In this document: piece by piece, positions 1-64,000 of the stretch
Position numbering within the stretch: position 1 is the first letter of the stretch
Layout: every line of letters starts with the position of its first letter
NCBI GenBank assembly: GCA_000434395.1
Contig: FR878803.1
Span: 13,172-77,171, forward strand
Direction of reading: 5' to 3'
From: Clostridium sp. CAG:568
GTDB taxonomy: Bacteria; Bacillota_I; Bacilli_A; RFN20; CAG-288
DNA length: 64,000 bases
The notes under the pieces: model-generated
What the model saw: only the letters and a program-made list of their open reading frames with translations
The model's database searches: none
Told to the model about the DNA's origin: nothing
Translations under genes and position numbers: made by a program

Positions 1-995
1 CAACCATGATAAGAGCATAACCCACGTAGAACCAAACGTAGCCGATATTGTTGACTATCATGTAGGCCCAATAACCAATAGGAGTAATATGATCAGTCAA
101 GAAATGTCTGACAGGAGGGATGGCAATAGCTATCAAGGCAATCAACATAAAACCTTCAACAATCCATAAGAAGATTGCTAAGCCTTTGAAAACACCTCTC
201 TTGATTCTCTCATCTTTGTGAAGAATGTCATTCTTGACAACTTTTTCTATAGGCTGTTTTTGCTCAACTTTTTGTTCTACATTAACCTGTTCAACAGTAG
301 CAGGAGCACCTTCGAGCAAAGTTGCTTGCTCTTGAGCCAAAAGCTCATCTTCATCTTCCTTAGGCTTCTTGAAAGCCAAGACTCCTAAAAGTACTGACAA
401 GGCGATCAAGACGACGAGAATGATGACTACGAACAATGCAAAGTACCCAAGCACAGGGATGCCAGATAATCCTGACAAAGCCTCAACAGCTAGCTTTCTC
501 CAATACAAAACAGTTCGGGAATCATACAGCGAAAGTCTAATAGAAGGAACAAAGACAGCAATCATTCCGCAAATCACTATCAATGTCAAAAGCCATACGA
601 CAATTGCGAAAAATGCCAAGACAAAATGACCGAAGCCGTGTTTTTTTTCGTTCTTTTCAACTGAAGCCGCCTTAGTGGTAACCTCGCCATCATTATCAAT
701 CACAGCTTTAGGTTTCTTATATGCCACAATAGCGGGCCAAATAGAAATTCCTAAAAGGATCACAACAATCAAAGCCATGAAGATGTCTATCCATCCCTGT
801 GAAGAAAGACCAGGAAGTTTCCATCCATCGACAAGCTCTACTATCTTGCTAGAGAATTGTCCAATCGAGTTGACACCACCACAAGTGATAGCATCATTAA
901 GATATGGGACGCCGAAAAAGATCAATGCCACCACAACTATCAAGGACAAAGCCCAAAGAACAGCAAGACAGATTTTAGAAACTGTTCTTTTCATG
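1..995 (-). CDS. integral membrane protein, 5' portion only (gene continues beyond window start). N-terminus is MKRTVSKICLAVLWALSLIVVVALIFF...
   Basis: ATG at complement 993-995, followed by an unbroken minus-strand frame down to position 1. It is absent from the ORF track because the window edge truncates it. Hydrophobic helices alternate with a charged E/K/Q-rich loop. The + strand ORFs 369-629 and 675-1037 are antisense shadows of this gene. Confidence 0.55.
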
Positions 996-1249
996 AATGC
1001 CTCTTTTCTGTATTACCTATTTACTAATACAAAATAAATATACCACTTGCAACCCCTGTTTTAAAAGTTGTTTTTTAAGGAAATTGTATAAATATAGCAC
1101 TCATTTTTTGATAAATTTTCAAAATAAGTTGATATTTGTCTAAAAACTAATCCAATTATATTGCATAAATATTGAGTTTTTTTGAATTACCAACTTATAA
1201 ATTCATATAATGCCATGTTGTATATAGGCATTTGTAAAAAAAACATTTA

Positions 1250-2446
1250 TTATTCTTCCTTTTTAACGATGCTTAAGTCTTTTGACACAACAAAAACATC
1301 TTTAGGTTCAAATGTTTTATCCATCATAACATCGTCATATATGACAAAAAAAAAGTTCATTTTTTTCTTTAGTTCTATCAATCTAGTAGTTATTTCTTTT
1401 AGCAATTGACGGCTATTTGTAAGACTAGAGCAATCCATCACAACAATCTTAGGATTAAAGGCTAATAAATAGGAGAGTTGTATTTTCAATTGAAAATCTT
1501 CGTTGATAAATTGATAAGATTTATATTTAACAACCTCTTTTGCTTTAAATATTCCTAAAGCTTCCATCAACTCAATCGAATAATCATAAGCCTCTTGCCT
1601 TCTCATTCCTTGGACTGCCATCAAGATTGATATAAGGTTTTCGCCTATGGAATGCTTTCTTTCATCGACTAATAAGAATTTTTCTTGTCCGACAACACCG
1701 ATCACATAGTTTTCTAAGCCTAAAAGAATATCTCTTTCATTCTTACAATTAATGGTCAAAGGTTTCTTGACCTTTTGTAGCTGTTCTTCTCTTTTCCTAG
1801 CTTTTTTAAATTTTCTTTTATGAGCTAGGAAATATCTGTCCCAACCATTTAGCATCTCAAAAGAGAAATCCATCCAAAACTTCTTCTTTTTAAGTTGTCT
1901 TTTCTTAGCGTAATAAATTCTCTTTAAATTCTTAGTTTGAAATGATCTATATTTTTCTTTCTCCAAGTCATCAAACAAACCTAAATACTTTTTATTTGCT
2001 TCTTCTATATAAGCTATTTCGTTAGACCACTCAGCTTTAATTTCTTTAGCCTTTATATTTTTGTCTTCTTCAGGTATAGATGAATCAGCTTTAACCCTAT
2101 CTACTTGTTCATTCATCAAAGACCTAGCATCACTTCTTTCATAAGAAGTCAATAAACGATCTACTCTTTCAAAATTCGATAATCTAAACTTCATATACTC
2201 ATTATCGTGAAGAGTAAATCCATTCAATGTTATCCTATTGAATTTTATTCCTTTAAAATCTTTGATCAACATCTTTAAAGAAGGATGAATTCCTTTTATC
2301 AAAAATCTTTTCTCGCTAAAAATAATATATGTAGTAGATGAATCAAAGCTGTATGTTTTACCATCCGTCGTTTCTACTTTTAATTCGATTTTATCGTTTG
2401 ATATATCTAGATAGCTTATCTTTGTACAAGGTTTTTTGTTTTCCAT
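1250..2446 (-). CDS. hypothetical protein with a degenerate ABC/SMC-like ATPase fold. Walker A, signature and H-loop motifs are lost, and there is a K/E-rich coiled-coil insertion.
   Basis: The C-terminal stretch LSYLLAFNPKIVVMDCSSL...FFFVIYDDVMMD aligns position-by-position with the ABC Walker B / D-loop / H-loop region (LARALAxxPKhhhhDEPxxxLD...VTHD), but with E->C and H->Y. The N-terminal lobe has beta strands but GIHPSLKML where the P-loop should be. A central KKRQLKKKK-rich helical insert resembles RecF/SMC-type ATPases. Confidence 0.4.
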   Translation of the reverse strand: MENKKPCTKISYLDISNDKIELKVETTDGKTYSFDSSTTYIIFSEKRFLIKGIHPSLKMLIKDFKGIKFNRITLNGFTLHDNEYMKFRLSNFERVDRLLTSYERSDARSLMNEQVDRVKADSSIPEEDKNIKAKEIKAEWSNEIAYIEEANKKYLGLFDDLEKEKYRSFQTKNLKRIYYAKKRQLKKKKFWMDFSFEMLNGWDRYFLAHKRKFKKARKREEQLQKVKKPLTINCKNERDILLGLENYVIGVVGQEKFLLVDERKHSIGENLISILMAVQGMRRQEAYDYSIELMEALGIFKAKEVVKYKSYQFINEDFQLKIQLSYLLAFNPKIVVMDCSSLTNSRQLLKEITTRLIELKKKMNFFFVIYDDVMMDKTFEPKDVFVVSKDLSIVKKEE

Positions 2447-2524
2447 AGTTCATTTAAATCTTAATAATTATAGCAAGACTTCTCTTATGCCGTTATAATA
2501 ATTCGAATTGTTAAGGAGAATACT

Positions 2525-3256
2525 ATGGCTAAACTTAAAACCGTTCTTTTTGATTGCTGGGATACAGTTATTCATTATAATGAAACTGATAAAAACAAAG
2601 GAATAACTCTTCTTTTAGATGTTTGTGATAATCCCGATAACATCAAATCTGATCAATTGGAATCAGATTATCACGCCTTGATGCATGAATACTATAAGAA
2701 TTGCAATGACTTCGATTTAAGATTCATTGCATTATTTAGATATATTTGTATATCGCATAATCTCAAGCCGAGGATTTCATATGAAGAAATCGAGAAACTA
2801 TATAATCAGCATATAGTTCCAACACCAGTAGAAAACCTTAGACCATTATTGGATTTTCTAAAGCAAAACAACATAAAGATTGGTGTATGTTCCAATACCA
2901 TTCACTCCGAAGAGCACACTGTCGATTTCATAAAACAATGCTGGCCTGATATGCCATTTGATTTTGTTATGGCCTCATCGACATATGGTGTCAAAAAGCC
3001 GAATCCTAGATTCTTTGAAATCGGAGCTAAACTAGCTGGTTCAAAGAACGAAGAAACGATTTATATAGGTGATAACTTCTATGCCGATGTATATGGATCT
3101 TGGTTATCTGGTTTTATGAAATCGATTTGGTTAAATCAAAAGCACCGGAGCAAGATAGATTATTATCAATATCATCCTGAAATGAGCGATAAGATTGAAT
3201 ATACTGAAATCGATGACTATCTCAAACTTATTCCAATATTGGAGAAAATGATTTAA
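2525..3256 (+). CDS. HAD-superfamily hydrolase (subfamily IA)
   Basis: Motif I VLFDCWDTV (DxDT), motif II GVCSNT, motif III GVKKPNP, motif IV YIGDNFYADVYG. RBS AAGGAGAA upstream of the ATG. Confidence 0.75.
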   Translation: MAKLKTVLFDCWDTVIHYNETDKNKGITLLLDVCDNPDNIKSDQLESDYHALMHEYYKNCNDFDLRFIALFRYICISHNLKPRISYEEIEKLYNQHIVPTPVENLRPLLDFLKQNNIKIGVCSNTIHSEEHTVDFIKQCWPDMPFDFVMASSTYGVKKPNPRFFEIGAKLAGSKNEETIYIGDNFYADVYGSWLSGFMKSIWLNQKHRSKIDYYQYHPEMSDKIEYTEIDDYLKLIPILEKMI

Positions 3257-3257
3257 T

Positions 3258-4031
3258 ATGGAAAGAACAGGTATATACAAAGAAGAAAGAAAGTTTGTTT
3301 ATTCCGACTACGATATAAACGATGATGTCTTAATGTCTCATATAGCCGAGATATTTCAAGATATCGCTGGAAATCACTCTGAGTTTTTAGGATGTGGTTA
3401 CGAAGCAGTGAAATCTAAGGATATGATCTGGGTCTTAGCCAAAAGCAAAATTGATGTAATAAAAAATCCAATCGTAGCTAAAAATGCAATTGTCGAAACA
3501 ATTGCCTATAAACCAAATGGTCTTATATTTGCCAGAGAATTAATCATCAAAGACAAAGAAACTGGTGAGACACTTATCACCGGTAATTCCAATTGGTGCC
3601 TAGTTTCTTTATCGACCAGAAGATTAGTTCGTCCCAACATCGATGTCGTTCCTTTTGAGCAAGATGATACTAATAGAATCTACAAGGATAGGATGAAATC
3701 ATTGGACAATATTCAATTTGAAGATAAAGATTTCATGTTCGATCAAACTATTAGATTCACTGATTTGGATCACAACAGACATATGAATAACTGCCATTAT
3801 TTAGATATAATTACAAATGCTGTTTCGCCTACTTCAAATCAAAGAATCACTTCATTGGAAATAAACTATGAAAAAGAATGTACCAAAGATGATGAAATTC
3901 TAGTTTATAAAAAAATAATTTCAGATACGGAAGGATTTGTAACAGCCTATAAAAAAGAATCCAGACAACTCGTGTTTAAATCGAAATATAAACTTAGCTA
4001 TAATGCTGACGCATCAAAGCAAACCCTCTAA
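3258..4031 (+). CDS. acyl-[acyl-carrier-protein] thioesterase (FatA/B-like, tandem hotdog)
   Basis: 257 aa. N-terminal hotdog with NHSEFLGCGYEA, C-terminal hotdog with DLDHNRHMNNCHYLD, characteristic of the bacterial acyl-ACP thioesterase family. 2-nt gap after the HAD gene. Confidence 0.7.
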   Translation: MERTGIYKEERKFVYSDYDINDDVLMSHIAEIFQDIAGNHSEFLGCGYEAVKSKDMIWVLAKSKIDVIKNPIVAKNAIVETIAYKPNGLIFARELIIKDKETGETLITGNSNWCLVSLSTRRLVRPNIDVVPFEQDDTNRIYKDRMKSLDNIQFEDKDFMFDQTIRFTDLDHNRHMNNCHYLDIITNAVSPTSNQRITSLEINYEKECTKDDEILVYKKIISDTEGFVTAYKKESRQLVFKSKYKLSYNADASKQTL

Positions 4032-4605
4032 TAGATCTCGGCTTTAATTCCTGGAGTTTTTCAAAACAACCGACCATTGTCGATCCTGTGGTTAAGACAT
4101 CATCAAAAAGAATGATGTCTTTTTTTGACAAATCAATTCTTTTTTTGATAATAATCCTATCTTTTACTTTTTTTCTATCTTCCAAGGTTAAATCTTTTTG
4201 AACTGGGCCAGCAGTCTTTCCCAAAATATCCAAATAACGAATATCAGCTGATTCTAATATTCCTATCAAATGATTAAATCCTCTCTTTTGAATCGATTCG
4301 TCAGTTGAAGGAAGCGGAATAACAATTTTATTTAAAGTTAAGAATTTAAATAATAATTCGAAAGGCGTTAAAAAGACGCTTCTCAGTTCATAATCACAGA
4401 TAGTCTTATATTGATATAGCCATTGCATCAAAACATCATCATGATAATAAATAGAAAATATGTTTAACTCACCTATTTTTTCTTTATTAAAATGAAATTT
4501 CCTTTTAGCTAAACAAGAATCACAAATTACAGGTGAAAGAAAAACAGTCAAAGGCGAACTTGGCTCAATTGGATTAAAACACACCTTACAATACTTGTTC
4601 TCCAT
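3994..4605 (-). CDS. comFC: ComF family protein ComFC (phosphoribosyltransferase fold with N-terminal zinc finger)
   Basis: N-terminal CKVC...CDSC zinc finger. C-terminal PRTase motif ILFDDVLTTGSTM. Overlaps the comFA stop by 20 nt. Confidence 0.8.
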   Translation of the reverse strand: MENKYCKVCFNPIEPSSPLTVFLSPVICDSCLAKRKFHFNKEKIGELNIFSIYYHDDVLMQWLYQYKTICDYELRSVFLTPFELLFKFLTLNKIVIPLPSTDESIQKRGFNHLIGILESADIRYLDILGKTAGPVQKDLTLEDRKKVKDRIIIKKRIDLSKKDIILFDDVLTTGSTMVGCFEKLQELKPRSIRGFALMRQHYS

Positions 4606-5749
4606 TTGACTTTTTAATCCTTTCTATCGATTCGATTATATATTTGTTCTTGATTGCTCCGTAGAAAACAACCTCACCATCCTCATATTTTTTCTTCCTT
4701 CCAGCTCTTCCAGCAATCTGAATTAGAGTATCTGCATTATAAATATAATTTGTATCAGCTTTATAAACTAGAACTTGTAAATTCTTAACTGTCACTCCTC
4801 TTTCTAAGATAGAAGTTGTAACTAAATAACGGAGTTTCCCTTCCTTGAATTCCCTTATTTTCTTCTCTCTATCTCCATCCTGAGACGATACTGATTCACC
4901 ATTAGATAAAAACAATGACAGCTTTTCATAAAGAGTTTCTACTTCTCTGATTGTCGGAGCGAAAACAAACACTTGCTTTCCTTGACCCAACATACGCTTC
5001 AAATCTAATAAAACATACAAAAACTGAAAAAATAAACATCGTTTGAAAACTGGAACTGGAAGAGGTCTTCCATGATATCTCTCATCCAATTTCAGTACGA
5101 TTCCTTTTTCTTTTTCAATGAAATTCAAATCATCTTTTGATGGGGTTGCAGACAATAACACATACGTTCCTCTAATGCTGTCTTTGAAAAACTTATGAAG
5201 CAATTCATCACCTCTATATGGAAAAGCATCTATTTCATCAAACACCAGTAAGTCGAAATAATGAGGGTATCTATATAATTGGTGAGAAGTCAAAACTATT
5301 ATATGTCCATATAAATCCTCTGTATGACCTTCACAAACACACACGACTTTTGCTGAAGGAAAAGCCTCTTCGATTCTTGGACCTAATTCTAAGACGACAT
5401 CTTTTCTTGGGGTAGTAAATCCCACTCTTTTTCCTTCTTTCAATGCTTCTTCCATCGCCATATAGACTAATTCCGTCTTTCCAGCACCTGTAACGGCATT
5501 TATCAAAACCGGAATATTCTTCTTATATGATTCTCTGACTTTTACCGCTATCTCTTCTTGTTTTTCAGTCAATGGATAAGCTAATCTAAGTTTTGGTGAA
5601 GACATCGGCGAAATAGTAAAGGCAGACGGATCCACTTTAGTGCCTGAAAAAGGCAGACATCTTCTGCAATAAACTTTCCCATCAGCTCCAATTCCAAGAT
5701 ATTTTTCATCGCTGTTGGAGCATCTATCACATATAAATTTGGTTTCCAT
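4586..5749 (-). CDS. comFA: competence helicase ComFA (DEAD-box-like DNA helicase/translocase with N-terminal zinc finger)
   Basis: CDRC...CRRC zinc finger, Walker A AVTGAGKTE, DEAD-like LVFDEID, motif VI QIAGRAGR. Followed by comFC. The ORF track extends to a TTG at 5800, but that extension lies inside the upstream terminator hairpin, so I place the start at the ATG of METKFICDRC (5747-5749). Confidence 0.75.
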   Translation of the reverse strand: METKFICDRCSNSDEKYLGIGADGKVYCRRCLPFSGTKVDPSAFTISPMSSPKLRLAYPLTEKQEEIAVKVRESYKKNIPVLINAVTGAGKTELVYMAMEEALKEGKRVGFTTPRKDVVLELGPRIEEAFPSAKVVCVCEGHTEDLYGHIIVLTSHQLYRYPHYFDLLVFDEIDAFPYRGDELLHKFFKDSIRGTYVLLSATPSKDDLNFIEKEKGIVLKLDERYHGRPLPVPVFKRCLFFQFLYVLLDLKRMLGQGKQVFVFAPTIREVETLYEKLSLFLSNGESVSSQDGDREKKIREFKEGKLRYLVTTSILERGVTVKNLQVLVYKADTNYIYNADTLIQIAGRAGRKKKYEDGEVVFYGAIKNKYIIESIERIKKSNGEQVL

Positions 5750-5780
5750 CACTAATATATGTGGATAGATAGTCAAAAGA

Positions 5781-5810
5781 AAATCAAAAAAATCCACCAA
5801 AGGTGGATTT
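5781..5810 (-). terminator. rho-independent terminator after the SMC-like gene
   Basis: Perfect 9-bp stem AAATCCACC/GGTGGATTT with a 3-nt loop, followed on the minus strand by UUUUUUGAUUUUCUUUU. Located in the 21 nt between the SMC-like stop and comFA. Confidence 0.7.
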
Positions 5811-5821
5811 AGTTAAGTCGC

Positions 5822-8800
5822 CTAAGAATTTGAATTAGATGTATTATCGTCAGTTGCTACCACTTTAGTTTCTTCCTGAGTCATGTCTGCTTTGATTTCA
5901 CCGATTTTCTTTCTTTTATCTTCATATAAATCGAGATAAGACATACGATGTTTCTCATCATGGATTGCAACCAAAGCCTCATCGACTAGTTTAGCCAAGT
6001 CTCTGAGCTTTTCAGCAGGTGTGGAGATAAGTCCTTGAAGTCCAAAGGATCTGAGCAAGGATACAGCTTCTTTGATACGAACACCATCCATCTTTGAGAA
6101 AGCTTCATCGAATATAACCAATCTCAAAGTATCGCTATCTTGAGTTACTCTATAAAGCTGAGCGAAGGAAGCTAATATTGAAATATAGAAAGGTGTTTGA
6201 GTTTCACCTCCAGATTGTCTCTTAAATGTTCTAGCCAAAGAAGATTCGACAGCATTATCATCAGTTCCACGTTTGACCAAAAGATCGAAGTTCAAATATG
6301 TACGATAATCTGTGAATTTCTCAATGTTGGCCAAGATTGCTTCCTTATTGGTAGAAGTTGAATCCTGAGCGTCTGAAATCAAAGAGAACAATTGATTCAT
6401 CAAATCCTTGTACTTTTCCATAAAGACATCTTCAGCATCTCCAGCTGATAAGAGCAAAGGATCCATCATCATGTTGTAATAATCGATGTAGTCTTTGTTG
6501 GGTTCGACAGTGAAACGATATCTATCACGTCCAAATCTCACATCAGACAAGGCATCGTTCAATTCTTTGATTTGAGATTGAACTGTAGTAATTAAACTTC
6601 TCAACTTATAAATGAAGTCATCTTTGAATTCCTTAATAGCATTTGCGTGAGCTTGCGCTATCTTCTCAGTATATTGAGGCAACAAGACATTGCTCAAACT
6701 ATCCAATTCTTTATCGAATGTCTCGTTAGAGGATTCATCTGTTGTATCATAAGAGAGATTGTATTTAGTGACATAAGCACTTCTAGTCTTCATCAAATTA
6801 TCACGAAGACTCTTTTGTTTCGATTGAGCTCTGGCAAATAATCTATTTGCTTCTTCTGCAATCTGAGAAACATCCATGGTGGAAGCTAATTTATCATACC
6901 TGGGCAAGTATGTTTCCTCAACAGCTTTAGGATCAAAAGCAGATATAGTTTGTTCTCCAGCCTTGACTGCCATTTGCTTTTCAGGAATAACCTCGTTTTG
7001 AATACGACGAATCTCAGAAGTATGTTCTCCTTTTTCAGCAGTGAATTGCTCTTTTTGTTGATTCAAACTAGCTATATCCTCATCGATAGCATGAATCTTA
7101 TCATCGATTTCTTTGACTGAAGATAATGCTCCTTCCTTCATTTGTTCTGTCAAACGACGAACATTCTCTTCTAATGCTGGAACGTTTTCAACTTCATTCA
7201 AATCATCGCGGTAAGTTCTAGCTTCGTTAGAAGACATGATTGCCATCATAGTCAAAGGTGTTATCTTTTCGACCAAAGAACTGAGCAAAGAAATCTTTTC
7301 ATCGATAGATACATACTCATCGTGTATTCCTTCTACCGAACCTTGGGAAACTCTAGTTCCAAGGAACAATGAAGTGACGCGTTTAGGATACCAGGTAGCA
7401 AAGCCTCTATATCCAGTACAATCGGCACAAAGACCATTTCCACTTTCTCTGGCTTCTTCAAAGTTTGCACATTTCTTTGTCTTTCCCAACAAATAATCTG
7501 AATAAGCTTGAGCACCTTCATCCTTCGAATCCACCAAGAATGCACAGCTATCTTCTCTAGCAGGATGTTCATTCATAAATTCGATAACTTTGGTAGAATC
7601 GACGATGTTAACTCCATTGAAGTCATAAACGTTGATCAAATCTTTCAAGATTCTTTGAGCTTCATTGTAATAGGAAGGATTTACAAAAACATAGAATCTA
7701 TTTCCACCAATACATGATTCAATTGCTGTAGCCCAATTAGGATCGTTGACATCGACCAAATCACAGAACTTCTTTACATAGGCATCAGGATGACGAGCAC
7801 ACAATCTGCTTTGCAAATCATCAACAACTTGTTTATATCTAGGTCCGAAAGGCTTAGCTCCACTATGAACGGATTTCAATTGAACAGCCAATTCAGTTTT
7901 TTTGTTGGAAAAATTATAGAGATACTGTTCTAGCTTCGTGTAAATAGAATAACCTTTTGATTTATATGAATCCATCTCTTGTTGAAGATGTTCCAAAGAT
8001 AAGACATCGACGCTTTGTTCATCGCAAGCTTTGCTCAAAGAATTAAATTCATCATAGATTTCATTTGAAAATTCACTGAATTCTGACAGTTCATCCTTAT
8101 CTCTATCATCAATTCCAAGTCTATCGAGGTTGATGTTCTTAAATGCCGATAAAAAATCGACTGCCTGTCTAGAAAGAGAATCGGCATAATTTTTCAACTC
8201 TCTCAAAATATTTTGTTGAGAGACTTTCAATGCTGCGATTTGACGTTCAAAGTTAGCCTTTTTTTGAGATAACTCATTAGAAAGACTAAAACCCGATGAT
8301 GAAGTCTTCTTGGCAAAATAGTCTTGCTTTTCAGCATTCAGTTCTCTGATTTGATCATCTATCAAAGCAACTTGACGAGCTAGATAATCCAATCTCTGGC
8401 GATGCTCTTCAACTTTGGATTCATAATCTCCCAACTGTCTCTTAGCATATTCCAAGTTAGCTCGAGCATGAATGTAGTTGAAACTAGCCATATCAGTTGA
8501 GATATTGTGATAATTCTCATAAGCTTCATGGATATCTTTCAGCAAAGAAATTTTATCTTGGATTCTAAGGGACTCAGTTTCCAATAATCTATATTGTTCG
8601 ATATTCTTCTGCATAGGAACAATATCGACTTTATACTGAACATCGCAGACAAATTCTGTAATAAATTTAGAAATATCAGAGATAGGTACAAAAGAAACGG
8701 ATTTCTTAAACAAAGAGAAATACTTATCTGGCAAATTGCCGAAAATAGTCTTTAAGAATTGGCGATACTGCTCATTAGAATCAAAGAACCTGGCTTCATC

Positions 8801-9307
8801 AGATTTGTAATTCTCACTGACAAATCTACTGAATTCCTTATAAGTCAAAGGACGAGGGGAAGACTTAGCATCTAACAAATCTTTGTTAGTGAAATTATTT
8901 GACGGGAATCCTGTATTCAAATAGAAGAAATGTCTATCGTCATGACCATCTGAAAAACAGTCGAAGACAATTCCTAAAGTGAATTGAGTCTTTTTCTTAG
9001 TATCCGCAAACTCCAAGGCGATATAAGTAGTGAAACGACCAGGACGAAGAGAAACGACATTACCATCTTTAGTTTCACTGATTTCTCCACGGAGATAACC
9101 GTTTAATGTTCTTCCAGTTTTTTCATTAGCAGCTTTATTGAAGTTTCTTCCTGTCGTATCACCTAAAAGAACAGTTTGAAGAGCATCAATAATAGTTGAT
9201 TTTCCAGTTCCGTTAGCTCCTGTCAAGAAAGTTATATTTTCAATATCGACTGTAGTATTTGTAAAATAATGCCAATTGATAAGTCTAAGTTTAGTGAGCT
9301 TTATCAT
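5822..9307 (-). CDS. SMC-like ATPase of the MukB/MksB/JetC family (long coiled-coil ABC ATPase)
   Basis: 1161 aa. N-terminus LTKLRLINWHYF...FLTGANGTGKSTIIDALQ (Walker A in a MukB-like head). Long helical, coiled-coil-like middle. C-terminus RQSGGETQTPF (signature-like) and LVIFDEAFSKMD (Walker B). Sits last after kleisin-like and KITE-like genes. Confidence 0.6.
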   Translation of the reverse strand: MIKLTKLRLINWHYFTNTTVDIENITFLTGANGTGKSTIIDALQTVLLGDTTGRNFNKAANEKTGRTLNGYLRGEISETKDGNVVSLRPGRFTTYIALEFADTKKKTQFTLGIVFDCFSDGHDDRHFFYLNTGFPSNNFTNKDLLDAKSSPRPLTYKEFSRFVSENYKSDEARFFDSNEQYRQFLKTIFGNLPDKYFSLFKKSVSFVPISDISKFITEFVCDVQYKVDIVPMQKNIEQYRLLETESLRIQDKISLLKDIHEAYENYHNISTDMASFNYIHARANLEYAKRQLGDYESKVEEHRQRLDYLARQVALIDDQIRELNAEKQDYFAKKTSSSGFSLSNELSQKKANFERQIAALKVSQQNILRELKNYADSLSRQAVDFLSAFKNINLDRLGIDDRDKDELSEFSEFSNEIYDEFNSLSKACDEQSVDVLSLEHLQQEMDSYKSKGYSIYTKLEQYLYNFSNKKTELAVQLKSVHSGAKPFGPRYKQVVDDLQSRLCARHPDAYVKKFCDLVDVNDPNWATAIESCIGGNRFYVFVNPSYYNEAQRILKDLINVYDFNGVNIVDSTKVIEFMNEHPAREDSCAFLVDSKDEGAQAYSDYLLGKTKKCANFEEARESGNGLCADCTGYRGFATWYPKRVTSLFLGTRVSQGSVEGIHDEYVSIDEKISLLSSLVEKITPLTMMAIMSSNEARTYRDDLNEVENVPALEENVRRLTEQMKEGALSSVKEIDDKIHAIDEDIASLNQQKEQFTAEKGEHTSEIRRIQNEVIPEKQMAVKAGEQTISAFDPKAVEETYLPRYDKLASTMDVSQIAEEANRLFARAQSKQKSLRDNLMKTRSAYVTKYNLSYDTTDESSNETFDKELDSLSNVLLPQYTEKIAQAHANAIKEFKDDFIYKLRSLITTVQSQIKELNDALSDVRFGRDRYRFTVEPNKDYIDYYNMMMDPLLLSAGDAEDVFMEKYKDLMNQLFSLISDAQDSTSTNKEAILANIEKFTDYRTYLNFDLLVKRGTDDNAVESSLARTFKRQSGGETQTPFYISILASFAQLYRVTQDSDTLRLVIFDEAFSKMDGVRIKEAVSLLRSFGLQGLISTPAEKLRDLAKLVDEALVAIHDEKHRMSYLDLYEDKRKKIGEIKADMTQEETKVVATDDNTSNSNS

Positions 9308-9319
9308 ATTTCAATCCTC

Positions 9320-10039
9320 CTAGAAACCGACAGGTTCATTTTTGTCTGCAGTAACGACACCTTCTTTAGACTCTTCTTTGTCTTGAGTGCTTTCATATGT
9401 CTCGCCATTTGAAGAAGAACTATCTTCATTTTGTTCTTCACTACCGGTTAAGAATTTATACAATGCGTTCATCTTGGAAGTAGAAATAATATATTTTATG
9501 GAAGGAAGAATGAAGAATGAATAATTGTTATCATTGAAGGATCCTCTTCCTCTAGCGATAATATTGAAAGAAGCCAAAGTCTTCATAGCTCCGGAAATAG
9601 TTTGTAAAGACAAACGCTTAGAGGCAGTAGATAATCCCAAGTCAGAAAGCTTTTGTCTCAGCTGAGTGGAATCCATAGCCACCTGCAATACATTTGGTTG
9701 TTTTTCTAATGAATCTTCATAGAAATCTCTTAGAGTATATATGACAAATGTAGTGGCAGTATCAACTCTTTCTCTATTCTTATCCAATGCATTTCTTAAG
9801 AAAATGACGCCGCAGTCATCATCTTTTGAAATGACCATATCGATGAAATCCAAATATTCTTCGAATAAAGAATAATGTTTTTCTATAAAAGTGTAATCGT
9901 ACTGAATTTTTTCAAGACCTGTAGTGACATCATAACGTTTTCTAACTATGAAACAATGATATAAAAGATTGTTCATCGTTTCAGAAAATTGGCTCTTTTC
10001 ACCAGTTGAAAGCTTATCGTAATCCTCTTGAAATGACAT
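9320..10039 (-). CDS. MukE/MksE/JetB-like (KITE) subunit
   Basis: 239 aa, a size typical for the MukE/JetB family. Sits between the kleisin-like and SMC-like genes, with 12-nt and 17-nt intergenic gaps. Acidic C-terminal tail. Confidence 0.5.
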   Translation of the reverse strand: MSFQEDYDKLSTGEKSQFSETMNNLLYHCFIVRKRYDVTTGLEKIQYDYTFIEKHYSLFEEYLDFIDMVISKDDDCGVIFLRNALDKNRERVDTATTFVIYTLRDFYEDSLEKQPNVLQVAMDSTQLRQKLSDLGLSTASKRLSLQTISGAMKTLASFNIIARGRGSFNDNNYSFFILPSIKYIISTSKMNALYKFLTGSEEQNEDSSSSNGETYESTQDKEESKEGVVTADKNEPVGF

Positions 10040-10056
10040 AAATAAATGGCTCCTTC

Positions 10057-11529
10057 CTATTTTATCCTCAAGACATATTCCGGAATTTGATAATGTCCGT
10101 TCATCGTCTTATCATCTATTTTCTCCATAGTGAAGAATGTCGTATTGAATTCAGCTCTTACCAAAGCGAGAATCAATAGAATTAAATCATTATCTTCAAC
10201 TAATGAAATCTCACTAGTTTTTATTTCTTTTCTCGAACCGAATGCCCTTCTCATAAACGACTCTACAGCTGCTTCAGAGAATTGACTTACTTCATTGTTC
10301 AAGAAATCATTCATCAAATCGTCGCTTTCATCAGAAATATCAGGAGAAAGTTCCATGGGATCCGGCTCTTCTCTTTGTGTTCTCTTGAAAGGCATGAACA
10401 AAGATCTATCATCAAATATGGAAGCTCTATGATAATCTACAGTATCGACCATCTTAAATAACAATGGGGAATTTTCCTCATTGATGTTAGGATTCTTCTG
10501 CAATTCGCTAGCCATAGAAGAAATTATCTTTTCTAACTTTCCTTTGATAGACTTATCGCTACCCGATAGGTAATTAACCTTCTTTTGAACAGCCTCAGTG
10601 TAATCGGCATTGGCCTTGTCGATTTCATCAAAAGATTTATTCAATCTATTGAATACATCGATTACTTTATTCAAATAAGAAATGACTAAATCTGTAGCTT
10701 TAGAAACTGAAAGAGAAGAAAAAGTAGAATCCATTCTAGCTTGAGAAGCTAGTTTTGCAACGATTCTCCCATCCCTAAGCCACTTATTCAATATTTCGAC
10801 AGTAGGTCTAGAATAAAGACCTAAAGAATCATAAGTCTTCATAGGATGGTAAATAGAATCTCCTACTTCAAATTTATAATCATCAAAATGCTGTTTCAAT
10901 ACTTCGTTAGGATTGAATACATTAGTCAACTTATGATTAAAAACGATGATCGAGTGATGCAAAAGTGTAACTGATAATTCCAATTCATCAGTATTCTTTA
11001 CTGCATTAGCCAAGGATCTAAACATATAGTCATCTTCTTTTTCATCTTCAAGTTTCAATTCAGAATACGTTTGATGAACCAAAGGCATATAAGATGAAAC
11101 ATCGCTAGTCAATTCATCCAACAATTCGAGCATCTTGATAGAGTAGGACGGAAGATAGATATAATCGACACCAGTCTTATAATCCTTGTCTATTTGAAAC
11201 CAACCACAACGAGATAATTTTCTAACTACGTAAGAGAATTTATCGGCAGATAAAGTGTCTTTAACATCGACTTCTTCTTCGACTTCTCTATCATCGTCCT
11301 TATCAGTATCGATAGAAAACAAAGACATGATATCTTGTCCATTTTCTCTCAACGCATCCATATAAGAACTACGAGTGATGGAAGAACGATAAATCTTTAA
11401 GCAATGATACAAGGTGACTAAAGCATAAGCATAAACTGCTTTATACTTTCGGGATAAAGGTGCAAAAAATCCATCCGGAAGACGGTCGAAAAGACGTGCA
11501 TTGTTATTTTCGGTCATTAATTTATCCAA
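10057..11529 (-). CDS. MukF/MksF/JetA-like kleisin subunit
   Basis: 490 aa, first gene of the three-gene set. Acidic linker segments (DKDDDREVEEEVD, PDISDESDD) between predicted helical domains, as in MukF-like kleisins. The annotated start is a TTG 7-8 nt after a GGGGGA RBS; an internal ATG lies 4 codons downstream. Confidence 0.5.
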   Translation of the reverse strand: MDKLMTENNNARLFDRLPDGFFAPLSRKYKAVYAYALVTLYHCLKIYRSSITRSSYMDALRENGQDIMSLFSIDTDKDDDREVEEEVDVKDTLSADKFSYVVRKLSRCGWFQIDKDYKTGVDYIYLPSYSIKMLELLDELTSDVSSYMPLVHQTYSELKLEDEKEDDYMFRSLANAVKNTDELELSVTLLHHSIIVFNHKLTNVFNPNEVLKQHFDDYKFEVGDSIYHPMKTYDSLGLYSRPTVEILNKWLRDGRIVAKLASQARMDSTFSSLSVSKATDLVISYLNKVIDVFNRLNKSFDEIDKANADYTEAVQKKVNYLSGSDKSIKGKLEKIISSMASELQKNPNINEENSPLLFKMVDTVDYHRASIFDDRSLFMPFKRTQREEPDPMELSPDISDESDDLMNDFLNNEVSQFSEAAVESFMRRAFGSRKEIKTSEISLVEDNDLILLILALVRAEFNTTFFTMEKIDDKTMNGHYQIPEYVLRIK

Positions 11530-11717
11530 ACTAGTATCCCCCTTTGTAAATTAAATGAAATCTACGACAAAAAACAAGTCATAGTTTCGGGATATTCCAT
11601 ACTTTATTATTATACTTTCTTATAGACCAAAATAATAAAGAAAAACAAGAGGTTTCTATACAAAGAGAAATATAAATCTCTTTATAGTTTCAACTATTCA
11701 AAACAAAGCATTCTACT

Positions 11718-14684
11718 TTATTCTTTTTTGACTTTGTTTTTTCTTCTTCTAGCCAAATACTTGATCAATTCCCATATTCCTACGCAGATCAAAAATATTG
11801 CAATAGTAGTCATATATCCACCAAAATCAATTCCAACATCTCTCCATTGAGCTGATCTATTTGGCGTATAAAATTGAGTCAATTCACTAAAACCCGCAAC
11901 ACAGAATCCAAGAACAGAAGATATTCCTAAGCCGATGAGCATCGTCTTAATCTTATTAGTGGCAAGGAATATAAATACGACTGAGAGGAAGGCAAAAACT
12001 GCAAACAACAAATAATGACCGACCAGTTTTCTTAGCTTCTTAGCCAAGGAAGAGAACATCACACTTATATCTCTATCGATAGTCAAATCGATATAAACTG
12101 AATATTTCACCAAAGTATCGTCACTTCCCAAAGTGACTTTGAGTGTTGTTTTTCCAATATCCAACAAAGAAATGTTTCCAAATTTATCAACACTGACAAT
12201 ATTATTTGTCTTATTTCCACTTGAATCCATACATTCAAAGCTCAAGTTTTTACATGACACTTTTTCTTTGGTAGTTATCCCTATCTTATAGTTCTTTCCA
12301 TAGAACAATTTAGCTTCATATCTCTTTCCATCATCGATAGAATTGAATGTTTCAGCCTTAAATACTTTACTATTTATAGTAAAAGGTGAGACAGTATCGA
12401 CTACTTGAATTTGTTTAGTCTTTTTCAAAGAAGGATTCGATATAGGCGTTACTGTAATTGTAGATTTACCGATTTTCTTTGCTTTTCCAACCCCATTTTG
12501 ACTGATAGAAATAACTGAGGAATCAGATGAAGTAAAGCTCACATCTTTGATTGATGCATTATTATTCATACTGACATCGATATCAAATTCACTTCCCAAA
12601 GCAATCTTTGAAAAATCATCCAACCCCTTGTTATCGCCAGGATAATAACCAGCATTATATACGACATCAAAACTATCAATATCGATGAAATTTACATCGA
12701 TTGTAAAATCAAAGCTTAATAAATCGTTTTGACGAGAGGTTATTTTAAATGAAGTACTTCCTTTCTTATTTGCGAAAAATATTAATTTGTCATCGTTGCA
12801 TACAACATTGTCGTTATTTGATGAAATAGAATAGGTTCCGTCATCAAATAAAACCTCATCATTTTTAGTTCCATCTTTGAATTGCCGATTAAAAGCAAAT
12901 TCGACATTCAAAGCTTTATAATCGTGATAATCTACACTGATAGTCGAATGGTTAGATAGAAGATTGTGACCTTCATCATAAACTCTCATAGTATTAGGCT
13001 TGTCGACTATACTAAAAATCAAATCCTCAGATATAGAATTATCGAGTTTAGAAACAAATCTAAACTTAACGTTTCCAGTTTGATTATTGGTAGTGATGGA
13101 GTATTGATTGTTTGATTCGACCAATTTGACTAAATTTTCCCCTTCTCTAATTGAAACAATCCATCCAGAGTATTTAAAACTAACAGGTTCAATTGAAATA
13201 TTAGAAAAGACATTGTCATAAATTTGATTTACTAGCAATTCATTTTTATCTGATTCGTTGGAAGAAAAATAATTGCCCAAAGAAATTCCACTGACAGAAC
13301 CAGTTTGAAAGTCATTTTGATACTGATAAGTGAAAACTATAGCATTGGAAGTATCATCTTTATCGACATAAAACTTGATCTGACCACTGACATCAGAATC
13401 AGTATTAGCTTTAAAGGTAAAAGACTTATAAGAATGACTTAAACAAGTTAATCTTGTCGAATCATATTCAATTTTGTAATTATTCAGTAAATATGCTTTG
13501 GAATTTATGTTTTTATATGGGATGGAAATAGAAAAAGAGTCTATGGTAACTTTGCTGGAATAATGAGAATTGGTGTGAATCGATGGGGTATAAGATCTCT
13601 TCAATTTCGATGTGTCTATTTGATCAGAAGTCAATTTTGATTTTTCTTTGACATAGACATCAAAAGAATTAGTTTCAATCTTTGATTTATCTTTCTTCAA
13701 ATAAGACAGTTTCAAATCCTTAAACGAATTAGATTTATTCTCATCTTTAGATATGATTTTGATTTGATTACTTTTAATCGATTTAAAAAATATTCCATCC
13801 ACTGATGGAAAATGAATTTTGGTCGAATCAAAAGTAGCGTTCGCAGGTGAATATTCAATGCTGACCGATATAGAGTCACCCATACTATATAATTCATATT
13901 TTGAATTTACCGAAATAGATTCAACTTCAACCGTTTGAACAATTTTATCTTTAACATTAAAAGTTGTTGAATCTTCAAATTTGTTTATTTTAGCATAAAT
14001 TATAGCTGTTCCGGATTTCTTAAATTCGACTCTTCCATCAGAGTCAACACTACAAATAGTATCATCGCTAGAGCTAAAGGCAACTGTCGTGTAAGTGACA
14101 TTACTAGGCTCAATATGAGTTTTTAATGTATATGATTGTCCTACATAGAAAGTTTCTTTGCTAGATGGTTTATTAGTAATCACAATCGATGTTGCTAAAA
14201 CCGGATCAACAGCAATAGAGAATTTCTTTATTAGATTTGAATTTTTACTAGCTGTGAAAGTCAATTCTAAAGATGGGCTTTCCTTAATGAATGTAATTGA
14301 ATTATCAGCACCAATTGTAGCAAAGGAACTATCACAGTCAATATTGATTCCTTTAAAAGAAGTATCTTGAGGAATATAAGTAAAATTATAATAAATAGTA
14401 TCTCCGACATAAAAAGTTGAATTAGACAAATCTAAAATAATAGACTCATTTTTATCCTTATAAAAAGAAACACCGAAATCTTTTATCTCTTTTATTCTTT
14501 GACTATCATAATTGTCATTGATTTCATCCTCAAACAATCCGGTGAAATCATTACTTTGTTTAGCACTTTTACTCCCAGGCATCGCACTTTCTACAAATAT
14601 CAAAACAGCGCAAACAATGTATAAAAGTAAAAATAAATACTGAACAATGTTTTTGAAAACATTGTGTTTTTTCGCTGTTGTCAT
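11718..14684 (-). CDS. large surface protein: N-terminal signal anchor, multiple Big_2-type Ig-like domains, C-terminal VanZ-like polytopic membrane domain
   Basis: N-terminal TM segment YLFLLLYIVCAVLIFV. Big_2-like segments, e.g. VTYTTVAFSSSDDTICSVDSDGRVEFKKSGTAIIYAKIN and DVSFTSSDSSVISISQNGVGKAKKIGKSTITVTP. C-terminal 4-TM region containing GFSELTQFYTPNRSAQWRDVGIDFGG, which matches the VanZ-family DE.HQ.F.PGR....DV.ID..G motif. Confidence 0.55.
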   Translation of the reverse strand: MTTAKKHNVFKNIVQYLFLLLYIVCAVLIFVESAMPGSKSAKQSNDFTGLFEDEINDNYDSQRIKEIKDFGVSFYKDKNESIILDLSNSTFYVGDTIYYNFTYIPQDTSFKGINIDCDSSFATIGADNSITFIKESPSLELTFTASKNSNLIKKFSIAVDPVLATSIVITNKPSSKETFYVGQSYTLKTHIEPSNVTYTTVAFSSSDDTICSVDSDGRVEFKKSGTAIIYAKINKFEDSTTFNVKDKIVQTVEVESISVNSKYELYSMGDSISVSIEYSPANATFDSTKIHFPSVDGIFFKSIKSNQIKIISKDENKSNSFKDLKLSYLKKDKSKIETNSFDVYVKEKSKLTSDQIDTSKLKRSYTPSIHTNSHYSSKVTIDSFSISIPYKNINSKAYLLNNYKIEYDSTRLTCLSHSYKSFTFKANTDSDVSGQIKFYVDKDDTSNAIVFTYQYQNDFQTGSVSGISLGNYFSSNESDKNELLVNQIYDNVFSNISIEPVSFKYSGWIVSIREGENLVKLVESNNQYSITTNNQTGNVKFRFVSKLDNSISEDLIFSIVDKPNTMRVYDEGHNLLSNHSTISVDYHDYKALNVEFAFNRQFKDGTKNDEVLFDDGTYSISSNNDNVVCNDDKLIFFANKKGSTSFKITSRQNDLLSFDFTIDVNFIDIDSFDVVYNAGYYPGDNKGLDDFSKIALGSEFDIDVSMNNNASIKDVSFTSSDSSVISISQNGVGKAKKIGKSTITVTPISNPSLKKTKQIQVVDTVSPFTINSKVFKAETFNSIDDGKRYEAKLFYGKNYKIGITTKEKVSCKNLSFECMDSSGNKTNNIVSVDKFGNISLLDIGKTTLKVTLGSDDTLVKYSVYIDLTIDRDISVMFSSLAKKLRKLVGHYLLFAVFAFLSVVFIFLATNKIKTMLIGLGISSVLGFCVAGFSELTQFYTPNRSAQWRDVGIDFGGYMTTIAIFLICVGIWELIKYLARRRKNKVKKE

Positions 14685-14709
14685 TAAGATTTATCCAATC
14701 GTAATATAA

Positions 14710-15891
14710 CTAATCAGACCATCTAGCAAACAAAGAAATCGTATGATTGACTATTGTTAAATCAGTGAATTGCCCTGAATTGACATCATCTCTAGATGTG
14801 TACCATCCTTTGAAAGTATGTCCGTTTTTCTTAATCACAGGAAATTCATCCAAATCGACGTAACTTCCCCCATTGACTTTAATAGGATAAATATTTGTCC
14901 CTAGGGCTTTTTCAGTACCATCAGAATCCTTGAAATAAAGAGTTTCACTACTATCAGTCAAAGCGTTGAAATAAACAAAATACTTTTGACTTTCATTTGA
15001 AGAGGAACCTTTGATGGAGAATATCTCAGACCACGCTCCATTCTCTTTCGTATAAACCCCACCAGTGCTGATGTTCAAATAGAAATCACCATCATTACCA
15101 AAGCTTCCTGCAGGTATATCGCTTCCGTATCTCCAAGTAGAACCATCTTTTCCATCTTTAGTCTTTTGAATAAAGAAATAACTCCAAGCACCACTCTCAT
15201 AATTGACTTTAAAAATCCAATCATTCTTATGAGAATTGTTGATCATTTCCAATTCTTCATTATCAGCATTATCGACTGTTACCATATCGATACTAGAAAT
15301 TGAATCACCTTGTTCACCTTTTTTTATAGTAACAACTTTACTGGTATCATTTGTCAATTTAATTGTCACTACAGTGTCGCCAGAATCATCGATATTAGTT
15401 TCAATATCGGCGATTCCAACACCATCAATTCCGTCTTTTCCACCAGGAATTGTAAATTTGTCTGAACTATTATCAGTATAAGTAATAGTTACATTCAAAT
15501 CATTGCTGCCTTCAACTTGATTTATGACTACATCGGATATTCCTTTTCCGTCTTTTGGACCGGGAATTGTCACTATAGTATCATCAATGCTTGAATCAGT
15601 ATAATGAATTGTCAATGTGGTGGATTTATCCTCATTTTCAACTGCATCAACTGAGGCGATTCCAACACCTTCCTTTCCCGAGATTCCAGCTGGGATAGTA
15701 AACTTGGTCGGAGTAGCTTCTTCATCAGTATAAGTGATTGTAACGATGACATTTCCGTTCTCATCACTATCATGAGTGACAGACTTGATCTGCAAAGCTT
15801 GATCAGTATTGAAAAAAGAACACGAAGCTAACGGCATCAATCCAATAGACATAGAAGCACATAACACAGCGATTAATCTTTTCATTTTCAT
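14710..15891 (-). CDS. lipoprotein with three ~35-aa internal repeats and a C-terminal Listeria/Bacteroides (Flg_new) repeat domain
   Basis: Signal peptide plus lipobox MPLASC. Repeats TIPAGISGKEGVGIASVDAVE / TIPGPKDGKGISDVVINQVE / TIPGGKDGIDGVGIADIE. C-terminus NGHTFKGWYTSRDD...LFARW fits the Flg_new repeat. Confidence 0.55.
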   Translation of the reverse strand: MKMKRLIAVLCASMSIGLMPLASCSFFNTDQALQIKSVTHDSDENGNVIVTITYTDEEATPTKFTIPAGISGKEGVGIASVDAVENEDKSTTLTIHYTDSSIDDTIVTIPGPKDGKGISDVVINQVEGSNDLNVTITYTDNSSDKFTIPGGKDGIDGVGIADIETNIDDSGDTVVTIKLTNDTSKVVTIKKGEQGDSISSIDMVTVDNADNEELEMINNSHKNDWIFKVNYESGAWSYFFIQKTKDGKDGSTWRYGSDIPAGSFGNDGDFYLNISTGGVYTKENGAWSEIFSIKGSSSNESQKYFVYFNALTDSSETLYFKDSDGTEKALGTNIYPIKVNGGSYVDLDEFPVIKKNGHTFKGWYTSRDDVNSGQFTDLTIVNHTISLFARWSD

Positions 15892-18365
15892 ATACCTTTA
15901 CCTCCCCTGAGGTCGTCCGATGGACTTTGATCAAATAGATACGGCTTTTCTCCTTCATTCAAATTCAACTTACCATTCGAATAGAAGTAGAACGGATGTG
16001 AGCCTGTGACACAAAGAACAGCTCTAGCTAACGCTGCGGCTATAGAATTAGTATATCCGCCACTGAAATAAGACTTTAACATATCTAGTGTCTCCTTCTT
16101 AGAAAAGATCATATTCGAATCAGAAGATTCAATCTCAACATCCGAACTATTCAATCCTCCACCATAGAAGACGACAGCAGTATTCAAATAGTTCTTATCA
16201 TTTATTTTATACAAATATCCGTTGGATTCAGCTAATTTTTTTAATACATCCTTAACTTTGAAGAAATCATCTATGGACATTCCTTCATAGTCCTTTCCAA
16301 GACTTGCTAACAACAACGATAGTTGCTCATAAATCAATGCTGAAGTCATAATATCATCTATGTCCTTCCAATCATAGAACAAGCTATTTCCAGTAATATT
16401 TAATTTGATGGGATAGCTAGTTCCACCGATTTGATCATATTTACAAGTCATTCCCATGCTTCCTAATAGTCCAATGATAGAAGTAGGAGAGCCGTTATAC
16501 ATCATAGGTCCATTGAAGGATGTCTCGACACCTATTGAGAATACACCTGAATTTGCAAATGATGTATCCTTGACATTTATTACAGCATCGTATTTCTTAG
16601 AGCCGTTAGAATCGATTATATTCTCATCATTATCTAATCCATTTTGGATACTTTCAAATGTCTTTCCTGATGATTGAGAAGACTGACTCAATCCATCCAT
16701 CAAAATCGATTGAACCATATTATCCATATTGAATCCATCATTGGCATCACCTTGGCTGTCATAATAACTAGTGAATTGACTAGTCTTTATACTTCCATCT
16801 GACATCACAATAGAAGCTTCTTTGCTTTTATCTACTTTATTTTCTAAATTACTTCCCACCAATAGCAAGAATTCACCCGAGTCTTTCAAAATAGAATTAT
16901 CTATTGTCAATCCATCAGTGGAAAATGCACGTATTATATTCTTACCATTGGACAAAACACTATTTTGAACAGTGTCATTTTTTCCGCTCACCTCTAGTAC
17001 TGTACCAGTATAAAAGTAATTGTACATTTCATTTTGTGCATCTGAATTTTGGATTCTTATATTATCTAAAGTGATATTGTCTCCATCCAACAATAATCCG
17101 ACATTGTCTTGAGCATAAGCTTCAACAAAAGGATTTGTCGATATATCACCTATTCCTATATAAGGAAGAGGTCCATGGAAATAATCCTTATTAGCATCAG
17201 GAACAATAATTCCATTTCTATTCTTATCAGGAAGTCCATTTCTAGGGAAAGCTAGATTATTCAAATTGATGGTAAATCCATTCCCATAAAAATCTTTTTG
17301 CGCTCTTATTCCAGCAATTAATTTCTTTGAAATAGGTTCAATCAAAGCATCTTTATTAGTCTCATTAAATTCATCGATATAAGTTGTGTGATATGTGGAT
17401 TCAAATTCATAGTATTCATTCGAGAAAGAAAATGAATCAGTGTCAAAGCTATAATTTCCAAATAGTTTGTCAGTCTTAGCATCTGATTTAAGTTCGTTTT
17501 TATATAAAATCCTTTTTTCATTGCTAGGGTCCACTCCACTAGCAACATATACATCTGCTAAAGATCCTAGCGATGTCTGCATAACAGCTGGATGACCAGT
17601 CGAAGATTTGTTGGTGCACATCAACAAATCGTTATAGTTATAAACATTGACACCGTCTTTGACTATATTGAATCTATAAGTATTTGAAACATTATCATCT
17701 AAAGAACTGACAAATGTTATGAACGCATCTCCATGCCCATTAAAGGAAATCTCCTTAGAGCCATCATCGAAAGATATATTGTCCGATTTCGATAAAACCC
17801 TATAGGAACTATGTTCGTCAGTATCTATGACGCATTGAATATCGAGCTTAATCTTTGAAGCGACTGTATGTAATCCATCATATTCCAATGAAGAATAAGA
17901 GGGATCGTATTGACCAAAATCCAAGTATGATTTAGAACTTTGTCCACTTACATTTCCTTTATAATTGACGATGATCACACCTTTATCATAACAATATGCG
18001 TGGAAAGTTTTAGAAACAGTCTTCTTCTCATTAGAACAAGTCACATCTATCTCGCCCTCATTATTGACTTTAAGATTGAAATTATCATCATTTTGCACAA
18101 TCTCTGCCACATCATCCGAGGATGAATTAGATAAAGACCAAATTAAATCATTACCATCAGCTAAAATATTATTAGGATTGCTGACAGGAGTAGCTTCTAA
18201 CTTATATGTGTTATTGGTCTTAAACCCCTCATTTTGCCTATAATTCCAAGATATATCTGAAATATCTACTGCAACAGCACGAGTCAAAATTGTCACTGTC
18301 ACAAAAGAGAGAATACCCAAGAGGAATGGAATGATAAGAAGGATGACTAAAGTTTTTCTTTTCAT
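15888..18365 (-). CDS. secreted or surface protein with a probable right-handed parallel beta-helix region
   Basis: N-terminal signal anchor KTLVILLIIPFLLGILSFVTVTIL. The central region has PbH1-like repeats (NSVLSNGKNIIRAFSTDGLTIDNSILKDSGEFLLLVGSN). 4-nt overlaps with both neighbouring genes. Confidence 0.4.
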   Translation of the reverse strand: MKRKTLVILLIIPFLLGILSFVTVTILTRAVAVDISDISWNYRQNEGFKTNNTYKLEATPVSNPNNILADGNDLIWSLSNSSSDDVAEIVQNDDNFNLKVNNEGEIDVTCSNEKKTVSKTFHAYCYDKGVIIVNYKGNVSGQSSKSYLDFGQYDPSYSSLEYDGLHTVASKIKLDIQCVIDTDEHSSYRVLSKSDNISFDDGSKEISFNGHGDAFITFVSSLDDNVSNTYRFNIVKDGVNVYNYNDLLMCTNKSSTGHPAVMQTSLGSLADVYVASGVDPSNEKRILYKNELKSDAKTDKLFGNYSFDTDSFSFSNEYYEFESTYHTTYIDEFNETNKDALIEPISKKLIAGIRAQKDFYGNGFTINLNNLAFPRNGLPDKNRNGIIVPDANKDYFHGPLPYIGIGDISTNPFVEAYAQDNVGLLLDGDNITLDNIRIQNSDAQNEMYNYFYTGTVLEVSGKNDTVQNSVLSNGKNIIRAFSTDGLTIDNSILKDSGEFLLLVGSNLENKVDKSKEASIVMSDGSIKTSQFTSYYDSQGDANDGFNMDNMVQSILMDGLSQSSQSSGKTFESIQNGLDNDENIIDSNGSKKYDAVINVKDTSFANSGVFSIGVETSFNGPMMYNGSPTSIIGLLGSMGMTCKYDQIGGTSYPIKLNITGNSLFYDWKDIDDIMTSALIYEQLSLLLASLGKDYEGMSIDDFFKVKDVLKKLAESNGYLYKINDKNYLNTAVVFYGGGLNSSDVEIESSDSNMIFSKKETLDMLKSYFSGGYTNSIAAALARAVLCVTGSHPFYFYSNGKLNLNEGEKPYLFDQSPSDDLRGGKGI

Positions 18366-19966
18366 ATGTTTCTAACCTCCATCTTTTTAAAATAGGTAGA
18401 ACTTTTCTTTAAGAAGAAAACCATGACAAGAATAGATAAAATAAAAGTCAAACCTAAATCAAAATACAATATTCCAACTCCTTTCATAATCGTGAAATCA
18501 AATCCGATATCAACCAACACCAACAACATCGGATAAACTATTACACTATATGAAAACAAAGTAGAGAATTTCTTCTTCACCGCACCTAAATCATGCATAT
18601 CCATGATGACACCGCCAAAATTCATTATAACTAATAGCAACAATCCTATAAACAAGAAGAAAAAGAATGACGATAAGGTTATGTTATCGGTCAAATAACA
18701 AGCCAGGACAGTTATAAAATATGAAATAGAAGTCAAAGATAAAGGAATTAATACTTTAGTCAGTGTGATCAATTTATCATTGATTGGCAACAACTTCACA
18801 TTCATCAAATTCTGACCTTCCACAGAAAAAGAAGACGATCCACTTGAATGAATGACTAAAACAAACTCTAAGAGCAATAACATTTGTATCAAAGTCATCA
18901 TGTCTGGAACGAACATCAATAAGACTCTAAGATTCTTTTGGAGAATTGTATTTATAGAAGATAAGACAGCAAAGGATAAGAAAGGCAGCATTATCAACAA
19001 AGCAGTATAAGAAAATGTGTTTCCACTATTTCTAAAGATAAGCATCAATTCTTTCTTAATAAGACCTTTCTTCATATCGCCTATAGACTTGTATTTTCCA
19101 CCGGTTTTATTCTTATTGTGATCATCTCTTTGATTTATAATCGTATAAAAAGTAACAGACAAGAAATATCCGATTACCAAAAACAAGAGAAGAAGACCTA
19201 AAGAGATCAATACACAAGAAAGAATATTTTTAAATTTTATAACGGGAGAAAGAATAGAATAAACAGGAAGAAGGAAAGGGCACATACCATCTATGGCTTT
19301 AATGAACATAGAGGAGAATATATCCTTAAAAGAATAGTTATCTAACACTTTGAGAAAGAGGTTTAAACAAACTTGATATAAATAACAAAGACCTACGACT
19401 ATCAAACTAGCACAAATAAACTGGAGCCATTCTTTATTTTGAAGAAACTTATATATAACTTGTACCAGTACGACTAAAGTAAATATCACACCGATTGAAA
19501 ATAAGGAAATAATGAATGGATATAAAATACAAAAGACGTAATAATAAGGGATAAATTGCCTAAGAGCTCCATAAGTGACAAGGATAGGAAAAGACATTAT
19601 AAAAGACTCTATCACTTGATATAAATAGACATAAATCATCTTAGCTATGATTTTACTATCAGTACTTATGCATAAAGGAGCAAGAATCATAGAATCTTTC
19701 TTGTCGAACATTACTTTTCTAGCTCTGACTAATCCTTCTATTATTCCTAAAATAAACGTAATAAAAATAGAAAAGACTAAGAAATCAAAACTAGAGTCAG
19801 CGGAATAAGCGCTAATCTTTGTATCTAATGAGTAAGTTAAATAAGAAATTAGAGCAATCAAAAGACAAGCTGCTATAGTTTTTAACAATATAGCTATCAA
19901 AGTGGATTTATTGCCACTTCTAGCCTTAGCCAATTTAAATTCCTTATTGACTAACTCAATAATCAT
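18362..19966 (-). CDS. ABC-2 type transporter permease (polytopic membrane protein)
   Basis: 534 aa and almost entirely hydrophobic, with more than 10 predicted TM helices. Overlaps the upstream ABC ATPase stop by 4 nt. Confidence 0.55.
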   Translation of the reverse strand: MIIELVNKEFKLAKARSGNKSTLIAILLKTIAACLLIALISYLTYSLDTKISAYSADSSFDFLVFSIFITFILGIIEGLVRARKVMFDKKDSMILAPLCISTDSKIIAKMIYVYLYQVIESFIMSFPILVTYGALRQFIPYYYVFCILYPFIISLFSIGVIFTLVVLVQVIYKFLQNKEWLQFICASLIVVGLCYLYQVCLNLFLKVLDNYSFKDIFSSMFIKAIDGMCPFLLPVYSILSPVIKFKNILSCVLISLGLLLLFLVIGYFLSVTFYTIINQRDDHNKNKTGGKYKSIGDMKKGLIKKELMLIFRNSGNTFSYTALLIMLPFLSFAVLSSINTILQKNLRVLLMFVPDMMTLIQMLLLLEFVLVIHSSGSSSFSVEGQNLMNVKLLPINDKLITLTKVLIPLSLTSISYFITVLACYLTDNITLSSFFFFLFIGLLLLVIMNFGGVIMDMHDLGAVKKKFSTLFSYSVIVYPMLLVLVDIGFDFTIMKGVGILYFDLGLTFILSILVMVFFLKKSSTYFKKMEVRNI

Positions 19967-20733
19967 TTTTTATCTCCTTTATATATGGAGAAGAACAAAT
20001 TCCTCATATCCGTCTTCAAATAAGGATTACGAGATGTTAAATCAAAGGTAGTTTGAATAACACCGTTATTCAAAAGACACGCCTTTGTAGCCACATCAAA
20101 AATGAAATCTATACTATGTGAAACTATTAAAATTCCTTTCTTAGCTCTCTTAAAGTCGTTTATTACATCGACCAAAGTCTTATAGACCATAATATCCAAT
20201 CCGACTGTAGGCTCATCCAACACCCAAAGATCTGGGTTATGGATGATAGAAGCCATCAATGCCACTTTTTGTTTCATACCATGAGAATACTCACTGATAC
20301 GTCTCTTCATATCAAATTCAGGCATATCAAATTTGATCAGCAACGCCTGATAATTCCTATGGAATACCTCATCGATCATCTGATAAGATGAACCGATGAA
20401 TTTCAAATATTCCTCACCTGTCATCATCTCATAGAGGATAGGTTCAGATGGAACATATCCTAAATTCAATTTAAAATTAATTGGATCTTTATCCAAATCC
20501 AATCCATCCAATTTAACGATTCCGTCATTCTTTGTTTTCAAACCGACAATACAATCCAAGGTAGTTGATTTACCAATACCATTCTTACCAAAAAGACAAT
20601 AGCATTCACCTGGATTAACCATGAATGACAATTCATTTACAACAACACGTTTACCATAGGATTTAACCAATTTCTCGACTTGAAGAATCGGTTCTATTTC
20701 AACTGGATTTTTTTCATTCTTTTCCTCTTCCAT
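19963..20733 (-). CDS. ABC transporter ATP-binding protein
   Basis: Walker A GKNGIGKST, signature SHGMKQKVALMASI, Walker B LWVLDEPTVGLD, H-loop SHS. Confidence 0.8.
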   Translation of the reverse strand: MEEEKNEKNPVEIEPILQVEKLVKSYGKRVVVNELSFMVNPGECYCLFGKNGIGKSTTLDCIVGLKTKNDGIVKLDGLDLDKDPINFKLNLGYVPSEPILYEMMTGEEYLKFIGSSYQMIDEVFHRNYQALLIKFDMPEFDMKRRISEYSHGMKQKVALMASIIHNPDLWVLDEPTVGLDIMVYKTLVDVINDFKRAKKGILIVSHSIDFIFDVATKACLLNNGVIQTTFDLTSRNPYLKTDMRNLFFSIYKGDKK

Positions 20734-20736
20734 AGA

Positions 20737-22137
20737 TCAATCCTCCTTTCTTAAAATACTCTTTATCCAGAGATTAAATGAGTCATCTTCATTTTTAAAA
20801 TAAGACATACTGGAATCACAATTCAAGCAATGAGCCTTAGTTCCAAAGTTATAAACATTCCTACTTCCACATACAGGGCAGACTTCGAATATGTTCTTCA
20901 CTTTAAAGACAAGTCCTAAACTTTTTATTAGATTCATAAGACTAGTTTGATCGTTCTTATAATATGAAGATACAAGAATCTTATTGTAATAATTAGATTT
21001 GTTAGAAGCAGTTATAAAAATAGAATTATCAAATATCTTCTCATCATTCTTCTTTTTAGTTCTAATAGGCTTTAATGATTTTCTATCAACTTTTCTAATC
21101 ATGTGGATTATAGAACTACTCTTCTCACCTTTGTAATCTAAATCAATAATCAACGATAGATCAGCTCCTTCTTTCAATGAGTAAGTCATCTGATCTTTCA
21201 CAAATACGATAGGATTAAATTCTATAAAGCCATCCTTATTCATTTTGAATATTTGTCCATCTAGATCAACACCACATGTGTCCAACAAGTTCAACAGCCT
21301 CAAGACAATAAAGTTGAAATAACTTTTATCCATACAATCAGAAGGATAGTTTTGATTCAAATAATTATCTAAATAAAATTTATAACAGTAAGAATAAAGA
21401 GGGTTATGAATCAAGACATTTGTAGGAATTATGTCTTTCTTAATTTTATAAGGAGAAACAAATTTATAAAATTTGCTAGATTTAATAAACTTAATATATT
21501 TCTTGGCCTTGCCTAGTTTTTCAGTGAAGTCCGGTCTCTTGTCAGGAATATCATAGAATTCTCTATCGATAGGTCCTTTAAATAAAGGTAATTCATTTAA
21601 GAATGAATGAGATGAATAAGTTAAAGAAGGCATTTCATAAGATTCAGCCAGCGAAGAGAAATAATCTTCTTCCATTAAAGAGAAATCATCGATGTCTTCG
21701 CTCAGTAAATCTACTAGTAGACAAATAAACTTGTTTTCATACATAATGACAGAATCTATAGATTCACTAGTATGAACAAATTCAGGGATTTTTTCACCAT
21801 TTTTTTCTTTCCAAAGAGAAATATCTCTCATCGTATCGATAAAACCTTTTTGGTCTAAGCTTGATACTAAATCACTTCTCTTCACCAATCTTTCACTATC
21901 AGTTTTAAAGACAGGCTTTCTAACGATGGATAAGATTCTTTCCAAAACCTTTGTTAAAGAATCTATTTTATCTAAGGCATCTTTGAAATTTAATTCTTCA
22001 TCAGAAGGCAATACATACTGCTTATTCTTTATTAAATCCTTGAGATTCCTAAAATTTGTAGGCTTTGAAAACACGCTCCAAGTCCTGGAGTAGAACGATC
22101 TCAGTACACCAACATTTTTCTTAGTTTTCAAGTCCAT
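20737..22137 (-). CDS. hypothetical protein with a C-terminal C4 zinc ribbon; possible nuclease-like partner of the upstream McrB-like ATPase
   Basis: 466 aa. C-terminus CPVCGSRNVYNFGTKAHCLNCD. Acidic motif EGADLSLIIDLDYKGEK, which could be a PD-(D/E)xK or a Toprim-like DxDxxG motif. Starts 10 nt after the McrB-like gene stop. Confidence 0.35.
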   Translation of the reverse strand: MDLKTKKNVGVLRSFYSRTWSVFSKPTNFRNLKDLIKNKQYVLPSDEELNFKDALDKIDSLTKVLERILSIVRKPVFKTDSERLVKRSDLVSSLDQKGFIDTMRDISLWKEKNGEKIPEFVHTSESIDSVIMYENKFICLLVDLLSEDIDDFSLMEEDYFSSLAESYEMPSLTYSSHSFLNELPLFKGPIDREFYDIPDKRPDFTEKLGKAKKYIKFIKSSKFYKFVSPYKIKKDIIPTNVLIHNPLYSYCYKFYLDNYLNQNYPSDCMDKSYFNFIVLRLLNLLDTCGVDLDGQIFKMNKDGFIEFNPIVFVKDQMTYSLKEGADLSLIIDLDYKGEKSSSIIHMIRKVDRKSLKPIRTKKKNDEKIFDNSIFITASNKSNYYNKILVSSYYKNDQTSLMNLIKSLGLVFKVKNIFEVCPVCGSRNVYNFGTKAHCLNCDSSMSYFKNEDDSFNLWIKSILRKED

Positions 22138-22147
22138 ATAACAAAGA

Positions 22148-23977
22148 TTAAAGCTTTCTCATAAATTTCTTAACTTCACTTCTAGTTAGCATAAAGGAAT
22201 TGACGCCATAAGTATCGTCGATCAAAGACAACAATGAACTCAATCCTTCCTTGACATAATCTTCAAATCTTCCATCCAATTTAGAAATAACTTTTCTAGA
22301 GAACAAGAAATCCAAAGCTTCTTCCTTAGTTCCTCCGAGAGCGACAAATACAGGAACAAAGTTATCGATTTGATTTAAAATACGGTTACCAAATGTGATA
22401 TCGAATGTATCATTTACGAAGTCAGTGATAGTAGAGAATTTTTTATAATCATCTTCACTCATCCTATTCTCCACGGTAGATTTAGCAGTATCAAACTTTT
22501 TGTTTAAATCATCGTAGGAAATCATAATAGGATCAGAATCACCATCGACAACAAAAGGCTCATTTCTTCCATCGAAAGAAATAGTAATAGCACGGTCATA
22601 AACCTTATCAGTAATTGTGTAGGTTGAATCATCTTTATTTGCAGTTCCGATAAACCATGTATTTTCTGGAATATGTAATTCACCATTTATCAAATGCTCA
22701 GGTGCTTCAAACCCATAAGGCAATTGCATAATATGCAAAATCCACTTATCCTTTGGATATTCCAAAATAGAAAGAAAATCAGCAAAATAATATTCGACAC
22801 GAGCAATATTGATTTCATCCAAAACCATAATGTTAACATGATTCGATTGATAGGTCATTTTATATAGTCTTTGAATAAAAGGTGTTTCGTTATAACGCTT
22901 GGAGAAATCGTTATAGTAACCTAGCAATGAAGTTCTATCACGCCATGAAGCCTGAACCGGAGCAAAGAATGAATCTTCTCCGATAAATGTAGAGAAATAA
23001 CGAGCTATTGATGATTTTCCTGTTCCTGACAATCCTTCCAAAATAATCAATCTAGAGACAGAAAGACCAGCTAGGAACGAACGAATCGTTCTTATGTCAA
23101 AATATAATCCTTCTTGTTTAGCTAAATAATTTCTAAATCTATCTGCCATATCCTTCAAAGAAATGCCGTTTTCAGGAATATTTTGAGCAGAAATTGTATC
23201 CAGCGACTCCTTATCTATTGAGCATAATCCAGGAAAAACATATTCTTTGGTTCCAAGAGACACTTCATTTGTAGAACCATTAGCCCCAGCATTGTTAGAA
23301 GAAACACAATTTGTATTTATTTTAGGAAGATCAACACCAAGAATATCAGACAATTCTCCTTGTTCTTCTCTCTTCTTTTCGACTTCTTCGTCTCTTTGTT
23401 CTTCGAAATCATCATATTCTTCGGTTTTAAAGAATCTATAAGGCTTATCGATGTTTCTAAAGTTGATGAAAATAGCACATATTGAAAATATAAACGCTGC
23501 AACAAAGATTCCAATTATCAATGTGAACAATAACACTTCACCTAAAAACTTGAAACTAAGCGTTAGGTTGGTAGCAAAAGTGACTGAATCAGTTCCAATA
23601 GGAAGTTGACAAACAAGTGATATTCCAAGCCATAATGCAGCACAAAGCAAACCGGTTACTATATATGTAATCACCCATTTTCTTGTGTGAATTTTATTGT
23701 CATAGAATTTTGCCATTCTCATTTCAAATATAAATGCTGCAGCAAAAATAAATGCATATATAGCAAACAAATAAATCATAATCCATGCATTGAATGCTGC
23801 ATTTATCATGTTGTTCGATCCAAACAATGATTCAGCCATCATATGTATGGGATTCTTTGAACTGAATATTGAATTCTTAGCATCCAAGCATCCAGCAATA
23901 CAAACAAACAACAAACAATAAAGGAAAACTATTGATATTGCTATCCAATTTTTTCTTGTAATATGAACTTTTTTCAT
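22148..23977 (-). CDS. AAA+ ATPase of the McrB/AAA_5 family fused to an N-terminal 4-5 TM membrane domain
   Basis: N-terminal 190 aa hydrophobic. The cytoplasmic part has Walker A LEGLSGTGKSS, the McrB-type Walker B / sensor VNIMVLDEINIARVEYYFADFLSILE, and FIGTANKDDSTYTITDKVYDRAITISF (McrB-like TxN...D.A.hRRF region). Confidence 0.5.
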   Translation of the reverse strand: MKKVHITRKNWIAISIVFLYCLLFVCIAGCLDAKNSIFSSKNPIHMMAESLFGSNNMINAAFNAWIMIYLFAIYAFIFAAAFIFEMRMAKFYDNKIHTRKWVITYIVTGLLCAALWLGISLVCQLPIGTDSVTFATNLTLSFKFLGEVLLFTLIIGIFVAAFIFSICAIFINFRNIDKPYRFFKTEEYDDFEEQRDEEVEKKREEQGELSDILGVDLPKINTNCVSSNNAGANGSTNEVSLGTKEYVFPGLCSIDKESLDTISAQNIPENGISLKDMADRFRNYLAKQEGLYFDIRTIRSFLAGLSVSRLIILEGLSGTGKSSIARYFSTFIGEDSFFAPVQASWRDRTSLLGYYNDFSKRYNETPFIQRLYKMTYQSNHVNIMVLDEINIARVEYYFADFLSILEYPKDKWILHIMQLPYGFEAPEHLINGELHIPENTWFIGTANKDDSTYTITDKVYDRAITISFDGRNEPFVVDGDSDPIMISYDDLNKKFDTAKSTVENRMSEDDYKKFSTITDFVNDTFDITFGNRILNQIDNFVPVFVALGGTKEEALDFLFSRKVISKLDGRFEDYVKEGLSSLLSLIDDTYGVNSFMLTRSEVKKFMRKL

Positions 23978-24045
23978 GTTTTATATTCTCCTATCTTTAG
24001 ACAAACTTACAAACACTAGCGATTTATTTAGAATTATAATCAAAC

Positions 24046-25047
24046 CTAAGAACCATCACTAGAAACCTCAGATTTAGATTTATCTTCACCCATATCAGTC
24101 TCATCATCAACTTTCTTTTTTTCGATAAGCTTGTCATTTGCAAATAAATACGATTCACCTTTGAACACAAGTTTTTCATATGATGTCTGTTCGACATCTT
24201 CACTGCTGTCATACTCCGCTGAAAATGGTAATGTGTTTAATAAGAAATCAGTTTTTTTAGAAATGGATTTTTGATATTTATCGCTATAGTATTCATACAT
24301 ACCAAAGCAATATAAGACACAGAAAATAGTAATAATTCCAGAATTGCTTTGAAGGAACACTATGAACGCTCCAACTCCTTGAATTCTAAAGTTTGTGTAA
24401 TAACCTACAATGCGATCATAAGAAAGCGATTCTTTATATTGAGATCCGACATCAGAAGCATTATTAGAGTCACCTTGAGTTATGAATGTTTTGGTGCCAT
24501 CATTTTCTTTAATTTCGATAACACGGTGAACAATCACAATATTTTCATCGTTTCTATAAGCTACAACATCATAGAGCTTCACTTGATCAACATCTTTGTA
24601 CTTTTGAATTTGAATAATGTCATACGTGTTGAATTGATTATTCAAATTATTAGTTTTCAAATACGTATTTGCCTCATTTTGTTGACTCATAGATCCAGAA
24701 CCTATGACCACCATCGCCTTATCTCCAATCATAGTCACACCAGATGTAAATCTGTTAACCAAGGAATAAATGAAGAAAGCAGCAACAACTCCAAGAATCA
24801 AATAGGAAATAACCTTTCCGACAATTCTCATTGCTTTTCTTCTCTTGCTTTTTTCAAGTTTGGTTTCTTCAATTACATTGTCTAAGAGATACAAATCATC
24901 TTCGCCATTCTCTATGGTATGAATTTGAGATAAAAAATAATGTCTAAATAAAAATGTAAAAACCAATGAAAATGATAGAAGACAAACTATAGTTACAATC
25001 AAAGAAATAATTTCTAGTGTTTGCATTAATATATCCCTAAGCGGCAA
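24046..25047 (-). CDS. SipW-like (ER/archaeal-type, S26B) signal peptidase I with a C-terminal extension
   Basis: Nucleophile box VVIGSGSMSQ, His box IVHRVIEI (a Ser/His dyad rather than Ser/Lys), GDNN-type box ITQGDSNNASD. The catalytic domain is flanked by TM segments. Confidence 0.65.
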   Translation of the reverse strand: MPLRDILMQTLEIISLIVTIVCLLSFSLVFTFLFRHYFLSQIHTIENGEDDLYLLDNVIEETKLEKSKRRKAMRIVGKVISYLILGVVAAFFIYSLVNRFTSGVTMIGDKAMVVIGSGSMSQQNEANTYLKTNNLNNQFNTYDIIQIQKYKDVDQVKLYDVVAYRNDENIVIVHRVIEIKENDGTKTFITQGDSNNASDVGSQYKESLSYDRIVGYYTNFRIQGVGAFIVFLQSNSGIITIFCVLYCFGMYEYYSDKYQKSISKKTDFLLNTLPFSAEYDSSEDVEQTSYEKLVFKGESYLFANDKLIEKKKVDDETDMGEDKSKSEVSSDGS

Positions 25048-25192
25048 TTTATTTTAACATAATGGAAATATATATAAATAGGTTATTACTTATTCCTTAT
25101 TAATGTATGGGATTTAAAATACTCATTGATATAATTTTATTAAATAAGAATTAAAATTATGAGGGTGATAATAGATTCTTGAAAATAGTGAT

Positions 25193-26125
25193 ATGATTTC
25201 AAATATGAATAAATATCAGATAAGCAAAAGCCCTACTTTAGAGAGATTGAATTTAGGAAACTCAATAGAAGGGTTGAAGAATAAAGAAAGTGGACAAAGA
25301 ATTTGGGAAATTGATTTTTTACGTGGCTTTTTCTTCTTCGGAGTTATTCTCTATCATTTTGCTTGGGACTTTACTTTCTTTCCAACTCTTTTCTCCAACT
25401 GGTACGAGATGTCTTCAATTTATGTCGGCCTAAATAGCTTGTCTAGAATTTGTAACGAAATTCTAAGAAAAGACTATATGATATATTTTGTAAATTTCTT
25501 TTCTGGTGGGTTCTTATTTATAACTGGTGTATCGTGTTCTTTGTCACATTCCAATTTATTAAGGTCTATAAAAATTTCATTAGTTGCTTTATTAATTACT
25601 TTAGTAACATATCTAGGTTCAATTACAACAGGTGATGATATGACAATCATATTCGGCATCCTACATTGTATGGGTCTATCATTATTAATTTATTCCATAT
25701 TTGAACTGATATGCAAATACATAAAAATCAAGATATCACCTTGGGTTCTATTAATAATTGGACTGGGAATGACTGGATATGGAATGTATATAGAATATGC
25801 AACAGTTTATAGAGTCTATTCGACCGCTATGTTAACCCCATCAATTTTTATGAAAGTAGTATTGGGATTTGCCTATACATACAACGATGACTTCGGTCTT
25901 TTACCGAATATGGGGAAAATATTAGTCGGTATTGCAATTGGAAAATGGCTATATGATGGTAAGAGAGGCAAAAAATCCGTCTTACCAAAGTTAGATGGAA
26001 AATGGAATAAACCTGTTTGCTTAATTGGAAGACATACATTCTTAGTCTATATTATTCATCAACCTATAATTTGGATTGTTGTGATTTCGATTTTATTTGC
26101 TCTCGGTTATAGAATAAGTATTTGA
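25193..26125 (+). CDS. DUF1624 / HGSNAT-like acyltransferase-family polytopic membrane protein
   Basis: Motif WEIDFLRGFFFFGVILYHFAWDF plus about 9 more TM segments. Confidence 0.55.
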   Translation: MISNMNKYQISKSPTLERLNLGNSIEGLKNKESGQRIWEIDFLRGFFFFGVILYHFAWDFTFFPTLFSNWYEMSSIYVGLNSLSRICNEILRKDYMIYFVNFFSGGFLFITGVSCSLSHSNLLRSIKISLVALLITLVTYLGSITTGDDMTIIFGILHCMGLSLLIYSIFELICKYIKIKISPWVLLIIGLGMTGYGMYIEYATVYRVYSTAMLTPSIFMKVVLGFAYTYNDDFGLLPNMGKILVGIAIGKWLYDGKRGKKSVLPKLDGKWNKPVCLIGRHTFLVYIIHQPIIWIVVISILFALGYRISI

Positions 26126-26195
26126 TAAATAAGATACAATCTAGATACTATCTATATATAATAAATGAAATTTTTCGAACGAAGAGGAAAAAGGT

Positions 26196-27794
26196 ATGGC
26201 ATTTGAAAACACTGTATGGGGAAGAATCGCACTAATTAGTACGCGTCATCACGGAGTAGCTTTGAGATTTAGAGGAAAAGAGTTTTCCTATGATTATTTG
26301 AAAGATCAAGTTGATAAATATGCATCTCGTCTCTATAACCTAGGTATAAGAAAGGATGATGTAGTTTGCATTGCTGCTCCTAATATTCCAAGCTCAATCT
26401 TTGCAATGTATGCTGTGAATAGTATTGGTGCAATAAATTTTATAGTTCATCCTTTAATCCCTGCTAAAGCTTTGGAAGAAGATTTAAAAAAGACCAAAGC
26501 AAAATTATTACTTGTATTAGACCAACGATACTCAATTTACAAAGGTATTAAACAATGCCCTATTTATACAATAAGTCCAAAGAATGAATTAAGTCCAATC
26601 GAAGATTTCTTCTATCCAATAGCCTATGCATCAAAACTAAAAGGAAGCAAAGGCCATGATTTAACCTCAGTTCCTTTCACAAAAGAGCCAATCGAAAGGA
26701 ACACTGATGAATATAAACCCTCTTTCTATTTACAAAGTGGTGGAACAACAGGAAAAAATAAAATCGTCGTATTAAATGATAGAGCAGTAAACTATCAAGG
26801 AGAAAATGTAGCTTGGATCTTAGGTGATCAATATAGGTATTGCAAAGGATCTGGAATGCTTGGGTTCTTGCCTATGTTCCATGGCTTTGGTTTAGCAATG
26901 GGTGTTCACGCACCTTTGACCAACTATGCAACCTCAGACTTAATGGCTACATATAATGAGAAAGAAATAGGAAAGCTTATTAAGGCTAGAAAACTTCGAT
27001 ATTTAATAGTAGTTCCTTATTTAGCTAAAAGAATGCTAAAAGGAAAAACATTAAATGATCCTAGCGTCTCAAATCTAACCCATGCGTTCATCGGTGCAGA
27101 TAAGACTAACCCGACAGTATTTACTGAATTTGATTCCATCATGGAAAAGAACAATTCAAAATGTAGATTATTGGAAGGTTATGGTTTAACTGAAACAGTC
27201 ACAGTGGTTGTAGTAAATAGAACTTTTGATAGAAAACCCGGCTCCGTCGGTAAGCCATTCCCAGATGTCAAACTTAAAGTGATTGACGAAAATGGTAACA
27301 CATTAAGCACAAATCAAAGCGGTCAAATTTGTATTTCAGCCCCTTGCTTAGCATTAGGTTATTTAAACGACAAAGAAGCAACTGATAAAACCTTTGTAAC
27401 TGATGAAAATGGAATTAGATGGGTTTTAACAGGCGACGAAGGTTATATCGATGAGGATGGATTCTTATTCATCAAAGGAAGAATTAAAGATATGTTCAAA
27501 ATCGCTGGATTCAATATATTCCCAGCCGATATAGAAGACATGACCAATAAGATTGAAGGTGTTGAAAATTGTGCTGCTGTATATATAGATAACCCCAATC
27601 ATCCATATGTACACTTGTTCATAAAGTCAGATTCTAAAAATATTGACACCAGTGAATTAGTAAAAAGAGTAAGAAGAATTTTGTCTGATGAATTGATCAA
27701 ATACGCAGTTCCTGAAAAGATAACAGTCATCGACAATTTGCCTCTTACAAATGTAGGAAAAATCGATAAGAAGAAATTAATTGAACTAGACTAA
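26196..27794 (+). CDS. AMP-dependent synthetase/ligase (fatty-acyl-CoA synthetase-like)
   Basis: AMP-binding motif YLQSGGTTGKNK, GYGLTE, TGDEGYIDEDGFLFIKGRIKD, terminal GKIDKKKL. RBS AGAGGAAAAAGG upstream of the ATG. Confidence 0.8.
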   Translation: MAFENTVWGRIALISTRHHGVALRFRGKEFSYDYLKDQVDKYASRLYNLGIRKDDVVCIAAPNIPSSIFAMYAVNSIGAINFIVHPLIPAKALEEDLKKTKAKLLLVLDQRYSIYKGIKQCPIYTISPKNELSPIEDFFYPIAYASKLKGSKGHDLTSVPFTKEPIERNTDEYKPSFYLQSGGTTGKNKIVVLNDRAVNYQGENVAWILGDQYRYCKGSGMLGFLPMFHGFGLAMGVHAPLTNYATSDLMATYNEKEIGKLIKARKLRYLIVVPYLAKRMLKGKTLNDPSVSNLTHAFIGADKTNPTVFTEFDSIMEKNNSKCRLLEGYGLTETVTVVVVNRTFDRKPGSVGKPFPDVKLKVIDENGNTLSTNQSGQICISAPCLALGYLNDKEATDKTFVTDENGIRWVLTGDEGYIDEDGFLFIKGRIKDMFKIAGFNIFPADIEDMTNKIEGVENCAAVYIDNPNHPYVHLFIKSDSKNIDTSELVKRVRRILSDELIKYAVPEKITVIDNLPLTNVGKIDKKKLIELD

Positions 27795-27830
27795 AAAACA
27801 CCATCGGTTAAACCCTTTGGTGTTTTTTTC
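27793..27830. terminator. bidirectional intrinsic terminator between the convergent acyl-CoA synthetase gene and the 316-aa ORF
   Basis: Stem AAACACCA/TGGTGTTT flanked by an A-run on one side and a T-run on the other. Confidence 0.55.
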
Positions 27831-27846
27831 ATTCATCGATCAATTG

Positions 27847-28797
27847 TTATTTTATTTCTATGGTCACGTTGAGACACTCATCAAATACATCCATTATTCC
27901 ATGATTGTCTATAGACTTGTCCTTTATAAAATCATCCAAGAAATCAAATCTTTTATATTCTTTTCCGTCCATCATCAATACGATATCGTCTTGATCGACG
28001 TCAGAATATAAGAATTTAATACTGTACAAATGATTTTTATAATTGAATGTAATCTGATGGCCAAAAGAAATAAAGATTGGTAAGAATTCTTTAATTTCTT
28101 TCCCATCTTTATAGGCTAAAGTCTTAGCTAAAAAATTAGGATTGACTTCAAACTTATCATCATTTCTTGGTGAAAACCATTCAAAATGAGGATAGACACT
28201 CTTCCAATAAGATAGACCAAATCTGAGCATTATCGTCTGAGTCATGTGACTAGCACCGAACAACCATGAAGCTGCATAATTATATCCGTCATTATTTGCG
28301 GCTGAGCTCTTCTCAAATTCCTTAAAGAAATAAGTTCTATATCCATCCATGAAATGATAAAACCATGGATTCATTATCTCTTTTCCATGATCATCCAAAA
28401 TAGGTTTAAAAGTAGTTACAAGCTCATCAAGATATCTATCAGGTTTATATAACATTGAAAACATCTTAAAAGTCCAGTAAAGAAGATAATAAGCTGTAGA
28501 AGATTCTTTATCCAAACATCTGTTGATATAGTCAGACTTATCGATTATTAAATCATTAAGCTCCGGATAAGAGATCGATTCATCTTTTATAAATTTAACA
28601 ACAGTCGAATAGCCAAACTCCGATTCGACTATATCTTTCCCAGTCGACAAAAACAAATCATGAATTAGCTTATCATTAGCTGCTTTAGATCCATCAGGAG
28701 AAGCAACCTTCATATCTTTTAAAACATTGCTAAATTTGGAATCATTTTTTGATTCCAATATATCTAATATAACTTGATATATGTTTCTATAATCCAT
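27847..28797 (-). CDS. hypothetical cytoplasmic protein
   Basis: 316 aa with no recognisable motif. 5 nt downstream of plsC in the same operon. Confidence 0.4.
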   Translation of the reverse strand: MDYRNIYQVILDILESKNDSKFSNVLKDMKVASPDGSKAANDKLIHDLFLSTGKDIVESEFGYSTVVKFIKDESISYPELNDLIIDKSDYINRCLDKESSTAYYLLYWTFKMFSMLYKPDRYLDELVTTFKPILDDHGKEIMNPWFYHFMDGYRTYFFKEFEKSSAANNDGYNYAASWLFGASHMTQTIMLRFGLSYWKSVYPHFEWFSPRNDDKFEVNPNFLAKTLAYKDGKEIKEFLPIFISFGHQITFNYKNHLYSIKFLYSDVDQDDIVLMMDGKEYKRFDFLDDFIKDKSIDNHGIMDVFDECLNVTIEIK

Positions 28798-28802
28798 AGC
28801 TA

Positions 28803-29837
28803 TTATTTAGAAGAAGATTCTTGTTTTCTCTTCTCCTCTTCTAAGCGCCCTTGCTCTTTGAATTTTTCGACCAATTGATTTCTTTCCTCACGCATTTCTT
28901 GAATCTTAGCTTTTTGCTCTTTAGTTATTTTAGGTTTAGAATTTTTAGGTTGAAGAGGATGCGTCTTTCTCCACTCTTTAATACGAGGCTTTTCTTCCTT
29001 CTTTTGTGCTTTGCGCTCCTTCAAATAAGCCTTGTACCAAGCCTTGGATTCTTTCTTATAAATCTTGACATTCTCAGGTCTATTCCAATATTCCTCTAAT
29101 TTAGGTTGCTCTTCTCTTTGACGAGAAACTTCTTCATCGACTCTCGACTGAACTAATTGAGCTATTTGAAGAGGTTTCAAGTCTTTATACTCGTCATAAA
29201 AAATAGGCTTCAAATACGATATCTGAATAGGATATACTTTTTTATCCTTAGATTTGAAATCTAACAAGGTATAAGTTCCAAAAAGGGCGATTGGAACAAT
29301 CGGAGCTTTGGATGTTTGGGCGACTCTAAAAGCACCTGAGTGAAATTCACTCAATGTATGATGAACAACATCTGGAGTCCTAGTCCCTTCAGGCCAAATG
29401 AAATAAGACATGTCTGGATTAGCAACTAATTTTTTCCCAATACTATTTATCGTTCTCAATTCTGAAAGAGGAAAACCTCTATTGATGTAATCACCACTGA
29501 CAGATCTCAATACACCATCTATGACTGGCATTCTAGAAACATCGAGTTTAGCTAAAAGTCCTGCTGGTTTCTTATTTACCATCAACATAGAAACACAATC
29601 CCAATCTGATTGATGATTTGGGCAGAACAATACTCTTCCTTCATGTAAATTCTCTTCACCCTTGATAATGTATTTAATTCTAAATGGTTTATAAAGTGAA
29701 AGGGCAGCTTCCCTACATAAATTGTATCTGACGTCCAAAGGTGCCTTCTCCGGATGGTTTGCATAAGCATAAATCTTAGGGCTTTTTGTTGCTACTCTAA
29801 ATATAAACGGCCAAACAAGTCTCATTACACTAGGCAT
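28803..29837 (-). CDS. plsC: 1-acyl-sn-glycerol-3-phosphate acyltransferase (PlsC family) with a long Lys/Glu-rich C-terminal tail
   Basis: HxxxxD box CPNHQSDWD, FIWPEGTRTPD box. C-terminal ~95 aa low-complexity tail KEEKPRIKEWRK...EEKRKQESSSK. Confidence 0.75.
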   Translation of the reverse strand: MPSVMRLVWPFIFRVATKSPKIYAYANHPEKAPLDVRYNLCREAALSLYKPFRIKYIIKGEENLHEGRVLFCPNHQSDWDCVSMLMVNKKPAGLLAKLDVSRMPVIDGVLRSVSGDYINRGFPLSELRTINSIGKKLVANPDMSYFIWPEGTRTPDVVHHTLSEFHSGAFRVAQTSKAPIVPIALFGTYTLLDFKSKDKKVYPIQISYLKPIFYDEYKDLKPLQIAQLVQSRVDEEVSRQREEQPKLEEYWNRPENVKIYKKESKAWYKAYLKERKAQKKEEKPRIKEWRKTHPLQPKNSKPKITKEQKAKIQEMREERNQLVEKFKEQGRLEEEKRKQESSSK

Positions 29838-29856
29838 ATTTCAATCCTCCTCTTGT

Positions 29857-32010
29857 TCAATCTTTTTGCTGATAACAAATATTAAATGATATAGCAGGAA
29901 CTATAAGAAGCTGTGAATAAAAATCACATCCTGAAGGAATTTTACCTTTCCCATTGAAGATTATCTTTACATATTTACTGAAATTATATGAGAAAGTTTC
30001 CTTGGATGGGTTGATGATGATGTGATAAGCCTCACCATCATCAAAATTATAAGTAACCTTCAAAGCACCATGTCCGATATTTTCAAAGCATATATGCTTG
30101 ACGATATCTTCACGTTCTAAGAAGCTAATAGGAAGTTGCTTTTTCAATTCCAGGGCTTCTCTTAAGAACTTAATCATGTCACGATTTTGACTTGCTAAAT
30201 CATAGTTGAAGCCGTTCAATTCATCTCCTGCATTATATGTATTGCCATATCCTCTTTTAGTTCCACCAAATTCTTGTCCCATATGGAAGAATGGAATTCC
30301 TTGAGCGAATACAGTACATGCGTTTATCAAATTAATGCGTTTCTTTTTCTCATCTGGCAATTCATTTTTGCAGACATATTCAATCTTGTCGAACAAAGTT
30401 TCATTGTCGTGACATTCGACAAAGTTAATAGATTGAGAAGTCTTTACAAACATCGGTCTTCTACCCATATCCATAACACTTCCAGCAAACGCGTATTTAA
30501 AATCCTCAATCTTTCCTAAATCTCCATCCAAATATCCACAAGAGCCAATGGAATCACCCATTCCTCCTTTTGAAGCTTCTCTAAAGAATCCGTTGAAGAA
30601 TCCAATGTCAGGTAATAATAATCCGTTACCGTCACAAGTCTTTTCTTGATAAGGCAATGCTGTAGGCATATCCCATCCTTCTCCATAAAAAACTAAATCA
30701 GGATAGTCTTTCTTCAAACTCTCATAAGCTTCTTTCACCGTTGTCGAGTCGATGATTCCCATCAAATCGAATCTGAAGCCATCAGCCCCGAAAAATTCAA
30801 TTGCATGACGTAAAGAATCTTTGATAAGTCTTCTACACATATAATGTCTAGATTCCAAATCATTTCCACAGAAGCTTCCATTAGATAAAGAACCATCTTT
30901 ATTCTTTCTAAAATAATATCCAGGAGCAAGAATATCTAAAGAGTTTGTATTTTTGTTGAATACGTGGTTATAGACTACATCAAATACAGCTCTCAATCCA
31001 TTCTTATGGAATCCAGCAATCATATCTCTCAATTCGAACAGTCTCTTATAAGGATCATTAGGTTCTGTTGAATACGATCCTTCAGGAGTGAAGTAATTAA
31101 CTGGATCATAACCCCAGTTATAAGTCTTGAAAGGATCATCGTCGTCGATAGTTTGGAAATCCAAAACAGGTAACAATTGAATATGAGTTACACCCAATGA
31201 TTTCAAATAATCCAATCCAATTGGGAATCCGTCTTCAGTCTTTAAACCTTCTTTAGTCAAAGCTAGATAAGTTCCTTTATTTTGGATATCAGTCAATGAA
31301 GTCATATCTCTGACATCTACTTCATAAACTGACATCTTAGTCAAATCCAAAGGACTAAGATTTTCTTTATTCAAAGGACGGGATAATACTTTTTCTGGAT
31401 TGATGACAAAAGAATAACGGGAATTGGATGACAACCCAAAGGAATAAGGGTCAGTAGAAGTAAAGAACTTACCTCCATTGCAACCTGCATATAAATAACT
31501 AGCACCATCCAAGTCACCTTTGATGGTGACTTTATAAACACCACATTCCATTCTTTCCATCGGAACAGATAAGACTGAATCTTGACCTACGGGTTTATAA
31601 TGAACGAACATGGTAGTAGCAAAAGGAGCAAAAACATAGAAGGATGTCTCTTCTTTTGAATATACAGCACCTAAAGGACCATCATATCTGTATTTCTTAT
31701 CAAAGTCATCATAATCACCCAATACTGAAATATCTAATTTAATGACATTGTTCAATATATCAAGAATACTATAATCGCTATCGACATTGAAATCATAATG
31801 AACAGGAAGCATATACATATAGTGATCGCCTTGATCAGCTACAGAGATAGGCTTCAAAGTCAAAACAGGCTTATAGCGATCATAGAGTCTAAGATAAGGA
31901 TCCTTACCATTAGGCCATAATCCTTTTTTTACCCAAAGTTGAATAGCATCTTTTGATATAAGTTTTGCATAGAAATCCATAATAAATATCTCCCTTATAA
32001 AATCAATCAT
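29857..32010 (-). CDS. pulA: type I pullulanase (GH13 alpha-1,6-glucosidase)
   Basis: YNWGYDP pullulanase motif. GH13 regions GFRFDLMG, YGEGWD, VECHDN. Confidence 0.8.
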   Translation of the reverse strand: MIDFIREIFIMDFYAKLISKDAIQLWVKKGLWPNGKDPYLRLYDRYKPVLTLKPISVADQGDHYMYMLPVHYDFNVDSDYSILDILNNVIKLDISVLGDYDDFDKKYRYDGPLGAVYSKEETSFYVFAPFATTMFVHYKPVGQDSVLSVPMERMECGVYKVTIKGDLDGASYLYAGCNGGKFFTSTDPYSFGLSSNSRYSFVINPEKVLSRPLNKENLSPLDLTKMSVYEVDVRDMTSLTDIQNKGTYLALTKEGLKTEDGFPIGLDYLKSLGVTHIQLLPVLDFQTIDDDDPFKTYNWGYDPVNYFTPEGSYSTEPNDPYKRLFELRDMIAGFHKNGLRAVFDVVYNHVFNKNTNSLDILAPGYYFRKNKDGSLSNGSFCGNDLESRHYMCRRLIKDSLRHAIEFFGADGFRFDLMGIIDSTTVKEAYESLKKDYPDLVFYGEGWDMPTALPYQEKTCDGNGLLLPDIGFFNGFFREASKGGMGDSIGSCGYLDGDLGKIEDFKYAFAGSVMDMGRRPMFVKTSQSINFVECHDNETLFDKIEYVCKNELPDEKKKRINLINACTVFAQGIPFFHMGQEFGGTKRGYGNTYNAGDELNGFNYDLASQNRDMIKFLREALELKKQLPISFLEREDIVKHICFENIGHGALKVTYNFDDGEAYHIIINPSKETFSYNFSKYVKIIFNGKGKIPSGCDFYSQLLIVPAISFNICYQQKD

Positions 32011-32335
32011 CGAGTAGAACTATCGCACTAGCAATAAAATCATGAGTCAATGAAACTTGTCCTACTTCAACCCCATCGACATATAGATGTGGTCTTCCAG
32101 TCGTATCATCCAATATCTCAATTCTGCTATATTTTATATCTTTTTTCCCACTAGCTTTAACAAAAGCTTCTTTTGCAGCAAATCTCGAAGCTAAATAATC
32201 ATCTTTTCTATCTTGACTGACAAACTTCTGATAAACTTCGTACTCTTTTTTTGACAAATAAGTTTTTGGAAAGGCAGGATTCAAGTCCTTCATTCTTGAA
32301 ATGAGAACATTGTCAATTCCAACTTTCATCATCAC
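32003..32335 (-). CDS. acpS: holo-[acyl-carrier-protein] synthase
   Basis: 110 aa. VGIDNV, RFAAKEAFVKA, SLTHD, diagnostic of AcpS. Confidence 0.8.
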   Translation of the reverse strand: MMMKVGIDNVLISRMKDLNPAFPKTYLSKKEYEVYQKFVSQDRKDDYLASRFAAKEAFVKASGKKDIKYSRIEILDDTTGRPHLYVDGVEVGQVSLTHDFIASAIVLLDD

Positions 32336-33645
32336 TTCTTGCCTTTCAACAAGACATATGCTCTAGGAAAGCTGCATACTTCCTTTACAAAATTACAGGC
32401 ATCATTCTTTTTGAAGGCTAAAGCTCTGTTGACCAAAGCAGGCCATGCGAAATGATTCAAATATCCATCGATTAAATTAGTCAAATAGTCCTCGCTATCA
32501 CCGACATCTTCGATACTTGACCCTAAGTAAGAAAGCTGCATGGATCTAAATGGTGAAGTCATCGATTTATAAGCCTTAGGCAAATCCAAGAAATGTTTCT
32601 CCAAAGCATTCTTAAGCTTATCAGGTGAATTAGTTTCGAAGAATGCAGTCATATATGTATCTTCTCCAGCTTCTTCTAAATAATGACCATTGTTAAAAAT
32701 AATCAATCCATCATCTCTCATCTTTGCTATCGATTCATGGACTGAGGAGAAAACCATATCTCCAGCCATTTCATAGAAAGCGAATAGATCATCCCCAAAT
32801 TTTTCATATAGTTCTTGTCTACGAGGAAATTTGATTCCCACACCCAAATAAGTCTGACCATCTGGAGAATTGATTTCAGTATATGGCTCAGCAACCTTGT
32901 CATATTTCTCATCGTTTTGATATTTCTTAACAGGTAATTTATTAAATGATGGTAATCCAGCCTTATTCAACAATTTAACAACTTCTTGAGGATCGAAATC
33001 ACCGACAGCAAAGAAAGTTAAATTCTCGACAGAATAGTATTGTTCATAAAACTTCTTTACAGAAGACAAATGAATGGATTGAAGAGATTTCTCTGTTCCA
33101 ATGATTTCTTCTTTCAAAGGAGAAGAGAAATAAAGTGATTTGACCATTTGTCTATCGAAAACATAACTAGGGTCATCACGTCCGGATGCTAATTCACCTA
33201 AAATAATAGGCTTCTCTGCTTCAAGTTTTTCATTTGTTTGATAAAAATACTTGAACATAGAAAACAAAGTGTTCAATGGTTCTTCATAGCCTTGAGATGT
33301 AGCAAAATAGAAGAATGTACAAGATTGAGTCGTATAGGCGTTAGCGAAAGCACCTTGAGTCGAGAACTTCTTCAAAGTATCTCCCTGTGCGGTTTCAAAC
33401 AATCTATGTTCCAAAAGATGTGCGATGCCAGCAGGAATCTTTGTTCCTCCTATTTCTACCTCATCCATGAGACCGCCTTTAGGAATCAATATTCCAAAAT
33501 ATTTAATATTGCTAGCTTTTGAAGGAGCTAAAACATAAGACAATCCATCCTTTGTTTTTCCTTCATATAAAGAAAACTTAAGTCTTCTAAAATAATACTT
33601 ATCCATTTCAGTTCTCCTTAGAAGGATTGATAGTGAAGCTTCCAA
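32332..33645 (-). CDS. M16 (pitrilysin) family zinc peptidase, active subunit
   Basis: Inverted zinc motif GIAHLLEHRLFE (HxxEH). Confidence 0.75.
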   Translation of the reverse strand: MEASLSILLRRTEMDKYYFRRLKFSLYEGKTKDGLSYVLAPSKASNIKYFGILIPKGGLMDEVEIGGTKIPAGIAHLLEHRLFETAQGDTLKKFSTQGAFANAYTTQSCTFFYFATSQGYEEPLNTLFSMFKYFYQTNEKLEAEKPIILGELASGRDDPSYVFDRQMVKSLYFSSPLKEEIIGTEKSLQSIHLSSVKKFYEQYYSVENLTFFAVGDFDPQEVVKLLNKAGLPSFNKLPVKKYQNDEKYDKVAEPYTEINSPDGQTYLGVGIKFPRRQELYEKFGDDLFAFYEMAGDMVFSSVHESIAKMRDDGLIIFNNGHYLEEAGEDTYMTAFFETNSPDKLKNALEKHFLDLPKAYKSMTSPFRSMQLSYLGSSIEDVGDSEDYLTNLIDGYLNHFAWPALVNRALAFKKNDACNFVKEVCSFPRAYVLLKGKK

Positions 33646-34828
33646 CCTTCTTCAATGACTTTATAGCATCTTTGACATCATCCAATGTAATACTGTCATA
33701 TAATTTCATCAATTCATCTGCAGTCGAGGGAGACTGATTCAAAACTGATTTATTCAAAGCTAAAGCATAAGTAGTAGGTTCTCCAAACATATCATCGATA
33801 CTCGTCTTTATAGCTTTCTTTATATCATCAAGTCGCTCTTGAGTTATAGATTCAGCACAAGTGGATAAAAGCTGATCGGTAGTCTTAATAAATTCATTGA
33901 CATTCTTTGCATCGATCACAGAAGATACGATCATCGCCTTATCGCCTTTAGGGAACGATACGTCTACACCATATGTCAGGCCTTTTTCTTCTCTTAATCC
34001 TTGGAACAAAGGAGAATTATCATCAGAGAGAACTTTAGATAATATATTCTTTAGTGCATGTCCTTTGTTGCCTTGCTCAGCCTCTATTTGATAACCGATA
34101 GCGATGCAAGAAGAAGTGATTCCATCTTTAATCAATGACAAATCGCTCACCTTGTCTTCAACAGATATATCGAATTTCCATTCAGGAGCTTTTTCACCGA
34201 TATTAAATAATTTTCCAAACTCTCTTCCCTTTTTCTGAAATCCGACACTTCCTATATATGCGTCAGCTTTTCTAACAGCCTCCAAAGCCTTCTCCAAATC
34301 ATCAAAAGTCAAAGACATAATTCTCGTATTGTCACCACAAGGTGGATATCCGAAAGTAGCTTTTGGAAAGAAATTCTTCCTCAATCCTTCTAGAGCCATA
34401 AAGAAAGGATTAGCTGTCGTATCTCCATTATCTCTAATCATTCTTCCTTTGACCAACATCAGTTTTGCCTCATCATGAGCAAAACCTTTATAAATCAAAT
34501 CCTTGTATGTTTTAAATACTTTACTTTCCAAAGAAGAAAAAGAAGATTCTATAAACTTGTCCAAAGGACATTCCAACAAAATATTGAACAAATATTTATT
34601 TCCATATCTGACAGCACCAAAACTAACTGTCGAAGAATATAAGTTCATCAATCTAAGCTTATATCCTCTCTCATCTTTATATGCGTTAGATGAAACCTTT
34701 AGCATTACCGATAAAGCTAACAGAGCTTCATAAGATGTTTTATCTTTGTCGATGATCAATGAAATACATGCTGAATTTTTTCTAAATTCACCACTAGGTC
34801 TCAATATTAAACCTGAATACTTATTCAT
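33608..34828 (-). CDS. M16 family peptidase-like protein, non-catalytic partner
   Basis: M16 fold length and position (overlaps the active subunit gene by 38 nt) but no HxxEH motif. RBS AAAGGAG upstream. Confidence 0.55.
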   Translation of the reverse strand: MNKYSGLILRPSGEFRKNSACISLIIDKDKTSYEALLALSVMLKVSSNAYKDERGYKLRLMNLYSSTVSFGAVRYGNKYLFNILLECPLDKFIESSFSSLESKVFKTYKDLIYKGFAHDEAKLMLVKGRMIRDNGDTTANPFFMALEGLRKNFFPKATFGYPPCGDNTRIMSLTFDDLEKALEAVRKADAYIGSVGFQKKGREFGKLFNIGEKAPEWKFDISVEDKVSDLSLIKDGITSSCIAIGYQIEAEQGNKGHALKNILSKVLSDDNSPLFQGLREEKGLTYGVDVSFPKGDKAMIVSSVIDAKNVNEFIKTTDQLLSTCAESITQERLDDIKKAIKTSIDDMFGEPTTYALALNKSVLNQSPSTADELMKLYDSITLDDVKDAIKSLKKVGSFTINPSKEN

Positions 34829-34845
34829 AAGTATCTATTACTCCT

Positions 34846-34886
34846 TTCAAAAAAAGCCATACTTGATTATTTTAAATCAGTATGGC
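34846..34886 (-). terminator. intrinsic terminator or attenuator downstream of ftsK
   Basis: Hairpin GCCATACTTGAT...ATCAGTATGGC, followed on the minus strand by a U7 run. Only about 20 nt before the M16 gene RBS, so it probably attenuates rather than fully terminates. Confidence 0.5.
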
Positions 34887-34916
34887 CTTGTTTTTTTATG
34901 TTATACCTCGGTAGTG

Positions 34917-37900
34917 TCAATCATCTTCCAAATCACTAGTGAGAACATGCTTCCCATTACCTAATCTCTTCGTTATGCCTTCTATATCCATGGCATCCAA
35001 ATAATCACTAGCTTTACTATAAGGAATATTCATTTCTCTAGATAAATAAGATGCTGTAGCTCTATGAGTTGATGTTACTGTTTCCTTTGCTTTAGAGTAC
35101 ATGGGATCCGACTTCACTCTATCATAGATGGATTTTTTCCCATCTTCCCCAGAAAGATCTTCGTATACTGGTTCAGCATCTAAAGAAAGAAATTCAGAAT
35201 TGTAAACAGGCTGAGCTCTTTGTTTTAAATAATTGACAACTGCAGACATCTCCTCATCAGATATGAATCCAGATTGACATCTGAGCATTCCTTTGTTATT
35301 AGGAATCTTAGCCAATAAATCACCTTTTCCAACAAGTTGCTCAGCTCCATTTTCATCTAAGATAACACGGCTATCCTGTCCAGAAGATACCATCAAACAG
35401 ACTCTTGCAACAATGTTAGCTTTTATATCACCTGAAATAACTGAGACTGAAGGTCTTTGGGTAGCGATGATCAAGTGAATACCGCAGGCTCTTGCTTTAG
35501 CTCCCAATCTTCCCACATCCTTTGCAACAGCTCCATTACTGGTAGTCATAAGATCAGCAAACTCATCAATTACGACCACAATATAAGGTAATTTTTCAGC
35601 CTTTGGATTCTTTTTACAATAAGCTTGATAGCCCTCATATTTCTGTGCACCAGCTTTTAAGAATAAGCTGAATCTTCTATCCATCTCATCAGTCAATTTG
35701 CTCAATGCCACCACAGCTTTCTCCGGTTCTGTGATTACAGGGCAGTATAGATGCGGCATATCAGCATATCTAGAAAATTCGACCTTTTTAGGATCGATCA
35801 AGACAAATTTAACCTCATTAGGATACGTCCTCATCAAAATCGACATGATGATGCACTGAATAAACACAGACTTACCGCTACCCGTAGTTCCTGCTACCAA
35901 TAAGTGAGGCAATTCATTCAATTGAGTAGTAAGAATTCTACCGAAAGCATCCTTTCCTAATGGCATGAGCAACTTCTTCTCACATTTAGGATCGATAGAC
36001 ATCAAATAATCATATAGCTCCTTGAATGGAACAGTCATAGATACTGGATTTGCTACTTCTATTCCAGAGAAACTCTTTCCGCTTATCAACGGCAAGAATC
36101 TAACCGAGCTATTTCCTTCCAATGTAACCGACAAGTTAGTCATTACGTTCTCAATCGAACTCATTCTAACACCAGGCTCAAGATTGATATGAAAACAAGA
36201 GAAAGCAGCTCCGATATCAAAACCTGTACATGAAGCTTTGATTCCATATTGTTTAAAGAAGTTGCTAATTGTATATCCTCTTTCTACATCCTTTAATTTT
36301 ATTTCTTCTAATATTTTAGAATTATCAAAATCCATCAAGTATTGATCATCTGGCAAGACATACTTTTTATTAGTCGTTATTACTATAGGTTGCTCTACTT
36401 CGGGTTGTTCCTTAATAGGCTCAACTGGTTTTTGATCCTCGTTATTTTCATCAGGCTTTGTATCTTCAGTTTCTATCTTTGGAAGCTCGAAAGTTGTATT
36501 CTGACTGAAGTCAGTTCTTCTATTCTTTGCAGCCAAATCAGCCCTTTGCTGATCTTCAGCTATTTGTTCATCAGTTTGAGTTAAAGAAAAGCCTTCATTT
36601 CTATAAACAACATTTCTTGCTGATTCGACTTTTTGAGCATTATCATTTGTATTATTAAAACTATCATTCGAAGTTTCACCACTTAAGCTATCATCATTTT
36701 GAATGGGATTATTTATTTTAATATCGGTGTCATCATCGACAATAACATTTGAAGAATGATCAAATTGATTAAAATCTATTGGATCATCTTTAGGTAAATC
36801 CAACTCTTCTTTTTCATCTTCTTTAGTAATTTCTTCTGTCTTGTTTAAAACTACATCTTCAGTTTCATAATTCTTAGAATTTAGCGACGTCTCAGCATTA
36901 GTAGAATCATTGTTCTTTTGCGAATTATCTATGGAAGATATATTAGTCATCTTAATATTGTCTACTTTAGAGGAGAATGGATTGCTTGAAAAGAAATCAT
37001 CATCTTCAGAATCATTATCTTGAACAACATTTTGCAAATCGATTTTAGTATCTTTATTAAAATCAGTTCTTTGTTCCTGATTCTCATCATTATTCACTAA
37101 ATCTTTACCAAATCCATTGTCAAAAATAGAGACTTCCGATTCAAAAGAATCATCATCATAATCGTTGAAAAAAGAACTAGAATCCTTATTATTGATTTCA
37201 TCCTTATGTTCACTAATAGGTACTTGTTCGACTACATTATCCACTTTTTTATCAACAACATCATTCTTTTCTACTGCTATGGTTTTATTCAATACTTCAC
37301 CGGAGTTTTCTTTACTGATATTGTTTACAGGAATATCATCATTGCTTTTATAGAATTTATTATCTACAACAGCATCGTTTCTATTTGTACTATCTATTAT
37401 GGTCGTCTGCTGTGATTTTATTTCAATATCACTGTTCTTATTTTTATCTTCAATCAAATCCGAACTTCTTTCAACTACTGGAATTTGAATATTATTTCTA
37501 GCATGCTCTTTTCTAATTCTAGCGATTGTATGTGATAAAGTAATAGCTGGGTAACGGAGCAAAACTAAAATTGACAATCCTAATAAAACTCCAAATAAAA
37601 TTCTAGTACCTAATAACCCCATCCCAATAGAGTTTCCAAGAGAGACAAACAGCGTAGGAATAAAGCCACCACCAACCATTGAAATCCTAGAAGGTATTTC
37701 AACATAGAAACCCGAAGGAGAATTGTTAGCCATCAAGTTGGCATATGTCGAAGTAAAGTCACCAACTTTCATATTGCTGAGGTTATCCATACATGATAGT
37801 AAGACTGACAATGAGAAGAAAGCGACTATCACCATGCTTATGTCGAGCCAATGAATCTTGTGTTTATCCCCATTGATAGGAGCAATCAAAAAATAAATTC

Positions 37901-38111
37901 CAAGACCTACCAATCCCAGACCTAACACAAAGAACATAATTCCAAAGATATAAACTGATACCCACTTTAAGAATCTAGAAAAGACATCACCATTAGTAAA
38001 GCAGAGGATTCCTAATAAAATCATCAAAATGCCAAGGAAAATCCTTGGCAATCTGTTCAGAATATCCCTCCGCTGCTTGTTATCCAAGCTTTGTTTCTTT
38101 TTCATAAGCAT
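34917..38111 (-). CDS. ftsK: DNA translocase FtsK/SpoIIIE
   Basis: N-terminal 4-TM domain, a very long D/N/E-rich linker, a motor domain with Walker A LLVAGTTGSGKS and Walker B VVVIDEFADL, and a C-terminal gamma-like domain. Confidence 0.85.
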   Translation of the reverse strand: MLMKKKQSLDNKQRRDILNRLPRIFLGILMILLGILCFTNGDVFSRFLKWVSVYIFGIMFFVLGLGLVGLGIYFLIAPINGDKHKIHWLDISMVIVAFFSLSVLLSCMDNLSNMKVGDFTSTYANLMANNSPSGFYVEIPSRISMVGGGFIPTLFVSLGNSIGMGLLGTRILFGVLLGLSILVLLRYPAITLSHTIARIRKEHARNNIQIPVVERSSDLIEDKNKNSDIEIKSQQTTIIDSTNRNDAVVDNKFYKSNDDIPVNNISKENSGEVLNKTIAVEKNDVVDKKVDNVVEQVPISEHKDEINNKDSSSFFNDYDDDSFESEVSIFDNGFGKDLVNNDENQEQRTDFNKDTKIDLQNVVQDNDSEDDDFFSSNPFSSKVDNIKMTNISSIDNSQKNNDSTNAETSLNSKNYETEDVVLNKTEEITKEDEKEELDLPKDDPIDFNQFDHSSNVIVDDDTDIKINNPIQNDDSLSGETSNDSFNNTNDNAQKVESARNVVYRNEGFSLTQTDEQIAEDQQRADLAAKNRRTDFSQNTTFELPKIETEDTKPDENNEDQKPVEPIKEQPEVEQPIVITTNKKYVLPDDQYLMDFDNSKILEEIKLKDVERGYTISNFFKQYGIKASCTGFDIGAAFSCFHINLEPGVRMSSIENVMTNLSVTLEGNSSVRFLPLISGKSFSGIEVANPVSMTVPFKELYDYLMSIDPKCEKKLLMPLGKDAFGRILTTQLNELPHLLVAGTTGSGKSVFIQCIIMSILMRTYPNEVKFVLIDPKKVEFSRYADMPHLYCPVITEPEKAVVALSKLTDEMDRRFSLFLKAGAQKYEGYQAYCKKNPKAEKLPYIVVVIDEFADLMTTSNGAVAKDVGRLGAKARACGIHLIIATQRPSVSVISGDIKANIVARVCLMVSSGQDSRVILDENGAEQLVGKGDLLAKIPNNKGMLRCQSGFISDEEMSAVVNYLKQRAQPVYNSEFLSLDAEPVYEDLSGEDGKKSIYDRVKSDPMYSKAKETVTSTHRATASYLSREMNIPYSKASDYLDAMDIEGITKRLGNGKHVLTSDLEDD

Positions 38112-38310
38112 TACCCTCGCAACGGAATCCTATTAATTATAAATATATAGCCCTTCTTTTTAAAGATAATAAGCCGTTTTAGTAGCATTAAAACCTATAT
38201 AGTATCAAATAAAAAACAGGCTTTTTCTAATTATATATGAAGAACAATTATGCATTTAGTAAAAGAAAATAAATTTATTAATAACAATTTATTTCTTTTT
38301 GACTTAAAGA

Positions 38311-38338
38311 ATCAAAAAACCTCAGCCGAAGCTGAGGT
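38311..38338 (-). terminator. rho-independent terminator of rplM-rpsI
   Basis: Stem ACCTCAGC/GCTGAGGT with a CGAA loop, followed on the minus strand by UUUUUUGAUUC. Confidence 0.75.
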
Positions 38339-38375
38339 AATTTGATTCTGTTTGTTTCCAAACAATCCGAATGGA

Positions 38376-38798
38376 TTAACGCTTGGAGAATTGGGGAGCC
38401 TTACGAGCCTTGTGAAGACCGTATTTCTTACGCTCGACAACTCTGGAGTCGACTGTGATAAGTCCGTTAGCCTTCAAGACCTTACGGAAATCAGCATTGA
38501 CAAGAGTCAAAGCACGAGAGATTCCCAAACGAGCTGCATTCTCTTGAGCGGAATATCCACCACCATTGACAGTGATGTTGATATCGAATCTTCCAGTCAT
38601 ACCGGTAAGATCCAAAGGTCTCTTAAGATCGATGAGAAGATACTTGTTAGGGAAGTATTTCTCAGGATCCTCACCATTGATGGTGATCTTTCCAGAACCA
38701 GTCTTAACGAAAGTACGAGCGACTGCAGATTTTCTGCGGCCAGTTGCGTAGTAGACAGGAGCTTGATCCTTATTGGTGATTACTTTCATGGTAGCCAT
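38376..38798 (-). CDS. rpsI: 30S ribosomal protein S9
   Basis: GGGYSAQENAARLGISRAL ... RKKYGLHKARKAPQFSKR. Confidence 0.9.
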   Translation of the reverse strand: MATMKVITNKDQAPVYYATGRRKSAVARTFVKTGSGKITINGEDPEKYFPNKYLLIDLKRPLDLTGMTGRFDINITVNGGGYSAQENAARLGISRALTLVNADFRKVLKANGLITVDSRVVERKKYGLHKARKAPQFSKR

Positions 38799-38800
38799 AA

Positions 38801-39274
38801 TTACTTGTCCTCCTCACGATAGATGTCGCAAAGTTCAACCTTGACAGGTTGTTGAGCCTGTTGTTCATAGTTCTCATCCTTGTAGACGTAGAGCTTCTTG
38901 AACTGAGCTTTGCCCAAAGAAGTGTGAGGAATCATACCTCTAACGGCACGCATAAGCATCTCTTCAGGATATTGTTCGATCATGACCTTAGCTGAACGAG
39001 TACGGAGTCCGCCGTAGCTGGATCTCTTGTTATCGTAATAGTTCTTTGTCTTGAGCTTGTTACCAGAGAGATAAACCTTAGAAGCGTTGATGACGATGAC
39101 ATAGTCACCACAATCAACAGAAGGAGTGTAATCAACCTTCTCCTTACCCATCAAAACGACAGCGATTTCGCTGGCGAGACGTCCGAGGGGCTTCCCTGCG
39201 GCGTCTACCAAGAACCACTTTTTGGAGCCGTTTGCAACCTGCTCCTTTGTAAGTTGTGTAGTCTGCCTTTGCAT
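38801..39274 (-). CDS. rplM: 50S ribosomal protein L13
   Basis: KKWFLVDAAGKPLGRLAS. Canonical rplM-rpsI order. Confidence 0.9.
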   Translation of the reverse strand: MQRQTTQLTKEQVANGSKKWFLVDAAGKPLGRLASEIAVVLMGKEKVDYTPSVDCGDYVIVINASKVYLSGNKLKTKNYYDNKRSSYGGLRTRSAKVMIEQYPEEMLMRAVRGMIPHTSLGKAQFKKLYVYKDENYEQQAQQPVKVELCDIYREEDK

Positions 39275-39448
39275 TTTGCTTTCAATCCTTTTTGTAAATA
39301 TATTTGTTTGGGCCTTGTCTTTGCTTCAATTTACCGGGTTGAAAAGCCGGACAATAGCCAAAAAATAATTATAATCCAATTAAAAGAATAGTCAATGTTT
39401 TTATTTAGTTTTAGTAAAGTTTATTGCTGTTCAGCAATTGAAATCTCA

Positions 39449-40342
39449 TCAATCAATATCATTTCCTTTTCTAATATTGCAGTCGTGACATAAAGTTTGA
39501 AGATTGCCGGGTTCAGTCTTACCTCCTTTTGAGATAGGCTTGATATGATCTATTTCTAATGACTCTTTTTCTGTAGATCCACAATTTACGCAAGTATAAC
39601 CATCTCTTTCAAATATTTCTTGTCTTAATTCATTAGAAACTTTCGCTCTCTCTACTCTTTCAATAGATTTCCACACTTCACTACTATAAAATCGTCTCCC
39701 ATCCTTTACTTTAGAAGAGTCAATACTTTTTAAAACATCTATGATTTCATTTAAATCAAATAATTCTTTTTTCTCATCAACAACTCGATGTATTCGCCCT
39801 CTCGTCAAATAAAGATGAACTTCAGCATAAAAATCAGTATTTACCTTCTCGATCAAATCATTAAAAACTATAGATTCAATATTTCTCAATTTTTCTTCAT
39901 TCAAGTCTTCGATAGAAACGTCAAAATTTCCTAATTTATCCTTTGTTAAATCAACTTTGCTTTTATAATCAATTTCCTTGCTAATGTTATTATTCCTGCT
40001 TTTTATAATCCTTCTAACACTCAAAGTATCCAAATGAAATTGATATATCAAATAATCCTTACAGCTAACATTTTCAAAGTTCACAGTCGAATCATAGCAA
40101 TATTTATATATTAAAGGATAAATAATACTAAATTTATATTTACTATTCAATTCTTTTATCGCTCTTATAGCTAAGCTGTGCTCATTGACAAAATCGACAT
40201 ACTTCCTATTTCGTCTTTTACCAATAATCTTACGTTTTTTATCCTTGTCAGTAGCTTTAATTTTTCTAACAAATAAAATACATGTTAAGGATAATAAAGC
40301 AACAACAAACAAAGAAATAAACACAATTGAGATAACCGGCAT
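39449..40342 (-). CDS. membrane-anchored HNH endonuclease domain protein
   Basis: N-terminal single TM VISIVFISLFVVALLSLTCILFV. C-terminal HNH motif DGYTCVNCGS...LEIDHIKPISKGG...LQTLCHDCNIRKGN. Confidence 0.6.
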   Translation of the reverse strand: MPVISIVFISLFVVALLSLTCILFVRKIKATDKDKKRKIIGKRRNRKYVDFVNEHSLAIRAIKELNSKYKFSIIYPLIYKYCYDSTVNFENVSCKDYLIYQFHLDTLSVRRIIKSRNNNISKEIDYKSKVDLTKDKLGNFDVSIEDLNEEKLRNIESIVFNDLIEKVNTDFYAEVHLYLTRGRIHRVVDEKKELFDLNEIIDVLKSIDSSKVKDGRRFYSSEVWKSIERVERAKVSNELRQEIFERDGYTCVNCGSTEKESLEIDHIKPISKGGKTEPGNLQTLCHDCNIRKGNDID

Positions 40343-40523
40343 TTAAAGCTTAATGATCCTTTCTTTAAAAATATATTACACTTCTTTATTTATTAAAGAG
40401 AATAAAATAATTCATTCGATCAAAAATAATCTGAGTATTGCAAATTTATGAACAATCATATCTCCAATACAAACCTAGTCAACTTCCTTCATTGTTTTAA
40501 GCTTTATTTTATCAATCCTATTG

Positions 40524-40552
40524 TTGAAAACCCTTTCTAAAAGTGATAAAGT
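40524..40552 (+). promoter_or_regulatory. candidate sigma-A promoter of the BMP nucleoside ABC operon
   Basis: TTGAAA, 17 nt, TGaTAAAGT extended -10. About 120 nt upstream of the lipoprotein start. Confidence 0.35.
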
Positions 40553-40670
40553 AAAAAATGTTTATTATTGAAATTGGGTAAAGAATTCGTAAAGAAACTG
40601 TAAATCCCAAATGAAGAGATTAGACTAGATGATCAGATTTTTCACACAATTTAAGGGGGAATATAATAGT

Positions 40671-41870
40671 ATGAAAAAGTCAGTCTTAATTCTTATGGCC
40701 GGTTTGTCTTTGCTTTCATTAGCTTCATGTTCTAAGAAAGATGATGGTGATGCAAATGCTCTTAAGATTGCTTTGGTTACCGATTCTGGAACTCTCAACG
40801 ATCACAACTTCAATGAGACTTCATGGAATGCTGTAAATGATTGGGCTATCGAAAATGGTGGTGGAAAGAAAACCAGCGACAACGTTGTTACTGGTGGAAC
40901 AATAGAGACTAAGTATTACCAACCTTCTGCTGTCAATGGCGACTTCACTACTGCTCAAAGAGTCTCTGCTATCGATTCCGCAGTCGAATGGGGTGCTAAA
41001 TTTGTCGTACTTCCTGGATATTTGTTCCAACCTGTTGTAAAGAAGGTTCAAGCCAAATATCCTAATGTCTCTTTCTTGGCTTTGGATTGTGTTGCTCAAG
41101 ATAGTGATGATAACTACACCGAGTACACCTTAAACGACAATGTCGCTATGACTCAATATCATGAGGAACAAGCTGGTTGGTTTGCTGGTTATGGTGCCGT
41201 CAAGGATGGATTGAAAAAGCTCGGATTTATCGGTGGTATGGCCGTCCCTGCTGTCAAACGTTACGGATTTGGATATATTCAAGGTGCTGAAGCTGCCGCT
41301 AAGGAATTGGGTCTTAATGACGAGGCAGTCAGCATGGAATACTACTATGCTGGACAATTCGCTGCAACTCAGGAAGCAACTGATTTTGCCAGCAAATGGT
41401 ATGCAAGCGGAACTGAAACAATCTTTGCTTGCGGTGGTGCTGTTTATAACTCAGTTACAACAGCCTTGAGCACCTCCGGAAAGGATGCTTCATGGATTGG
41501 TGTTGATACTAACCAGCACGCTGATACTTCCATCCATCCTAATAAGATGAATGAGAAGGTCTTGACTTCTGCTACCAAAGGTCTCGCCGCTTCAATCAAG
41601 AGTGCTCTCACCGAGTGGAATACTCACGACCACAAGTTTGATGCAAAATATGCTGGAAAGACTTTGAACCTCGGAATTAAAGACGATGCCGTCGGTCTTG
41701 CAACTCCTGAGAACTCTGGAGACAGCGGATGCTGGAACTTCAAAAAATGGACTGTTGCAGACTATAACGCCGCAGTCACCAAGATGAAGAACGGAGAAAT
41801 CACTGTTTCTTCTGACGTTGAAAATCTTCCCACAACCACAAAGGTCAAAGTGACAACTCACAACAAGTAA
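40671..41870 (+). CDS. BMP-family (basic membrane protein / PnrA-like) nucleoside-binding lipoprotein, substrate-binding component of the ABC importer
   Basis: Lipoprotein signal MKKSVLILMAGLSLLSLASC. BMP-type motifs (LGFIGGM, FACGGAV). I prefer the ATG at 40671 (GGGGG RBS 11 nt upstream) over the 40629 ATG of the ORF track. Confidence 0.75.
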   Translation: MKKSVLILMAGLSLLSLASCSKKDDGDANALKIALVTDSGTLNDHNFNETSWNAVNDWAIENGGGKKTSDNVVTGGTIETKYYQPSAVNGDFTTAQRVSAIDSAVEWGAKFVVLPGYLFQPVVKKVQAKYPNVSFLALDCVAQDSDDNYTEYTLNDNVAMTQYHEEQAGWFAGYGAVKDGLKKLGFIGGMAVPAVKRYGFGYIQGAEAAAKELGLNDEAVSMEYYYAGQFAATQEATDFASKWYASGTETIFACGGAVYNSVTTALSTSGKDASWIGVDTNQHADTSIHPNKMNEKVLTSATKGLAASIKSALTEWNTHDHKFDAKYAGKTLNLGIKDDAVGLATPENSGDSGCWNFKKWTVADYNAAVTKMKNGEITVSSDVENLPTTTKVKVTTHNK

Positions 41871-41885
41871 GCTTCGACTTAAAGG

Positions 41886-41917
41886 AGAGGTAAGGGGCTT
41901 CCTTACCTCTTTTTTTA
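41886..41917 (+). terminator. intrinsic terminator/attenuator between the binding-lipoprotein gene and the ABC ATPase gene
   Basis: 10-bp stem AGAGGTAAGG/CCTTACCTCT with loop GGCTT, followed by TTTTTT. Confidence 0.65.
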
Positions 41918-41938
41918 AAATAAGGAGAATAAAAATAG

Positions 41939-43570
41939 ATGGAAGAAGAGAATATAGAAAATGTACTAGAATTACGACATATAACTAAGATTTTTCCAGG
42001 AATCAAGGCTAACGATGATATTTCTCTCACCCTCAGAAAAGGTGAAGTTCATGCTTTGCTAGGTGAAAACGGAGCTGGAAAATCTACTTTAATGTCTATG
42101 GTTTCCGGTCTTTATCAACCAGACGAAGGTGAGATACTTTTGAATGGTAAAAAAGTCAATATCAAAGATCCTCACCAAGCTTCCGACTTAGGAATAGGAA
42201 TGGTTCACCAACATTTTATGTTGGTCGGAGTGTTCACTGCTTTGGAAAATATAATCTTAGGTGTTGAACCTACAAATAAACTAGGATTTATTCAGCCTAA
42301 AGAAGCTAGACAAAAACTTGTAGATTTGTGCAACAAATTCAACTTTAATATCAACCTCGATGAAAAAGTTGACGATATGAGTGTTGGCGAACAACAAAAA
42401 GTTGAAATCTTAAAAATGTTGTTCAAAGATTCAAACATTCTGATTTTCGATGAGCCTACTGCTGTTTTGACTCCTCAAGAAATCGATGACTTAATGGTTT
42501 CCATTAGAAACTTAGCAAAGGAAGGAAAGTCAATACTATTCATCTCCCATAAGCTCGATGAAATCATGAAGGTCACTGACAGAGTTACCATCTTAAGAAA
42601 AGGAAAATGCATTGGAACACTCAACACTAAAGAGACAAACGCTAAGGAACTCTCTAGAATGATGGTCGGACGTGATGTCGAATTAGTGACCTCAAAAGAT
42701 GAATGCCATCCAGGTGCAGATGTCCTAACCATAAACAATTTGACTGTATTCAACCAAGAAAAAGAGAAAGAAACAGTAAAGCATGTCTCTTTCAATGTCA
42801 GAAGAGGTGAAATTGTATGTCTCGCAGGTATCGAAGGTAACGGTCAAACCGATTTAATTTACGCAATAACAGGTTTGTGCAGAGCTAAAGAAGGTGAAAT
42901 CGTCCTTCATAATGTCAAGAATCAAAAATACAGCGAAAAGAAAAAACTAGAAATAGAAAAGAAACATAAAGAATACACCGTCCCTGAATATGTCGATGTA
43001 CATTTGGAAAAACTTACTATTAGAAAACGTTCATTAGCCGGTCTTTCACATATCCCTGAGGATCGTCAGAAATATGGATTGGCTTTGGACTTCTCTTTGG
43101 CTGATAACATCGTTCTAAGAAAATACTTTGAAAGACCATATGAAATATTTGGCTTAAGAAATAAGAAAAAAATAAACGAATACGCTAATGAAATGATTAA
43201 AAAATATGATATTCGTTCAAGCTTAGGTCCACAATCTACAGTTAGGTCGATGTCTGGTGGAAACCAACAAAAAGCAATCATTGCAAGAGAGATGGATACA
43301 AATTGCCCCCTATTGATAGCTGTCTCTCCTACAAGAGGTTTGGATGTTGGAGCAATTGAAAATATTCATAAACAGTTAATTCAAAACAGAGACGAAGGAA
43401 AAGCCGTTCTTCTAGTATCGCTAGAACTCGATGAAGTAATGAATTTGTCAGATAGAATTCTAGTCATGCACGATGGTGAAATAGTTGCTGAATTGAATCC
43501 TAAGGAGACCACTGTACAAGAGATTGGTCTCTATATGTTAGGAACAAAGAAGCAAGAAAGGAGTGAATAA
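41939..43570 (+). CDS. ABC transporter ATP-binding protein with tandem ATPase domains (simple-sugar/nucleoside type)
   Basis: Two ABC domains: GENGAGKST ... SVGEQQKVEI ... ILIFDEPT, and GIEGNGQT ... SGGNQQKAIIAR ... LLIAVSPTRGLD. RBS AAGGAGAA. Confidence 0.8.
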   Translation: MEEENIENVLELRHITKIFPGIKANDDISLTLRKGEVHALLGENGAGKSTLMSMVSGLYQPDEGEILLNGKKVNIKDPHQASDLGIGMVHQHFMLVGVFTALENIILGVEPTNKLGFIQPKEARQKLVDLCNKFNFNINLDEKVDDMSVGEQQKVEILKMLFKDSNILIFDEPTAVLTPQEIDDLMVSIRNLAKEGKSILFISHKLDEIMKVTDRVTILRKGKCIGTLNTKETNAKELSRMMVGRDVELVTSKDECHPGADVLTINNLTVFNQEKEKETVKHVSFNVRRGEIVCLAGIEGNGQTDLIYAITGLCRAKEGEIVLHNVKNQKYSEKKKLEIEKKHKEYTVPEYVDVHLEKLTIRKRSLAGLSHIPEDRQKYGLALDFSLADNIVLRKYFERPYEIFGLRNKKKINEYANEMIKKYDIRSSLGPQSTVRSMSGGNQQKAIIAREMDTNCPLLIAVSPTRGLDVGAIENIHKQLIQNRDEGKAVLLVSLELDEVMNLSDRILVMHDGEIVAELNPKETTVQEIGLYMLGTKKQERSE

Positions 43571-44981
43571 CATGAAAGAAATATGGAATAAGATAACATC
43601 TGCTTTATCTAAGTTCTTCAAAGATGTTTATTCTAAAGTATTGACTCCTATCGGGCATTTCTTCCAGTTTATTTGGAACTGGTGCTACACAGTTGTATTC
43701 ACTCCTATCGGGCATTTCTTCCAATTTATTTGGAACTGGTGTTACACAGTTGTATTCACCCCCATCGGGCATTTCTTCAATAAAGGTTGGAACTGGTTTA
43801 CCAACACAAAAACTGGTGCAGCAGTAAGAAAATTCTTCTCTTGGTCATACTCGCATGAAGCTGTTAGAGCTACAACCTCAAGTATCATTTGTATTCTAAT
43901 AGGTCTTTTCATCGGTTTCATAGTAATGATGATTCGTGATCCTTCAAGTTGCTTTGAAGGCTTAGGAGTAATATTTGTATCCGGTGCAAAAAATCCAAGC
44001 AATTTTGCAAATGTCTTAGTAGAAATGACACCGATGATTTTGGCTGGTATCTCGATATCGTTTGCTTTTAAATTAGGCTTGTTCAATATTGGAGTAACAG
44101 GTCAATTGACAATGGGTGCTTTCCTTTCAATTTTGACTGGATTAGCTGGTGCAGATTGGTACTGGTGTTTATTGGTTGGAATGTTGGGAGGAGCTGCAGT
44201 TGGATCTATAAGTGGATTCTTAAAAGCAAAGTTCAACGTCAACGAAGTCTTATCTGGAATCATGCTCAACTGGATCGTCTACTATTTAACCGGTCTAATT
44301 GGATCAAATCTTCCTGAGACATGGATCGATAAGAACAATAACACAAAACTTACAATCATGCCTAAGACTGGAAGACTACCTTCATTGGCAGGCCCAGGAA
44401 TATTCGAAGATGTCACTTGGGGATTAATCATTGCAGCTGTCATCGCTATTATCATTTGGTTCATTCTTAGATATACAAGATTTGGATTCGAGCTCAAGCT
44501 TTGCGGCTCCAACAAATATGTAGCAAAATATGCTGGTATAAACCAAAATGGTAAGATTGTTCTTTCATTACTCATCAGCGGTGCAATAGCAGGAATTTGT
44601 GGATACATGGTATATGGTGCTGCCACACCTACACAATTCACTTACGGTGCCTTGGATGGAGTCATGATTAGCGATGGATTCAATGGAATTTCAATTGCGT
44701 TGATAGGTCAGACCAATCCTATTGGATGTATCTTCAGTTCGTTCTTCTTGTCCTATATCAACCAAGCTCAAACAAGAATCGTCAACGTCTCAGCTTCATA
44801 TAGTAAATACTATATGGAATTGGTCAAAGCAGTCATCGTCTACGGTGCAAGCTTAAGCTCATTCATCGGTTACTTGTTGAAGAGAAGAAATGAGCGTAAG
44901 AAAGATGATGTAGATCTAAAGTTTAGAAGTCTTTTCAAGAAAAAAGACGGTGAAGTCAATGCTGAAGGAAGGAGTAAATAG
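43563..44981 (+). CDS. ABC transporter permease (nucleoside/simple-sugar family) with a repeat-containing N-terminal extension
   Basis: Polytopic membrane protein. Its N-terminus contains an in-frame 57-nt tandem duplication (TPIGHFFQFIWNWCYTVVF, about 2.8 copies). Confidence 0.7.
   Translation: MNNMKEIWNKITSALSKFFKDVYSKVLTPIGHFFQFIWNWCYTVVFTPIGHFFQFIWNWCYTVVFTPIGHFFNKGWNWFTNTKTGAAVRKFFSWSYSHEAVRATTSSIICILIGLFIGFIVMMIRDPSSCFEGLGVIFVSGAKNPSNFANVLVEMTPMILAGISISFAFKLGLFNIGVTGQLTMGAFLSILTGLAGADWYWCLLVGMLGGAAVGSISGFLKAKFNVNEVLSGIMLNWIVYYLTGLIGSNLPETWIDKNNNTKLTIMPKTGRLPSLAGPGIFEDVTWGLIIAAVIAIIIWFILRYTRFGFELKLCGSNKYVAKYAGINQNGKIVLSLLISGAIAGICGYMVYGAATPTQFTYGALDGVMISDGFNGISIALIGQTNPIGCIFSSFFLSYINQAQTRIVNVSASYSKYYMELVKAVIVYGASLSSFIGYLLKRRNERKKDDVDLKFRSLFKKKDGEVNAEGRSK
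43644..43800 (+). repeat. in-frame 57-nt tandem repeat (2 full copies plus a diverged partial third) inside the permease gene
   Basis: The unit ACTCCTATCGGGCATTTCTTCCAGTTTATTTGGAACTGGTGCTACACAGTTGTATTC is repeated at 43644-43700 and 43701-43757 with 2 mismatches. A third, diverged copy follows. Confidence 0.8.
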
Positions 44982-44983
44982 AT

Positions 44984-46000
44984 ATGAATTTCTTAGTTGA
45001 TATAGCTCCACTTACTTATGGTTCAATTGTCTTCTTACTGATAGTATTTGGTGTTGGATTTACCTTAGGTTCATTCGGTGGATTATTCTCAGAATGCTCC
45101 GGTATCATCAATATCGCCTTGGATGGTGCAATGTTGATCGGTGCTTTCTCAGGAATTTCGTTCTGTAGAGGTATAGCTGGGGCGATGAATGGAAATCCTT
45201 TGATATCAAATTACTGGTTTGCTAATTTGATTTACATACTAGGTTTAATTGTATGTATACTCGTCTCTCTAGCATTTTCATTCTTGCTATCATTCGTGTC
45301 AATCAAATTCAAAGCAGATCAAACAATTGTCGGAACTGCCTTGAATAGCGTTGTAACAGCTATCGTTTTGATTGCTAATACAATTATCTTAAACAAGGAT
45401 AAGCCTGAAGTTGACGTCTCAATGTTTATGAGCGCAACAAACATTAAATCCGGAAATGAATTTATCGACGGCTGTTTCTCTAATATGAATTTAACTCTCG
45501 TGATTGGAATCATAATGATTGCTATTTTGGTTCTCACTATGAACAAAACTAAATTCGGCCTTAGATTGAGAGCATGCGGTGAAAACCCACAAGCTGCTGA
45601 TTCTGTCGGAATCAATGTCAATAGAATGCGTTACATCGGAACCGCTATAGGAACCGCTGCCGCCGGGGCTGGTGGATACATAATATTCTCTTGTTTGAAG
45701 TTAGGTGAATGGAGTTTAAATTCAGGTGTCTTCGGTTACGGATTCTTGGTCTTAGCAATAGAAATTCTAGGAAACTGGAAGGCTATAAATGTAACCATCT
45801 CTGCTTGGATTTTTGCAGCATTCTTCGCTTTTGCAAACTTCATGACAGTCGCCTTCAGTTCAGGAAATGCTTTCTATAACAGCAAAGCTTTCTACATGTT
45901 GCTTCCATATTTACTCACATTGTTATCATTGATCATCTTCTCAAAGAAAAGCCATGCTCCAAAGAGTGAAGGTATTCCATACGACAAATCGAGTAGATAA
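44984..46000 (+). CDS. ABC transporter permease (second permease of the BMP importer)
   Basis: 338-aa polytopic membrane protein. 3-nt gap after the first permease. Confidence 0.7.
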   Translation: MNFLVDIAPLTYGSIVFLLIVFGVGFTLGSFGGLFSECSGIINIALDGAMLIGAFSGISFCRGIAGAMNGNPLISNYWFANLIYILGLIVCILVSLAFSFLLSFVSIKFKADQTIVGTALNSVVTAIVLIANTIILNKDKPEVDVSMFMSATNIKSGNEFIDGCFSNMNLTLVIGIIMIAILVLTMNKTKFGLRLRACGENPQAADSVGINVNRMRYIGTAIGTAAAGAGGYIIFSCLKLGEWSLNSGVFGYGFLVLAIEILGNWKAINVTISAWIFAAFFAFANFMTVAFSSGNAFYNSKAFYMLLPYLLTLLSLIIFSKKSHAPKSEGIPYDKSSR

Positions 46001-46015
46001 TGATATAAAACTTAA

Positions 46016-46047
46016 AAGACTCCATCAAATGATGGAGTTTTTTTATT
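46016..46047 (+). terminator. rho-independent terminator ending the BMP ABC operon
   Basis: Stem GACTCCATC/GATGGAGT(C) with loop AAAT, followed by TTTTTTTATT. Confidence 0.75.
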
Positions 46048-46117
46048 CACTTCAAAGAAGTAATTGTGAATTCATTAATAGACAAAAGGTTAAATTTCGA
46101 AGTTAACCCCATTCATT

Positions 46118-46321
46118 TCAATCTTTGGATGTCTTTTCCTCCACTGACGATTCTTCATCAACAAGTTTTATAAGACCTTTTTCAAGAGCGACACTGGGAT
46201 GCTTAAATTTCTTTCCATTATAATCAACTACAATGTTTCCTTTGACATCGATGTCTATAATAGTACCTTCTCCTCTAGCCCCTTTAACTTTTTTCCCAAT
46301 CAATTCTTTTGTATCTGACAT
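46118..46321 (-). CDS. small hypothetical protein (67 aa)
   Basis: MSDTKELIGKKVKGARGEGTIIDIDVKGNIVVDYNGKKF.... Small beta-rich protein. RBS AGGAAAGGAG 6 nt upstream. Confidence 0.4.
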   Translation of the reverse strand: MSDTKELIGKKVKGARGEGTIIDIDVKGNIVVDYNGKKFKHPSVALEKGLIKLVDEESSVEEKTSKD

Positions 46322-46689
46322 TTTGACTTGCTCCTTTCCTAAATTTTATCGTACAAATCCTTAATTTTCAATTTATTTGATCATCAAGTTCAAGCTAGAT
46401 TCATTCAAATAGAAGTGCTAAAGAATCCTAACTTTTATAAAATATAGAAATTCAATTCAAGCTGTTATTGATCACTTACATAACAAATTGATTTAATATA
46501 TTATTCAAAAGAATACATGCAGTAAAACAAAGAAAGACATTTTTTATAAAGAATTTTAAATTGAACCATGCATATTTACTTTTTAATATTGTTAAATAAG
46601 ATCGACAAATAAAATAGCATTACTAATCCACTTAAATTTCCTTTTTAATACATATAATGATGATATTGATGGTAATGAATATCAATAAA

Positions 46690-46720
46690 TCAAAAAATCT
46701 CTTGGATTTTAACCAAGAGA
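46690..46720 (-). terminator. intrinsic terminator downstream of the XRE-family gene
   Basis: Stem TCTCTTGG/CCAAGAGA with a 7-nt loop, followed on the minus strand by UUUUUUGAUUUAUUG. Confidence 0.55.
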
Positions 46721-46825
46721 TGTGATTATCTATGGCAAGAATTACCTAAAATGATACAATTCCCGCACCCTTACTTATCTGCTGTGTTTTCTCTTATACC
46801 TTAATAATTGTAATCGTGTAAGGAG

Positions 46826-47437
46826 TTAATCATATTTATCAATAATATAACATTTATTCCAACCTTTTTTATGACAATATGGACACCTCAAATATCTCTT
46901 CTTCATAGTATGTGCGCCCATTAAATATTCCCTCATTGTTGGTACAAATTTCTCACCACAATGACAACATTCATATACCTCAGTGTTAACTGCAACCAAT
47001 AAAATCAAAGCAATATTTGATACCACTAACAAAACTGACATTACGCAAACTAGTATTTTTATCCATACTTCTTCAATTACAAATCCTGCTAATAATATTA
47101 ATCCTAATGTTATAAGAATTGTTACAATAGCTGAAATCGTGGAAATAGTATATTTAAGTTTCGGGCTTGTTTTATCCATTAATTTTAAAAGATTATTTTC
47201 GGCATTAATTCGATATTGTTTATCTTGTAATCTTTCTCCAGTCATTAATTCATTTGCATCAATTTCTAAACATTTACATAATGGTAAAATTAAACTAATA
47301 TTAGGGAAGCCAACACCTCGTTCCCATTTACTAATTGTCTTTTCAGATAGATTTAATTTTTCTGCTAACTCTCGTTGAGTTAATCCTTTTTCTTTACGAA
47401 TTAAAGCAATAAATTTTCCAGTTTTATTTAAATCCAT
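46826..47437 (-). CDS. XRE-family HTH regulator with TM segments and a C-terminal zinc ribbon
   Basis: HTH region LTQRELAEKLNLSEKTISKWERG, two hydrophobic helices, C-terminal CCHCGEK...CPYCHKKGW. Confidence 0.65.
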   Translation of the reverse strand: MDLNKTGKFIALIRKEKGLTQRELAEKLNLSEKTISKWERGVGFPNISLILPLCKCLEIDANELMTGERLQDKQYRINAENNLLKLMDKTSPKLKYTISTISAIVTILITLGLILLAGFVIEEVWIKILVCVMSVLLVVSNIALILLVAVNTEVYECCHCGEKFVPTMREYLMGAHTMKKRYLRCPYCHKKGWNKCYIIDKYD

Positions 47438-47984
47438 TTTTGCCTATCTACTTACAAGAATTGTTTACTATATAAAAACGATAAATCACACTCACGCTCC
47501 GTAGAGTTTTATAAATTCCACTTTTAATTTACTTACAATTATTTAGTCATGCTACTTCTTGATGCAATATATTGGCACGATTGATTTTTCTATTGTTTGT
47601 TTTAAATCGTTGCAAATTTTCAACGATTCTAAAAGGATTATTTATTTATATATGCTGTTACTTTAGCATTGCCCTTTTTTTCAACTATTTTTTCAATTTA
47701 AGCATTTAATATTCTAATCAATGTATCTTTAGTAAAACCACTTATTTTTTCTAATTCATTTCTACTATATGAATATTTTTGTTTCATAACATCCTAAACC
47801 TTTTTTTCATTATTTGATAAGTTACTTTGTTCAATAATTGGCAATGTAACTGATATTCCCTTAATTACTTAACGCCTAAACAATTTAAGGAGCTAGTTTT
47901 CCCCTTAAATTAAGAAAAATGTCTACTTTCTACTGATTAGTCCAAAAATACCACCAGCAAAGGCAGTCCTAAATAAATATTATT

Positions 47985-49034
47985 CTATTTTTTATAAATA
48001 TACCTAGTATTGCGAGAAGTCCCTATTTTTTCAACAACTCCGCTTTTTACAAGCTTTCCTAAGACACTCTCAATAGTAGTAACACTTACATCTGGTAATA
48101 CTTTATATATATCCGCTTTAGATAATGGTGTGATGCTGTTTTTCAATGTTTCTTCAATACGATTTGTCTTAGATAGTTTTTTACCATTGACAACACTAAA
48201 TCTCATATCTAGTTCTCTATAGCAACGAAGAAGCATAAATATAAAGTTCTCTACAAAAGCAAAATAATCATTTTCGTTAAGGTCCCATCCCTTTGATGAA
48301 ATTCTTAGTGCCTCATAGTAAAGATCTTTATATTTATTGATTTGTTCCTCGTATGAAATATATTTAACAACGTCATATCCTTCTTTATATAAAAGCAACA
48401 AAGATAAAAGTCTACTCATTCTACCATTTCCATCTGAGAAAGGATGTATACATAAGAAATCTAAAATGACGCATGGAATAAGCAATAACGGATTTATACC
48501 ATAATCTTGTTTCGCTGATAAATAGGCAAAATAAAGCTGTTCCATTGCTTTTGGTGTTTCTGATGCTGGTGTTGGACAAAAACGAACACTTCTATTACCA
48601 TTCGCATCAATCTCTAATATAACATTGTCAGTATCTTTGTATTTTCCACCATACTGATAGTTTGTATATGAAAGCAACATTGAGTGAAGTGACAATATAG
48701 TATTCTCTGAAAAATCTAATGTTTTATAATTCATGTGTATTAGATTGAGCGCATCTCTATAACCTGCAATCTCAGCTTCATCATGATTTAAAGGCGCACT
48801 GTTTTTATTTACGATTTCTTGTATTCTACTATCGCTAGTTATGATGCCTTCAATAGCATTTGAGCTTTTAACTGATTGTACCTTAGCAATCTTCTCTAAT
48901 TCATTAAATGCATCAGTATAGATTCTTTGCCTATCCAATGCTTTATTTTTCAATTCACCAATAGACAATGATAACGTGATAAATTTAGATGGTATGTTAG
49001 TATTTTTTAAAAAAGAATAATCAAACTTATGCAT
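47985..49034 (-). CDS. Fic/Doc family protein (class II Fic with N-terminal inhibitory motif and C-terminal winged HTH)
   Basis: Fic motif HPFSDGNGRMSRLL. Inhibitory (S/T)xxxE(G/N) motif SNAIEG upstream. AGGAGG RBS 7 nt before the ATG. Confidence 0.8.
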   Translation of the reverse strand: MHKFDYSFLKNTNIPSKFITLSLSIGELKNKALDRQRIYTDAFNELEKIAKVQSVKSSNAIEGIITSDSRIQEIVNKNSAPLNHDEAEIAGYRDALNLIHMNYKTLDFSENTILSLHSMLLSYTNYQYGGKYKDTDNVILEIDANGNRSVRFCPTPASETPKAMEQLYFAYLSAKQDYGINPLLLIPCVILDFLCIHPFSDGNGRMSRLLSLLLLYKEGYDVVKYISYEEQINKYKDLYYEALRISSKGWDLNENDYFAFVENFIFMLLRCYRELDMRFSVVNGKKLSKTNRIEETLKNSITPLSKADIYKVLPDVSVTTIESVLGKLVKSGVVEKIGTSRNTRYIYKK

Positions 49035-49065
49035 ATATTCCTCCTAATGTGCATATATTTTGGCA

Positions 49066-49114
49066 AATAATATGCAGATATTCAAGCACTTTGTGGGTTA
49101 ATCTGCATATTATT
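49066..49114. promoter_or_regulatory. operator-like perfect 14-bp inverted repeat in the fic promoter region
   Basis: AATAATATGCAGAT (49066-49079) and ATCTGCATATTATT (49101-49114), separated by 21 bp. Further ATATGCA(T) half-site copies at about 49028, 49050, 49124 and 49144. Confidence 0.45.
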
Positions 49115-49447
49115 TATATTTTTATATGCATTAAAACTATTCAATATGCAAAAAGAGTCAACTCAACGATTCTATTGAACAATTAATCAGGGCTTCTCAA
49201 AAAAATAATCAATCATATAAATTTAAATTTCATAAAACAAAAAAGTCATCAGGTTTTAGTCTCTAAAAAGACTTGATCTGATGAATATAGTGGCAAAATC
49301 GCAAAAAAGAGGTTAAACCACTTATTTTGATGTGAACCCCATTTCCTGTTCGATGACTCGAGTCCAAGATTTGGGGTTAACGTCATTTAAACTTATTTTA
49401 ACAAGAAAAAAGGCTAATACCGAAGTATTAACCGCATTTACTGAATA

Positions 49448-49524
49448 TGGTGCCGACAAGTGGATTCGAACCACCAACCCTTCGCTTACGAAGCGACTGC
49501 TCTACCCTTAAGAGCTATGCCGGC
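49448..49524 (-). tRNA. tRNA-Thr (anticodon CGU)
   Basis: 77 nt cloverleaf: acceptor GCCGGCA/TGTCGGC, D-stem GCTC/GAGC, anticodon loop TTCGTAA, T-loop TTCGAAT, encoded CCA. Confidence 0.8.
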
Positions 49525-49642
49525 ACAACTTTGATATTTTAAAACAATTATCGCTTAAAAACAACATCTCTATATTTACTAAAAGAAAGAGATGATCCAT
49601 ATTAATTAATGTTAAAGATTTTTATTGAGGTTTAATTATCTA

Positions 49643-49846
49643 TTATTTTCTTACAAACCATTTGTTGGTCCAAACACTACGCTCTAGCTCAATAGAATTG
49701 TTACAGCTAGGACAAACTACATAACCACTATCACTAACATAAGTCTCTCCAAAGAACGGTTTTATATCTGTTTGAGTAATAGCCAATTTAGCACCACAAG
49801 TAACACATGTGATCTTAATTTCTTTTCCTTCCTTTAACACTTTCAT
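49643..49846 (-). CDS. small zinc-ribbon protein (67 aa)
   Basis: Two CxxC pairs (CVTCG ... CPSCN). Confidence 0.4.
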   Translation of the reverse strand: MKVLKEGKEIKITCVTCGAKLAITQTDIKPFFGETYVSDSGYVVCPSCNNSIELERSVWTNKWFVRK

Positions 49847-50029
49847 AAATAATGTACTCCTATCTAAAAGAAATTTTATTAATTCAAGCGCTTAAAAAGT
49901 GCTAAATCATTTATTTAATAAATACTTCCTAAATATCCGCTTAGTTAAGTATAATAATTTTAAATAACTTTTAAAATTTAATATTTAAAATTAAAATTGT
50001 CAATTTTTAATTAATACGAATTAATATAA

Positions 50030-50064
50030 AGAAATTAAAAATCACTCCATTGAAGGAGTGATTT
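50030..50064 (-). terminator. intrinsic terminator after the large lipoprotein gene
   Basis: Stem TCACTCC/GGAGTGA with loop ATTGAA, followed on the minus strand by UUUUUAAUUUCUUU. Confidence 0.6.
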
Positions 50065-50080
50065 AAATTTACATAAGCTG

Positions 50081-52438
50081 TTACTTAATCCAAATATTTT
50101 GAATCGAAGTTATCAATGAATCATAGATTGAAGCGATATTCTCAGGAAGCTCATTATCGCCACCGAACAAGCTTGTTGAAGAATGCCAATTTTGATATGT
50201 CTCTTCTACATTAGACTTTGCATTATTTATCTTGGTAATAACTACTAAAGCTTCTTCTTTGCTAGTCACTTTTTGGGCTTCAGGTTTCAAAGCAGCGACA
50301 TCTTCTTTAGCCTTAGCTTCCATCAATCCATCGTACTTATCTACATTATCCGAGATGAGCTTAGCCTTAAAAGCATCATAATCAGAATCTTTTACATTAC
50401 CGCTTTCATCGATAGCAAAGACATTCTTGCTCAATTGCATAGCTTTGCTCATAGTTGAACTAACAACTGCTAGGTCATCATAAGAAGTTATAGATCCAGC
50501 CAATTCAGTAATCTTATTTCTAAGCTTGGTGTTGACTTCCAAAGCTTTGGCTATAGAAGTATCGATTGAAGTTTTATTGTCACCATAGAACATAGAATAT
50601 TGAGGATAGGTATGGCAACCATTGAATATCTTGCAATCTTTATCAATAATCTTTCCAATCTTATCAAAGGAATCATATAAGGATTCTTCCTTGGTGTCTT
50701 CTACTATGACATTTATATACTCATCATACAATGAGGCATACTTAGTCATCAAAGCATCTAACTTTGCCTTCTCAGCTTCAGTATAGCTAGATTCATAATT
50801 CTTGAAATAAGACAGTGTAACAGCATTGAATCCGTCTTCCCCAAATACCTCAGTACCGTCAGCTAACTTACCAGCGATTGTCAATCCATCCACATTTGTT
50901 TGATCAAATGAATCTGCATATGTCTTTGATTTATTAAACAATTTAATTCCTTCATCATATGCCAATCCGACATATACTTTACTGCTACTAGTTTCAGCAG
51001 CAGGCTTTACAAAGTCATAAGTTTCAGGATTGAACAATCCTTTAGTATATGTATCCAAAGCTTCGACTTCAGCTCCGACCTTGGCAATCTTTTCTCCATA
51101 AGCAGAAGTTAATTCGATGTTTTCACCCTTAGATTTAATGATGTCTTCTGCATCGACACCATAACTTGAATCGACGCTGAAATCATAATATTCATCAACT
51201 TTATTCTTCAAAGCTTTGTATTTTTGATATGAAGCCTGAGCATTCAAAGCTCCTTCATCCATCTCGTCTAAAGCATCAGCTTTTAAGTCCTTAGTAGTAG
51301 GATCTAATTTCAAGGCTAAGTCGATACCGACAGGAAGCAATCCTAAAGCAGTGACCCCAACAGTGACATCAAAACCGGTAAATGTAGAAATATCGGCATT
51401 AGCAACTTTTGTGAATTCCAAAGAGAGGGAGACATTGCTGAGTGTTGCCATTCCGCCAGTCAAATCGTTCATATAAACATTGGCATCAGTGATTCCAGTA
51501 TCATTCAATCCCAAGGTGATGATCGTCTTATGATTTCCAGTAATTTCATCATCTTCGCCTTCGATAGAACCTTCAAGTCCAGTAGCTAAAACACTCAATG
51601 CTTTTGCTATAGCGTTGTCCTCAAGATTGAATGAAGGAAGCAAAGCTTCCAAGATGGACATATCAAATCCCTTATTGAGCATTCCATCTTCTCCAAAAGC
51701 AATATCGACAAATGCTTTGAGTGTATCAGCCAAATTTGAAGTATCAGGAATTTCAGGTAATGTCAACTCTGTTTCGGCATATTCTCTCAAAGTTTTCTCA
51801 TCATTTTTCAATGCTCCAGTTTCATCTTTAGGAGTGACTTCGGCATAATAATAGACATTTTGTCCATCCTTATAGTCGATATTCATCTGACCATATGAAT
51901 TGGATTCATCGAATCTATCGTTATAGAAGTTAGCAGCATTCATCTGCAAATCAGAGATATAAGGAATAGAAGATAAATCGATTCCCACAATTCCCATAGA
52001 TGAAACGAGCTGTAAAAGGCTGAACACTGAATTCAAAGCGTGGAGAGGAGAGGCTGAAGCATCTGTTCCATCCTTTTCTTTGTGGATAGCAGTAGCATTT
52101 TTAACTACTATTTGTGCATCAGCATTCTCGCCACTTCCAAACTTCCCATTGACAGTACGATAAGACAAATCGAAAGGAGCTGCCAAATCTATCATCTTGC
52201 TGCCCATTAAATCAACACTGGCATACAAAGCACCTTCTTGTCCTTTTACACCAATGACATCCTCTTCCTTAGATGAAGAAGTATTACCAGTCTTTCCTGT
52301 ATCTGTGGAAGGAGTTGGGGTTGAAGGTGTGCTAGGACTAGTAGAAATACTAGAAGTACTAGAAGAAGCTTCGCCTCCACAGCTTATTAGCATTGTAGAC
52401 ATGACTAACAACAATCCAATTGAATATCTTTTTTTCAT
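50081..52438 (-). CDS. large lipoprotein (about 785 aa) with a Ser/Thr/Pro-rich linker
   Basis: I prefer the start at MKKRYSIGLLLVMSTMLISCGG (lipobox LISC) with a GAGGT RBS 8 nt upstream. The ORF-track N-terminal extension has no RBS. Confidence 0.6.
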   Translation of the reverse strand: MKKRYSIGLLLVMSTMLISCGGEASSSTSSISTSPSTPSTPTPSTDTGKTGNTSSSKEEDVIGVKGQEGALYASVDLMGSKMIDLAAPFDLSYRTVNGKFGSGENADAQIVVKNATAIHKEKDGTDASASPLHALNSVFSLLQLVSSMGIVGIDLSSIPYISDLQMNAANFYNDRFDESNSYGQMNIDYKDGQNVYYYAEVTPKDETGALKNDEKTLREYAETELTLPEIPDTSNLADTLKAFVDIAFGEDGMLNKGFDMSILEALLPSFNLEDNAIAKALSVLATGLEGSIEGEDDEITGNHKTIITLGLNDTGITDANVYMNDLTGGMATLSNVSLSLEFTKVANADISTFTGFDVTVGVTALGLLPVGIDLALKLDPTTKDLKADALDEMDEGALNAQASYQKYKALKNKVDEYYDFSVDSSYGVDAEDIIKSKGENIELTSAYGEKIAKVGAEVEALDTYTKGLFNPETYDFVKPAAETSSSKVYVGLAYDEGIKLFNKSKTYADSFDQTNVDGLTIAGKLADGTEVFGEDGFNAVTLSYFKNYESSYTEAEKAKLDALMTKYASLYDEYINVIVEDTKEESLYDSFDKIGKIIDKDCKIFNGCHTYPQYSMFYGDNKTSIDTSIAKALEVNTKLRNKITELAGSITSYDDLAVVSSTMSKAMQLSKNVFAIDESGNVKDSDYDAFKAKLISDNVDKYDGLMEAKAKEDVAALKPEAQKVTSKEEALVVITKINNAKSNVEETYQNWHSSTSLFGGDNELPENIASIYDSLITSIQNIWIK

Positions 52439-52547
52439 TATATTTACCTCATTAAATGAACTTGTCTCTTTTGAAGACAAGTCCATTCTAAACTCATTTG
52501 AAAGATTAAAAAAATAAAAAATCAATTAATAATTAAACTACTTAATA

Positions 52548-52582
52548 GTAAAAAAATCCTACTATCTTTTGATAATAGGATT
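52548..52582 (-). terminator. intrinsic terminator after the MacB-like ABC gene
   Basis: Stem AATCCTACTA/TAATAGGATT (9 of 10 bp) with an 8-nt loop, followed on the minus strand by a U7 run. Confidence 0.55.
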
Positions 52583-52619
52583 AGTATAAATATAATTATT
52601 TAAGACCTCGTAGATTCAA

Positions 52620-55124
52620 TTATTCATTTCTTTTCATAGCATCTACCGGTTTCATATTAGCTATAGAATAGGAAGGAATCAAGGCTGATAAAATTGCCGT
52701 ACCAAAAGATAAGACGAATAGAACCATTCCTTGAATCCAATTGAATGACAGCATAGATAATGGCGACATACCCATCAAAGAAACTAACAAAGCATTGAGT
52801 GTCGGAGTCAAAGACCAAGTTATTGCAAAGCTTAATATGAAATTGACAGCAGCTATCAATAAACTTTCTATAACGAATATTGCAAAAACATCTCTACTAG
52901 TCGAGCCTAATCCTTTAAGAATTCCTATATCTTGTTTCTTAAAAGCAACAGATGTAAATATAAAGTTCATAGTAGTCAGAACGGCTATGATTCCAATTCC
53001 AATCGCTATGTACATAGCATAAGTAGATATTCCAGTAATCGTTCCTAAGAACGATGAATCTAGTTTAGAAGCTATGTATGAATTTATCGTATAGCTCTTT
53101 TGAATATAGGATCTTTGAATATAGTAAGTATCAGCTTTGAGAGTCAAATTGTGTTTAGACTTGCTGAAACTATATACTTGTTTTATTTCATCCTTAGAGT
53201 TTGTCGGAACATAAACTCTAGAAATTAAATTAATTCCGTCCTTTTCTCCTTGTATGTCGTATTTCTTAATATTATTAGCAGAAAAAGCCGATGGGCTGAA
53301 GAAGACTGTCGTTTCCATTCCCGTACTTCTTCCATCGGTAGAGCTTGAAAAATCGACATATGATTGAATAATCTTGTCCTTACTATTATCTTCAGCCTCG
53401 AGATTATTCATAGCAGTCTCAATATCTTCTTTGTTTAAATCGGTCTTAACTACTCCCACGACCTTATAGATGGTCTCAGATTCATCCAAAGAATCTGTGT
53501 CAAAACTCTGATATATCTTAATCTTTTTTCCTAAGATGTTTTTATATAGATTCTCACTATTAAAGCATCCTTTTTCGACTAAAGTTCCACTAGCTGAATC
53601 AGTAAAATCGTAATACCCAGTCTCATTGAACATAGTTAAGAAATAATCAGTCAAAACTATTTCATCAGTGGCAGAAGGAGCTTTACTTCCGTCTACTAAG
53701 CTGAAGTCTTTATAAGCTTCGATTTGAGATAAGTCATCTAATGGCGAAATGAAATAAGTTGATAGTTTTAAATAAGAAGGTAAAGAATCAATTTTATCTT
53801 GTGGAATGCTCTTCTTAATATTTATATTCAATGTTCTATAAGCTGGAATAGCTCCTTTATAGGAGTCCTTTATGTTGTTGTAATCTTCATCAGACATATA
53901 TACTGTCGACTCAGTATTATCTTCTTTGAAGACTTGTTTGTATAAAGTTATAGCATCAGTTCTATAGATGTCAGCAGAAGATGCGTAGGTATCACTCGCA
54001 TCATAAGTAGATACTTCCAAAGCAAGTCCAAAGAACGTAAACGAAATAATCGAGAGGATGAAAGTAAAGACCAATCTAACCCATCCCGATTTCAAAGAAC
54101 TCATAGCCATTTTCAATATTGTTGTAAATGGAATTCTTCCATTCTTTGAATTGTATTTGACATCAGAATTTATATTCTTTTCTATATCGTCTTTATTAGT
54201 CTTTGAAAATCCAACTGGTAAATCCATCGAATCATCATTGGCCATCAAATCGACTGGAAATCTAACCTTGTCTTTATATGTTATGTAGGATGGTCCATCA
54301 TAAGAACTAGAAGCTTCGTTTAAGACTGATAAGTCCTTATCAGTCATATTTTTTATACCGTCTATTTTAATAAGACCTTCCCCAACTTTATGAAGGACTG
54401 TCGATCCGTCTAACACTTCGCCTTCGCTTGAATGTCTTGTGATATCATCGACTATCAAGCCATTTTTAAGTCTTATTATTCTATCCGCATAAGTCTCAAC
54501 ACAGGATGCGTCATGAGTTACACAGACGACAAGACAAGTCTTAGATAATTCTTTCAGCAAATCAAATATATCTCTAGAAGTAGTCCCATCCAAGGCTCCC
54601 GTAGGTTCATCTGCCAATATGACTCTAGGATGTTTTACCAAAGCTCTAGCAATTGCTACTCTTTGTTTTTGACCGCCTGATATTTCGCTAGGCTTTCTAT
54701 TTGAAAGTTCAACAATTCCTACTTTCTTCAATATTTCCTGAACTTTATCTTCATTATTTTTTCCGTATTTCAATTCATAAGCCAAGGATACATTATCATG
54801 AACAGTGAAACTATTTATGATGTTATATTCCTGAAAAATAAATCCAATATATTTGTTTCTATAGGCATTGAAATCTGTGGAATTAAATGATTTTGAAGAC
54901 TTTCCAAACAAAATCAAATCACCCGAATCAAATGTATCGAGACCGCCTACAACATTTAAGAATGTCGACTTACCAGATCCAGACTTTCCTAATATGAAAA
55001 CCAATCCTCTATCTGGAAGAGTGACTGTTATCCCCTTCAACGCCTCTACCTTTTGACCATCTTTAGTCTTATATACTTTATGTAAATCTTTAAGTTCTAT
55101 CATATTTAGTCCTTTAAAAATCAA
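52620..55124 (-). CDS. MacB-like ABC transporter: fused ATP-binding domain and FtsX-like permease
   Basis: N-terminal ABC domain (GKSGSGKST, LSGGQKQRVAIARAL, ILADEPTGALD), large extracytoplasmic domain, C-terminal 4-TM FtsX-like permease. Confidence 0.75.
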   Translation of the reverse strand: MIFKGLNMIELKDLHKVYKTKDGQKVEALKGITVTLPDRGLVFILGKSGSGKSTFLNVVGGLDTFDSGDLILFGKSSKSFNSTDFNAYRNKYIGFIFQEYNIINSFTVHDNVSLAYELKYGKNNEDKVQEILKKVGIVELSNRKPSEISGGQKQRVAIARALVKHPRVILADEPTGALDGTTSRDIFDLLKELSKTCLVVCVTHDASCVETYADRIIRLKNGLIVDDITRHSSEGEVLDGSTVLHKVGEGLIKIDGIKNMTDKDLSVLNEASSSYDGPSYITYKDKVRFPVDLMANDDSMDLPVGFSKTNKDDIEKNINSDVKYNSKNGRIPFTTILKMAMSSLKSGWVRLVFTFILSIISFTFFGLALEVSTYDASDTYASSADIYRTDAITLYKQVFKEDNTESTVYMSDEDYNNIKDSYKGAIPAYRTLNINIKKSIPQDKIDSLPSYLKLSTYFISPLDDLSQIEAYKDFSLVDGSKAPSATDEIVLTDYFLTMFNETGYYDFTDSASGTLVEKGCFNSENLYKNILGKKIKIYQSFDTDSLDESETIYKVVGVVKTDLNKEDIETAMNNLEAEDNSKDKIIQSYVDFSSSTDGRSTGMETTVFFSPSAFSANNIKKYDIQGEKDGINLISRVYVPTNSKDEIKQVYSFSKSKHNLTLKADTYYIQRSYIQKSYTINSYIASKLDSSFLGTITGISTYAMYIAIGIGIIAVLTTMNFIFTSVAFKKQDIGILKGLGSTSRDVFAIFVIESLLIAAVNFILSFAITWSLTPTLNALLVSLMGMSPLSMLSFNWIQGMVLFVLSFGTAILSALIPSYSIANMKPVDAMKRNE

Positions 55125-55258
55125 AACAAATAAACAAGTATAGTTTTAAATTAAATATTTGTTTATTGCTATAGTTAAATTAGTTAATCATTTATTGTTT
55201 TTAATGAATACTTTATTAAAACTAATGTGTATATTCAAAAAGAGGAGAATTTTTATAT

Positions 55259-56359
55259 ATGAAAAATAAAAAAATTATATATTGCTTATCTTTATTGACT
55301 TTATCTATGACCTTATCTTCATGTGGAAAAGAAGATATCTCAGTTCCATCTGTCCCACCTATAGATACAGGTAATTCAAGTGTAGTCGAAGAAGAAGGAA
55401 AAGCCTCAGATAGACCTGAAGCACCTATAGAAAATAACTATGTTCCTGGCAGTGCTCCTAAAGATTATGATGGAAAATCAATATCTGATATAGGGACTAA
55501 AAAGAAATCTTCAGCTTATAAAGCATTCTTCTATGCCGAACATAAATTAGCTAATTCAAATTATTTCACCTACATTCAATCTGCTAATTTAAATGCTTAT
55601 ATTGGATCTGCTGTCGCATTTAAACAAGATGTCAGCGGATTTAGAGTCTTCATGAATAACGCTGGATTTGGTCAATCGATAACCAAATCACAAAAATCCA
55701 GTGGATTTCTGGCTTTGATGTCAGTTCCATCAGCAGTTCAAAAATACGAGGATATATCAGCTAATAAAGTAGGATATAGGCAGAATAAATCCGAAGAAAA
55801 GGATTCTATTGAAATTAAAACAGGTGAGAATGAAACAGATGGAAAGTATATTTATGGGTCATTCGATTCTGATAAGTACGATCAAAAAAAGATGATGACA
55901 AAAGAGGATTATGAGAATTACTGGGGTCATAACCTCTGGGGACTTACTAGTTATACAGTCCCATCATCAAACGCTATATATAAAGCTGATATTCAAAACA
56001 TCGATGCTGGAAACTCAATAACTCTTTCATACGAATTCACTACCAAAGATACTGCTATAGATGGAGTGGATGCATCCAAAGGATATCAAAAAGAGCAGCA
56101 ACAAATGTTAGGACAAGCCACTGCTAGTGTTTCAGTCACTATTGATAGCTTAAAAATCGAATTGACACTAGACAAGGATTTATTTCCAACAAAAGTTCAC
56201 TGCATCGAAGAGTACACAGCTAGTGCAATGGGACAAAGTATCATCAAAATCAAAAACGACATCGTAAACGTATATAAAAAGATAGAAAGTGTGGACGATA
56301 TCTCCATACCAGAATATAAACAAGACTATCAATTTGGAATTAATGCGTTCACTAAGTAA
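55259..56359 (+). CDS. lipoprotein of unknown function
   Basis: Signal peptide plus lipobox LSMTLSSC. GAGGAG RBS. Confidence 0.6.
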   Translation: MKNKKIIYCLSLLTLSMTLSSCGKEDISVPSVPPIDTGNSSVVEEEGKASDRPEAPIENNYVPGSAPKDYDGKSISDIGTKKKSSAYKAFFYAEHKLANSNYFTYIQSANLNAYIGSAVAFKQDVSGFRVFMNNAGFGQSITKSQKSSGFLALMSVPSAVQKYEDISANKVGYRQNKSEEKDSIEIKTGENETDGKYIYGSFDSDKYDQKKMMTKEDYENYWGHNLWGLTSYTVPSSNAIYKADIQNIDAGNSITLSYEFTTKDTAIDGVDASKGYQKEQQQMLGQATASVSVTIDSLKIELTLDKDLFPTKVHCIEEYTASAMGQSIIKIKNDIVNVYKKIESVDDISIPEYKQDYQFGINAFTK

Positions 56360-56367
56360 CCCGATTC

Positions 56368-56403
56368 AAAGCTTATATACTTGTGCATATAGGCTTTTTT
56401 TAT
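56368..56403 (+). terminator. intrinsic terminator after the 366-aa lipoprotein gene
   Basis: Stem AAGCTTATAT/ATATAGGCTT with an 8-nt loop, followed by TTTTTTTATG. Confidence 0.6.
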
Positions 56404-56530
56404 GCTTAAAAGCATAATTTTTCCTATTTTTAAACTGTGATCAAGAAAATATAAAAGCTGGTATTCAATATGAAATTTCCTTTTTTTATCGAAAGACCTA
56501 GTATTTTTTTGAAACTTCTTAAAAAAGTTG

Positions 56531-56559
56531 TTGAAACTTTCAAGACTCAATGATAGAAT
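56531..56559 (+). promoter_or_regulatory. sigma-A type promoter of the tRNA operon
   Basis: -35 TTGAAA (56531-56536), 17-nt spacer, extended -10 TGaTAGAAT (56554-56559). About 22 nt upstream of tRNA-Val. Confidence 0.6.
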
Positions 56560-56581
56560 AGCAAAGCACTCAAAAAGAGCT

Positions 56582-56657
56582 GGAAATTTAGCTCAGCTGG
56601 TAGAGCATCTCCTTTACACGGAGGGGGTCAGGGGTTCGAGTCCCTTAATTTCCACCA
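56582..56657 (+). tRNA. tRNA-Val (anticodon UAC)
   Basis: 76 nt. Acceptor GGAAATT/AATTTCC, anticodon loop TTTACAC, CCA encoded. Confidence 0.8.
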
Positions 56658-56688
56658 TCGAGTGCAAAATAAGTACCGGCATATACAT

Positions 56689-56772
56689 GGGCGGTTAGCG
56701 AAACGGTTAAACGCGGCAGACTGTAAATCTGTTCCTTCGGGTTCAGTGGTTCGAATCCACTACTGCCCACCA
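56689..56772 (+). tRNA. tRNA-Tyr (anticodon GUA), type II with long variable arm
   Basis: 84 nt. Acceptor GGGCGGT/ACTGCCC, anticodon loop CTGTAAA, T-loop TTCGAAT, CCA. Confidence 0.75.
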
Positions 56773-56776
56773 TGAT

Positions 56777-56851
56777 TGGGGTATAGCCAAGCGGTAAGGC
56801 AAGGGACTTTGACTCCCTCATGCTTTGGTTCGAATCCAAATACCCCAGCCA
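56777..56851 (+). tRNA. tRNA-Gln (anticodon UUG)
   Basis: 75 nt. Acceptor TGGGGTA/TACCCCA, anticodon loop CTTTGAC, T-loop TTCGAAT, CCA. Confidence 0.8.
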
Positions 56852-56865
56852 TTTGTTTTTGTTAT

Positions 56866-56941
56866 GACTCGTTAGCTCAGCCGGTAGAGCACATGACTTT
56901 TAATCATGGGGCCATGAGTTCAAATCTCATACGAGTCACCA
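56866..56941 (+). tRNA. tRNA-Lys (anticodon UUU)
   Basis: 76 nt. Acceptor GACTCGT/ACGAGTC, anticodon loop CTTTTAA, T-loop TTCAAAT, CCA. Confidence 0.8.
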
Positions 56942-56953
56942 TTTGTTTATATT

Positions 56954-57043
56954 GCCCTGGTGGCGAAACTGGTAGACGCAAGGGACTTAAAATCCCTCGA
57001 GGCCAAACCCCTCATGCCGGTTCGACTCCGGCCCAGGGCACCA
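56954..57043 (+). tRNA. tRNA-Leu (anticodon UAA), type II
   Basis: About 90 nt. Acceptor GCCCTGG/CCAGGGC, anticodon loop CTTAAAA, long variable arm, T-loop TTCGACT, CCA. Confidence 0.75.
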
Positions 57044-57058
57044 CATAGAGCGTCATAG

Positions 57059-57090
57059 CCTGGCACGAAAGTGTCAGGTTTTTCGTTTGT
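57059..57090 (+). terminator. rho-independent terminator of the tRNA operon
   Basis: 8-bp stem CCTGGCAC/GTGTCAGG with a GAAA tetraloop, followed by TTTTTCGTTTGTTT. Confidence 0.7.
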
Positions 57091-57137
57091 TTAAGAAATC
57101 ATTTCAAATAAAATGGACTACAAACCCGTAGCCCTTT

Positions 57138-57905
57138 TTATTTATTCTTTTTGAATTTCGACTTTATATATCCTTTAAACATATTCCAAATATAATGTTT
57201 ATCCATACAAGCAAATCTAAATTCTTTATACTTCAATTTATTTGCGTCGATATAAACATCTAACATAAGCTCAGCAATATAGCCGAAGACTCTTTTATCC
57301 TGGCCTATATATTCATCTAGATCAATTCTTTTTTCTACTTTTCCTAACAATTCAAACAACCAATCCAAATATGCATTAGCAGTTTCTTTCTTGGCTACGA
57401 ACATATTGAAATAATGACCATAGACTCTTCTCATCACTTTCTTATAAGACTTATAGTATTTAGGATAATCAGTCTTGATTATATCTTCTGTGACTTTAAG
57501 TCCTTCCTTTTTATGTGCCAATATGTAATGAAGATAATTGGTGTGAATAACCATGACAACTTTGGCCGGTAAAATAAAGTCATATTTCTCCAATGTTTTC
57601 TCTATTTCTTTTTCACCGATTATATTATCTAAAGATTTCTTGCAGAAAAAACTCTTCATAAGAAATCTTCTATAATGCGCGATCCCAAAATACTCGTATT
57701 CATTATTTCTATAAGCCCAGTAAGCTCCGGTCAATTCACAATAGCTAGCATTCTTGCTAGAAATATTGTCACCCGTATTATCTAAGCAATTATAAAAATG
57801 CTCATTCCTAAAATCAGCTCCAACTTCAATTGGAACATAAATCGGATTAGATGGCATCAAAGCCTTCTTATGAGCCATGACACCAATAAATATCTTTTGA
57901 TTCAT
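57138..57905 (-). CDS. DUF4422-family putative glycosyltransferase (capsule/EPS-locus type)
   Basis: N-terminus MNQKIFIGVMAHKKALMPSNPIYVPIEVGA...NTGDNISSKNASYCELTGAYWAYRN matches the DUF4422 signature. I prefer the internal Met because a TATAAT box lies inside the longer ORF-track extension (57906-57956). Confidence 0.5.
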   Translation of the reverse strand: MNQKIFIGVMAHKKALMPSNPIYVPIEVGADFRNEHFYNCLDNTGDNISSKNASYCELTGAYWAYRNNEYEYFGIAHYRRFLMKSFFCKKSLDNIIGEKEIEKTLEKYDFILPAKVVMVIHTNYLHYILAHKKEGLKVTEDIIKTDYPKYYKSYKKVMRRVYGHYFNMFVAKKETANAYLDWLFELLGKVEKRIDLDEYIGQDKRVFGYIAELMLDVYIDANKLKYKEFRFACMDKHYIWNMFKGYIKSKFKKNK

Positions 57906-58315
57906 GCCTAAAATTATAGCATAAATAGTATGTTTTAAATTACATAAGAAAATCATAAGAAATCACTCTAAACAACTTGGATTTATAAATACATAATTCA
58001 CATCTAAAATGATATACAAGATTCTATAGATTAAACACTACTAGTAATCGGTAAAAATATAGAATTCTACAAAAAAGTGAGAATTTCAATTTATTATTTA
58101 CTATATCCTTAATGATTTTCACAATCATTGAATACTTCAATTCATGATTTTGATAATAATCTCCTACCATATTAACTTCATATGCAAAAAGAAGTGCTTA
58201 ATCATTTCATTTAATTCATAGAATCGTTAACTTTGATACAAAAATTGAATTGATAATTATTCCAAAGACAAATGAATACTAATGATTTATAATTAACTTT
58301 AAGTGAGGAAATAAA

Positions 58316-59284
58316 ATGAAAATTTTAAAAAGTTTCAATACTTTAAGAAAGAGAAAATTTTTTAAGAGTTCCAATACTTTAAGAAAGATTGTAGGGATTA
58401 AAAGCTTATTATCTTTCTTTGGCAGAGCAAGTAAAAAAGCCATTTATTTAAACCAGGGTAGACAAGGATTAGACCCCAGTCAAATAAAAGCAGCTGATAT
58501 CCTATTCAAAGATATAGCTATTAAATACAAAGATGCTCCTAAAAGTACAGAGCCGATAAATAAAACTCTATTCTTGTTTTGGTGGGATGGATTTGATTCA
58601 GCACCTGAAATAGTAAAGCTCTGTGTTAAATCAGTTATAAAGAATTACCCAGATTACAATATCATTCTATTGGATAAAACAAACTTAAAAGAGTATCTTC
58701 CCGAAGACGATATCGTCTTCCAGGCATACATGAAAGGCAAAACAATAATTCAAAACTTTACTGACTACCTTAGATTTTATTTGATGTATAACTACGGAGG
58801 ATATTGGATAGACTCAACTCTTTTCTTCCTAAAAAGATTTCCTTTAGATGAAGTTATAGGTGATGAAGACTTTGGGTCTATCGGATTCAGTACATTATCC
58901 AGATGTTTCTATGTCGATGGAATAGGTACTAAATGGTGTGATTTCTTCTATGGTGCTAGAAAACATGCACCTATTTGTAAGGCATTCTTAGAATGCTTTC
59001 AACGCTACTATTCTAAGTACAATTTTCCTTTTGATTATTTTATGATGGATTGTATCTTATTCGTCTTTATGAAATATTTTATAGAGAATGGTGTATTAGA
59101 CAGGATCAAAACCTATCCTGGCAGTGCCATATATGTATTCCAAGGAGTTGGAATCAATGCAGAAGTAGATGAAAGAAAAATCTATGAATGCGAAATAATG
59201 CCTCAAAAACTAGATAGAAAAATCAAACTATCAAAAGTTAAGAAAGGTAGATTATTAGATTACTTGTTGAACACTGTCAGATAA
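58316..59284 (+). CDS. glycosyltransferase of the capsular polysaccharide synthesis (Caps_synth / Gly_transf_sug-like) family with an unusual ~85-aa N-terminal extension
   Basis: Core FLFWWDGFDSAP ... YLRFYLMYNYGGYWIDSTLFF. GAGGA RBS. The N-terminal extension contains a 22-bp direct repeat. Confidence 0.5.
   Translation: MKILKSFNTLRKRKFFKSSNTLRKIVGIKSLLSFFGRASKKAIYLNQGRQGLDPSQIKAADILFKDIAIKYKDAPKSTEPINKTLFLFWWDGFDSAPEIVKLCVKSVIKNYPDYNIILLDKTNLKEYLPEDDIVFQAYMKGKTIIQNFTDYLRFYLMYNYGGYWIDSTLFFLKRFPLDEVIGDEDFGSIGFSTLSRCFYVDGIGTKWCDFFYGARKHAPICKAFLECFQRYYSKYNFPFDYFMMDCILFVFMKYFIENGVLDRIKTYPGSAIYVFQGVGINAEVDERKIYECEIMPQKLDRKIKLSKVKKGRLLDYLLNTVR
58331..58388 (+). repeat. 22-bp direct repeat (two copies 36 bp apart) at the 5' end of the glycosyltransferase gene
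   Basis: AGTTTCAATACTTTAAGAAAGA and AGTTCCAATACTTTAAGAAAGA, encoding SFNTLRK twice. Confidence 0.7.
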
Positions 59285-59312
59285 GCATTTAACATTAGTA
59301 TTTAATCTAATA

Positions 59313-59627
59313 TCAATTCAATGACAATACATTAAAAACAGGAATCGACATCCTGTTTTTTAATACTATTCTTTTATTTATAGCATCGATATAGTCTAAA
59401 TAATCATCAACTGTTTTAATAAAGCCATAGTCATAGTACTCTATTGAAATGGGATCTCCTCTATTATAAGTAGATAATTTAGTATCCAATTCTATTAATT
59501 CATCATCCGATAAAAGTGGCTTATCCACTTTATTTTTCTTTTCTTCCATCTTTTCTAAATAATCCTCTTGTTCAGGAAGAGATTTATAAGGAGCCCATTT
59601 AACCATCCCTCTATCTCTAAGTCTCAT
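59313..59627 (-). CDS. YolD-like protein (accessory partner of Y-family polymerases)
   Basis: N-terminus MRLRDRGMVKWAPYKSLPEQ matches the YolD family start. 4-nt overlap with the upstream polymerase gene. Confidence 0.65.
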   Translation of the reverse strand: MRLRDRGMVKWAPYKSLPEQEDYLEKMEEKKNKVDKPLLSDDELIELDTKLSTYNRGDPISIEYYDYGFIKTVDDYLDYIDAINKRIVLKNRMSIPVFNVLSLN

Positions 59628-60907
59628 GCTTTATGGCCTCCTATTTGAGTGAGTCTGTTCTTTTCAGTTGAATGTTCTTGTAAGGACGAACACCTCATAA
59701 CTGACGTGTTTCCAAACCTTTCTCTTATTTTGTCAATGGTCTCATCCATTCTCTTGTCTTTATCATGTTTAGACCAATCGGTCATGAAATCTAGTTGCAT
59801 CGAATCTATATCCACCAATTCACCACCGACCAAACATAAGCTCCTTATCAAAAGATTTAAAGGACACGAACTAGTCAACAATTCTATAGCTTGTTCTATC
59901 TCGTTAGAGGTTTCTAATGGTCTTTCAAATCTCAAGCTTCTTCCATAGCTTTGTGATTTATCCTTAGATCCTCCGAAAAACAAATCCAATCTATTCATAG
60001 CCATATGATTGTCTCTAAGTCTTCTAGATAAGACTCTTCCCATTTCTTTAGCAACACCTATAGCTTCATTTATATCAGCATCGAAGAACAAAACTTGGCC
60101 TACCGATAAAGACTTTGGTTTTGTTTTAATTTGTGAAGAGATAACAGCCTTATCAATTCCGTTAGCGTGAAGATAAAGTTCCTCACCTTTTATTCCAAAT
60201 TTTCGAGATAGATATAAAGGATCAGAGCATGCAATATCTCCCATGGTTTCAAAGCCCAAAACGTTCAATCTCTTCTCCATTCTCTCCCCTATTCCCCACA
60301 CTTTGGATAAAGGATGAATAGGCCAAAGCTTTTGCTGAATGTCAGCTCTAGTCCATTTATCGAACAAATCCTTCTTGTGCTTAGCTCCTAAATCCATAGC
60401 AACTTTAGCCAAGAATATATTCTCACCAATTCCAGCACAAACAGTGAGACCTGTTTGTGTCTTTACTTTAGCTATGATTTCTTTAGCATACTCGATATCC
60501 GTTTGTCCTTTAGCCTTTAAATAGTTAGTAACATCTAAAAAAGATTCATCTATAGAATAAACGTGAATATCACTAGCTTCGACGTATTCTCTATATATAG
60601 ATGTTACTTCAGCTGATTTCTCTAAGTATCTTTTCATTCGAGGAACAGCATAAATAATATCCGGAATATTTTTAGGAAGCTCGTATCTCCTACATCTACT
60701 AGGAATACCCTTGGCTTTCAAAAAAGGAGAAACAGCCAAAACTATCGTACCATCGCCTCTATCAGGATCACATACAACTAATGGAGTAGTGAAAGGATCA
60801 AGACCACGATCTATACATTCGACAGAAGCATAAAAACTTTTTAAATCTATAGACAATATATTTCTTGGCTTATAACCAGATAACAAATCTTTATCGCTTA
60901 TATCCAT
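59624..60907 (-). CDS. Y-family DNA polymerase (UmuC/DinB/UvrX-like)
   Basis: N-terminus ILSIDLKSFYASVECIDRGLDP. Finger and little-finger regions present. Confidence 0.8.
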   Translation of the reverse strand: MDISDKDLLSGYKPRNILSIDLKSFYASVECIDRGLDPFTTPLVVCDPDRGDGTIVLAVSPFLKAKGIPSRCRRYELPKNIPDIIYAVPRMKRYLEKSAEVTSIYREYVEASDIHVYSIDESFLDVTNYLKAKGQTDIEYAKEIIAKVKTQTGLTVCAGIGENIFLAKVAMDLGAKHKKDLFDKWTRADIQQKLWPIHPLSKVWGIGERMEKRLNVLGFETMGDIACSDPLYLSRKFGIKGEELYLHANGIDKAVISSQIKTKPKSLSVGQVLFFDADINEAIGVAKEMGRVLSRRLRDNHMAMNRLDLFFGGSKDKSQSYGRSLRFERPLETSNEIEQAIELLTSSCPLNLLIRSLCLVGGELVDIDSMQLDFMTDWSKHDKDKRMDETIDKIRERFGNTSVMRCSSLQEHSTEKNRLTQIGGHKA

Positions 60908-61057
60908 GGCTGCCTCCTTTCTTTTCCAATATCATATCAAATTTAAAAGAGGCCATTTTCCCAATGGGTAGATTTTAGAACTATTAAAAATCAGCCTACA
61001 TTACTAAGCAAAAAATATAAAGAAAATATGAAATAATAAAGAAAAGAGGAAACAACA

Positions 61058-61303
61058 GTGACTAAAGAACAATTATTCAAATGGGTCGATACAGGTCGTG
61101 AACTTGAATTCAACTACAAAGGGAAAGATTATTCAATAACCTATTACAATGACGATAGGAAGGATTTTATTTCTTTTTGCGAAGCATATGATGAAACCGT
61201 AGATGTAGCGACAGTCGACGAGCTTTGGAATTCGACCTACAAAGGAATAAAATTGTCCGATATGTTATCTTCAATCCCTGAAGATAAAGTTGACGTGTTT
61301 TAA
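61058..61303 (+). CDS. small hypothetical protein (81 aa)
   Basis: GAGGAAACAACAGTG context with a GTG/ATG start. No recognisable motif. Confidence 0.35.
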   Translation: MTKEQLFKWVDTGRELEFNYKGKDYSITYYNDDRKDFISFCEAYDETVDVATVDELWNSTYKGIKLSDMLSSIPEDKVDVF

Positions 61304-61334
61304 AAATTCGAACAACTAAAAGCACAAGACAATA

Positions 61335-61368
61335 AAAAACAGCAACTTAATCAGTTGCTGCTTTTTAT
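61335..61368. terminator. bidirectional intrinsic terminator between convergent genes
   Basis: Stem CAGCAAC/GTTGCTG with loop TTAATCA, flanked by A6 upstream and T5ATT downstream. Confidence 0.65.
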
Positions 61369-61374
61369 TGCAAT

Positions 61375-62643
61375 CTATTCATCCTTATCAATTATATGAC
61401 CTGAAGAAGAAATATTTTTCTCATCTCCATCAAATGGAAAATTATCTTTATTCGCTGGAACATTCTTCACATCATCATTTACTTTGGACCTTATTTTATC
61501 GGAGTTATCCGTGACCAACTCATCAGGAAGCTCTGGAGTTGGAACAAAATCTTTGTCCTTTTTATTTAATCTTTTAGTTAGTTTGGATTTTCTTGAAAAA
61601 TATTTCTTAAAGGCTTGAGGTGTAAAGAACAAATCAAGAATTATGAATATAGCGATAAAAGCTAAGACGACCAAAGCCATTACAGATACAGGAACCTTAT
61701 GTCCAAAGAAATCTAGCTCTAAACTAAAGTCACCTTCAACACCTTTTATGAAAGCTGTAATTTCTTGCTCACTCTTAGTTATTAGACCACTACCACTATT
61801 AGATGCATCGATCAAAGTTTGATAAAGTTCAGTCAATGGTTTACGCATAAAGTAATTTCTAAACAACCCTGATGAATAGGAACCAGGGAAGAACATGGTT
61901 AGATATTGAACATATCTAGGCATCATCGAAGCTGGTAGATATGCGCCACACAAGAATCCAATAGCGGCTGAGAAAATGGCTGTTACCGAAGACAATACTG
62001 AAACACTATTCACAAAGGAGCAAATAAAATGTACTAAAAGCGTGGCACTAATTGTAGAAAGGAGCATAACTCCTACGATTGCACATCCATCTATGAAATC
62101 AGGAAGAATTGCCCCATAAGCAGCTAAGTAAATCAGACAAATTAAATAAACTATAAAATTGACTAAGAAAGTAACAACAGCATTGAACACAGCATATGAA
62201 ACAGTGACTGTCGATCCACTAATAGGAGAAGAAGCAAAGTCTTTTGTAATTCCCATCTCCTTATCAGTTACCATAACATTTTCAGTATTTAAAGCAACCG
62301 TAATACAAGAGACAGACAAGACACCTGCTATCATCCATTCATCTGCAATACCCCTAATTTTATGTACCAGTTCTAATGCCTCTTTAGTCGCATTCTCAGG
62401 ATCGAACTCAAATCCCAAGCCTTCCTTGATAGCTGCATCCAATTGAGATACTTCCATAGGCCTTAAGAAAATTACATAAACCACTAATACCACGAGTGGG
62501 ACCATTAAGGAAAACAAGACAAGGGTATGATTTTTCCAAAATACTTTGAAATGTCTTTTGACTAAATAATAAAGGACGCTCAATTGATTAGGCTTTTTAT
62601 ACAATTCAGCTTTGGATTCGTTATTAACACTATTATTCATCAC
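61375..62643 (-). CDS. ABC-2 type exporter permease with a C-terminal cytoplasmic tail
   Basis: 6 TM helices. 4-nt overlap with the upstream ABC ATPase gene. Confidence 0.6.
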   Translation of the reverse strand: MMNNSVNNESKAELYKKPNQLSVLYYLVKRHFKVFWKNHTLVLFSLMVPLVVLVVYVIFLRPMEVSQLDAAIKEGLGFEFDPENATKEALELVHKIRGIADEWMIAGVLSVSCITVALNTENVMVTDKEMGITKDFASSPISGSTVTVSYAVFNAVVTFLVNFIVYLICLIYLAAYGAILPDFIDGCAIVGVMLLSTISATLLVHFICSFVNSVSVLSSVTAIFSAAIGFLCGAYLPASMMPRYVQYLTMFFPGSYSSGLFRNYFMRKPLTELYQTLIDASNSGSGLITKSEQEITAFIKGVEGDFSLELDFFGHKVPVSVMALVVLAFIAIFIILDLFFTPQAFKKYFSRKSKLTKRLNKKDKDFVPTPELPDELVTDNSDKIRSKVNDDVKNVPANKDNFPFDGDEKNISSSGHIIDKDE

Positions 62644-63629
62644 TTGCCTTCCTCCATATTTCTAACACCAGTCAAGTTCAAGAAAACATCATCCATACTT
62701 CCTTTGACCACTTCAAAATCAGTCAATAGATTTTTGTTCTTATCTATGAAATCTATAGCATCGATTGAGTTTTTGACTAGAATTCTATAATAATTGCTAT
62801 CGTGATTATACGTAAACTTTCTTCCTTGTAATAAAAATTGGTTCTCCCAATCTTCATTGTTCTTACCATAAACTAACACATAATCACCAGAATATTGGTT
62901 CTTCAACTGAGTAGGAGTTCCTTGAGCGATTATATTACCCTTATCCATTACGACGGCATAAGTAGCTTTCTCTGCTTCTTCCATATAATGAGTTGTAAGG
63001 AAGACTGTCATTCCTGTTTTTTCTCTCAAATCATTCACCAAATTCCATACGGAGATTCTTGTTTGAGGATCCAAACCTGTAGTAGGTTCATCCAATATCA
63101 AAAGCTTTGGATCATGCACCATAGCTCTAGCTATATCGACACGTCTCTTTTGACCACCAGATAACTTGCCGACAGGTCTTTTTAAGAAAGATTGAAGGCC
63201 GAGCATATCTATAAGTTTTTGAATTCTTTCTTTCTTAAAAGCTCCTCTCAATCCATAGAAACCAGCTCTTATTTCCAAATTATCAATTGGAGAAAGCAAA
63301 GGATCCAAAACTGAATTTTGAAAGACTATTCCTATCTCGCTTTTGATGAGATCTGAATAATGATCTTGATCATAGCCATCCAAATAAATCTTTCCGCTAT
63401 CTTTTGAAAGAATAGAAGTAATGATATTAATTGTCGTTGATTTGCCAGCTCCGTTTTGTCCTAAGAAAGCAAATAAAGATTTCTTTTTCACTGAAAAAGA
63501 AATATCGTTTACAGCAGTTAAATCACCATATTTCTTGACTAAATGCTGAACAGATAATATTTCATCTTTTACTACAACTGAGTCATTCCTCGAAGGAGAC
63601 CCAAATAAATGAAAAGGTTTAGAGCTCAT
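62640..63629 (-). CDS. ABC transporter ATP-binding protein (ABC-2/DrrA-like)
   Basis: Walker A GQNGAGKST, signature LSGGQKRRVDIARAM, Walker B LLILDEPTTGLD. Confidence 0.8.
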   Translation of the reverse strand: MSSKPFHLFGSPSRNDSVVVKDEILSVQHLVKKYGDLTAVNDISFSVKKKSLFAFLGQNGAGKSTTINIITSILSKDSGKIYLDGYDQDHYSDLIKSEIGIVFQNSVLDPLLSPIDNLEIRAGFYGLRGAFKKERIQKLIDMLGLQSFLKRPVGKLSGGQKRRVDIARAMVHDPKLLILDEPTTGLDPQTRISVWNLVNDLREKTGMTVFLTTHYMEEAEKATYAVVMDKGNIIAQGTPTQLKNQYSGDYVLVYGKNNEDWENQFLLQGRKFTYNHDSNYYRILVKNSIDAIDFIDKNKNLLTDFEVVKGSMDDVFLNLTGVRNMEEGK

Positions 63630-63855
63630 ATAACCTCCTTACATTAATGCGTATTTTATCATACCAACAATTTATAAGAAAAAGCTAGACAAGGTATGTA
63701 TCATTCTTTTTTTAAAACAATTTATTGTCCTTTTCAAAGTAAAAGTTCAACAAATCCACTTTTACTAAGGTATATGTTTTATTGAGATTCTAACCACCTA
63801 CTAAATCATTCTCATCATGTTAAAATAAATCGAATAGAAAGGATTAAATTTTAAC

Positions 63856-64000
63856 TATGGAAAAAGAAGAAATTGACAACACTCCTACCCCACACAACAG
63901 TGGAAGAAAAGGAGATTTCGCCAAAGTTTGTTTGATGCCTGGAGACCCTTTAAGAGCCAAGTTTATCGCTGAAAACTTTCTTGAAAACCCTGTACAAGTA
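63856..64000 (+). CDS. deoD: purine nucleoside phosphorylase, DeoD type (5' end only; continues beyond window)
   Basis: N-terminus [45 protein letters not shown] matches the DeoD N-terminus ([24 protein letters not shown]). AAAGGA RBS. Confidence 0.75.

Follow-up and report, generated by a model that had tools for sequence, protein, structure and literature searches.

Clostridium sp. CAG:568, a gut member of the Bacilli with a small genome, carries a jetABC operon of the type I Wadjet family without a gene for the JetD nuclease, and this absence is a trait of the lineage, not a peculiarity of one genome. The reading that we prefer, with a probability of about 60%, is that the operon specifies a domesticated, non-cleaving, MksBEF-like SMC complex which organises DNA and which arose from a type I Wadjet system by subtraction of JetD. 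The window referred to below is the whole stretch of DNA that was analysed, 64 kb in length.

The jetABC operon and its products

The first-pass annotation had described three co-directional, tightly spaced genes in kleisin-KITE-SMC order, coding for proteins of 490, 239 and 1161 aa. Their order, coordinates and spacing were confirmed, and we add the strand, which is minus throughout; in our reading of the ORFs, 17 and 12 nt separate successive genes. The first gene, jetA (10057..11529), encodes the kleisin subunit, 490 aa long when read from a TTG start; jetB (9320..10039) encodes a MukE-like KITE subunit of the DUF4194 family (239 aa), and jetC (5822..9307) an SMC-type ABC ATPase of 1161 aa with heads, coiled coil and hinge. 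Other gene callers place the start of jetA at an ATG four codons downstream, yielding a product of 486 aa. In the upstream intergenic region (11530..11717, minus strand) we read a possible -10 box, TATAAT (11614-11609), and a ribosome-binding site, AAAGGGGGA (11545-11537), 8 nt before the jetA TTG; a full -35/-10 pair upstream of jetA was not listed by a consensus promoter scan, and the promoter is therefore given as a candidate. No parS-like site was found in the 64-kb window.

On the other side, the operon is closed as the first-pass annotation had proposed, by a terminator with comFA as the next gene. The intrinsic-terminator-like hairpin, AAATCCACC-TTT-GGTGGATTT followed by TTTTTGATTTT (5780..5810, minus strand), has a 9-bp stem at 5810-5790 with a T-run after it, and lies 11 nt past the jetC stop codon. 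Beyond it come comFA (DEAD/Helicase_C) and then comFC, the spacer between jetC and comFA being 72 bp. Translation of comFA most likely starts at ATG 5749 and not at the alternative TTG 5800, a codon inside the terminator stem.

Profile searches with Pfam and PADLOC models bear out the Wadjet/Mks-type identity that had been proposed for the operon, which unambiguously encodes full-length type I JetA, JetB and JetC. JetA matches PF18982 (DUF5716) at 1.2e-70 over model positions 14-433 of 434, and PADLOC JetA1 at 2.9e-87; JetB matches PF13835 (DUF4194) at 1.8e-17 and PADLOC JetB1 at 1.1e-73; and JetC matches PADLOC JetC1 with E=0 and 1082 bits over model positions 1-1092 of 1097, its best 16 PADLOC matches all being JetC1. 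JetC also matches AAA_29 (1e-19) and SbcC_Walker_B (6e-23), the latter reflecting the generic head domain, and residues 515-621 give a weak match to SMC_hinge. A grouping with Rad50/SbcC, RecN or BrxC, raised beforehand as grounds for abandoning the assignment, did not emerge: JetC1 is the best match, and the gene is flanked by jetB and comFA. All of the MukB/JetC-type motifs listed from the sequence at the outset are present in JetC, namely LINWHYF, the Walker A motif GANGTGKST (9194-9220), the ABC signature motif SGGE (6203-6214), and IFDEAF within the Walker B and D-loop segment VIFDEAFSKMD (6086-6118), the mapped ones on the minus strand. Among solved structures, those nearest to JetC are JetC chains from E. 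coli and P. aeruginosa (8AS8/8BFN, 8DK2); for JetB no match was obtained there.

In public records these proteins are labelled only "SMC domain protein", "EcfA2" or "uncharacterized". To our knowledge, defence-system annotation pipelines need the full set of four Wadjet genes, and surveys of condensins are directed at Smc or MukB; as a consequence of such criteria and of these vague labels, an SMC complex that is widespread among abundant bacteria of the human gut has remained effectively unannotated.

JetD, inheritance and selection

The first-pass annotation had found no clear JetD architecture among the genes of the window, and three kinds of search agree. A JetD profile built from seven verified JetD1 proteins, run against six-frame segments of at least 30 aa, gave a best E of 2.8; PADLOC scans of 15 window ORFs yielded no JetD match; and the precomputed Pfam matches of the called window genes include no JetD-type family (DUF2220/DUF3322). 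The profile likewise detected no JetD within ±10 kb of the operon in the loci of 31 related species, which answers the suggestion that relatives be inspected for a downstream jetD, and four further independent loci also lacked it, bringing the total to 35 independent loci (±10 kb). As positive controls, JetD was recovered directly after jetC in nine distant loci (E<1e-150), and PADLOC JetD1 gave matches of 7e-137 and 2e-108.

It had also been suggested that a wrong join between jetC and comFA might have removed an adjacent jetD from the assembly, and the window may indeed derive from a metagenome assembly. However, the jetC-terminator-comFA junction, with the same spacer, is identical in at least 24 independent assemblies from many samples and assemblers (ENA, NCBI, Logan), and related species are devoid of jetD as well, each with a different gene downstream, leaving an assembly artefact with a negligible probability. 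No strain without jetABC was seen among the assemblies examined.

The JetD-less loci make up a monophyletic clade (100% bootstrap support) of 31 species-level genomes together with at least 119 more JetC clusters. Its sister, L035, is JetD-positive, and beyond the clade the sequences closest to it belong to complete JetABCD operons of Clostridia. The hosts are RF39/RFN20-type organisms, that is, small-genome gut Bacilli, Clostridium sp. CAG:568 among them. Throughout the clade, jetABC is vertically inherited and keeps one chromosomal position, within a conserved neighbourhood of housekeeping genes, which reads ftsK, M16 peptidases, ACPS, a glgB-like gene, an acyltransferase, [AMP-ligase, HGSNAT], jetABC and glgC-glgD-glgA. 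Over 190 pairs, distances between JetC proteins and distances between the syntenic glgB-like products are correlated (r=0.88), JetC showing the stronger conservation. The three genes are under strong purifying selection, with dN/dS of 0.01-0.08 for jetA, jetB and jetC in seven of eight close pairs, the exception being jetB, which reaches 0.18 in the L007-L008 pair; for comparison, ftsK gives 0.09-0.11.

These values bear directly on the possibility that the operon is a decaying Wadjet remnant, heading to pseudogenisation after the loss of JetD. Such a course would account for the missing nuclease, and in one locus, L038, jetC is split into two ORFs. Against it, intact full-length ORFs are present in 31 species and 119 further clusters, the ATPase motifs of JetC are invariant across the clade (Walker A is kept in 31/31 clade loci and 120/120 database homologues), and genomes of only about 1.5-1.9 Mb (PMC7301438) have kept the genes. 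Low dN/dS together with intact motifs practically excludes decay, which we regard as very improbable.

The JetC larynx, the JetB tail and the retained function

In JetC, the segment known as the "larynx" is shortened to GDAEDVFMEKY (6410..6442, minus strand), as seen in alignment to JetD-positive JetC proteins. The latter carry an "S-L-F" segment which aligns to R918-F919-V920 of E. coli JetC and which is missing from the window protein, as it is from 31/31 clade loci and 119/119 database homologues. In E. coli, F919 is the residue on which the JetD aCAP domain docks, and the substitution F919E inactivates JET in vivo (bioRxiv 10.1101/2023.11.03.565488); judging from the alignment, the corresponding element appears to have been deleted in the clade. 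The position of F919 was mapped by a profile alignment of JetD-positive C-termini, with a posterior probability of about 0.7 in that loop; single-sequence phmmer, in which F919 faced a gap in a low-confidence loop, was set aside in favour of the profile. MukB, which has no JetD partner, likewise retains a hydrophobic pair in this position ("DLFE"), as do two other JetD-less groups, so that presence of the pair is not a strict tracker of JetD; we have accordingly dropped the claim that a larynx plug signifies a JetD partner, and only the absence of "SLF" is used as evidence here. Its loss in the clade may have had a cause other than the loss of JetD.

JetB ends in an acidic, Ser-rich C-terminal tail closing with ...KNEPVGF (9323..9445, minus strand, from the translation). 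SLFD and DIPV/DIPF motifs recur in the JetB tails of the clade and are lacking from the JetD-positive outgroups. At the other end of the protein, the N-terminal segment, a predicted JetD contact in other systems, is kept and conserved in the clade.

These features of JetB are relevant to an alternative in which the operon still serves anti-plasmid defence and its effector is encoded elsewhere, either as a distant JetD or as an unrelated nuclease acting in trans, for instance one recruited through the tail motifs. All experimentally characterised type I JetABC complexes act with a nuclease, the N-terminal segment of JetB is still in place, and the newly acquired SLFD and DIPV/F motifs could recruit a partner. 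On the other hand, the ±10-kb flanks of the 35 independent loci hold no JetD, no conserved fourth gene accompanies jetABC among the clade loci, the JetC element that would dock JetD is apparently gone, the synteny and co-divergence with neighbours are those of a housekeeping locus, and in the literature we came across no description of a JetD encoded in trans. Two specific candidates were rejected. An unannotated gene of 340-400 aa, which follows jetC in L015, L028, L059, L060 and L061, belongs to a family of membrane proteins whose genes accompany glgC; in L024 three genes intervene between it and jetC, and the window does not contain it. An HNH endonuclease gene at 39449-40342 lies 30 kb off, next to rplM-rpsI, and shows no synteny with jetABC in relatives. 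Taken together, an effector encoded elsewhere is unlikely.

Another alternative dispenses with cutting: loop extrusion carried to its end would leave a plasmid or another small circle compacted, silenced or mis-segregated, as has been proposed for the action of eukaryotic Smc5/6 on episomes; a review points to the compaction of circular DNA by Smc5/6 as a parallel (PMC10586767). JetABC alone recognises small circles and stalls on them, with DNA clamped in a U-shaped state without JetD, and the host, in which comFA and comFC, two genes for competence, lie next to the operon in the window, probably takes up DNA. This adjacency, however, is confined to the window species and L034 (where the genes are convergent), and a functional link of comFA/comFC to jetABC is not supported; moreover, vertical inheritance and housekeeping-level conservation are at least as well explained by a constitutive role in the cell. 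We know of no bacterial example of non-cutting plasmid restriction by such a complex, and consider this alternative distinctly unlikely.

Of the three options initially put forward for the operon, a nuclease-less condensin is thus the best supported, a decayed Wadjet is contradicted by dN/dS and motifs, and an effector elsewhere is improbable. In the domestication scenario that we favour, a type I Wadjet ancestor would have lost the Toprim nuclease JetD in the ancestor of the gut Bacilli clade, with JetA, JetB and JetC staying intact and the JetC element that docks JetD in E. coli being deleted. By analogy with JetABC and MukBEF, the complex, a presumed dimer of dimers, would still load on DNA and spend ATP on extruding or holding loops, with no possibility of cutting. 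Its retained role would be in chromosome organisation or segregation, as for MksBEF in Pseudomonas and MksB in mycobacteria; from its evolutionary behaviour, a chromosomal role is most likely, rather than the destruction of plasmids. An important role in defence that involves no nuclease activity would likewise be compatible with such conservation in a streamlined genome.

The transition from Wadjet to condensin, invoked for MukBEF and MksBEF, has so far been a hypothesis drawn from very distant comparisons. The present clade provides a well-sampled case, with more than 100 sequence clusters, 35 genomic contexts and a close JetD-positive outgroup, in which there are clear signs that function continues, together with a defined change of sequence where the nuclease would dock, and in which the domestication of an SMC immune motor becomes a directly testable question.

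Comparison with known SMC systems

MukBEF of gamma-proteobacteria, a vertically inherited chromosomal condensin in which SMC, kleisin and KITE subunits form a dimer of dimers without a nuclease, is comparable in these respects, and both an origin from a Wadjet-like ancestor and a takeover from Smc-ScpAB have been suggested for it (PMC10586767). In sequence, however, only a weak match of 57 residues to the MukB N-terminus was obtained (3.7e-07), no MukF or MukE family match was found for the window proteins, and at the larynx the clade JetC has a deletion where MukB keeps its residues.

Smc-ScpAB, the expected housekeeping condensin of Firmicutes, follows the same general SMC-kleisin-KITE logic; nevertheless, JetC scores only 36 bits against SMC TIGR02169, for which the cut-off is 729, and JetA and JetB are not ScpA and ScpB. 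An approximate B. subtilis SMC query found no match in any of the retrieved loci, which are too small for this to be informative, and smc, scpA and scpB are unmentioned in two genomics papers on RF39/RFN20 organisms and their supplements. The bolder idea that the JetD-less JetABC replaced Smc-ScpAB as the main or only chromosomal condensin in the clade is tentative and, on balance, doubtful. If true, Firmicutes would have independently replayed the transition from Wadjet to MukBEF that has been proposed; a JetD-positive outgroup would stand close by, a molecular scar, the deleted JetD-docking plug, would still be visible, and the new JetB tail motifs may then couple the motor to the machinery of replication or division.

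With type I Wadjet, or JetABCD, from E. coli GF4-3 and P. aeruginosa PA14 (also named MksBEFG and EptABCD), the window operon shares full-length JetA, JetB and JetC and the gene order, but not the JetD gene or the larynx segment at F919. Type I Wadjet, moreover, occurs in a variable defence-island context, in contrast to the fixed chromosomal position and vertical inheritance of jetABC in the clade, whose JetB tails carry extra short motifs.

The operon also resembles MksBEF of P. aeruginosa and mycobacterial MksB, which, like the clade, have three genes for kleisin, KITE and SMC subunits without the MksG/JetD nuclease. Such nuclease-less systems have been implicated in chromosome organisation (PMC10586767, PMC11329512) and are seen as derived from JetABCD via loss of JetD (PMC10586767). 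We found no literature report of a nuclease-less MksBEF-like SMC complex in this Firmicutes lineage. Since the sister group of the clade is a JetD-positive Clostridia system, JetD was probably lost here independently of Pseudomonas and mycobacteria, in another phylum. In both hallmarks of the MksBEF type the clade agrees with them: a three-gene operon of the Muk/Jet lineage without MksG/JetD, and stable, vertically inherited chromosomal residence under purifying selection.

The jetABC operon and the window around it

Three co-directional genes on the minus strand, with spacers of 17 and 12 nt in the ORF listing, make up the operon: jetA (10057-11529; 490 aa; PF18982, 1.2e-70; PADLOC JetA1, 2.9e-87), jetB (9320-10039; 239 aa; DUF4194/JetB, 1.8e-17; PADLOC JetB1, 1.1e-73) and jetC (5822-9307; 1161 aa; PADLOC JetC1, E=0, 1082 bits, model positions 1-1092 of 1097). 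PADLOC assigns each product to type I Wadjet and, together with the ORF listing and Pfam, bears out the first-pass annotation of a Jet-type kleisin-KITE-SMC operon; the JetC motifs quoted there are present, with their coordinates verified. In Pfam, JetC matches AAA_29 (1e-19) and SbcC_Walker_B (6e-23), and MukB-N and SMC_hinge weakly, while its score with the SMC model TIGR02169 is 36 bits, the cut-off being 729 bits; NCBIfam has no equivalog for the three proteins. The JetC sequence is exactly that of NCBI CDA37827.1, annotated as 'SMC domain protein [Clostridium sp. CAG:568]', which belongs to a cluster of 1,911 sequences at 90% identity. The TTG start of jetA is preceded by a good ribosome-binding site, and upstream of it there is only a candidate -10 box. 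As originally described, the operon closes with a terminator, a hairpin with a 9-bp stem and a T-run (5810-5790, 11 nt past the jetC stop), followed by comFA and comFC. The comFA start is most likely the ATG at 5749 (387 aa; 72-bp spacer), in agreement with other gene callers; the TTG at 5800, which opens the longest comFA ORF, falls within the terminator stem.

The window contains no JetD, as had been claimed from the sequence. A profile built on seven JetDs and run on six-frame segments of 30 aa or more picks up each of the nine loci that have JetD (E<1e-150), and in two positive controls from distant relatives (L042 and L047; L handles denote jetABC loci from other genomes) the ORF overlapping the jetC stop proves to be a genuine JetD1 (PADLOC 7e-137 and 2e-108). 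The best match of this profile in six frames of the whole 64-kb window had E=2.8, and in the JetD-less loci E=0.5; PADLOC found no JetD among 15 window ORFs, including all Pfam-negative ones. Pfam annotation across the window revealed no JetD-type family (DUF2220/DUF3322), its content being housekeeping: ftsK, M16 peptidases, ACPS, a glgB-like amylase, rplM/rpsI, ABC transporters and a tRNA cluster. An assembly artefact, i.e. a mis-assembled junction hiding jetD, has a negligible probability and can be set aside, because many contigs, built from independent samples with different assemblers, share the jetC-terminator-comFA junction, and jetC was present in every comFA context examined.

Several other features of the window were recorded. 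The region 46000-49600 has the lowest GC content of the window (0.27) and is possibly a small islet of mobile or defence character, with an HTH regulator (46826-47437) and a Fic-domain protein (47985-49034; PADLOC SoFic, 8e-36) adjoining tRNA-Thr (49448-49524). A stand-alone HNH endonuclease of 297 aa (39449-40342), with weak PtuB- and REase-like PADLOC matches, directly adjoins rplM-rpsI and shows no synteny with jetABC in relatives. A Y-family DNA polymerase with IMS domains (59624-60907) is paired with a YolD-like protein in the adjacent ORF; such cassettes are often tied to mobile elements or damage tolerance.

A JetD-less lineage under selection

With one genome scanned for each species, 49 loci were obtained, and the proposed check for jetD in relatives found none next to jetABC in 31 of them, with JetC 38-64% identical to that of the window. 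In most of these 31 loci jetABC is followed by glgC, glgD and glgA, recognised by sequence and by NTP_transferase and Glyco_transf_5 Pfam matches in independent loci. Upstream in relatives lie HGSNAT, AMP-ligase, acyltransferase, glgB-like amylase, ACPS, M16 peptidase and ftsK genes, the window homologues of which are found at 25-38 kb. In the window species a 13.6-kb surface-protein block separates jetA from this conserved upstream block and comFA-comFC takes the place of glgCDA, so that the operon has survived rearrangements on both sides. Contigs of four JetC homologues from the protein database (P0058, P0061, P0157 and P0134; 44-55% identical to the window), which were not used in deriving the pattern, have the clade synteny in all four cases and are free of JetD-type domains in the 10 kb on either side.

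The block itself (11718-25047, between jetA and the HGSNAT/AMP-ligase genes), which relatives do not have at that position, encodes an ABC ATPase and a set of large proteins, secreted or surface-located and mostly without annotation, of 988 aa (Big_2+VanZ), 393 aa (Flg_new), 825, 534, 466 and 609 aa. The 609-aa ORF (22148-23977) matches PADLOC candidate family PDC-M26A (4.7e-41). A conserved family of predicted membrane proteins (340-400 aa; no Pfam or PADLOC match) lies between jetC and glgC, directly upstream of the latter, in the window's subclade (L015, L024, L028, L048, L059, L060 and L061); it was rejected as a JetABC partner, because it is tied to glgC and has no member in the window.

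In the JetC tree all 31 loci form one clade with 100% bootstrap, and the JetD-positive L035 is its sister, also with 100%. Pairwise distances of JetC and the syntenic glgB-like protein are correlated (Pearson 0.88; 190 pairs, 20 taxa), with a lower mean p-distance for JetC (0.41) than for the glgB-like protein (0.47), and median identities to the window are similar for JetA (47%), JetB (46%), JetC (45%), FtsK (44%) and GlgB-like (46%). Synteny, tree, co-divergence and neighbour-like identities thus indicate a single ancient loss of JetD followed by vertical descent. The related loci are inferred to belong to RF39/RFN20, gut lineages with small genomes (1.5-1.9 Mb, about 30% GC; PMC7301438). 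For several loci the taxon label (Alistipes, Bacteroides, Prevotellaceae) is implausible, and the L038 MAG, titled Paludibacteraceae, is evidently a mis-binned Bacilli contig; its jetC (10001-13373) is split into two ORFs (507 and 623 aa), the cause being a frameshift or an error in sequencing.

In close species pairs dN/dS was 0.007-0.067 for jetA, 0-0.18 for jetB and 0.011-0.085 for jetC, as low as or below ftsK (0.09-0.11) and the glgB-like gene (0.04-0.05). Walker A, the Q-loop region, signature, Walker B/D-loop and H-loop region are essentially invariant across the clade. More than 1,000 JetC homologues were found at E<=1e-20; the best 120, each at least 44% identical, all have an intact Walker A. 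The low dN/dS and conserved ATPase motifs exclude the decayed Wadjet system originally considered, leaving decay with a minimal probability, and the operon appears to be functional.

The JetC larynx and other JetD-less groups

In the cleavage-competent E. coli structure the JetD aCAP domain is held at the JetC larynx by a hydrophobic pocket that takes up JetC F919, and F919E abolishes restriction in vivo (bioRxiv 10.1101/2023.11.03.565488). In a profile of JetC C-termini from JetD-positive Firmicutes, E. coli R918-F919-V920 and P. aeruginosa R-F-I align to the conserved S-L-F of the pattern G-x-S-L-F-[SD]-x-x-F-x-x-[KR]-[YH], with an alignment posterior for F919 in this loop of only about 0.7. 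Every member of the JetD-less clade has this segment shortened by two residues, with the sequence G-D-A-E-x-[LV]-F-M-E-K-Y (in the window GDAEDVFMEKY, at 6410-6442); 31/31 clade loci and 119/119 full-length database homologues are without the SLF pair. MukB, which has no JetD, differs from the clade in keeping D-L-F-E at this position, and two further JetD-less groups, L041/L043/L051 and the Izemoplasmatales L044/L045, keep the pair as well, so that loss of the pair is informative but its presence is not diagnostic. In the clade the shortened segment looks like a scar where JetD would dock. The N-terminal segment of JetB, for which contact with JetD has been predicted elsewhere, is conserved and also retained.

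Both of these further JetD-less groups have type I JetABC and the larynx LF/IF pair. In the Izemoplasmatales (L044 3745-6987 and L045 10001-13243) the ORFs past jetC look thioredoxin-like, RsmE and MiaB-type, judged by N-terminal sequences only; the Desulfotomaculia-like genomes (L041, L043 and L051) have an unusual SGGG signature motif. Loss of JetD looks recurrent in Firmicutes.

JetB C-termini of the clade (L007-L040, L055; window tail 9323-9445) are disordered and acidic, with SLFD-like motifs in 20/34 tails and DIPV/DIPF, VFPV or terminal P[VT]GF in 15/34; none of eight JetD-positive outgroups has either. These motifs, which are similar to peptides of the clamp-binding (QLxLF), SSB-tip (DDDIPF) and FtsZ C-terminal (DIPxF) kinds, may reflect partner recruitment gained after JetD loss.

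Function and relation to known systems

In this clade jetABC is intact and selected, has no adjacent nuclease, and has lost the known docking element. By analogy with published JetABC/MukBEF work, JetC dimers bridged by JetA kleisin and JetB KITE dimers would form an ATP-driven dimer-of-dimers DNA motor which, without JetD, would load, translocate or extrude, and clamp DNA, and would be unable to cut it. Since jetABC evolves like a core chromosomal gene set, an MksBEF-like role in chromosome organisation or segregation is most likely, with a probability of roughly 0.6. Defence through a distant or novel effector is unlikely, and nuclease-independent compaction or silencing of plasmids is slightly more doubtful still. 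The significance of such a domestication would rise sharply if Smc-ScpAB were absent from these reduced genomes.

Our literature searches turned up no clade in Firmicutes, RF39 or RFN20 described as having JetABC without JetD. According to a 2023 review, P. aeruginosa MksBEF, which organises the chromosome, probably arose from JetABCD via loss of JetD, and MukBEF may share this origin (PMC10586767); mycobacterial MksB has been described as a condensin, beside the defensive EptC (PMC11329512). Nuclease-less Wadjet derivatives were therefore recognised before; the clade described here, which likewise lacks JetD, appears to be an independent domestication, well documented by comparative data.

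Follow-up and report, generated by a model that had tools for sequence, protein, structure and literature searches.

A row of closely spaced minus-strand genes in Clostridium sp. CAG:568 encodes a signal peptidase, a membrane AAA+ protein with a zinc-ribbon partner, an ABC transporter and large surface proteins. This raises the question whether these proteins form a functional unit and, if so, what this unit does. The locus was analyzed within a stretch of 64,000 nucleotides (GCA_000434395.1, FR878803.1:13172-77171), hereafter called the window, and all coordinates refer to this stretch.

Organization of the locus

ORF calling in the window showed that seven minus-strand ORFs fill positions 14710-25047. 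The initial annotation had counted nine genes in this span while naming eight proteins, and one of these, the 988-aa gene, lies beyond it at 11718-14684. Its descriptions of the peptidase, ATPase, partner, ABC ATPase, permease, lipoprotein and 988-aa protein were each borne out. The predicted features are as follows.

25048-25192, no strand: intergenic gap, site of G-F-[A/S]-x-W gene loss in this species (68 of 80 loci carry the family here)
24046-25047, minus strand: predicted SipW/archaeal-type (Ser-His) signal peptidase I (TIGR02228, conserved catalytic residues, hydropathy)
22148-23977, minus strand: predicted membrane-anchored McrB-like AAA+ NTPase (profile matches, motifs, helices)
20737-22137, minus strand: McrC-like partner, DUF2357-type with C4 zinc ribbon
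19963-20733, minus strand: ABC transporter ATPase, DrrA/GldA-like subfamily (PF00005, TIGR01188, GldA)
18362-19966, minus strand: permease, about 12 membrane helices, putative fused double ABC-2-like membrane domain (hydropathy, orthologue matches)
15888-18365, minus strand: type-II-anchored Ig/beta-helix surface protein, 825 aa
14710-15891, minus strand: lipoprotein with Flg_new domain (lipobox LASC, Flg_new, InlB profile match)
11718-14684, minus strand: Big_2-VanZ membrane protein, 988 aa, lineage-specific neighbour (Big_2, VanZ matches)

The gaps between the seven ORFs are +68, +10, +3, -4, -4 and -4 nt, which matches the spacing reported before (-4 to +68 nt with three 4-nt overlaps). By this spacing the proposed single transcription unit is plausible, whereas scans of the locus for promoters and terminators gave only the counts expected from shuffled sequence. 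Between the lipoprotein ORF and the 988-aa ORF the gap is +25 nt, and the latter gene may be co-transcribed with the others. An Rfam scan of the window detected only tRNAs, none of them within the cluster. The peptidase more likely starts at the ATG at 25026 than at the TTG at 25047, as the resulting N-terminus (MQTLEII...) fits the orthologue consensus; the protein then has 326 aa, the length called on the source contig.

The gene order is conserved in related genomes

Relatives of the NTPase are encoded in at least 590 species genomes, of which the 80 best species-level loci were used as the synteny sample. In most of these loci seven families occur in the same order and on the same strand, with median intergenic gaps of at most 4 nt. 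The partner is present in all 80 loci, peptidase and ABC ATPase in 74 each, the permease in 71, the beta-helix protein in 67 and the lipoprotein in 63, and contig ends explain most of the missing members. No flanking family reached 8 of the 80 loci, and a Pfam census of 148 flanking ORFs found 99 families, none of them in more than 5 ORFs. Because the order recurs in most of the 80 loci without a recurring flanking family, the recurrence of the gene row exceeds chance.

The NTPases of the syntenic species are only 38-66% identical to that of the window, and the divergence of all genes tracks that of the NTPase (Spearman 0.57-0.81). Synteny across the 80 loci and correlated divergence speak decisively against the possibility, raised in the initial annotation, that these genes are never co-localised elsewhere. 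The genes are a conserved, co-inherited module that combines a peptidase, a membrane NTPase, a putative exporter and surface proteins, and this composition points to the envelope, as had been proposed.

The examined loci all come from one group of related, reduced genomes, and unrelated housekeeping genes might have been kept adjacent by a young or rarely rearranging lineage. We consider this very improbable, since the flanks are not conserved while the order of seven (often nine or more) genes persists at the NTPase identities given above, start and stop codons overlap, and NTPase and partner remain paired even in distant lineages and in coiled-coil relatives.

A membrane-anchored McrB-like NTPase and its McrC-like partner

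Judged from its sequence, the protein first described as AAA+ is a McrB-like NTPase of the NxD branch of McrBC systems. It consists of four N-terminal membrane helices (residues 1-175, all four hydrophobic), an acidic linker of about 30 residues and the AAA+ core. Walker A (GLSGTGKSS) and Walker B (VLDE) are invariant, and in the NxD[D/E] motif N447 and D449 are present in 80/80 sequences, followed at position 450 by D in 70 and E in 10. Matches to the AAA_5 and McrB profiles are weak, that to the NCBIfam McrB model (8.7e-06) lying far below its cut-off. A PDB profile search with the NTPase family returned nothing at E <=0.01; E. coli McrB appeared at E 0.23, in a collinear but weak alignment. 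Neither a DNA-binding domain in the N-terminal part nor a Pfam match to FtsB/DivIC was found. The 8565 relatives of the NTPase include coiled-coil forms, some of them with long coiled coils (P0299 and others).

The partner is McrC-like. It has a DUF2357-type helical N-terminal half, a beta-rich middle domain and an invariant C-terminal C4 zinc ribbon, and it thus provides the adjacent DUF2357 McrC expected of a McrBC system. The catalytic D, E and K of a PD-(D/E)xK nuclease are not conserved in it. The structural model of the partner is a helical bundle that lacks a long coiled coil, and a Foldseek search of this model against the PDB gave no significant match.

With classical McrBC (E. coli, T. 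gammatolerans) the pair shares the AAA+ core, including both Walker motifs and the N-x-(x)-D signature. However, a membrane anchor takes the place of the DNA-binding N-terminal domain, the partner has gained a zinc ribbon and lost the conserved nuclease residues, the sequence similarity to E. coli McrB is very weak, and the pair is embedded in an envelope operon.

The closest known system is the CoCoPALM branch of McrBC, a membrane/coiled-coil, signal-peptidase-linked subgroup that Bell et al. (2024) named in passing (PMC11090510). It is described as McrBC linked to signal peptidases and pilus assembly, with the details deferred to a "forthcoming publication"; its signature is NxD instead of NxxD, usually followed by D or E, and its NTPase carries an FtsB-like single membrane helix and a coiled coil, coiled coils being present on both proteins (PMC11090510). 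Like CoCoPALM, the module combines an NxD[D/E] McrB-like NTPase that has a membrane-spanning N-terminal part with an adjacent DUF2357 McrC-like partner, and it is associated with a signal-peptidase gene, here directly upstream in 74 of 80 loci. Unlike CoCoPALM, its NTPase has four helices and a short acidic linker with no FtsB/DivIC match, and the ABC transporter, beta-helix protein, lipoprotein and G-F-A-x-W family of the module are not mentioned in that description (PMC11090510). The earlier statement that the locus is not a described system was therefore nearly right, except that NTPase and partner fall into the NxD McrBC branch, where CoCoPALM had already been named (PMC11090510).

Evidence for and against a defence function

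A membrane-bound type IV restriction variant of the CoCoNuT/CoCoPALM clade would act in anti-phage defence or abortive infection, the McrBC-like pair sensing or acting on invading nucleic acid and the other genes serving as effectors or accessories. The best match of the NTPase in any profile library searched is indeed the PADLOC candidate defence protein PDC-M26A (4.7e-41), in an alignment limited to the AAA+ core (residues 278-409 against profile positions 303-433 of 724), and Bell et al. predict the NxD McrB clade to be defensive (PMC11090510). Both observations count against an envelope function. The second component of the candidate system, PDC-M26B, was matched neither by the partner in the window nor by 45 partner orthologues, and in the PADLOC search the module proteins other than the NTPase gave only generic ABC matches.

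CoCoNuT systems that have lost the McrC nuclease always come with the gene for a HEPN or another nuclease (PMC11090510). The module does not follow this rule: its McrC-like protein shows no conserved nuclease residues, and a nuclease is lacking among all eight recurrent families. Fixed synteny at such low NTPase identity, together with the correlated divergence, is also unlike mobile defence islands; a search of 2.9 million viral contigs yielded no relative of the NTPase, and envelope or secretory proteins make up five of the seven members. We therefore regard a role in defence as unlikely.

The position of the JetABC genes beside the module in the window would favour defence; in L088, a syntenic relative, JetA comes after the lipoprotein gene. 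As this adjacency is confined to the closest relatives, a link to Wadjet was rejected.

The signal peptidase and a family of candidate substrates

The peptidase is predicted to be an intact SipW/archaeal-type enzyme. It scores 56.6 bits against TIGR02228 (cut-off 51.85), and this score together with the catalytic Ser-His pair places it with the SipW/Sec11-type (S26B) peptidases. Ser (SGSM), His (HRV) and the GD.N..D motif are at least 90% conserved in 72 orthologues. Against the equivalog model of Bacillus SipW it reaches only 55.9, far below the cut-off of 190, and it is thus not an orthologue of B. subtilis SipW. Hydropathy analysis gave three hydrophobic helices; an additional membrane helix is present at the N-terminus, the cytoplasmic loop is conserved, and a helix and a tail form the C-terminal end.

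In 68 of the 80 loci the peptidase gene is directly preceded by one to seven paralogous genes for proteins of about 250 aa, with a median gap of about 17 nt, and a further member follows the lipoprotein gene in at least 19 of 61 loci. The signal of these proteins is Lys-rich, then hydrophobic, and ends in G-F-[A/S]-x-W-[V/I], with Gly in 100% and Ala/Ser in 98% of the family; the G-F-A motif sits after the hydrophobic stretch, not before it. The proteins are likely the dedicated substrates of the peptidase. If this is true, they represent a new private class of signal peptide that is paired with its own peptidase.

No member of the family was detected among window ORFs of at least 60 aa by tblastn, HMM or regular expression. 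The loci L087, L088 and L089, whose NTPases are 58-66% identical to that of the window, do carry it (HMM 1e-35 to 1e-47), so the window species has lost the family genes from this locus while its closest relatives kept them. The initial annotation had noted that no dedicated substrate is present; this holds in the window and is misleading for the module, as the relatives encode the G-F-[A/S]-x-W family right beside the peptidase.

The family had no match in Pfam or NCBIfam at E up to 1, including TIGR04088, the SipW-cognate signal model that is expected in the NCBIfam library, and Peptidase_M73 was not matched. A search against the PDB did not return TasA, and the only pilus-family matches were weak ones to archaeal pilin N-termini (borderline PDB 8gi2, E 0.022; Pilin_N, 0.06). 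Homology to camelysin/TasA was rejected, since hhalign aligned the signal only, with 4% probability. A type IV, Tad or archaeal pilus was rejected as well; family profile scans found no prepilin peptidase (PilD/PibD), PilB-type ATPase or PilC platform in the module, and a class III signal, which is cleaved ahead of the hydrophobic helix, does not fit the position of G-F-A behind it.

Compared to the tapA-sipW-tasA and sipW-calY operons, the arrangement is similar in that an ER/archaeal-type peptidase is encoded beside paralogous secreted proteins whose signal ends in a motif (G-F-A-x-W here, G-T-T-F-A-W-F in the camelysin-like proteins of locus L057). It differs in that the neighbouring proteins are not of the TasA/camelysin type, and in the window no substrate gene of that type adjoins the peptidase gene at all. 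In addition, the module peptidase has its extra N-terminal helix and long C-terminal tail, and Bacillus sipW operons contain no NTPase, ABC transporter or beta-helix partner.

The surface proteins

An N-terminal membrane helix anchors the 825-aa protein, which further contains two Ig-like beta-sandwiches and a right-handed parallel beta-helix. This beta-helix is of the polysaccharide lyase/depolymerase/NosD type, and the nearest folds to it are alginate lyases, capsule depolymerases, AlgG and VexL. The lipoprotein has the lipobox LASC, beta repeats of about 33 aa with short Gly-X-Y runs and a GDFY...W motif. Its C-terminal InlB B-repeat (Flg_new) was found in 32 of 32 orthologues (best 1.8e-23), and a profile match to the InlB B-repeat structure 2y5p was obtained at 4e-5. 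In the 988-aa protein Big_2 (1.3e-10) and VanZ (1.5e-09) were matched.

The initial annotation suggested that the SipW-type peptidase might process the signal-anchored 825-aa and 988-aa proteins as its dedicated cargo. Each of them does have one N-terminal hydrophobic helix, A-V-A follows this helix in the 825-aa protein of the window, and the locus of the window species encodes no other substrate. The A-V-A site is not conserved, though: in 64 sequences of the family positions -1/-3 are mostly D/E and T/L/Q. Conservation of the helix, on the other hand, is unusually high (KKK-L-x-I-L-L-x-x-P-F, P-F invariant), and the helix looks like a retained signal anchor rather than the signal of a SipW substrate. 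L088 retains the peptidase and G-F-A-x-W genes although its beta-helix gene is truncated to 179 aa. Contrary to the earlier proposal, the 988-aa gene is not a member of the module, since it was matched in only 2 of the 80 loci, there on the opposite strand, and is missing from the syntenic locus L088. With the invariant G-F-[A/S] family next to the peptidase in the relatives as a far better candidate, the two large proteins are poor candidates for cargo, and we consider this version of the substrate hypothesis quite improbable.

The ABC transporter

The ABC ATPase matches PF00005 (9.9e-26) and, below the equivalog cut-offs of both models, DrrA (TIGR01188, 1e-39) and GldA (2.8e-38). The permease has 534 aa and about 12 membrane helices according to hydropathy. 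Weak matches to ABC2_membrane_4 and ABC_tran_2 were found in 8 and 6 of 33 orthologues, respectively, and to 12TM_1 in one relative, whereas the permease of the window gave no such match; a PDB search found no sequence match either.

An ABC transporter with a docked periplasmic beta-helix protein and a lipoprotein (NosL) is also present in the NosDFY system. This resemblance is architectural only: in the module the 12-helix permease shows no sequence match to NosY, an N-terminal anchor and Ig domains set the beta-helix protein apart, and nothing connects the genes to copper or N2O reductase.

A proposed role in assembly of the cell surface

In its typical full form, as seen in relatives, the module reads one to seven G-F-[A/S]-x-W proteins, peptidase, McrB-like NTPase, McrC-like partner, ABC ATPase, permease, Ig/beta-helix protein, lipoprotein and often one more G-F-A-x-W protein. 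With moderate confidence we interpret it as an envelope module of uncultured gut Bacilli that is built around a membrane-tethered, nuclease-less NTPase pair of the McrBC type, and not as a restriction or defence system. The best reading of its function is assembly of the cell surface instead of phage defence, by a mechanism that we infer as follows.

The G-F-A-x-W proteins would leave the cytoplasm through Sec, and the dedicated Ser-His peptidase would cleave them behind G-F-[A/S]. With an invariant Gly at -3 and Ala/Ser at -1 this site conforms to the signal-peptidase rule, and it is reminiscent of the TasA/camelysin signal. The cleaved proteins might then build a surface fibre or layer; that they are fibre subunits is a guess. 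The McrB-like ring would sit on the cytoplasmic face, where four helices from each subunit would tether it to the membrane and the McrC-like stalk protein would activate it; it could work as a nucleotide-driven switch or motor of the assembly platform. The ABC transporter may export a non-protein component or, as in NosDFY, transfer force to the anchored beta-helix protein; the latter is suggested, jointly with the lipoprotein, to bind or trim a surface glycan.

If this holds, a McrBC motor without nuclease has been set into the membrane as part of a fixed envelope operon, and the module offers a testable case of defence machinery that was domesticated for cell-surface assembly. A related step is known from PcdA of Staphylococcus aureus, a McrB-family NTPase co-opted for the choice of the division plane (PMC10602043). 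PcdA is thus a precedent for the recruitment of such an NTPase from restriction to an envelope/cell-cycle task, but by its description it is set apart by EVE domains, the lack of a membrane anchor and of a McrC-like partner, and its position in a different branch (PMC10602043). The module would also add detail to the CoCoPALM group, which so far is merely named in the literature, and would give a first handle on the surface biology of abundant uncultured gut Bacilli that are known only from metagenomes.

Possible, though clearly the less expected outcome, is a unit for glycan export and processing. Here the ABC-2-like transporter would export a polysaccharide that the beta-helix enzyme trims or epimerises, the McrBC-like ring would act as a co-polymerase-like regulator (compare Wzc, CpsCD), and the private-signal proteins would be incidental. 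The nearest folds to the beta-helix, the DrrA/GldA group of the ATPase and the weak ABC-2 matches of the permease fit such a unit, as does the window itself, which retains the core without G-F-A-x-W genes. Further evidence comes from distant membrane-anchored relatives, which retain only NTPase and partner. All five of their loci that were of sufficient length have surface-polysaccharide genes at a distance of at most 10 kb (Wzz, CpsD-like, Bac_transf, glycosyltransferases, Polysacc_synt_2, TupA-like, GH114), in a capsule/EPS context, and one pair directly adjoins Wzz and a CpsD-like kinase. These loci equally support the preferred reading as an envelope module. The near relatives, by contrast, have heterogeneous flanks in which no polysaccharide synthesis genes were found, so the link to glycans, in the preferred reading as well, depends on the beta-helix fold and the distant relatives. 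In the 80 close loci neither a glycosyltransferase nor a priming enzyme is encoded in or recurrently beside the module, and catalytic residues of the beta-helix protein could not be assigned. Moreover, a glycan unit leaves unexplained why most species conserve a dedicated peptidase and G-F-A-x-W genes flanking the module on both sides.

A bolder and rather unlikely proposal is that of a new surface-filament machine. In this case the McrB-type GTPase ring and the McrC-like stalk would form a motor of the PilB/PilC type, the SipW-type peptidase would serve as prepilin peptidase, the one to seven G-F-A-x-W paralogues would polymerise like major and minor pilins, and ABC transporter, beta-helix protein and lipoprotein would form the outer base or tip. 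This would be a fourth, independently evolved bacterial route to a pilus, derived from a restriction enzyme.

The copy in the window

Within the preferred interpretation as an envelope module, the copy in the window is a derived one. It retains all seven core genes in intact form and has lost the G-F-A-x-W genes beside them by deletion; downstream it is followed by the unrelated Big_2-VanZ gene. Since the core is intact without its proposed substrates, these are either encoded elsewhere in the genome or the function of the core is independent of them. If the module works as proposed, the window species is a natural variant without the presumed cargo genes and is useful for probing the core alone.

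A row of seven genes is conserved as a unit

The minus strand at 14710-25047 holds seven genes. The initial annotation counted nine and named eight proteins, which was a miscount; the eighth, a Big_2-VanZ protein, is encoded outside this span, 25 nt beyond the lipoprotein gene:

24046-25047, minus: peptidase, 333 aa from a TTG start, more likely 326 aa from the ATG at 25026
22148-23977, minus: McrB-like NTPase, 609 aa
20737-22137, minus: McrC-like partner, 466 aa
19963-20733, minus: ABC ATPase, 256 aa
18362-19966, minus: permease, 534 aa
15888-18365, minus: beta-helix protein, 825 aa
14710-15891, minus: lipoprotein, 393 aa
11718-14684, minus: Big_2-VanZ protein, 988 aa

The gaps along the seven genes are +68, +10, +3, -4, -4 and -4 nt, in agreement with the spacing first described. 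Scans for consensus promoters and terminators gave sites no more numerous than in shuffled sequence, and therefore the spacing is the sole basis for the idea of a single operon. Identical proteins are encoded on contig ULIT01002038.1, from a human-gut metagenome, and recur in several further gut samples. A 178-aa ORF (24349-24885, plus) antisense inside the peptidase gene is of low complexity and without support, and can almost certainly be dismissed as a gene.

The NTPase has over 4,000 full-length homologues. A one-genome-per-species scan gave at least 600 pattern matches, at least 590 of which encode a relative of the NTPase, and the best 80 loci were analysed. Their MAGs are labelled as Bacilli, Mollicutes or Acholeplasmatales bacterium, Candidatus Onthovivens or Enteromonas, or Staphylococcus sp. 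CAG:324, which we take to be the GTDB order RF39 and its neighbours. When the window proteins were compared with these loci by tblastn, the seven genes were found in the same order and on the same strand nearly everywhere. Beside the NTPase gene, the partner was present in all 80 loci, the peptidase and the ABC ATPase in 74 each, the permease in 71, the beta-helix protein in 67 and the lipoprotein in 63, and missing genes fall mostly at contig ends. Median gaps between the genes in the relatives are at most 4 nt. The 988-aa protein was matched in two of the 80 loci, on the other strand, and the genes flanking the module in the window, including JetABC, in none.

All-against-all clustering of 1,057 ORFs yielded eight families occurring in at least eight loci, i.e., the seven and a family of small proteins with the private signal G-F-[A/S]-x-W (G-F-A-x-W family). 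The divergence of each module gene follows that of the NTPase (Spearman 0.57-0.81), and no NTPase relatives were found in the viral contigs searched. The seven genes are a co-inherited functional module, neither a mobile island nor a chance row. Thus the row proposed from a single sequence proved to be genuine, with its seven families recurring in order among the best 80 loci, and the 988-aa gene is not part of it.

When the 148 ORFs in the flanks of the module were assigned to Pfam, 99 families came out, and no family accounted for more than five ORFs. The commonest were LytTR response regulators and GHKL histidine kinases (five ORFs each, in the flanks of five of the 80 loci). Two-component genes occur in other NxD McrBC operons (Bell et al., PMC11090510), and a regulatory link to the module is possible.

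In relatives the peptidase is accompanied by proteins with a private signal

The peptidase matches TIGR02228 (archaeal/ER-type signal peptidase I) with 56.6 bits against a cut-off of 51.85 and scores far under the cut-off of the B. subtilis SipW equivalog. Among 72 orthologues, conservation is 90% or higher for the Ser of SGSM, the His of HRV and the GD.N..D motif. Of its three hydrophobic helices one is an extra N-terminal helix, followed by a conserved cytoplasmic loop, and the C-terminal tail has 85 residues.

Directly upstream of the peptidase gene, on the same strand, 68 of the 80 loci carry G-F-A-x-W genes as one to seven tandem paralogues, usually two. Their proteins have about 250 aa, and the median gap is about 17 nt. 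The signal consists of a Lys-rich start and about 17 hydrophobic residues, followed by G (100%), F (77%), A/S (98%), any residue, W/F (97%) and V/I. With Gly at position -3 and Ala/Ser at -1, the signal conforms to the signal-peptidase rule for a predicted cleavage after G-F-A. The family also has a conserved C-terminal motif, F-x-W-G-x-x-F-x-G-x-N-P-x-x-Y-Y, and at least 19 of 61 loci encode one more protein with the same signal straight after the lipoprotein gene. Two Acholeplasmatales-labelled loci have a rearranged gene order and the signal in the form [T/S/C]-[F/Y]-A-x-[F/Y]. In the rearranged loci L081 (8507-21616) and L085 (8551-14528), both from MAGs so labelled, the lipoprotein gene comes straight after the partner and is followed by proteins with the variant [S/C]-[F/Y]-A-x-[F/Y]. 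L081 reaches far enough to include a 772-aa member of this group and, farther downstream, the genes for ABC ATPase, permease and beta-helix protein.

The family has no match in Pfam or NCBIfam, and its profile finds in the PDB only a borderline archaeal pilin (8gi2, E 0.022). One related locus, L057, also encodes true camelysin/TasA-like proteins (Peptidase_M73 over the cut-off), whose signal ends in G-T-T-F-A-W-F-S-D. In hhalign the two families align in their signals alone, with 4% probability, so the likeness, as judged from these alignments, is one of signal and not of fold. The two camelysin/TasA-like genes of L057 (3019-6236) lie 4-5 kb upstream of the module, adjoining a possible second S24/S26-like peptidase (weak match), and a G-F-A-N-W protein is encoded after the lipoprotein (19094-19750); this one locus therefore contains two private-signal systems.

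In the window no member of the family was found among all ORFs of at least 60 aa, and the distance from the peptidase ORF to a divergent acyltransferase gene is just 145 nt. The three closest relatives (NTPase 58-66% identical) all have one or two copies (HMM 1e-35 to 1e-47). One of them, L088, has outer flanks in common with the window on both sides, carries two G-F-A-x-W genes between acyltransferase and peptidase, and lacks the 988-aa gene. The window therefore represents a derived state, in which the presumed cargo genes were deleted and the Big_2-VanZ gene was inserted; this copy has lost the most telling component of the module.

Transporter, beta-helix protein and lipoprotein

The ABC ATPase is clearly assigned by Pfam. 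The permease has about 12 helices, with weak ABC-2 matches in only some orthologues. The 825-aa protein gave a good model (pLDDT 85, pTM 0.89), in which an N-terminal helix is followed by two predicted Ig-like sandwiches and a right-handed beta-helix. The N-terminal helix is strikingly conserved in the family (K-K-K-x-L-x-I-L-L-x-x-P-F). The A-V-A site of the window protein is not kept among 64 members: position -1 is D/E in 29 of them, with T, L, Q or M at -3. The helix thus would fit a retained anchor in contact with a membrane partner rather than a cleaved signal. The initial annotation had proposed the 825-aa and 988-aa proteins as cargo of the peptidase; both are poor candidates, the latter as it is not conserved with the module. 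The lipoprotein has the lipobox LASC and beta repeats; its C-terminal InlB B-repeat domain is shared by 32 of 32 orthologues.

In L088 (15574-16113) the beta-helix gene is shortened to 179 aa, comprising the N-terminal helix and first Ig domain only (40% identical to residues 1-146 of the window protein). As the other module genes are intact, at least one species can dispense with the beta-helix part.

The NTPase and its partner are McrBC-like

The NTPase combines four N-terminal membrane helices with an acidic linker and an AAA+ core. All of 80 sequences have the same Walker A (GLSGTGKSS) and Walker B (VLDE). In the sensor region G-T-A-N-K-D-D-S-T, N447 and D449 are present in 80 of 80, and position 450 is D in 70 and E in 10. 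The sequence corresponds exactly to the NxD form of the McrB NxxD signature, a form usually followed by D or E (Bell et al., PMC11090510). E. coli McrB is the sole genuine PDB sequence match, collinear over 173 residues and weak (E 0.23).

The partner of the window has no Pfam match; 25 of 45 orthologues match DUF2357, the McrC N-terminal domain (best E 2.1e-11). Its C-terminal zinc ribbon has four invariant Cys. In the middle domain no conserved acidic or Lys residue was found among orthologues, and Foldseek gave no significant nuclease match. Therefore the pair is McrBC-like with its nuclease chemistry gone.

A membrane-bound defence system would agree with the top profile match of the NTPase in any library, the PADLOC candidate PDC-M26A (4.7e-41), and with the predicted role of its clade. 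However, the nuclease is missing, synteny is fixed and vertical, viral contigs yielded no relatives and five of the seven proteins are of envelope nature, which makes defence very improbable. The row is a widely conserved, essentially uncharacterised envelope module on a domesticated restriction motor, and with modest confidence we favour envelope assembly over defence. The original interpretation holds as far as a genuine envelope module is concerned; its cargo assignment was wrong and the 988-aa gene has to be dropped.

Directly observed are the make-up and conservation of the module, intact catalytic motifs in peptidase and NTPase, the loss of nuclease residues and the private signal. For an assembly module the following working can be proposed, each single step being much less certain than the whole. 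The G-F-A-x-W proteins would be Sec substrates cut by the dedicated peptidase and may build a surface fibre or layer. The membrane-held McrB-like ring and the McrC-like stalk would act as cytoplasmic nucleotide-driven switch or motor of the platform. The ABC transporter may export a non-protein component or drive the anchored beta-helix protein in a NosDFY-style manner, and the beta-helix protein and lipoprotein could act on surface glycan. That the module is instead a glycan-export unit, with the signal-bearing proteins secondary, seems unlikely.

Comparison with known systems

The closest known system is CoCoPALM, a McrBC subgroup to which Bell et al. (PMC11090510) devote two sentences; no later paper was found in the literature searched. 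The module shares the NxD signature, the McrC-like partner and the peptidase association, but lacks the FtsB-like/coiled-coil feature, and the ABC transporter, beta-helix protein, lipoprotein and G-F-A-x-W parts go unmentioned in that text. For these reasons it is not a confirmed member. The initial view, that of an unrecognised system, was almost but not entirely correct, as the NTPase and its partner belong to the NxD branch of McrBC systems. Like the sipW-tasA operon, the module has a private peptidase beside a private signal, but it does not belong there as a TasA/camelysin protein is absent. It is derived from McrBC, yet has neither the DNA-binding nor the nuclease features. An earlier case of McrB co-option is PcdA of S. 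aureus (PMC10602043).

The wider NTPase family

A profile search over 1.84 billion cluster representatives gave 8,565 NTPase matches, 1,075 with E <=1e-30. Apart from orthologues with about 600 aa, the matches include relatives of 700-870 aa, whose N-terminal 300-450 residues are long coiled coils and which bear the same motif, G-T-A-N-[K/R]-D-[D/E]-S-T. One is followed by a DUF2357 partner homologous to that of the module (HMM 1.8e-30). These are the coiled-coil NxD systems of Bell et al. (PMC11090510).

Distant multi-helix membrane forms retain the NTPase-partner pair (one partner HMM 1.6e-62) while lacking the peptidase, the ABC transporter and the beta-helix protein. Five of their contigs were long enough for a judgement, and each of them has surface-polysaccharide genes at 10 kb or less from the pair:

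L091: Polysacc_synt_2, Bac_transf and a TupA-like gene
L093: Wzz, a CpsD-like gene, three GT2 genes, Bac_transf and GT4
L094: epimerase and Caps_synth
L095: TupA-like genes (ATPgrasp_TupA)
L097: GT1, Bac_transf and GH114 directly upstream

These neighbours are capsule, EPS or teichuronopeptide-type genes. They point the pair to envelope polymers, as a small sample of five contigs without formal background estimate.

Two further loci, L066 (6159-12539, UBA6449) and L074 (7643-12498, UBA6380), keep NTPase and partner without peptidase, ABC transporter and beta-helix genes. Both encode a collagen-like (Gly-X-Y) secreted protein just upstream of the pair, in L066 with a 393-aa membrane protein in between.

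Other genes in the window

The span 5822-11529 (minus), directly downstream of the 988-aa gene, encodes JetA (PF18982, 1.2e-70), JetB (DUF4194) and a JetC-like SMC ATPase. No JetD/Toprim gene follows, and the row looks like a three-gene Wadjet/MksBEF-like set without nuclease subunit. It is followed by a DEAD-box/ComFA-like helicase and a ComFC-like phosphoribosyltransferase (3994-5800, minus). In L088 a JetABC row likewise follows the module.

Upstream of the module, a HGSNAT-type membrane acyltransferase and an AMP-binding (acyl/aryl-adenylating) enzyme are encoded divergently (25193-27794, plus), likewise in L088. In L092 (1129-2757), too, a distant membrane NTPase has an AMP-binding gene immediately upstream; the proximity in both settings may be coincidence. 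Besides tRNAs, Rfam gave no family at gathering score over the window. Five tRNA genes are clustered at 56582-57040 (plus) and a separate one is located at 49451-49524 (minus).

Follow-up and report, generated by a model that had tools for sequence, protein, structure and literature searches.

The DNA considered here is a 64,000-nucleotide stretch from Clostridium sp. CAG:568 (GCA_000434395.1 FR878803.1:13172-77171), referred to below as the window; positions are counted from its first nucleotide, and the genes and motifs given with coordinates lie on the minus strand. Two adjacent genes are the main subject. The first (22148..23977) encodes protein A, 609 residues long, which comprises a four-helix transmembrane (TM) domain, an acidic helix, a disordered linker, a McrB-type GTPase of the NxD clade, and a C-terminal helical domain. 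The second (20737..22137) encodes protein B, a McrC-like partner of 466 residues, whose DUF2357-type helical bundle and beta finger are followed by a beta-rich domain and, at the C-terminus, by a Cys4 zinc ribbon. An initial annotation had described a membrane-tethered McrB-family ATPase of 609 residues, with a 466-residue protein ending in CPVCG...CLNC encoded 10 nt downstream. The former is borne out by the length of the open reading frame, the TM segments and the McrB-type motifs; the latter is found after exactly this gap, with CPVCG at B420 and CLNC at B437.

A ribosome-binding site (AGGAG) precedes the gene for A, and both proteins belong to large homologue families, which indicates that A and B are real genes rather than chance open reading frames. 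Homologues of A number more than 4,269, and the best 120 of these are full-length, with 50-98% identity. A word-index search yielded few homologues of B (7, then 9), a result attributed to fast evolution of this protein; an exhaustive HMM search remedied this and gave a family of 589 representatives at 50% clustering.

The pair is embedded in a co-directional cluster. Its first gene in the window (24046..25047) encodes a SipW-like signal peptidase I of the archaeal/ER type with 333 residues, which scores 56.6 bits against NCBIfam TIGR02228 (sigpep_I_arch; cut-off 51.85) and matches the SipW model with E=3.8e-15. On the other side, starting 3 nt after B, lies the gene for a 256-residue ABC transporter ATP-binding protein (19963..20733; Pfam ABC_tran, 9.9e-26). 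It overlaps by 4 nt with that for a polytopic permease of 534 residues (18362..19966), for which hydropathy predicts about 10-12 TM segments. The permease gene in turn overlaps by 4 nt with the gene for an 825-residue protein (15888..18365), predicted to be extracellular, whose single N-terminal TM segment would act as signal or anchor. This protein is possibly a beta-helix; the orthologue from locus L001 gives a weak Beta_helix match. After a further 4-nt overlap comes the gene for a 393-residue lipoprotein (14710..15891) with a Listeria-Bacteroides (Flg_new) repeat (Pfam Flg_new, 1e-4; TIGR02543) and a lipobox read from the sequence as LASC. The last gene of the cluster (11718..14684) encodes a 988-residue surface protein with Big_2 Ig-like repeats (Pfam, 1.3e-10) and a C-terminal VanZ membrane domain (1.5e-9). 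A scan for promoters and terminators gave nothing above shuffled expectation, and no excess of internal terminators.

The GTPase and its membrane domain

The membrane domain of A (residues 8-176; 23450..23956) contains four TM helices according to hydropathy, the positive-inside rule and an AlphaFold2 (AF2) model. The hydrophobic segments (Kyte-Doolittle) span residues 8-35, 58-89, 101-129 and 137-176, in agreement with four long helices in the model (8-31, 62-93, 99-123 and 131-174); of the four to five helices first proposed, the fifth is seen by neither approach. Four segments are also present in essentially all 87 A homologues, distant ones included. The N-terminus and the loop 85-102 are rich in K/R, which indicates an N-in/C-in topology; on this prediction, the GTPase domain would be cytoplasmic. 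The cytoplasmic loops are better conserved (0.72 and 0.82) than those outside (0.47 and 0.27). The acidic helix that follows is short, with about 20 residues in the AF2 model (184-206).

The GTPase core contains the motifs expected of its family. Walker A, GLSGTGKSS (residues 315-323; 23009..23035), is invariant in 26 sequences, as are D387 and E388 of Walker B, MVLDEIN (384-390; 22808..22828). The signature TANKDDST (445-452; 22622..22645) is the 'NxD' variant of the McrB NxxD motif. Among 26 homologues, N447, K448 and D449 never vary and only D or E occurs at position 450, and the pattern TAN[KQT]D[DE]ST recurs in about 90% of 87 related loci. The residue after N-x-D is usually E or D in members of the NxD clade (PMC11090510), and the TANKDD motif of A fits this definition. 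The strings quoted in the initial annotation are all present, namely GTGKSS at A318, VLDEINIARVEYYFADFLSILE at A385, FIGTANKDD at A442 and DRAITISF at A461.

Kinship was assessed in several ways. All 26 of 26 family members match AAA_5, and McrB is the only PDB sequence matched by A (phmmer with the single sequence, E=3e-6). The closest sequence match of the core is CnuB of the CoCoNuT systems, with 41% identity and E=2e-26 (BLASTP); the two share the block LDExNxARVEYYFADFLSxLE and the motif N-x-D-(D/E). The family profile finds McrB in the PDB at E=0.16 only, weaker than the single sequence, and the NCBIfam McrB equivalog NF008457 is matched in the GTPase core only, with 24.7 bits at a cut-off of 637. 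In a Foldseek search with the full-length model of A, MCM, RavA, BrxL and NorQ rank first, MoxR-type proteins (RavA, NorQ, CbbQ) and other clade-7 AAA+ proteins are among the top ranks, and McrB is absent from the top 50. By sequence, A is a member of the NxD branch of McrB GTPases with its motifs intact, rather than of a non-McrB clade.

The McrC-like partner

Protein B has no hydrophobic segments (Kyte-Doolittle). Its residues 58-150 (21688..21966), which include the invariant Y133-E134-N135, align with the region that in orthologues matches Pfam DUF2357, the McrC N-terminal domain. The match is made by 5/9 orthologues, three of which were considered individually and exceed the 23.3-bit gathering cut-off, the best at 46 bits (E=5.2e-12), and by 36/65 family representatives. 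The sequence from the window itself falls below the Pfam threshold and aligns throughout with orthologues above it. At the level of the family, sequence comparison thus places the McrC N-domain DUF2357 in B, so that the description of B as a 'non-canonical' partner does not hold for its N-terminus.

Within this region, residues 105-123 (21769..21825) are predicted to form a beta hairpin 'finger', with AF2 strands at 109-112, 115-118 and 120-123. W109 is 99-100% conserved and position 110 is K/R in 93-97%. In McrBC structures, as summarised in PMC11090510, an Arg/Lys of McrC touches the Asp of the Nx(x)D motif, and K110 is by analogy a candidate equivalent of that residue. At the other end of the protein, residues 418-460 (20758..20886) form the Cys4 zinc ribbon, C420-P-x-C423...C437-x-x-C440, followed by a conserved W457. 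Conservation is 98-100% for the four Cys and 91-97% for P421; Pfam matches to zinc ribbons are weak, and the family profile of B, searched against the PDB, returned zinc-ribbon noise only.

Between finger and ribbon lies a beta-rich alpha/beta domain (residues 296-413; 20899..21252) without any conserved acidic or basic residue, which is possibly a degenerate PD-(D/E)xK fold. The acidic motif EGADLSLIIDLDYKGEK (residues 323-339; 21121..21171), present in the window sequence, had been put forward as a potential catalytic site of PD-(D/E)xK or Toprim type. It falls where B varies most, and the same site reads, for example, HAGK-MAFKIDLVYKGFK and EESS-LAFSFEVTYKGEV in orthologues that are 45-50% identical; this assignment is rejected, as the motif is not conserved even among close orthologues. 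Across 147 family representatives, no D/E or K/R column between residues 285 and 415 reaches 50%, so no nuclease active site is recognisable, and none of 65 representatives matches a nuclease Pfam family. With neither a nuclease site nor a nuclease fold demonstrable in B, the restriction reading offered in the initial annotation is weakened.

Conserved gene order and the question of defence

B is found after A in 76/76 testable cases among 87 related loci, and the proposed pairing of A with a dedicated zinc-ribbon partner is strictly conserved in these. A SipW-like signal peptidase lies directly upstream of A in 59/76 loci with enough sequence, and an ABC exporter follows B in 49/64 loci with room for it. 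The typical order in relatives is 0-6 small secreted subunits, the SipW-like peptidase, A, B, the ABC exporter and large surface proteins, all tightly packed. The position of the permease is conserved across loci (the homologue from locus L006 carries PF09847, 12TM_1), as is that of the 825-residue protein in 43 or more loci. The cluster co-diverges across 35-98% identity, and A is its best-conserved protein. Unlike most relatives, the window has no genes for small secreted subunits. Those of the relatives have no Pfam or NCBIfam match, TasA/Peptidase_M73 included, and their best PDB match, an archaeal type IV pilin, is non-significant (E=0.035). Genes for a PilB-type ATPase, a PilC platform, a prepilin peptidase or N-methyl pilins are absent from the window operon. 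Three distant A-B relatives (L078, L087 and L084) follow a prepilin peptidase/PilB/PilC cluster, and some others adjoin a gene for a secreted protein with collagen repeats. Of the two roles first suggested for the pair, a restriction/defence module or a motor for the adjacent exporter and surface proteins, it is the latter that fits this conserved gene order.

In principle, the synteny could be merely historical, A-B being an independent AAA+ machine for quality control or remodelling of membrane proteins, FtsH- or MoxR-like in its logic. This would suit the MoxR-type proteins at the top of the fold search with A, and also the class-4 relatives, which lie between gatCAB/galE and unrelated membrane proteins without a surface cluster. 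Such independence is very improbable in view of the 3-nt gap and 4-nt overlaps, a translational coupling that ties B to the ABC genes and beyond. It is also at odds with the three independent contexts, all of which include secreted filament-type proteins, and with the DUF2357 partner, which is specific to McrBC-type systems.

A housekeeping role in nucleic-acid handling at the membrane can also be envisaged, either in DNA uptake or processing with a competence-type pilus, or in membrane-tethered control of surface-operon expression; B would then be a DNA- or RNA-binding subunit and A a translocase or switch. Most loci (the 59/76 with SipW) have SipW and the ABC exporter, with no pilus ATPase or competence genes nearby, and the C-terminal domain of B has no conserved basic residues to suggest a binding surface. 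ComFA/ComFC do occur in the window, 16 kb away and beyond intervening JetABC-like genes. Taken with these points, a nucleic-acid role is improbable.

A further alternative is antiviral or anti-plasmid defence by a membrane-resident derivative of type IV restriction. Here the zinc ribbon and degenerate nuclease fold would let B sense foreign nucleic acid, upon which it would activate the GTPase of A; a 24-helix membrane domain might then act as effector, for example by depolarising the membrane (abortive infection), or an unlinked nuclease might be recruited. TM effectors are common in defence systems, and nuclease-dead McrC homologues are common in the predicted-defence CoCoNuT systems; descent from McrBC and a strong match of A to PADLOC PDC-M26A (E=4.7e-41, GTPase core only) point the same way. 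The match implies that candidate defence systems include close relatives of the motor. The PDC systems are candidates that have been neither published nor validated, and a literature search found no papers on PDC-M26. B itself has no match in PADLOC-DB at E<=0.1, nor is there a system model with all components matched. JetABC-like genes, 190 nt downstream of the cluster, would also suit defence, but they are without JetD and are not conserved beside the cluster in other genera. Neither were A-B relatives found in viral contigs, and PHROGs gave no meaningful match. A-B has a fixed position in a co-diverging surface operon of which A is the most conserved member, a pattern that characterises vertically inherited core functions rather than defence islands. 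A defence function is considered unlikely.

Known relatives and a probable role at the cell surface

In A, four TM helices take the place of the N-terminal DNA-binding domain of classical McrBC (E. coli K-12, T. gammatolerans), and the motif is NxD instead of NxxD; B is without the catalytic residues of the PD-(D/E)xK nuclease partner. The CoCoNuT systems (CnuB/CnuC) are NxD-clade McrBC derivatives with predicted RNA targeting. Their McrC homologue consists of DUF2357, a frequently inactivated PD-(D/E)xK domain and a CPxC zinc ribbon, and the parts of B have the same order. In contrast to CoCoNuT, the present locus has neither a long coiled coil nor HEPN or any other nuclease as partner, and CSD, YTH and Hsp70-like domains are absent; B has no Ig-like N-domain, A is membrane-embedded, and the context is one of surface and secretion genes rather than defence or RM genes.

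The closest known kind, judged by its published description, is CoCoPALM. In the single paragraph in which they are named but not characterised, CoCoPALMs are described as membrane-associated McrB-like GTPases linked to signal peptidases (Bell et al. 2024); a literature search found no follow-up. Membrane-anchored motors of the McrB-like kind, which the initial annotation had called unusual, had already received a name in 2024. Common to both are an NxD-type McrB GTPase with an N-terminal membrane segment, a paired McrC homologue, a genomic link to signal-peptidase-family and pilus or surface assembly genes, and the absence of evidence for a classical restriction role. The paragraph of Bell et al. 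gives the McrB protein an FtsB-like single TM segment plus coiled coil, whereas A has four TM segments plus the acidic helix. It also places coiled coils on both proteins, whereas B has no long coiled-coil insert. A has no FtsB/DivIC Pfam match at E<=0.01, and an extended coiled coil is not seen in the AF2 models, whose longest helices are A 131-174 (TM) and B 127-164 (DUF2357 bundle). The peptidase of the window cluster is SipW-type (S26), and its ABC exporter and large surface proteins do not figure in that published paragraph.

Fibre operons provide a further comparison. In tapA-sipW-tasA of B. subtilis and in archaeal bundling pili, as in the relatives of A-B, a SipW-type peptidase gene stands beside those for secreted beta-rich filament-type subunits, and processing of fibre subunits by SipW has a precedent (PMC9245690). 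TasA systems are without an NTPase and an ABC exporter, both present in the A-B cluster; conversely, the window contains the SipW-like gene but no TasA/camelysin subunit gene.

Overall, A-B derives from McrB/McrC within the NxD (CoCoNuT/CoCoPALM) branch and appears to have been co-opted for a membrane job. The membrane anchor, the lack of a recognisable DNA-cutting site and the fixed place in an operon of secreted- and surface-protein genes conserved among uncultured gut bacteria together point to a probable role in cell-surface assembly. The preferred reading, with a probability of roughly 60%, is a GTP-driven membrane module for assembly of surface filaments or surface proteins, rather than restriction; the functional link to surface assembly is drawn from gene order only. 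Counted against a surface role are the PDC-M26A match, the lack of subunit genes in the window, the Foldseek ranking, the PDB profile result (E=0.16) and the JetABC-like neighbour; the zinc ribbon and possible nuclease-like fold of B would also suit nucleic-acid binding.

Under the surface-assembly reading, A would form a hexameric ring on the membrane, giving 24 TM helices. The finger of B may insert into this ring, where K110 would stimulate GTP hydrolysis via D449 of N-K-D, as McrC does for McrB. The resulting movement would act not on DNA but on the membrane domain or on client proteins. In this way, A-B could energise or gate the export of surface filaments or proteins, their extraction from the membrane or their assembly, alongside SipW, which would cleave signals, and the ABC exporter. 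The zinc ribbon and degenerate domain of B would be an adaptor or regulatory module, and not a nuclease. A bolder and decidedly tentative proposal is that A-B is the motor of a machine for filament assembly or secretion in monoderm gut Bacilli that has so far escaped recognition and depends neither on type IV pili nor on sortase. Here, the 24-helix McrBC-derived hexamer would extract or thread pilin-like subunits or large surface proteins, cleaved by SipW and assisted by the ABC exporter.

McrBC is the textbook GTP-dependent restriction enzyme. The derivative in this window, from an abundant human-gut lineage, retains both motor and activator finger, has had its DNA-binding domain swapped for a membrane domain and has lost the recognisable nuclease site; its motor is the most conserved gene product of a surface-protein operon. 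Automated defence finders keyed on McrB-like cores (e.g. PADLOC PDC-M26A) probably over-call such loci as immune systems. If the functional link is real, a defence motor has been co-opted for envelope biogenesis, and the CoCoPALM class, so far only named, would have in this locus its first concrete example open to testing. It would also point to an unknown pathway by which uncultured gut Bacilli assemble surface structures. Should the filament- or secretion-motor proposal be true, the motor of a restriction enzyme, which once moved DNA, would have been exapted to carry proteins across the membrane or out of it.

Organisation of the operon

A, a 609-aa protein in which four transmembrane (TM) segments precede a McrB-type GTPase, and B, its 466-aa McrC-like partner with a zinc ribbon, are encoded at 22148–23977 (−) and 20737–22137 (−); they stand second and third in a co-directional cluster whose genes are tightly packed. 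The initial annotation had described two ORFs of these lengths 10 nt apart, and this is borne out; every string that it quoted was also located (at A318, A385, A442, A461, B323, B420 and B437). A is preceded by a canonical AGGAG ribosome-binding site. None was found for B, whose start lies 10 nt past the A stop codon, which fits translational coupling of B to A. Both are real genes. Full-length homologues of A number in the thousands, and at 50% clustering the B family comprises 589 representatives, of which 195 reach E ≤ 1e-30. Contigs that are 98% identical to this locus come from human gut metagenomes; the named homologues are all MAGs labelled Bacilli or Bacillota bacterium.

The first gene of the cluster (24046–25047, −) encodes a SipW-like signal peptidase I (TIGR02228, above cut-off) and is separated from A by 68 nt. 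B is followed after 3 nt by an ABC ATPase (19963–20733, −), and then by a polytopic permease (18362–19966, −), an 825-aa secreted or anchored protein (15888–18365, −) and a 393-aa Flg_new lipoprotein (14710–15891, −), the last three each overlapping the preceding gene by 4 nt; a 988-aa Big_2/VanZ protein (11718–14684, −) follows after 25 nt. Terminator-like sites are not in excess within the cluster. The 988-aa protein starts with a TM segment, carries several Big_2 Ig-like repeats and ends in a multi-TM VanZ domain; such a fusion of a VanZ membrane module to a surface-repeat protein is unusual. In the 393-aa lipoprotein, units of ~35 residues with Gly-rich turns (GISGKEGVGIASV, GPKDGKGISDV, GGKDGIDGVGIADI and KGEQGDSISSI) precede the Flg_new repeat; compare the secreted protein with true collagen repeats (GDKGDTG) that adjoins A–B in other lineages.

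Directly downstream of this surface operon, 5822–11529 (−) encodes JetA (PF18982, E = 1.2e-70), a JetB-like DUF4194 protein and a 1,161-aa SMC/JetC-like ATPase. No JetD/Toprim nuclease gene follows them: the condensin, Wadjet-like or MksBEF-type, lacks the cleaving subunit. At 3994–5800 (−), ~16 kb from A–B, lies a DNA-uptake pair of the competence type: a ComFA-like DEAD/ResIII helicase, Cys-rich in its N-terminal segment, and after it a ComFC-like protein of phosphoribosyltransferase fold whose N-terminus carries CxxC...CxxC.

A, a membrane-tethered homologue of McrB

Hydropathy places the membrane segments of A at residues 8–35, 58–89, 101–129 and 137–176, in agreement with four long helices in its AlphaFold2 model (pLDDT 75.8). 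Lys and Arg cluster at the N-terminus and in loop 85–102; the predicted topology is thus N-in/C-in, with the NTPase on the cytoplasmic side. The helices are followed by an acidic helix (188–206), a disordered, Gly/Ser/Asn-rich linker (205–238), a conserved VFPGLCxID motif, the AAA+ core and a helical C-terminal domain. Across 26 homologues, the NTPase motifs are intact and invariant: Walker A (GLSGTGKSS), Walker B (MVLDExN), TAN-K-D-(D/E)-ST and DKVYDRA. Conservation peaks in the GTPase core (0.85). Within the membrane domain, the cytoplasmic loops (0.72 and 0.82) are better kept than those outside (0.47 and 0.27), which suggests that this domain is more than a passive anchor.

A is homologous to McrB. 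In a phmmer search of all PDB sequences, McrB was the sole match (E = 3e-6, residues 291–463), the McrB model is the only NCBIfam model found (score far under the equivalog cut-off), and Pfam AAA_5 is matched by all 26 family members; these three lines place A with McrB. The McrBC census of Bell et al. describes a major branch in which the McrB signature motif NxxD is shortened to NxD, "usually followed by a glutamate or a second aspartate" (PMC11090510). The signature of A reads N447-K-D449-D450, with D or E at position 450 in all homologues (n = 26). A CnuB protein (from the McrBC-derived CoCoNuT systems), R. leguminosarum TBC54486.1 from the supplement of PMC11090510, is a far better match to A than is E. 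coli McrB, with 41% identity from Walker A to Walker B (E = 2e-26) and 29% in the NxD segment (E = 7e-9).

Two results speak against the placement. Foldseek with the full-length model ranked MCM, RavA, BrxL and NorQ on top (E 5e-5 to 1e-3, TM ≤ 0.33), with McrB absent from the top 50 matches, and a narrow A family profile found McrB in the PDB at E = 0.16 only. All five belong to one AAA+ super-clade, and confidence in several of the modelled loops is low; therefore, the sequence evidence and the partner gene were given more weight.

B, a homologue of McrC without a recognisable nuclease site

B diverges much faster than A (mean identity to the window proteins across related loci 27% versus 46%), and a word-index search returned just 7–9 homologues. 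Pfam DUF2357, the McrC N-terminal domain, is matched by five of nine orthologues, three of which exceed the gathering cut-off with their individual scores (best 46 bits, E = 5.2e-12), and by 36 of 65 representatives of the whole family. The B of the window is itself sub-threshold, yet aligns throughout with orthologues that pass. Its AlphaFold2 model (pLDDT 75.6, pTM 0.68) consists of a helical bundle, a β-hairpin (109–123), further helices to residue 287, a β-rich α/β domain (296–413) and a four-stranded zinc ribbon.

Across two sets, 60 distinct B proteins of the related loci and 147 representatives of the family, conservation is limited to three places: the DUF2357 part, with the W-K finger (W109, 99–100%; K110, 93–97% K/R), E119, D128 and Y133-E134-N135; a central block, F223-Y224...T239-N240...Y248; and the Cys4 ribbon, C420-P-x-C423...C437-x-x-C440. 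In neither set does the stretch 285–415 contain a column that is at least 50% acidic or at least 50% basic, and none of the 65 representatives searched matched a nuclease family. B is thus a McrC homologue in which the activator part and zinc ribbon are retained, without a recognisable nuclease active site. The acidic motif EGADLSLIIDLDYKGEK, initially proposed as a PD-(D/E)xK or Toprim-like site, falls in this variable region and is altered already in orthologues of 45–50% identity, which rules it out as a conserved catalytic motif. Several NxD-clade McrC homologues contain DUF2357, an inactivated PD-(D/E)xK domain and a CPxC zinc ribbon (PMC11090510), and the parts of B stand in the same order; residues 296–413 may be a degenerate PD-(D/E)xK fold. 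An E. coli-type McrBC is ruled out, as two features that define it, a DNA-binding N-domain and a nuclease, were looked for and not found.

Conserved gene neighbourhoods and proposed function

Encoding-contig look-ups and a metagenome scan gave 87 related loci (handles L001 onwards), whose ORFs were classed by BLASTP against reference proteins of the window, L001, L003 and L005–L007. Pairing is obligatory: in all 76 loci that extend at least 900 nt downstream, B lies directly 3′ of A. Directly 5′ of A, 59 of 76 loci have a SipW-like gene, and an ABC ATPase comes next after B in 49 of 64. About four N-terminal TM segments are present in essentially all A homologues, whatever their context class, and ~90% match the NxD block. 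The majority class runs from one to six small subunits through SipW, A, B, ABC ATPase and permease to surface-protein genes (a ~820-aa protein, a Flg_new/374-aa protein, a further small subunit and a large Big_2-type protein), an order kept whole down to 35–38% A identity. The identities of all operon members co-vary with that of A (Spearman 0.63–0.81), which is the best conserved, with the ABC ATPase behind it. That A–B has an unrelated membrane AAA+ function, its synteny being purely historical, is very improbable. A role in handling nucleic acid at the membrane, for DNA uptake or regulation for instance, is unlikely. A membrane-resident defence system would accord with the ancestry of A–B and with a strong match of the A core to PADLOC PDC-M26A; however, the latter is an unpublished candidate model, B matches no PADLOC model and the inheritance pattern resembles that of a core operon, which makes defence unlikely. 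No relatives of A–B were found in 2.9 million viral contigs.

The small subunits of the relatives (205–310 aa) form a large paralogous family of secreted or anchored proteins, in one to six copies per operon upstream of the SipW-like gene (L001, L003, L006, L011–L069). They share a K/R-rich N-terminus, a hydrophobic stretch ending in G-F-(A/S)-x-W-(V/I) (127 of 148, versus 24 of 2,257 background ORFs) and a C-terminal F-x-W-G-x-x-F...N-P motif. No Pfam or NCBIfam family was matched, and the best PDB match, an archaeal type IV pilin, is non-significant (E = 0.035); these proteins are candidate filament subunits. No small-subunit gene occurs within 64 kb in the window or in its 98% identical relatives L008–L010, so in this species SipW and A–B must have either the operon's large proteins or products encoded elsewhere as their clients.

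In independent lineages, the genes next to A–B encode pilins or a collagen-like fibre protein. In L005, L007 and L061, a secreted collagen-repeat protein precedes A (~560 aa) and B (~460 aa). Shorter forms (~545 and ~445 aa) stand right after a type IV pilus cluster (N_methyl pilins, Peptidase_A24, T2SSF, T2SSE/MshEN) in L078 and L087, and nearby in L084, where a 945-aa protein with GAP1-N2 and GAP1-M domains (GTPase-associated protein 1; 2945–5782) is encoded between a PilB-like ATPase gene and A–B. In a fourth context, A of 800–870 aa and B of 1,047–1,190 aa occupy a conserved site after gatCAB-galE (L074, L076, L080, L081). The B homologues of L076 (11144–14716) and L080 (11018–14389), of 1,123–1,190 aa, carry a GNAT acetyltransferase domain and, after the zinc ribbon, two copies of a ~150-aa repeat with Pro/Glu/Lys-rich linkers between them; in their A partners (852–867 aa), a long low-complexity N-terminal extension precedes the four TM helices.

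The nearest described kind is CoCoPALM, named but not characterised by Bell et al.; our literature search found no later paper on it. Both systems have the NxD motif, membrane association, a signal-peptidase link and a McrC partner. As described, CoCoPALM has an FtsB-like single TM and coiled coil, whereas A of the window has four TM helices and its system lacks long coiled coils, uses a SipW-type peptidase and includes an ABC exporter and large surface proteins. Judged by the published description, we rate it as a variant of a CoCoPALM-like kind.

In McrBC, a conserved Lys/Arg of McrC contacts the Asp of the signature motif and triggers GTP hydrolysis (PMC11090510). By analogy with the McrBC structures summarised there, A would assemble as a hexamer whose ring the finger of B may enter; K110 would be the Lys/Arg contacting D449, and GTP hydrolysis would be triggered. 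A–B lacks a DNA-binding domain and any recognisable nuclease site. Translational coupling links the pair to an exporter, and on its flanks are a dedicated signal peptidase and secreted or surface proteins; a SipW-type peptidase dedicated to fibre subunits has a precedent in tapA-sipW-tasA (PMC9245690). Given these features, together with the pilin and collagen contexts, the most economical reading, to which we assign a probability of about 0.6, has the GTPase cycle serve at the membrane, in export, membrane extraction, or the assembly of surface filaments or proteins.
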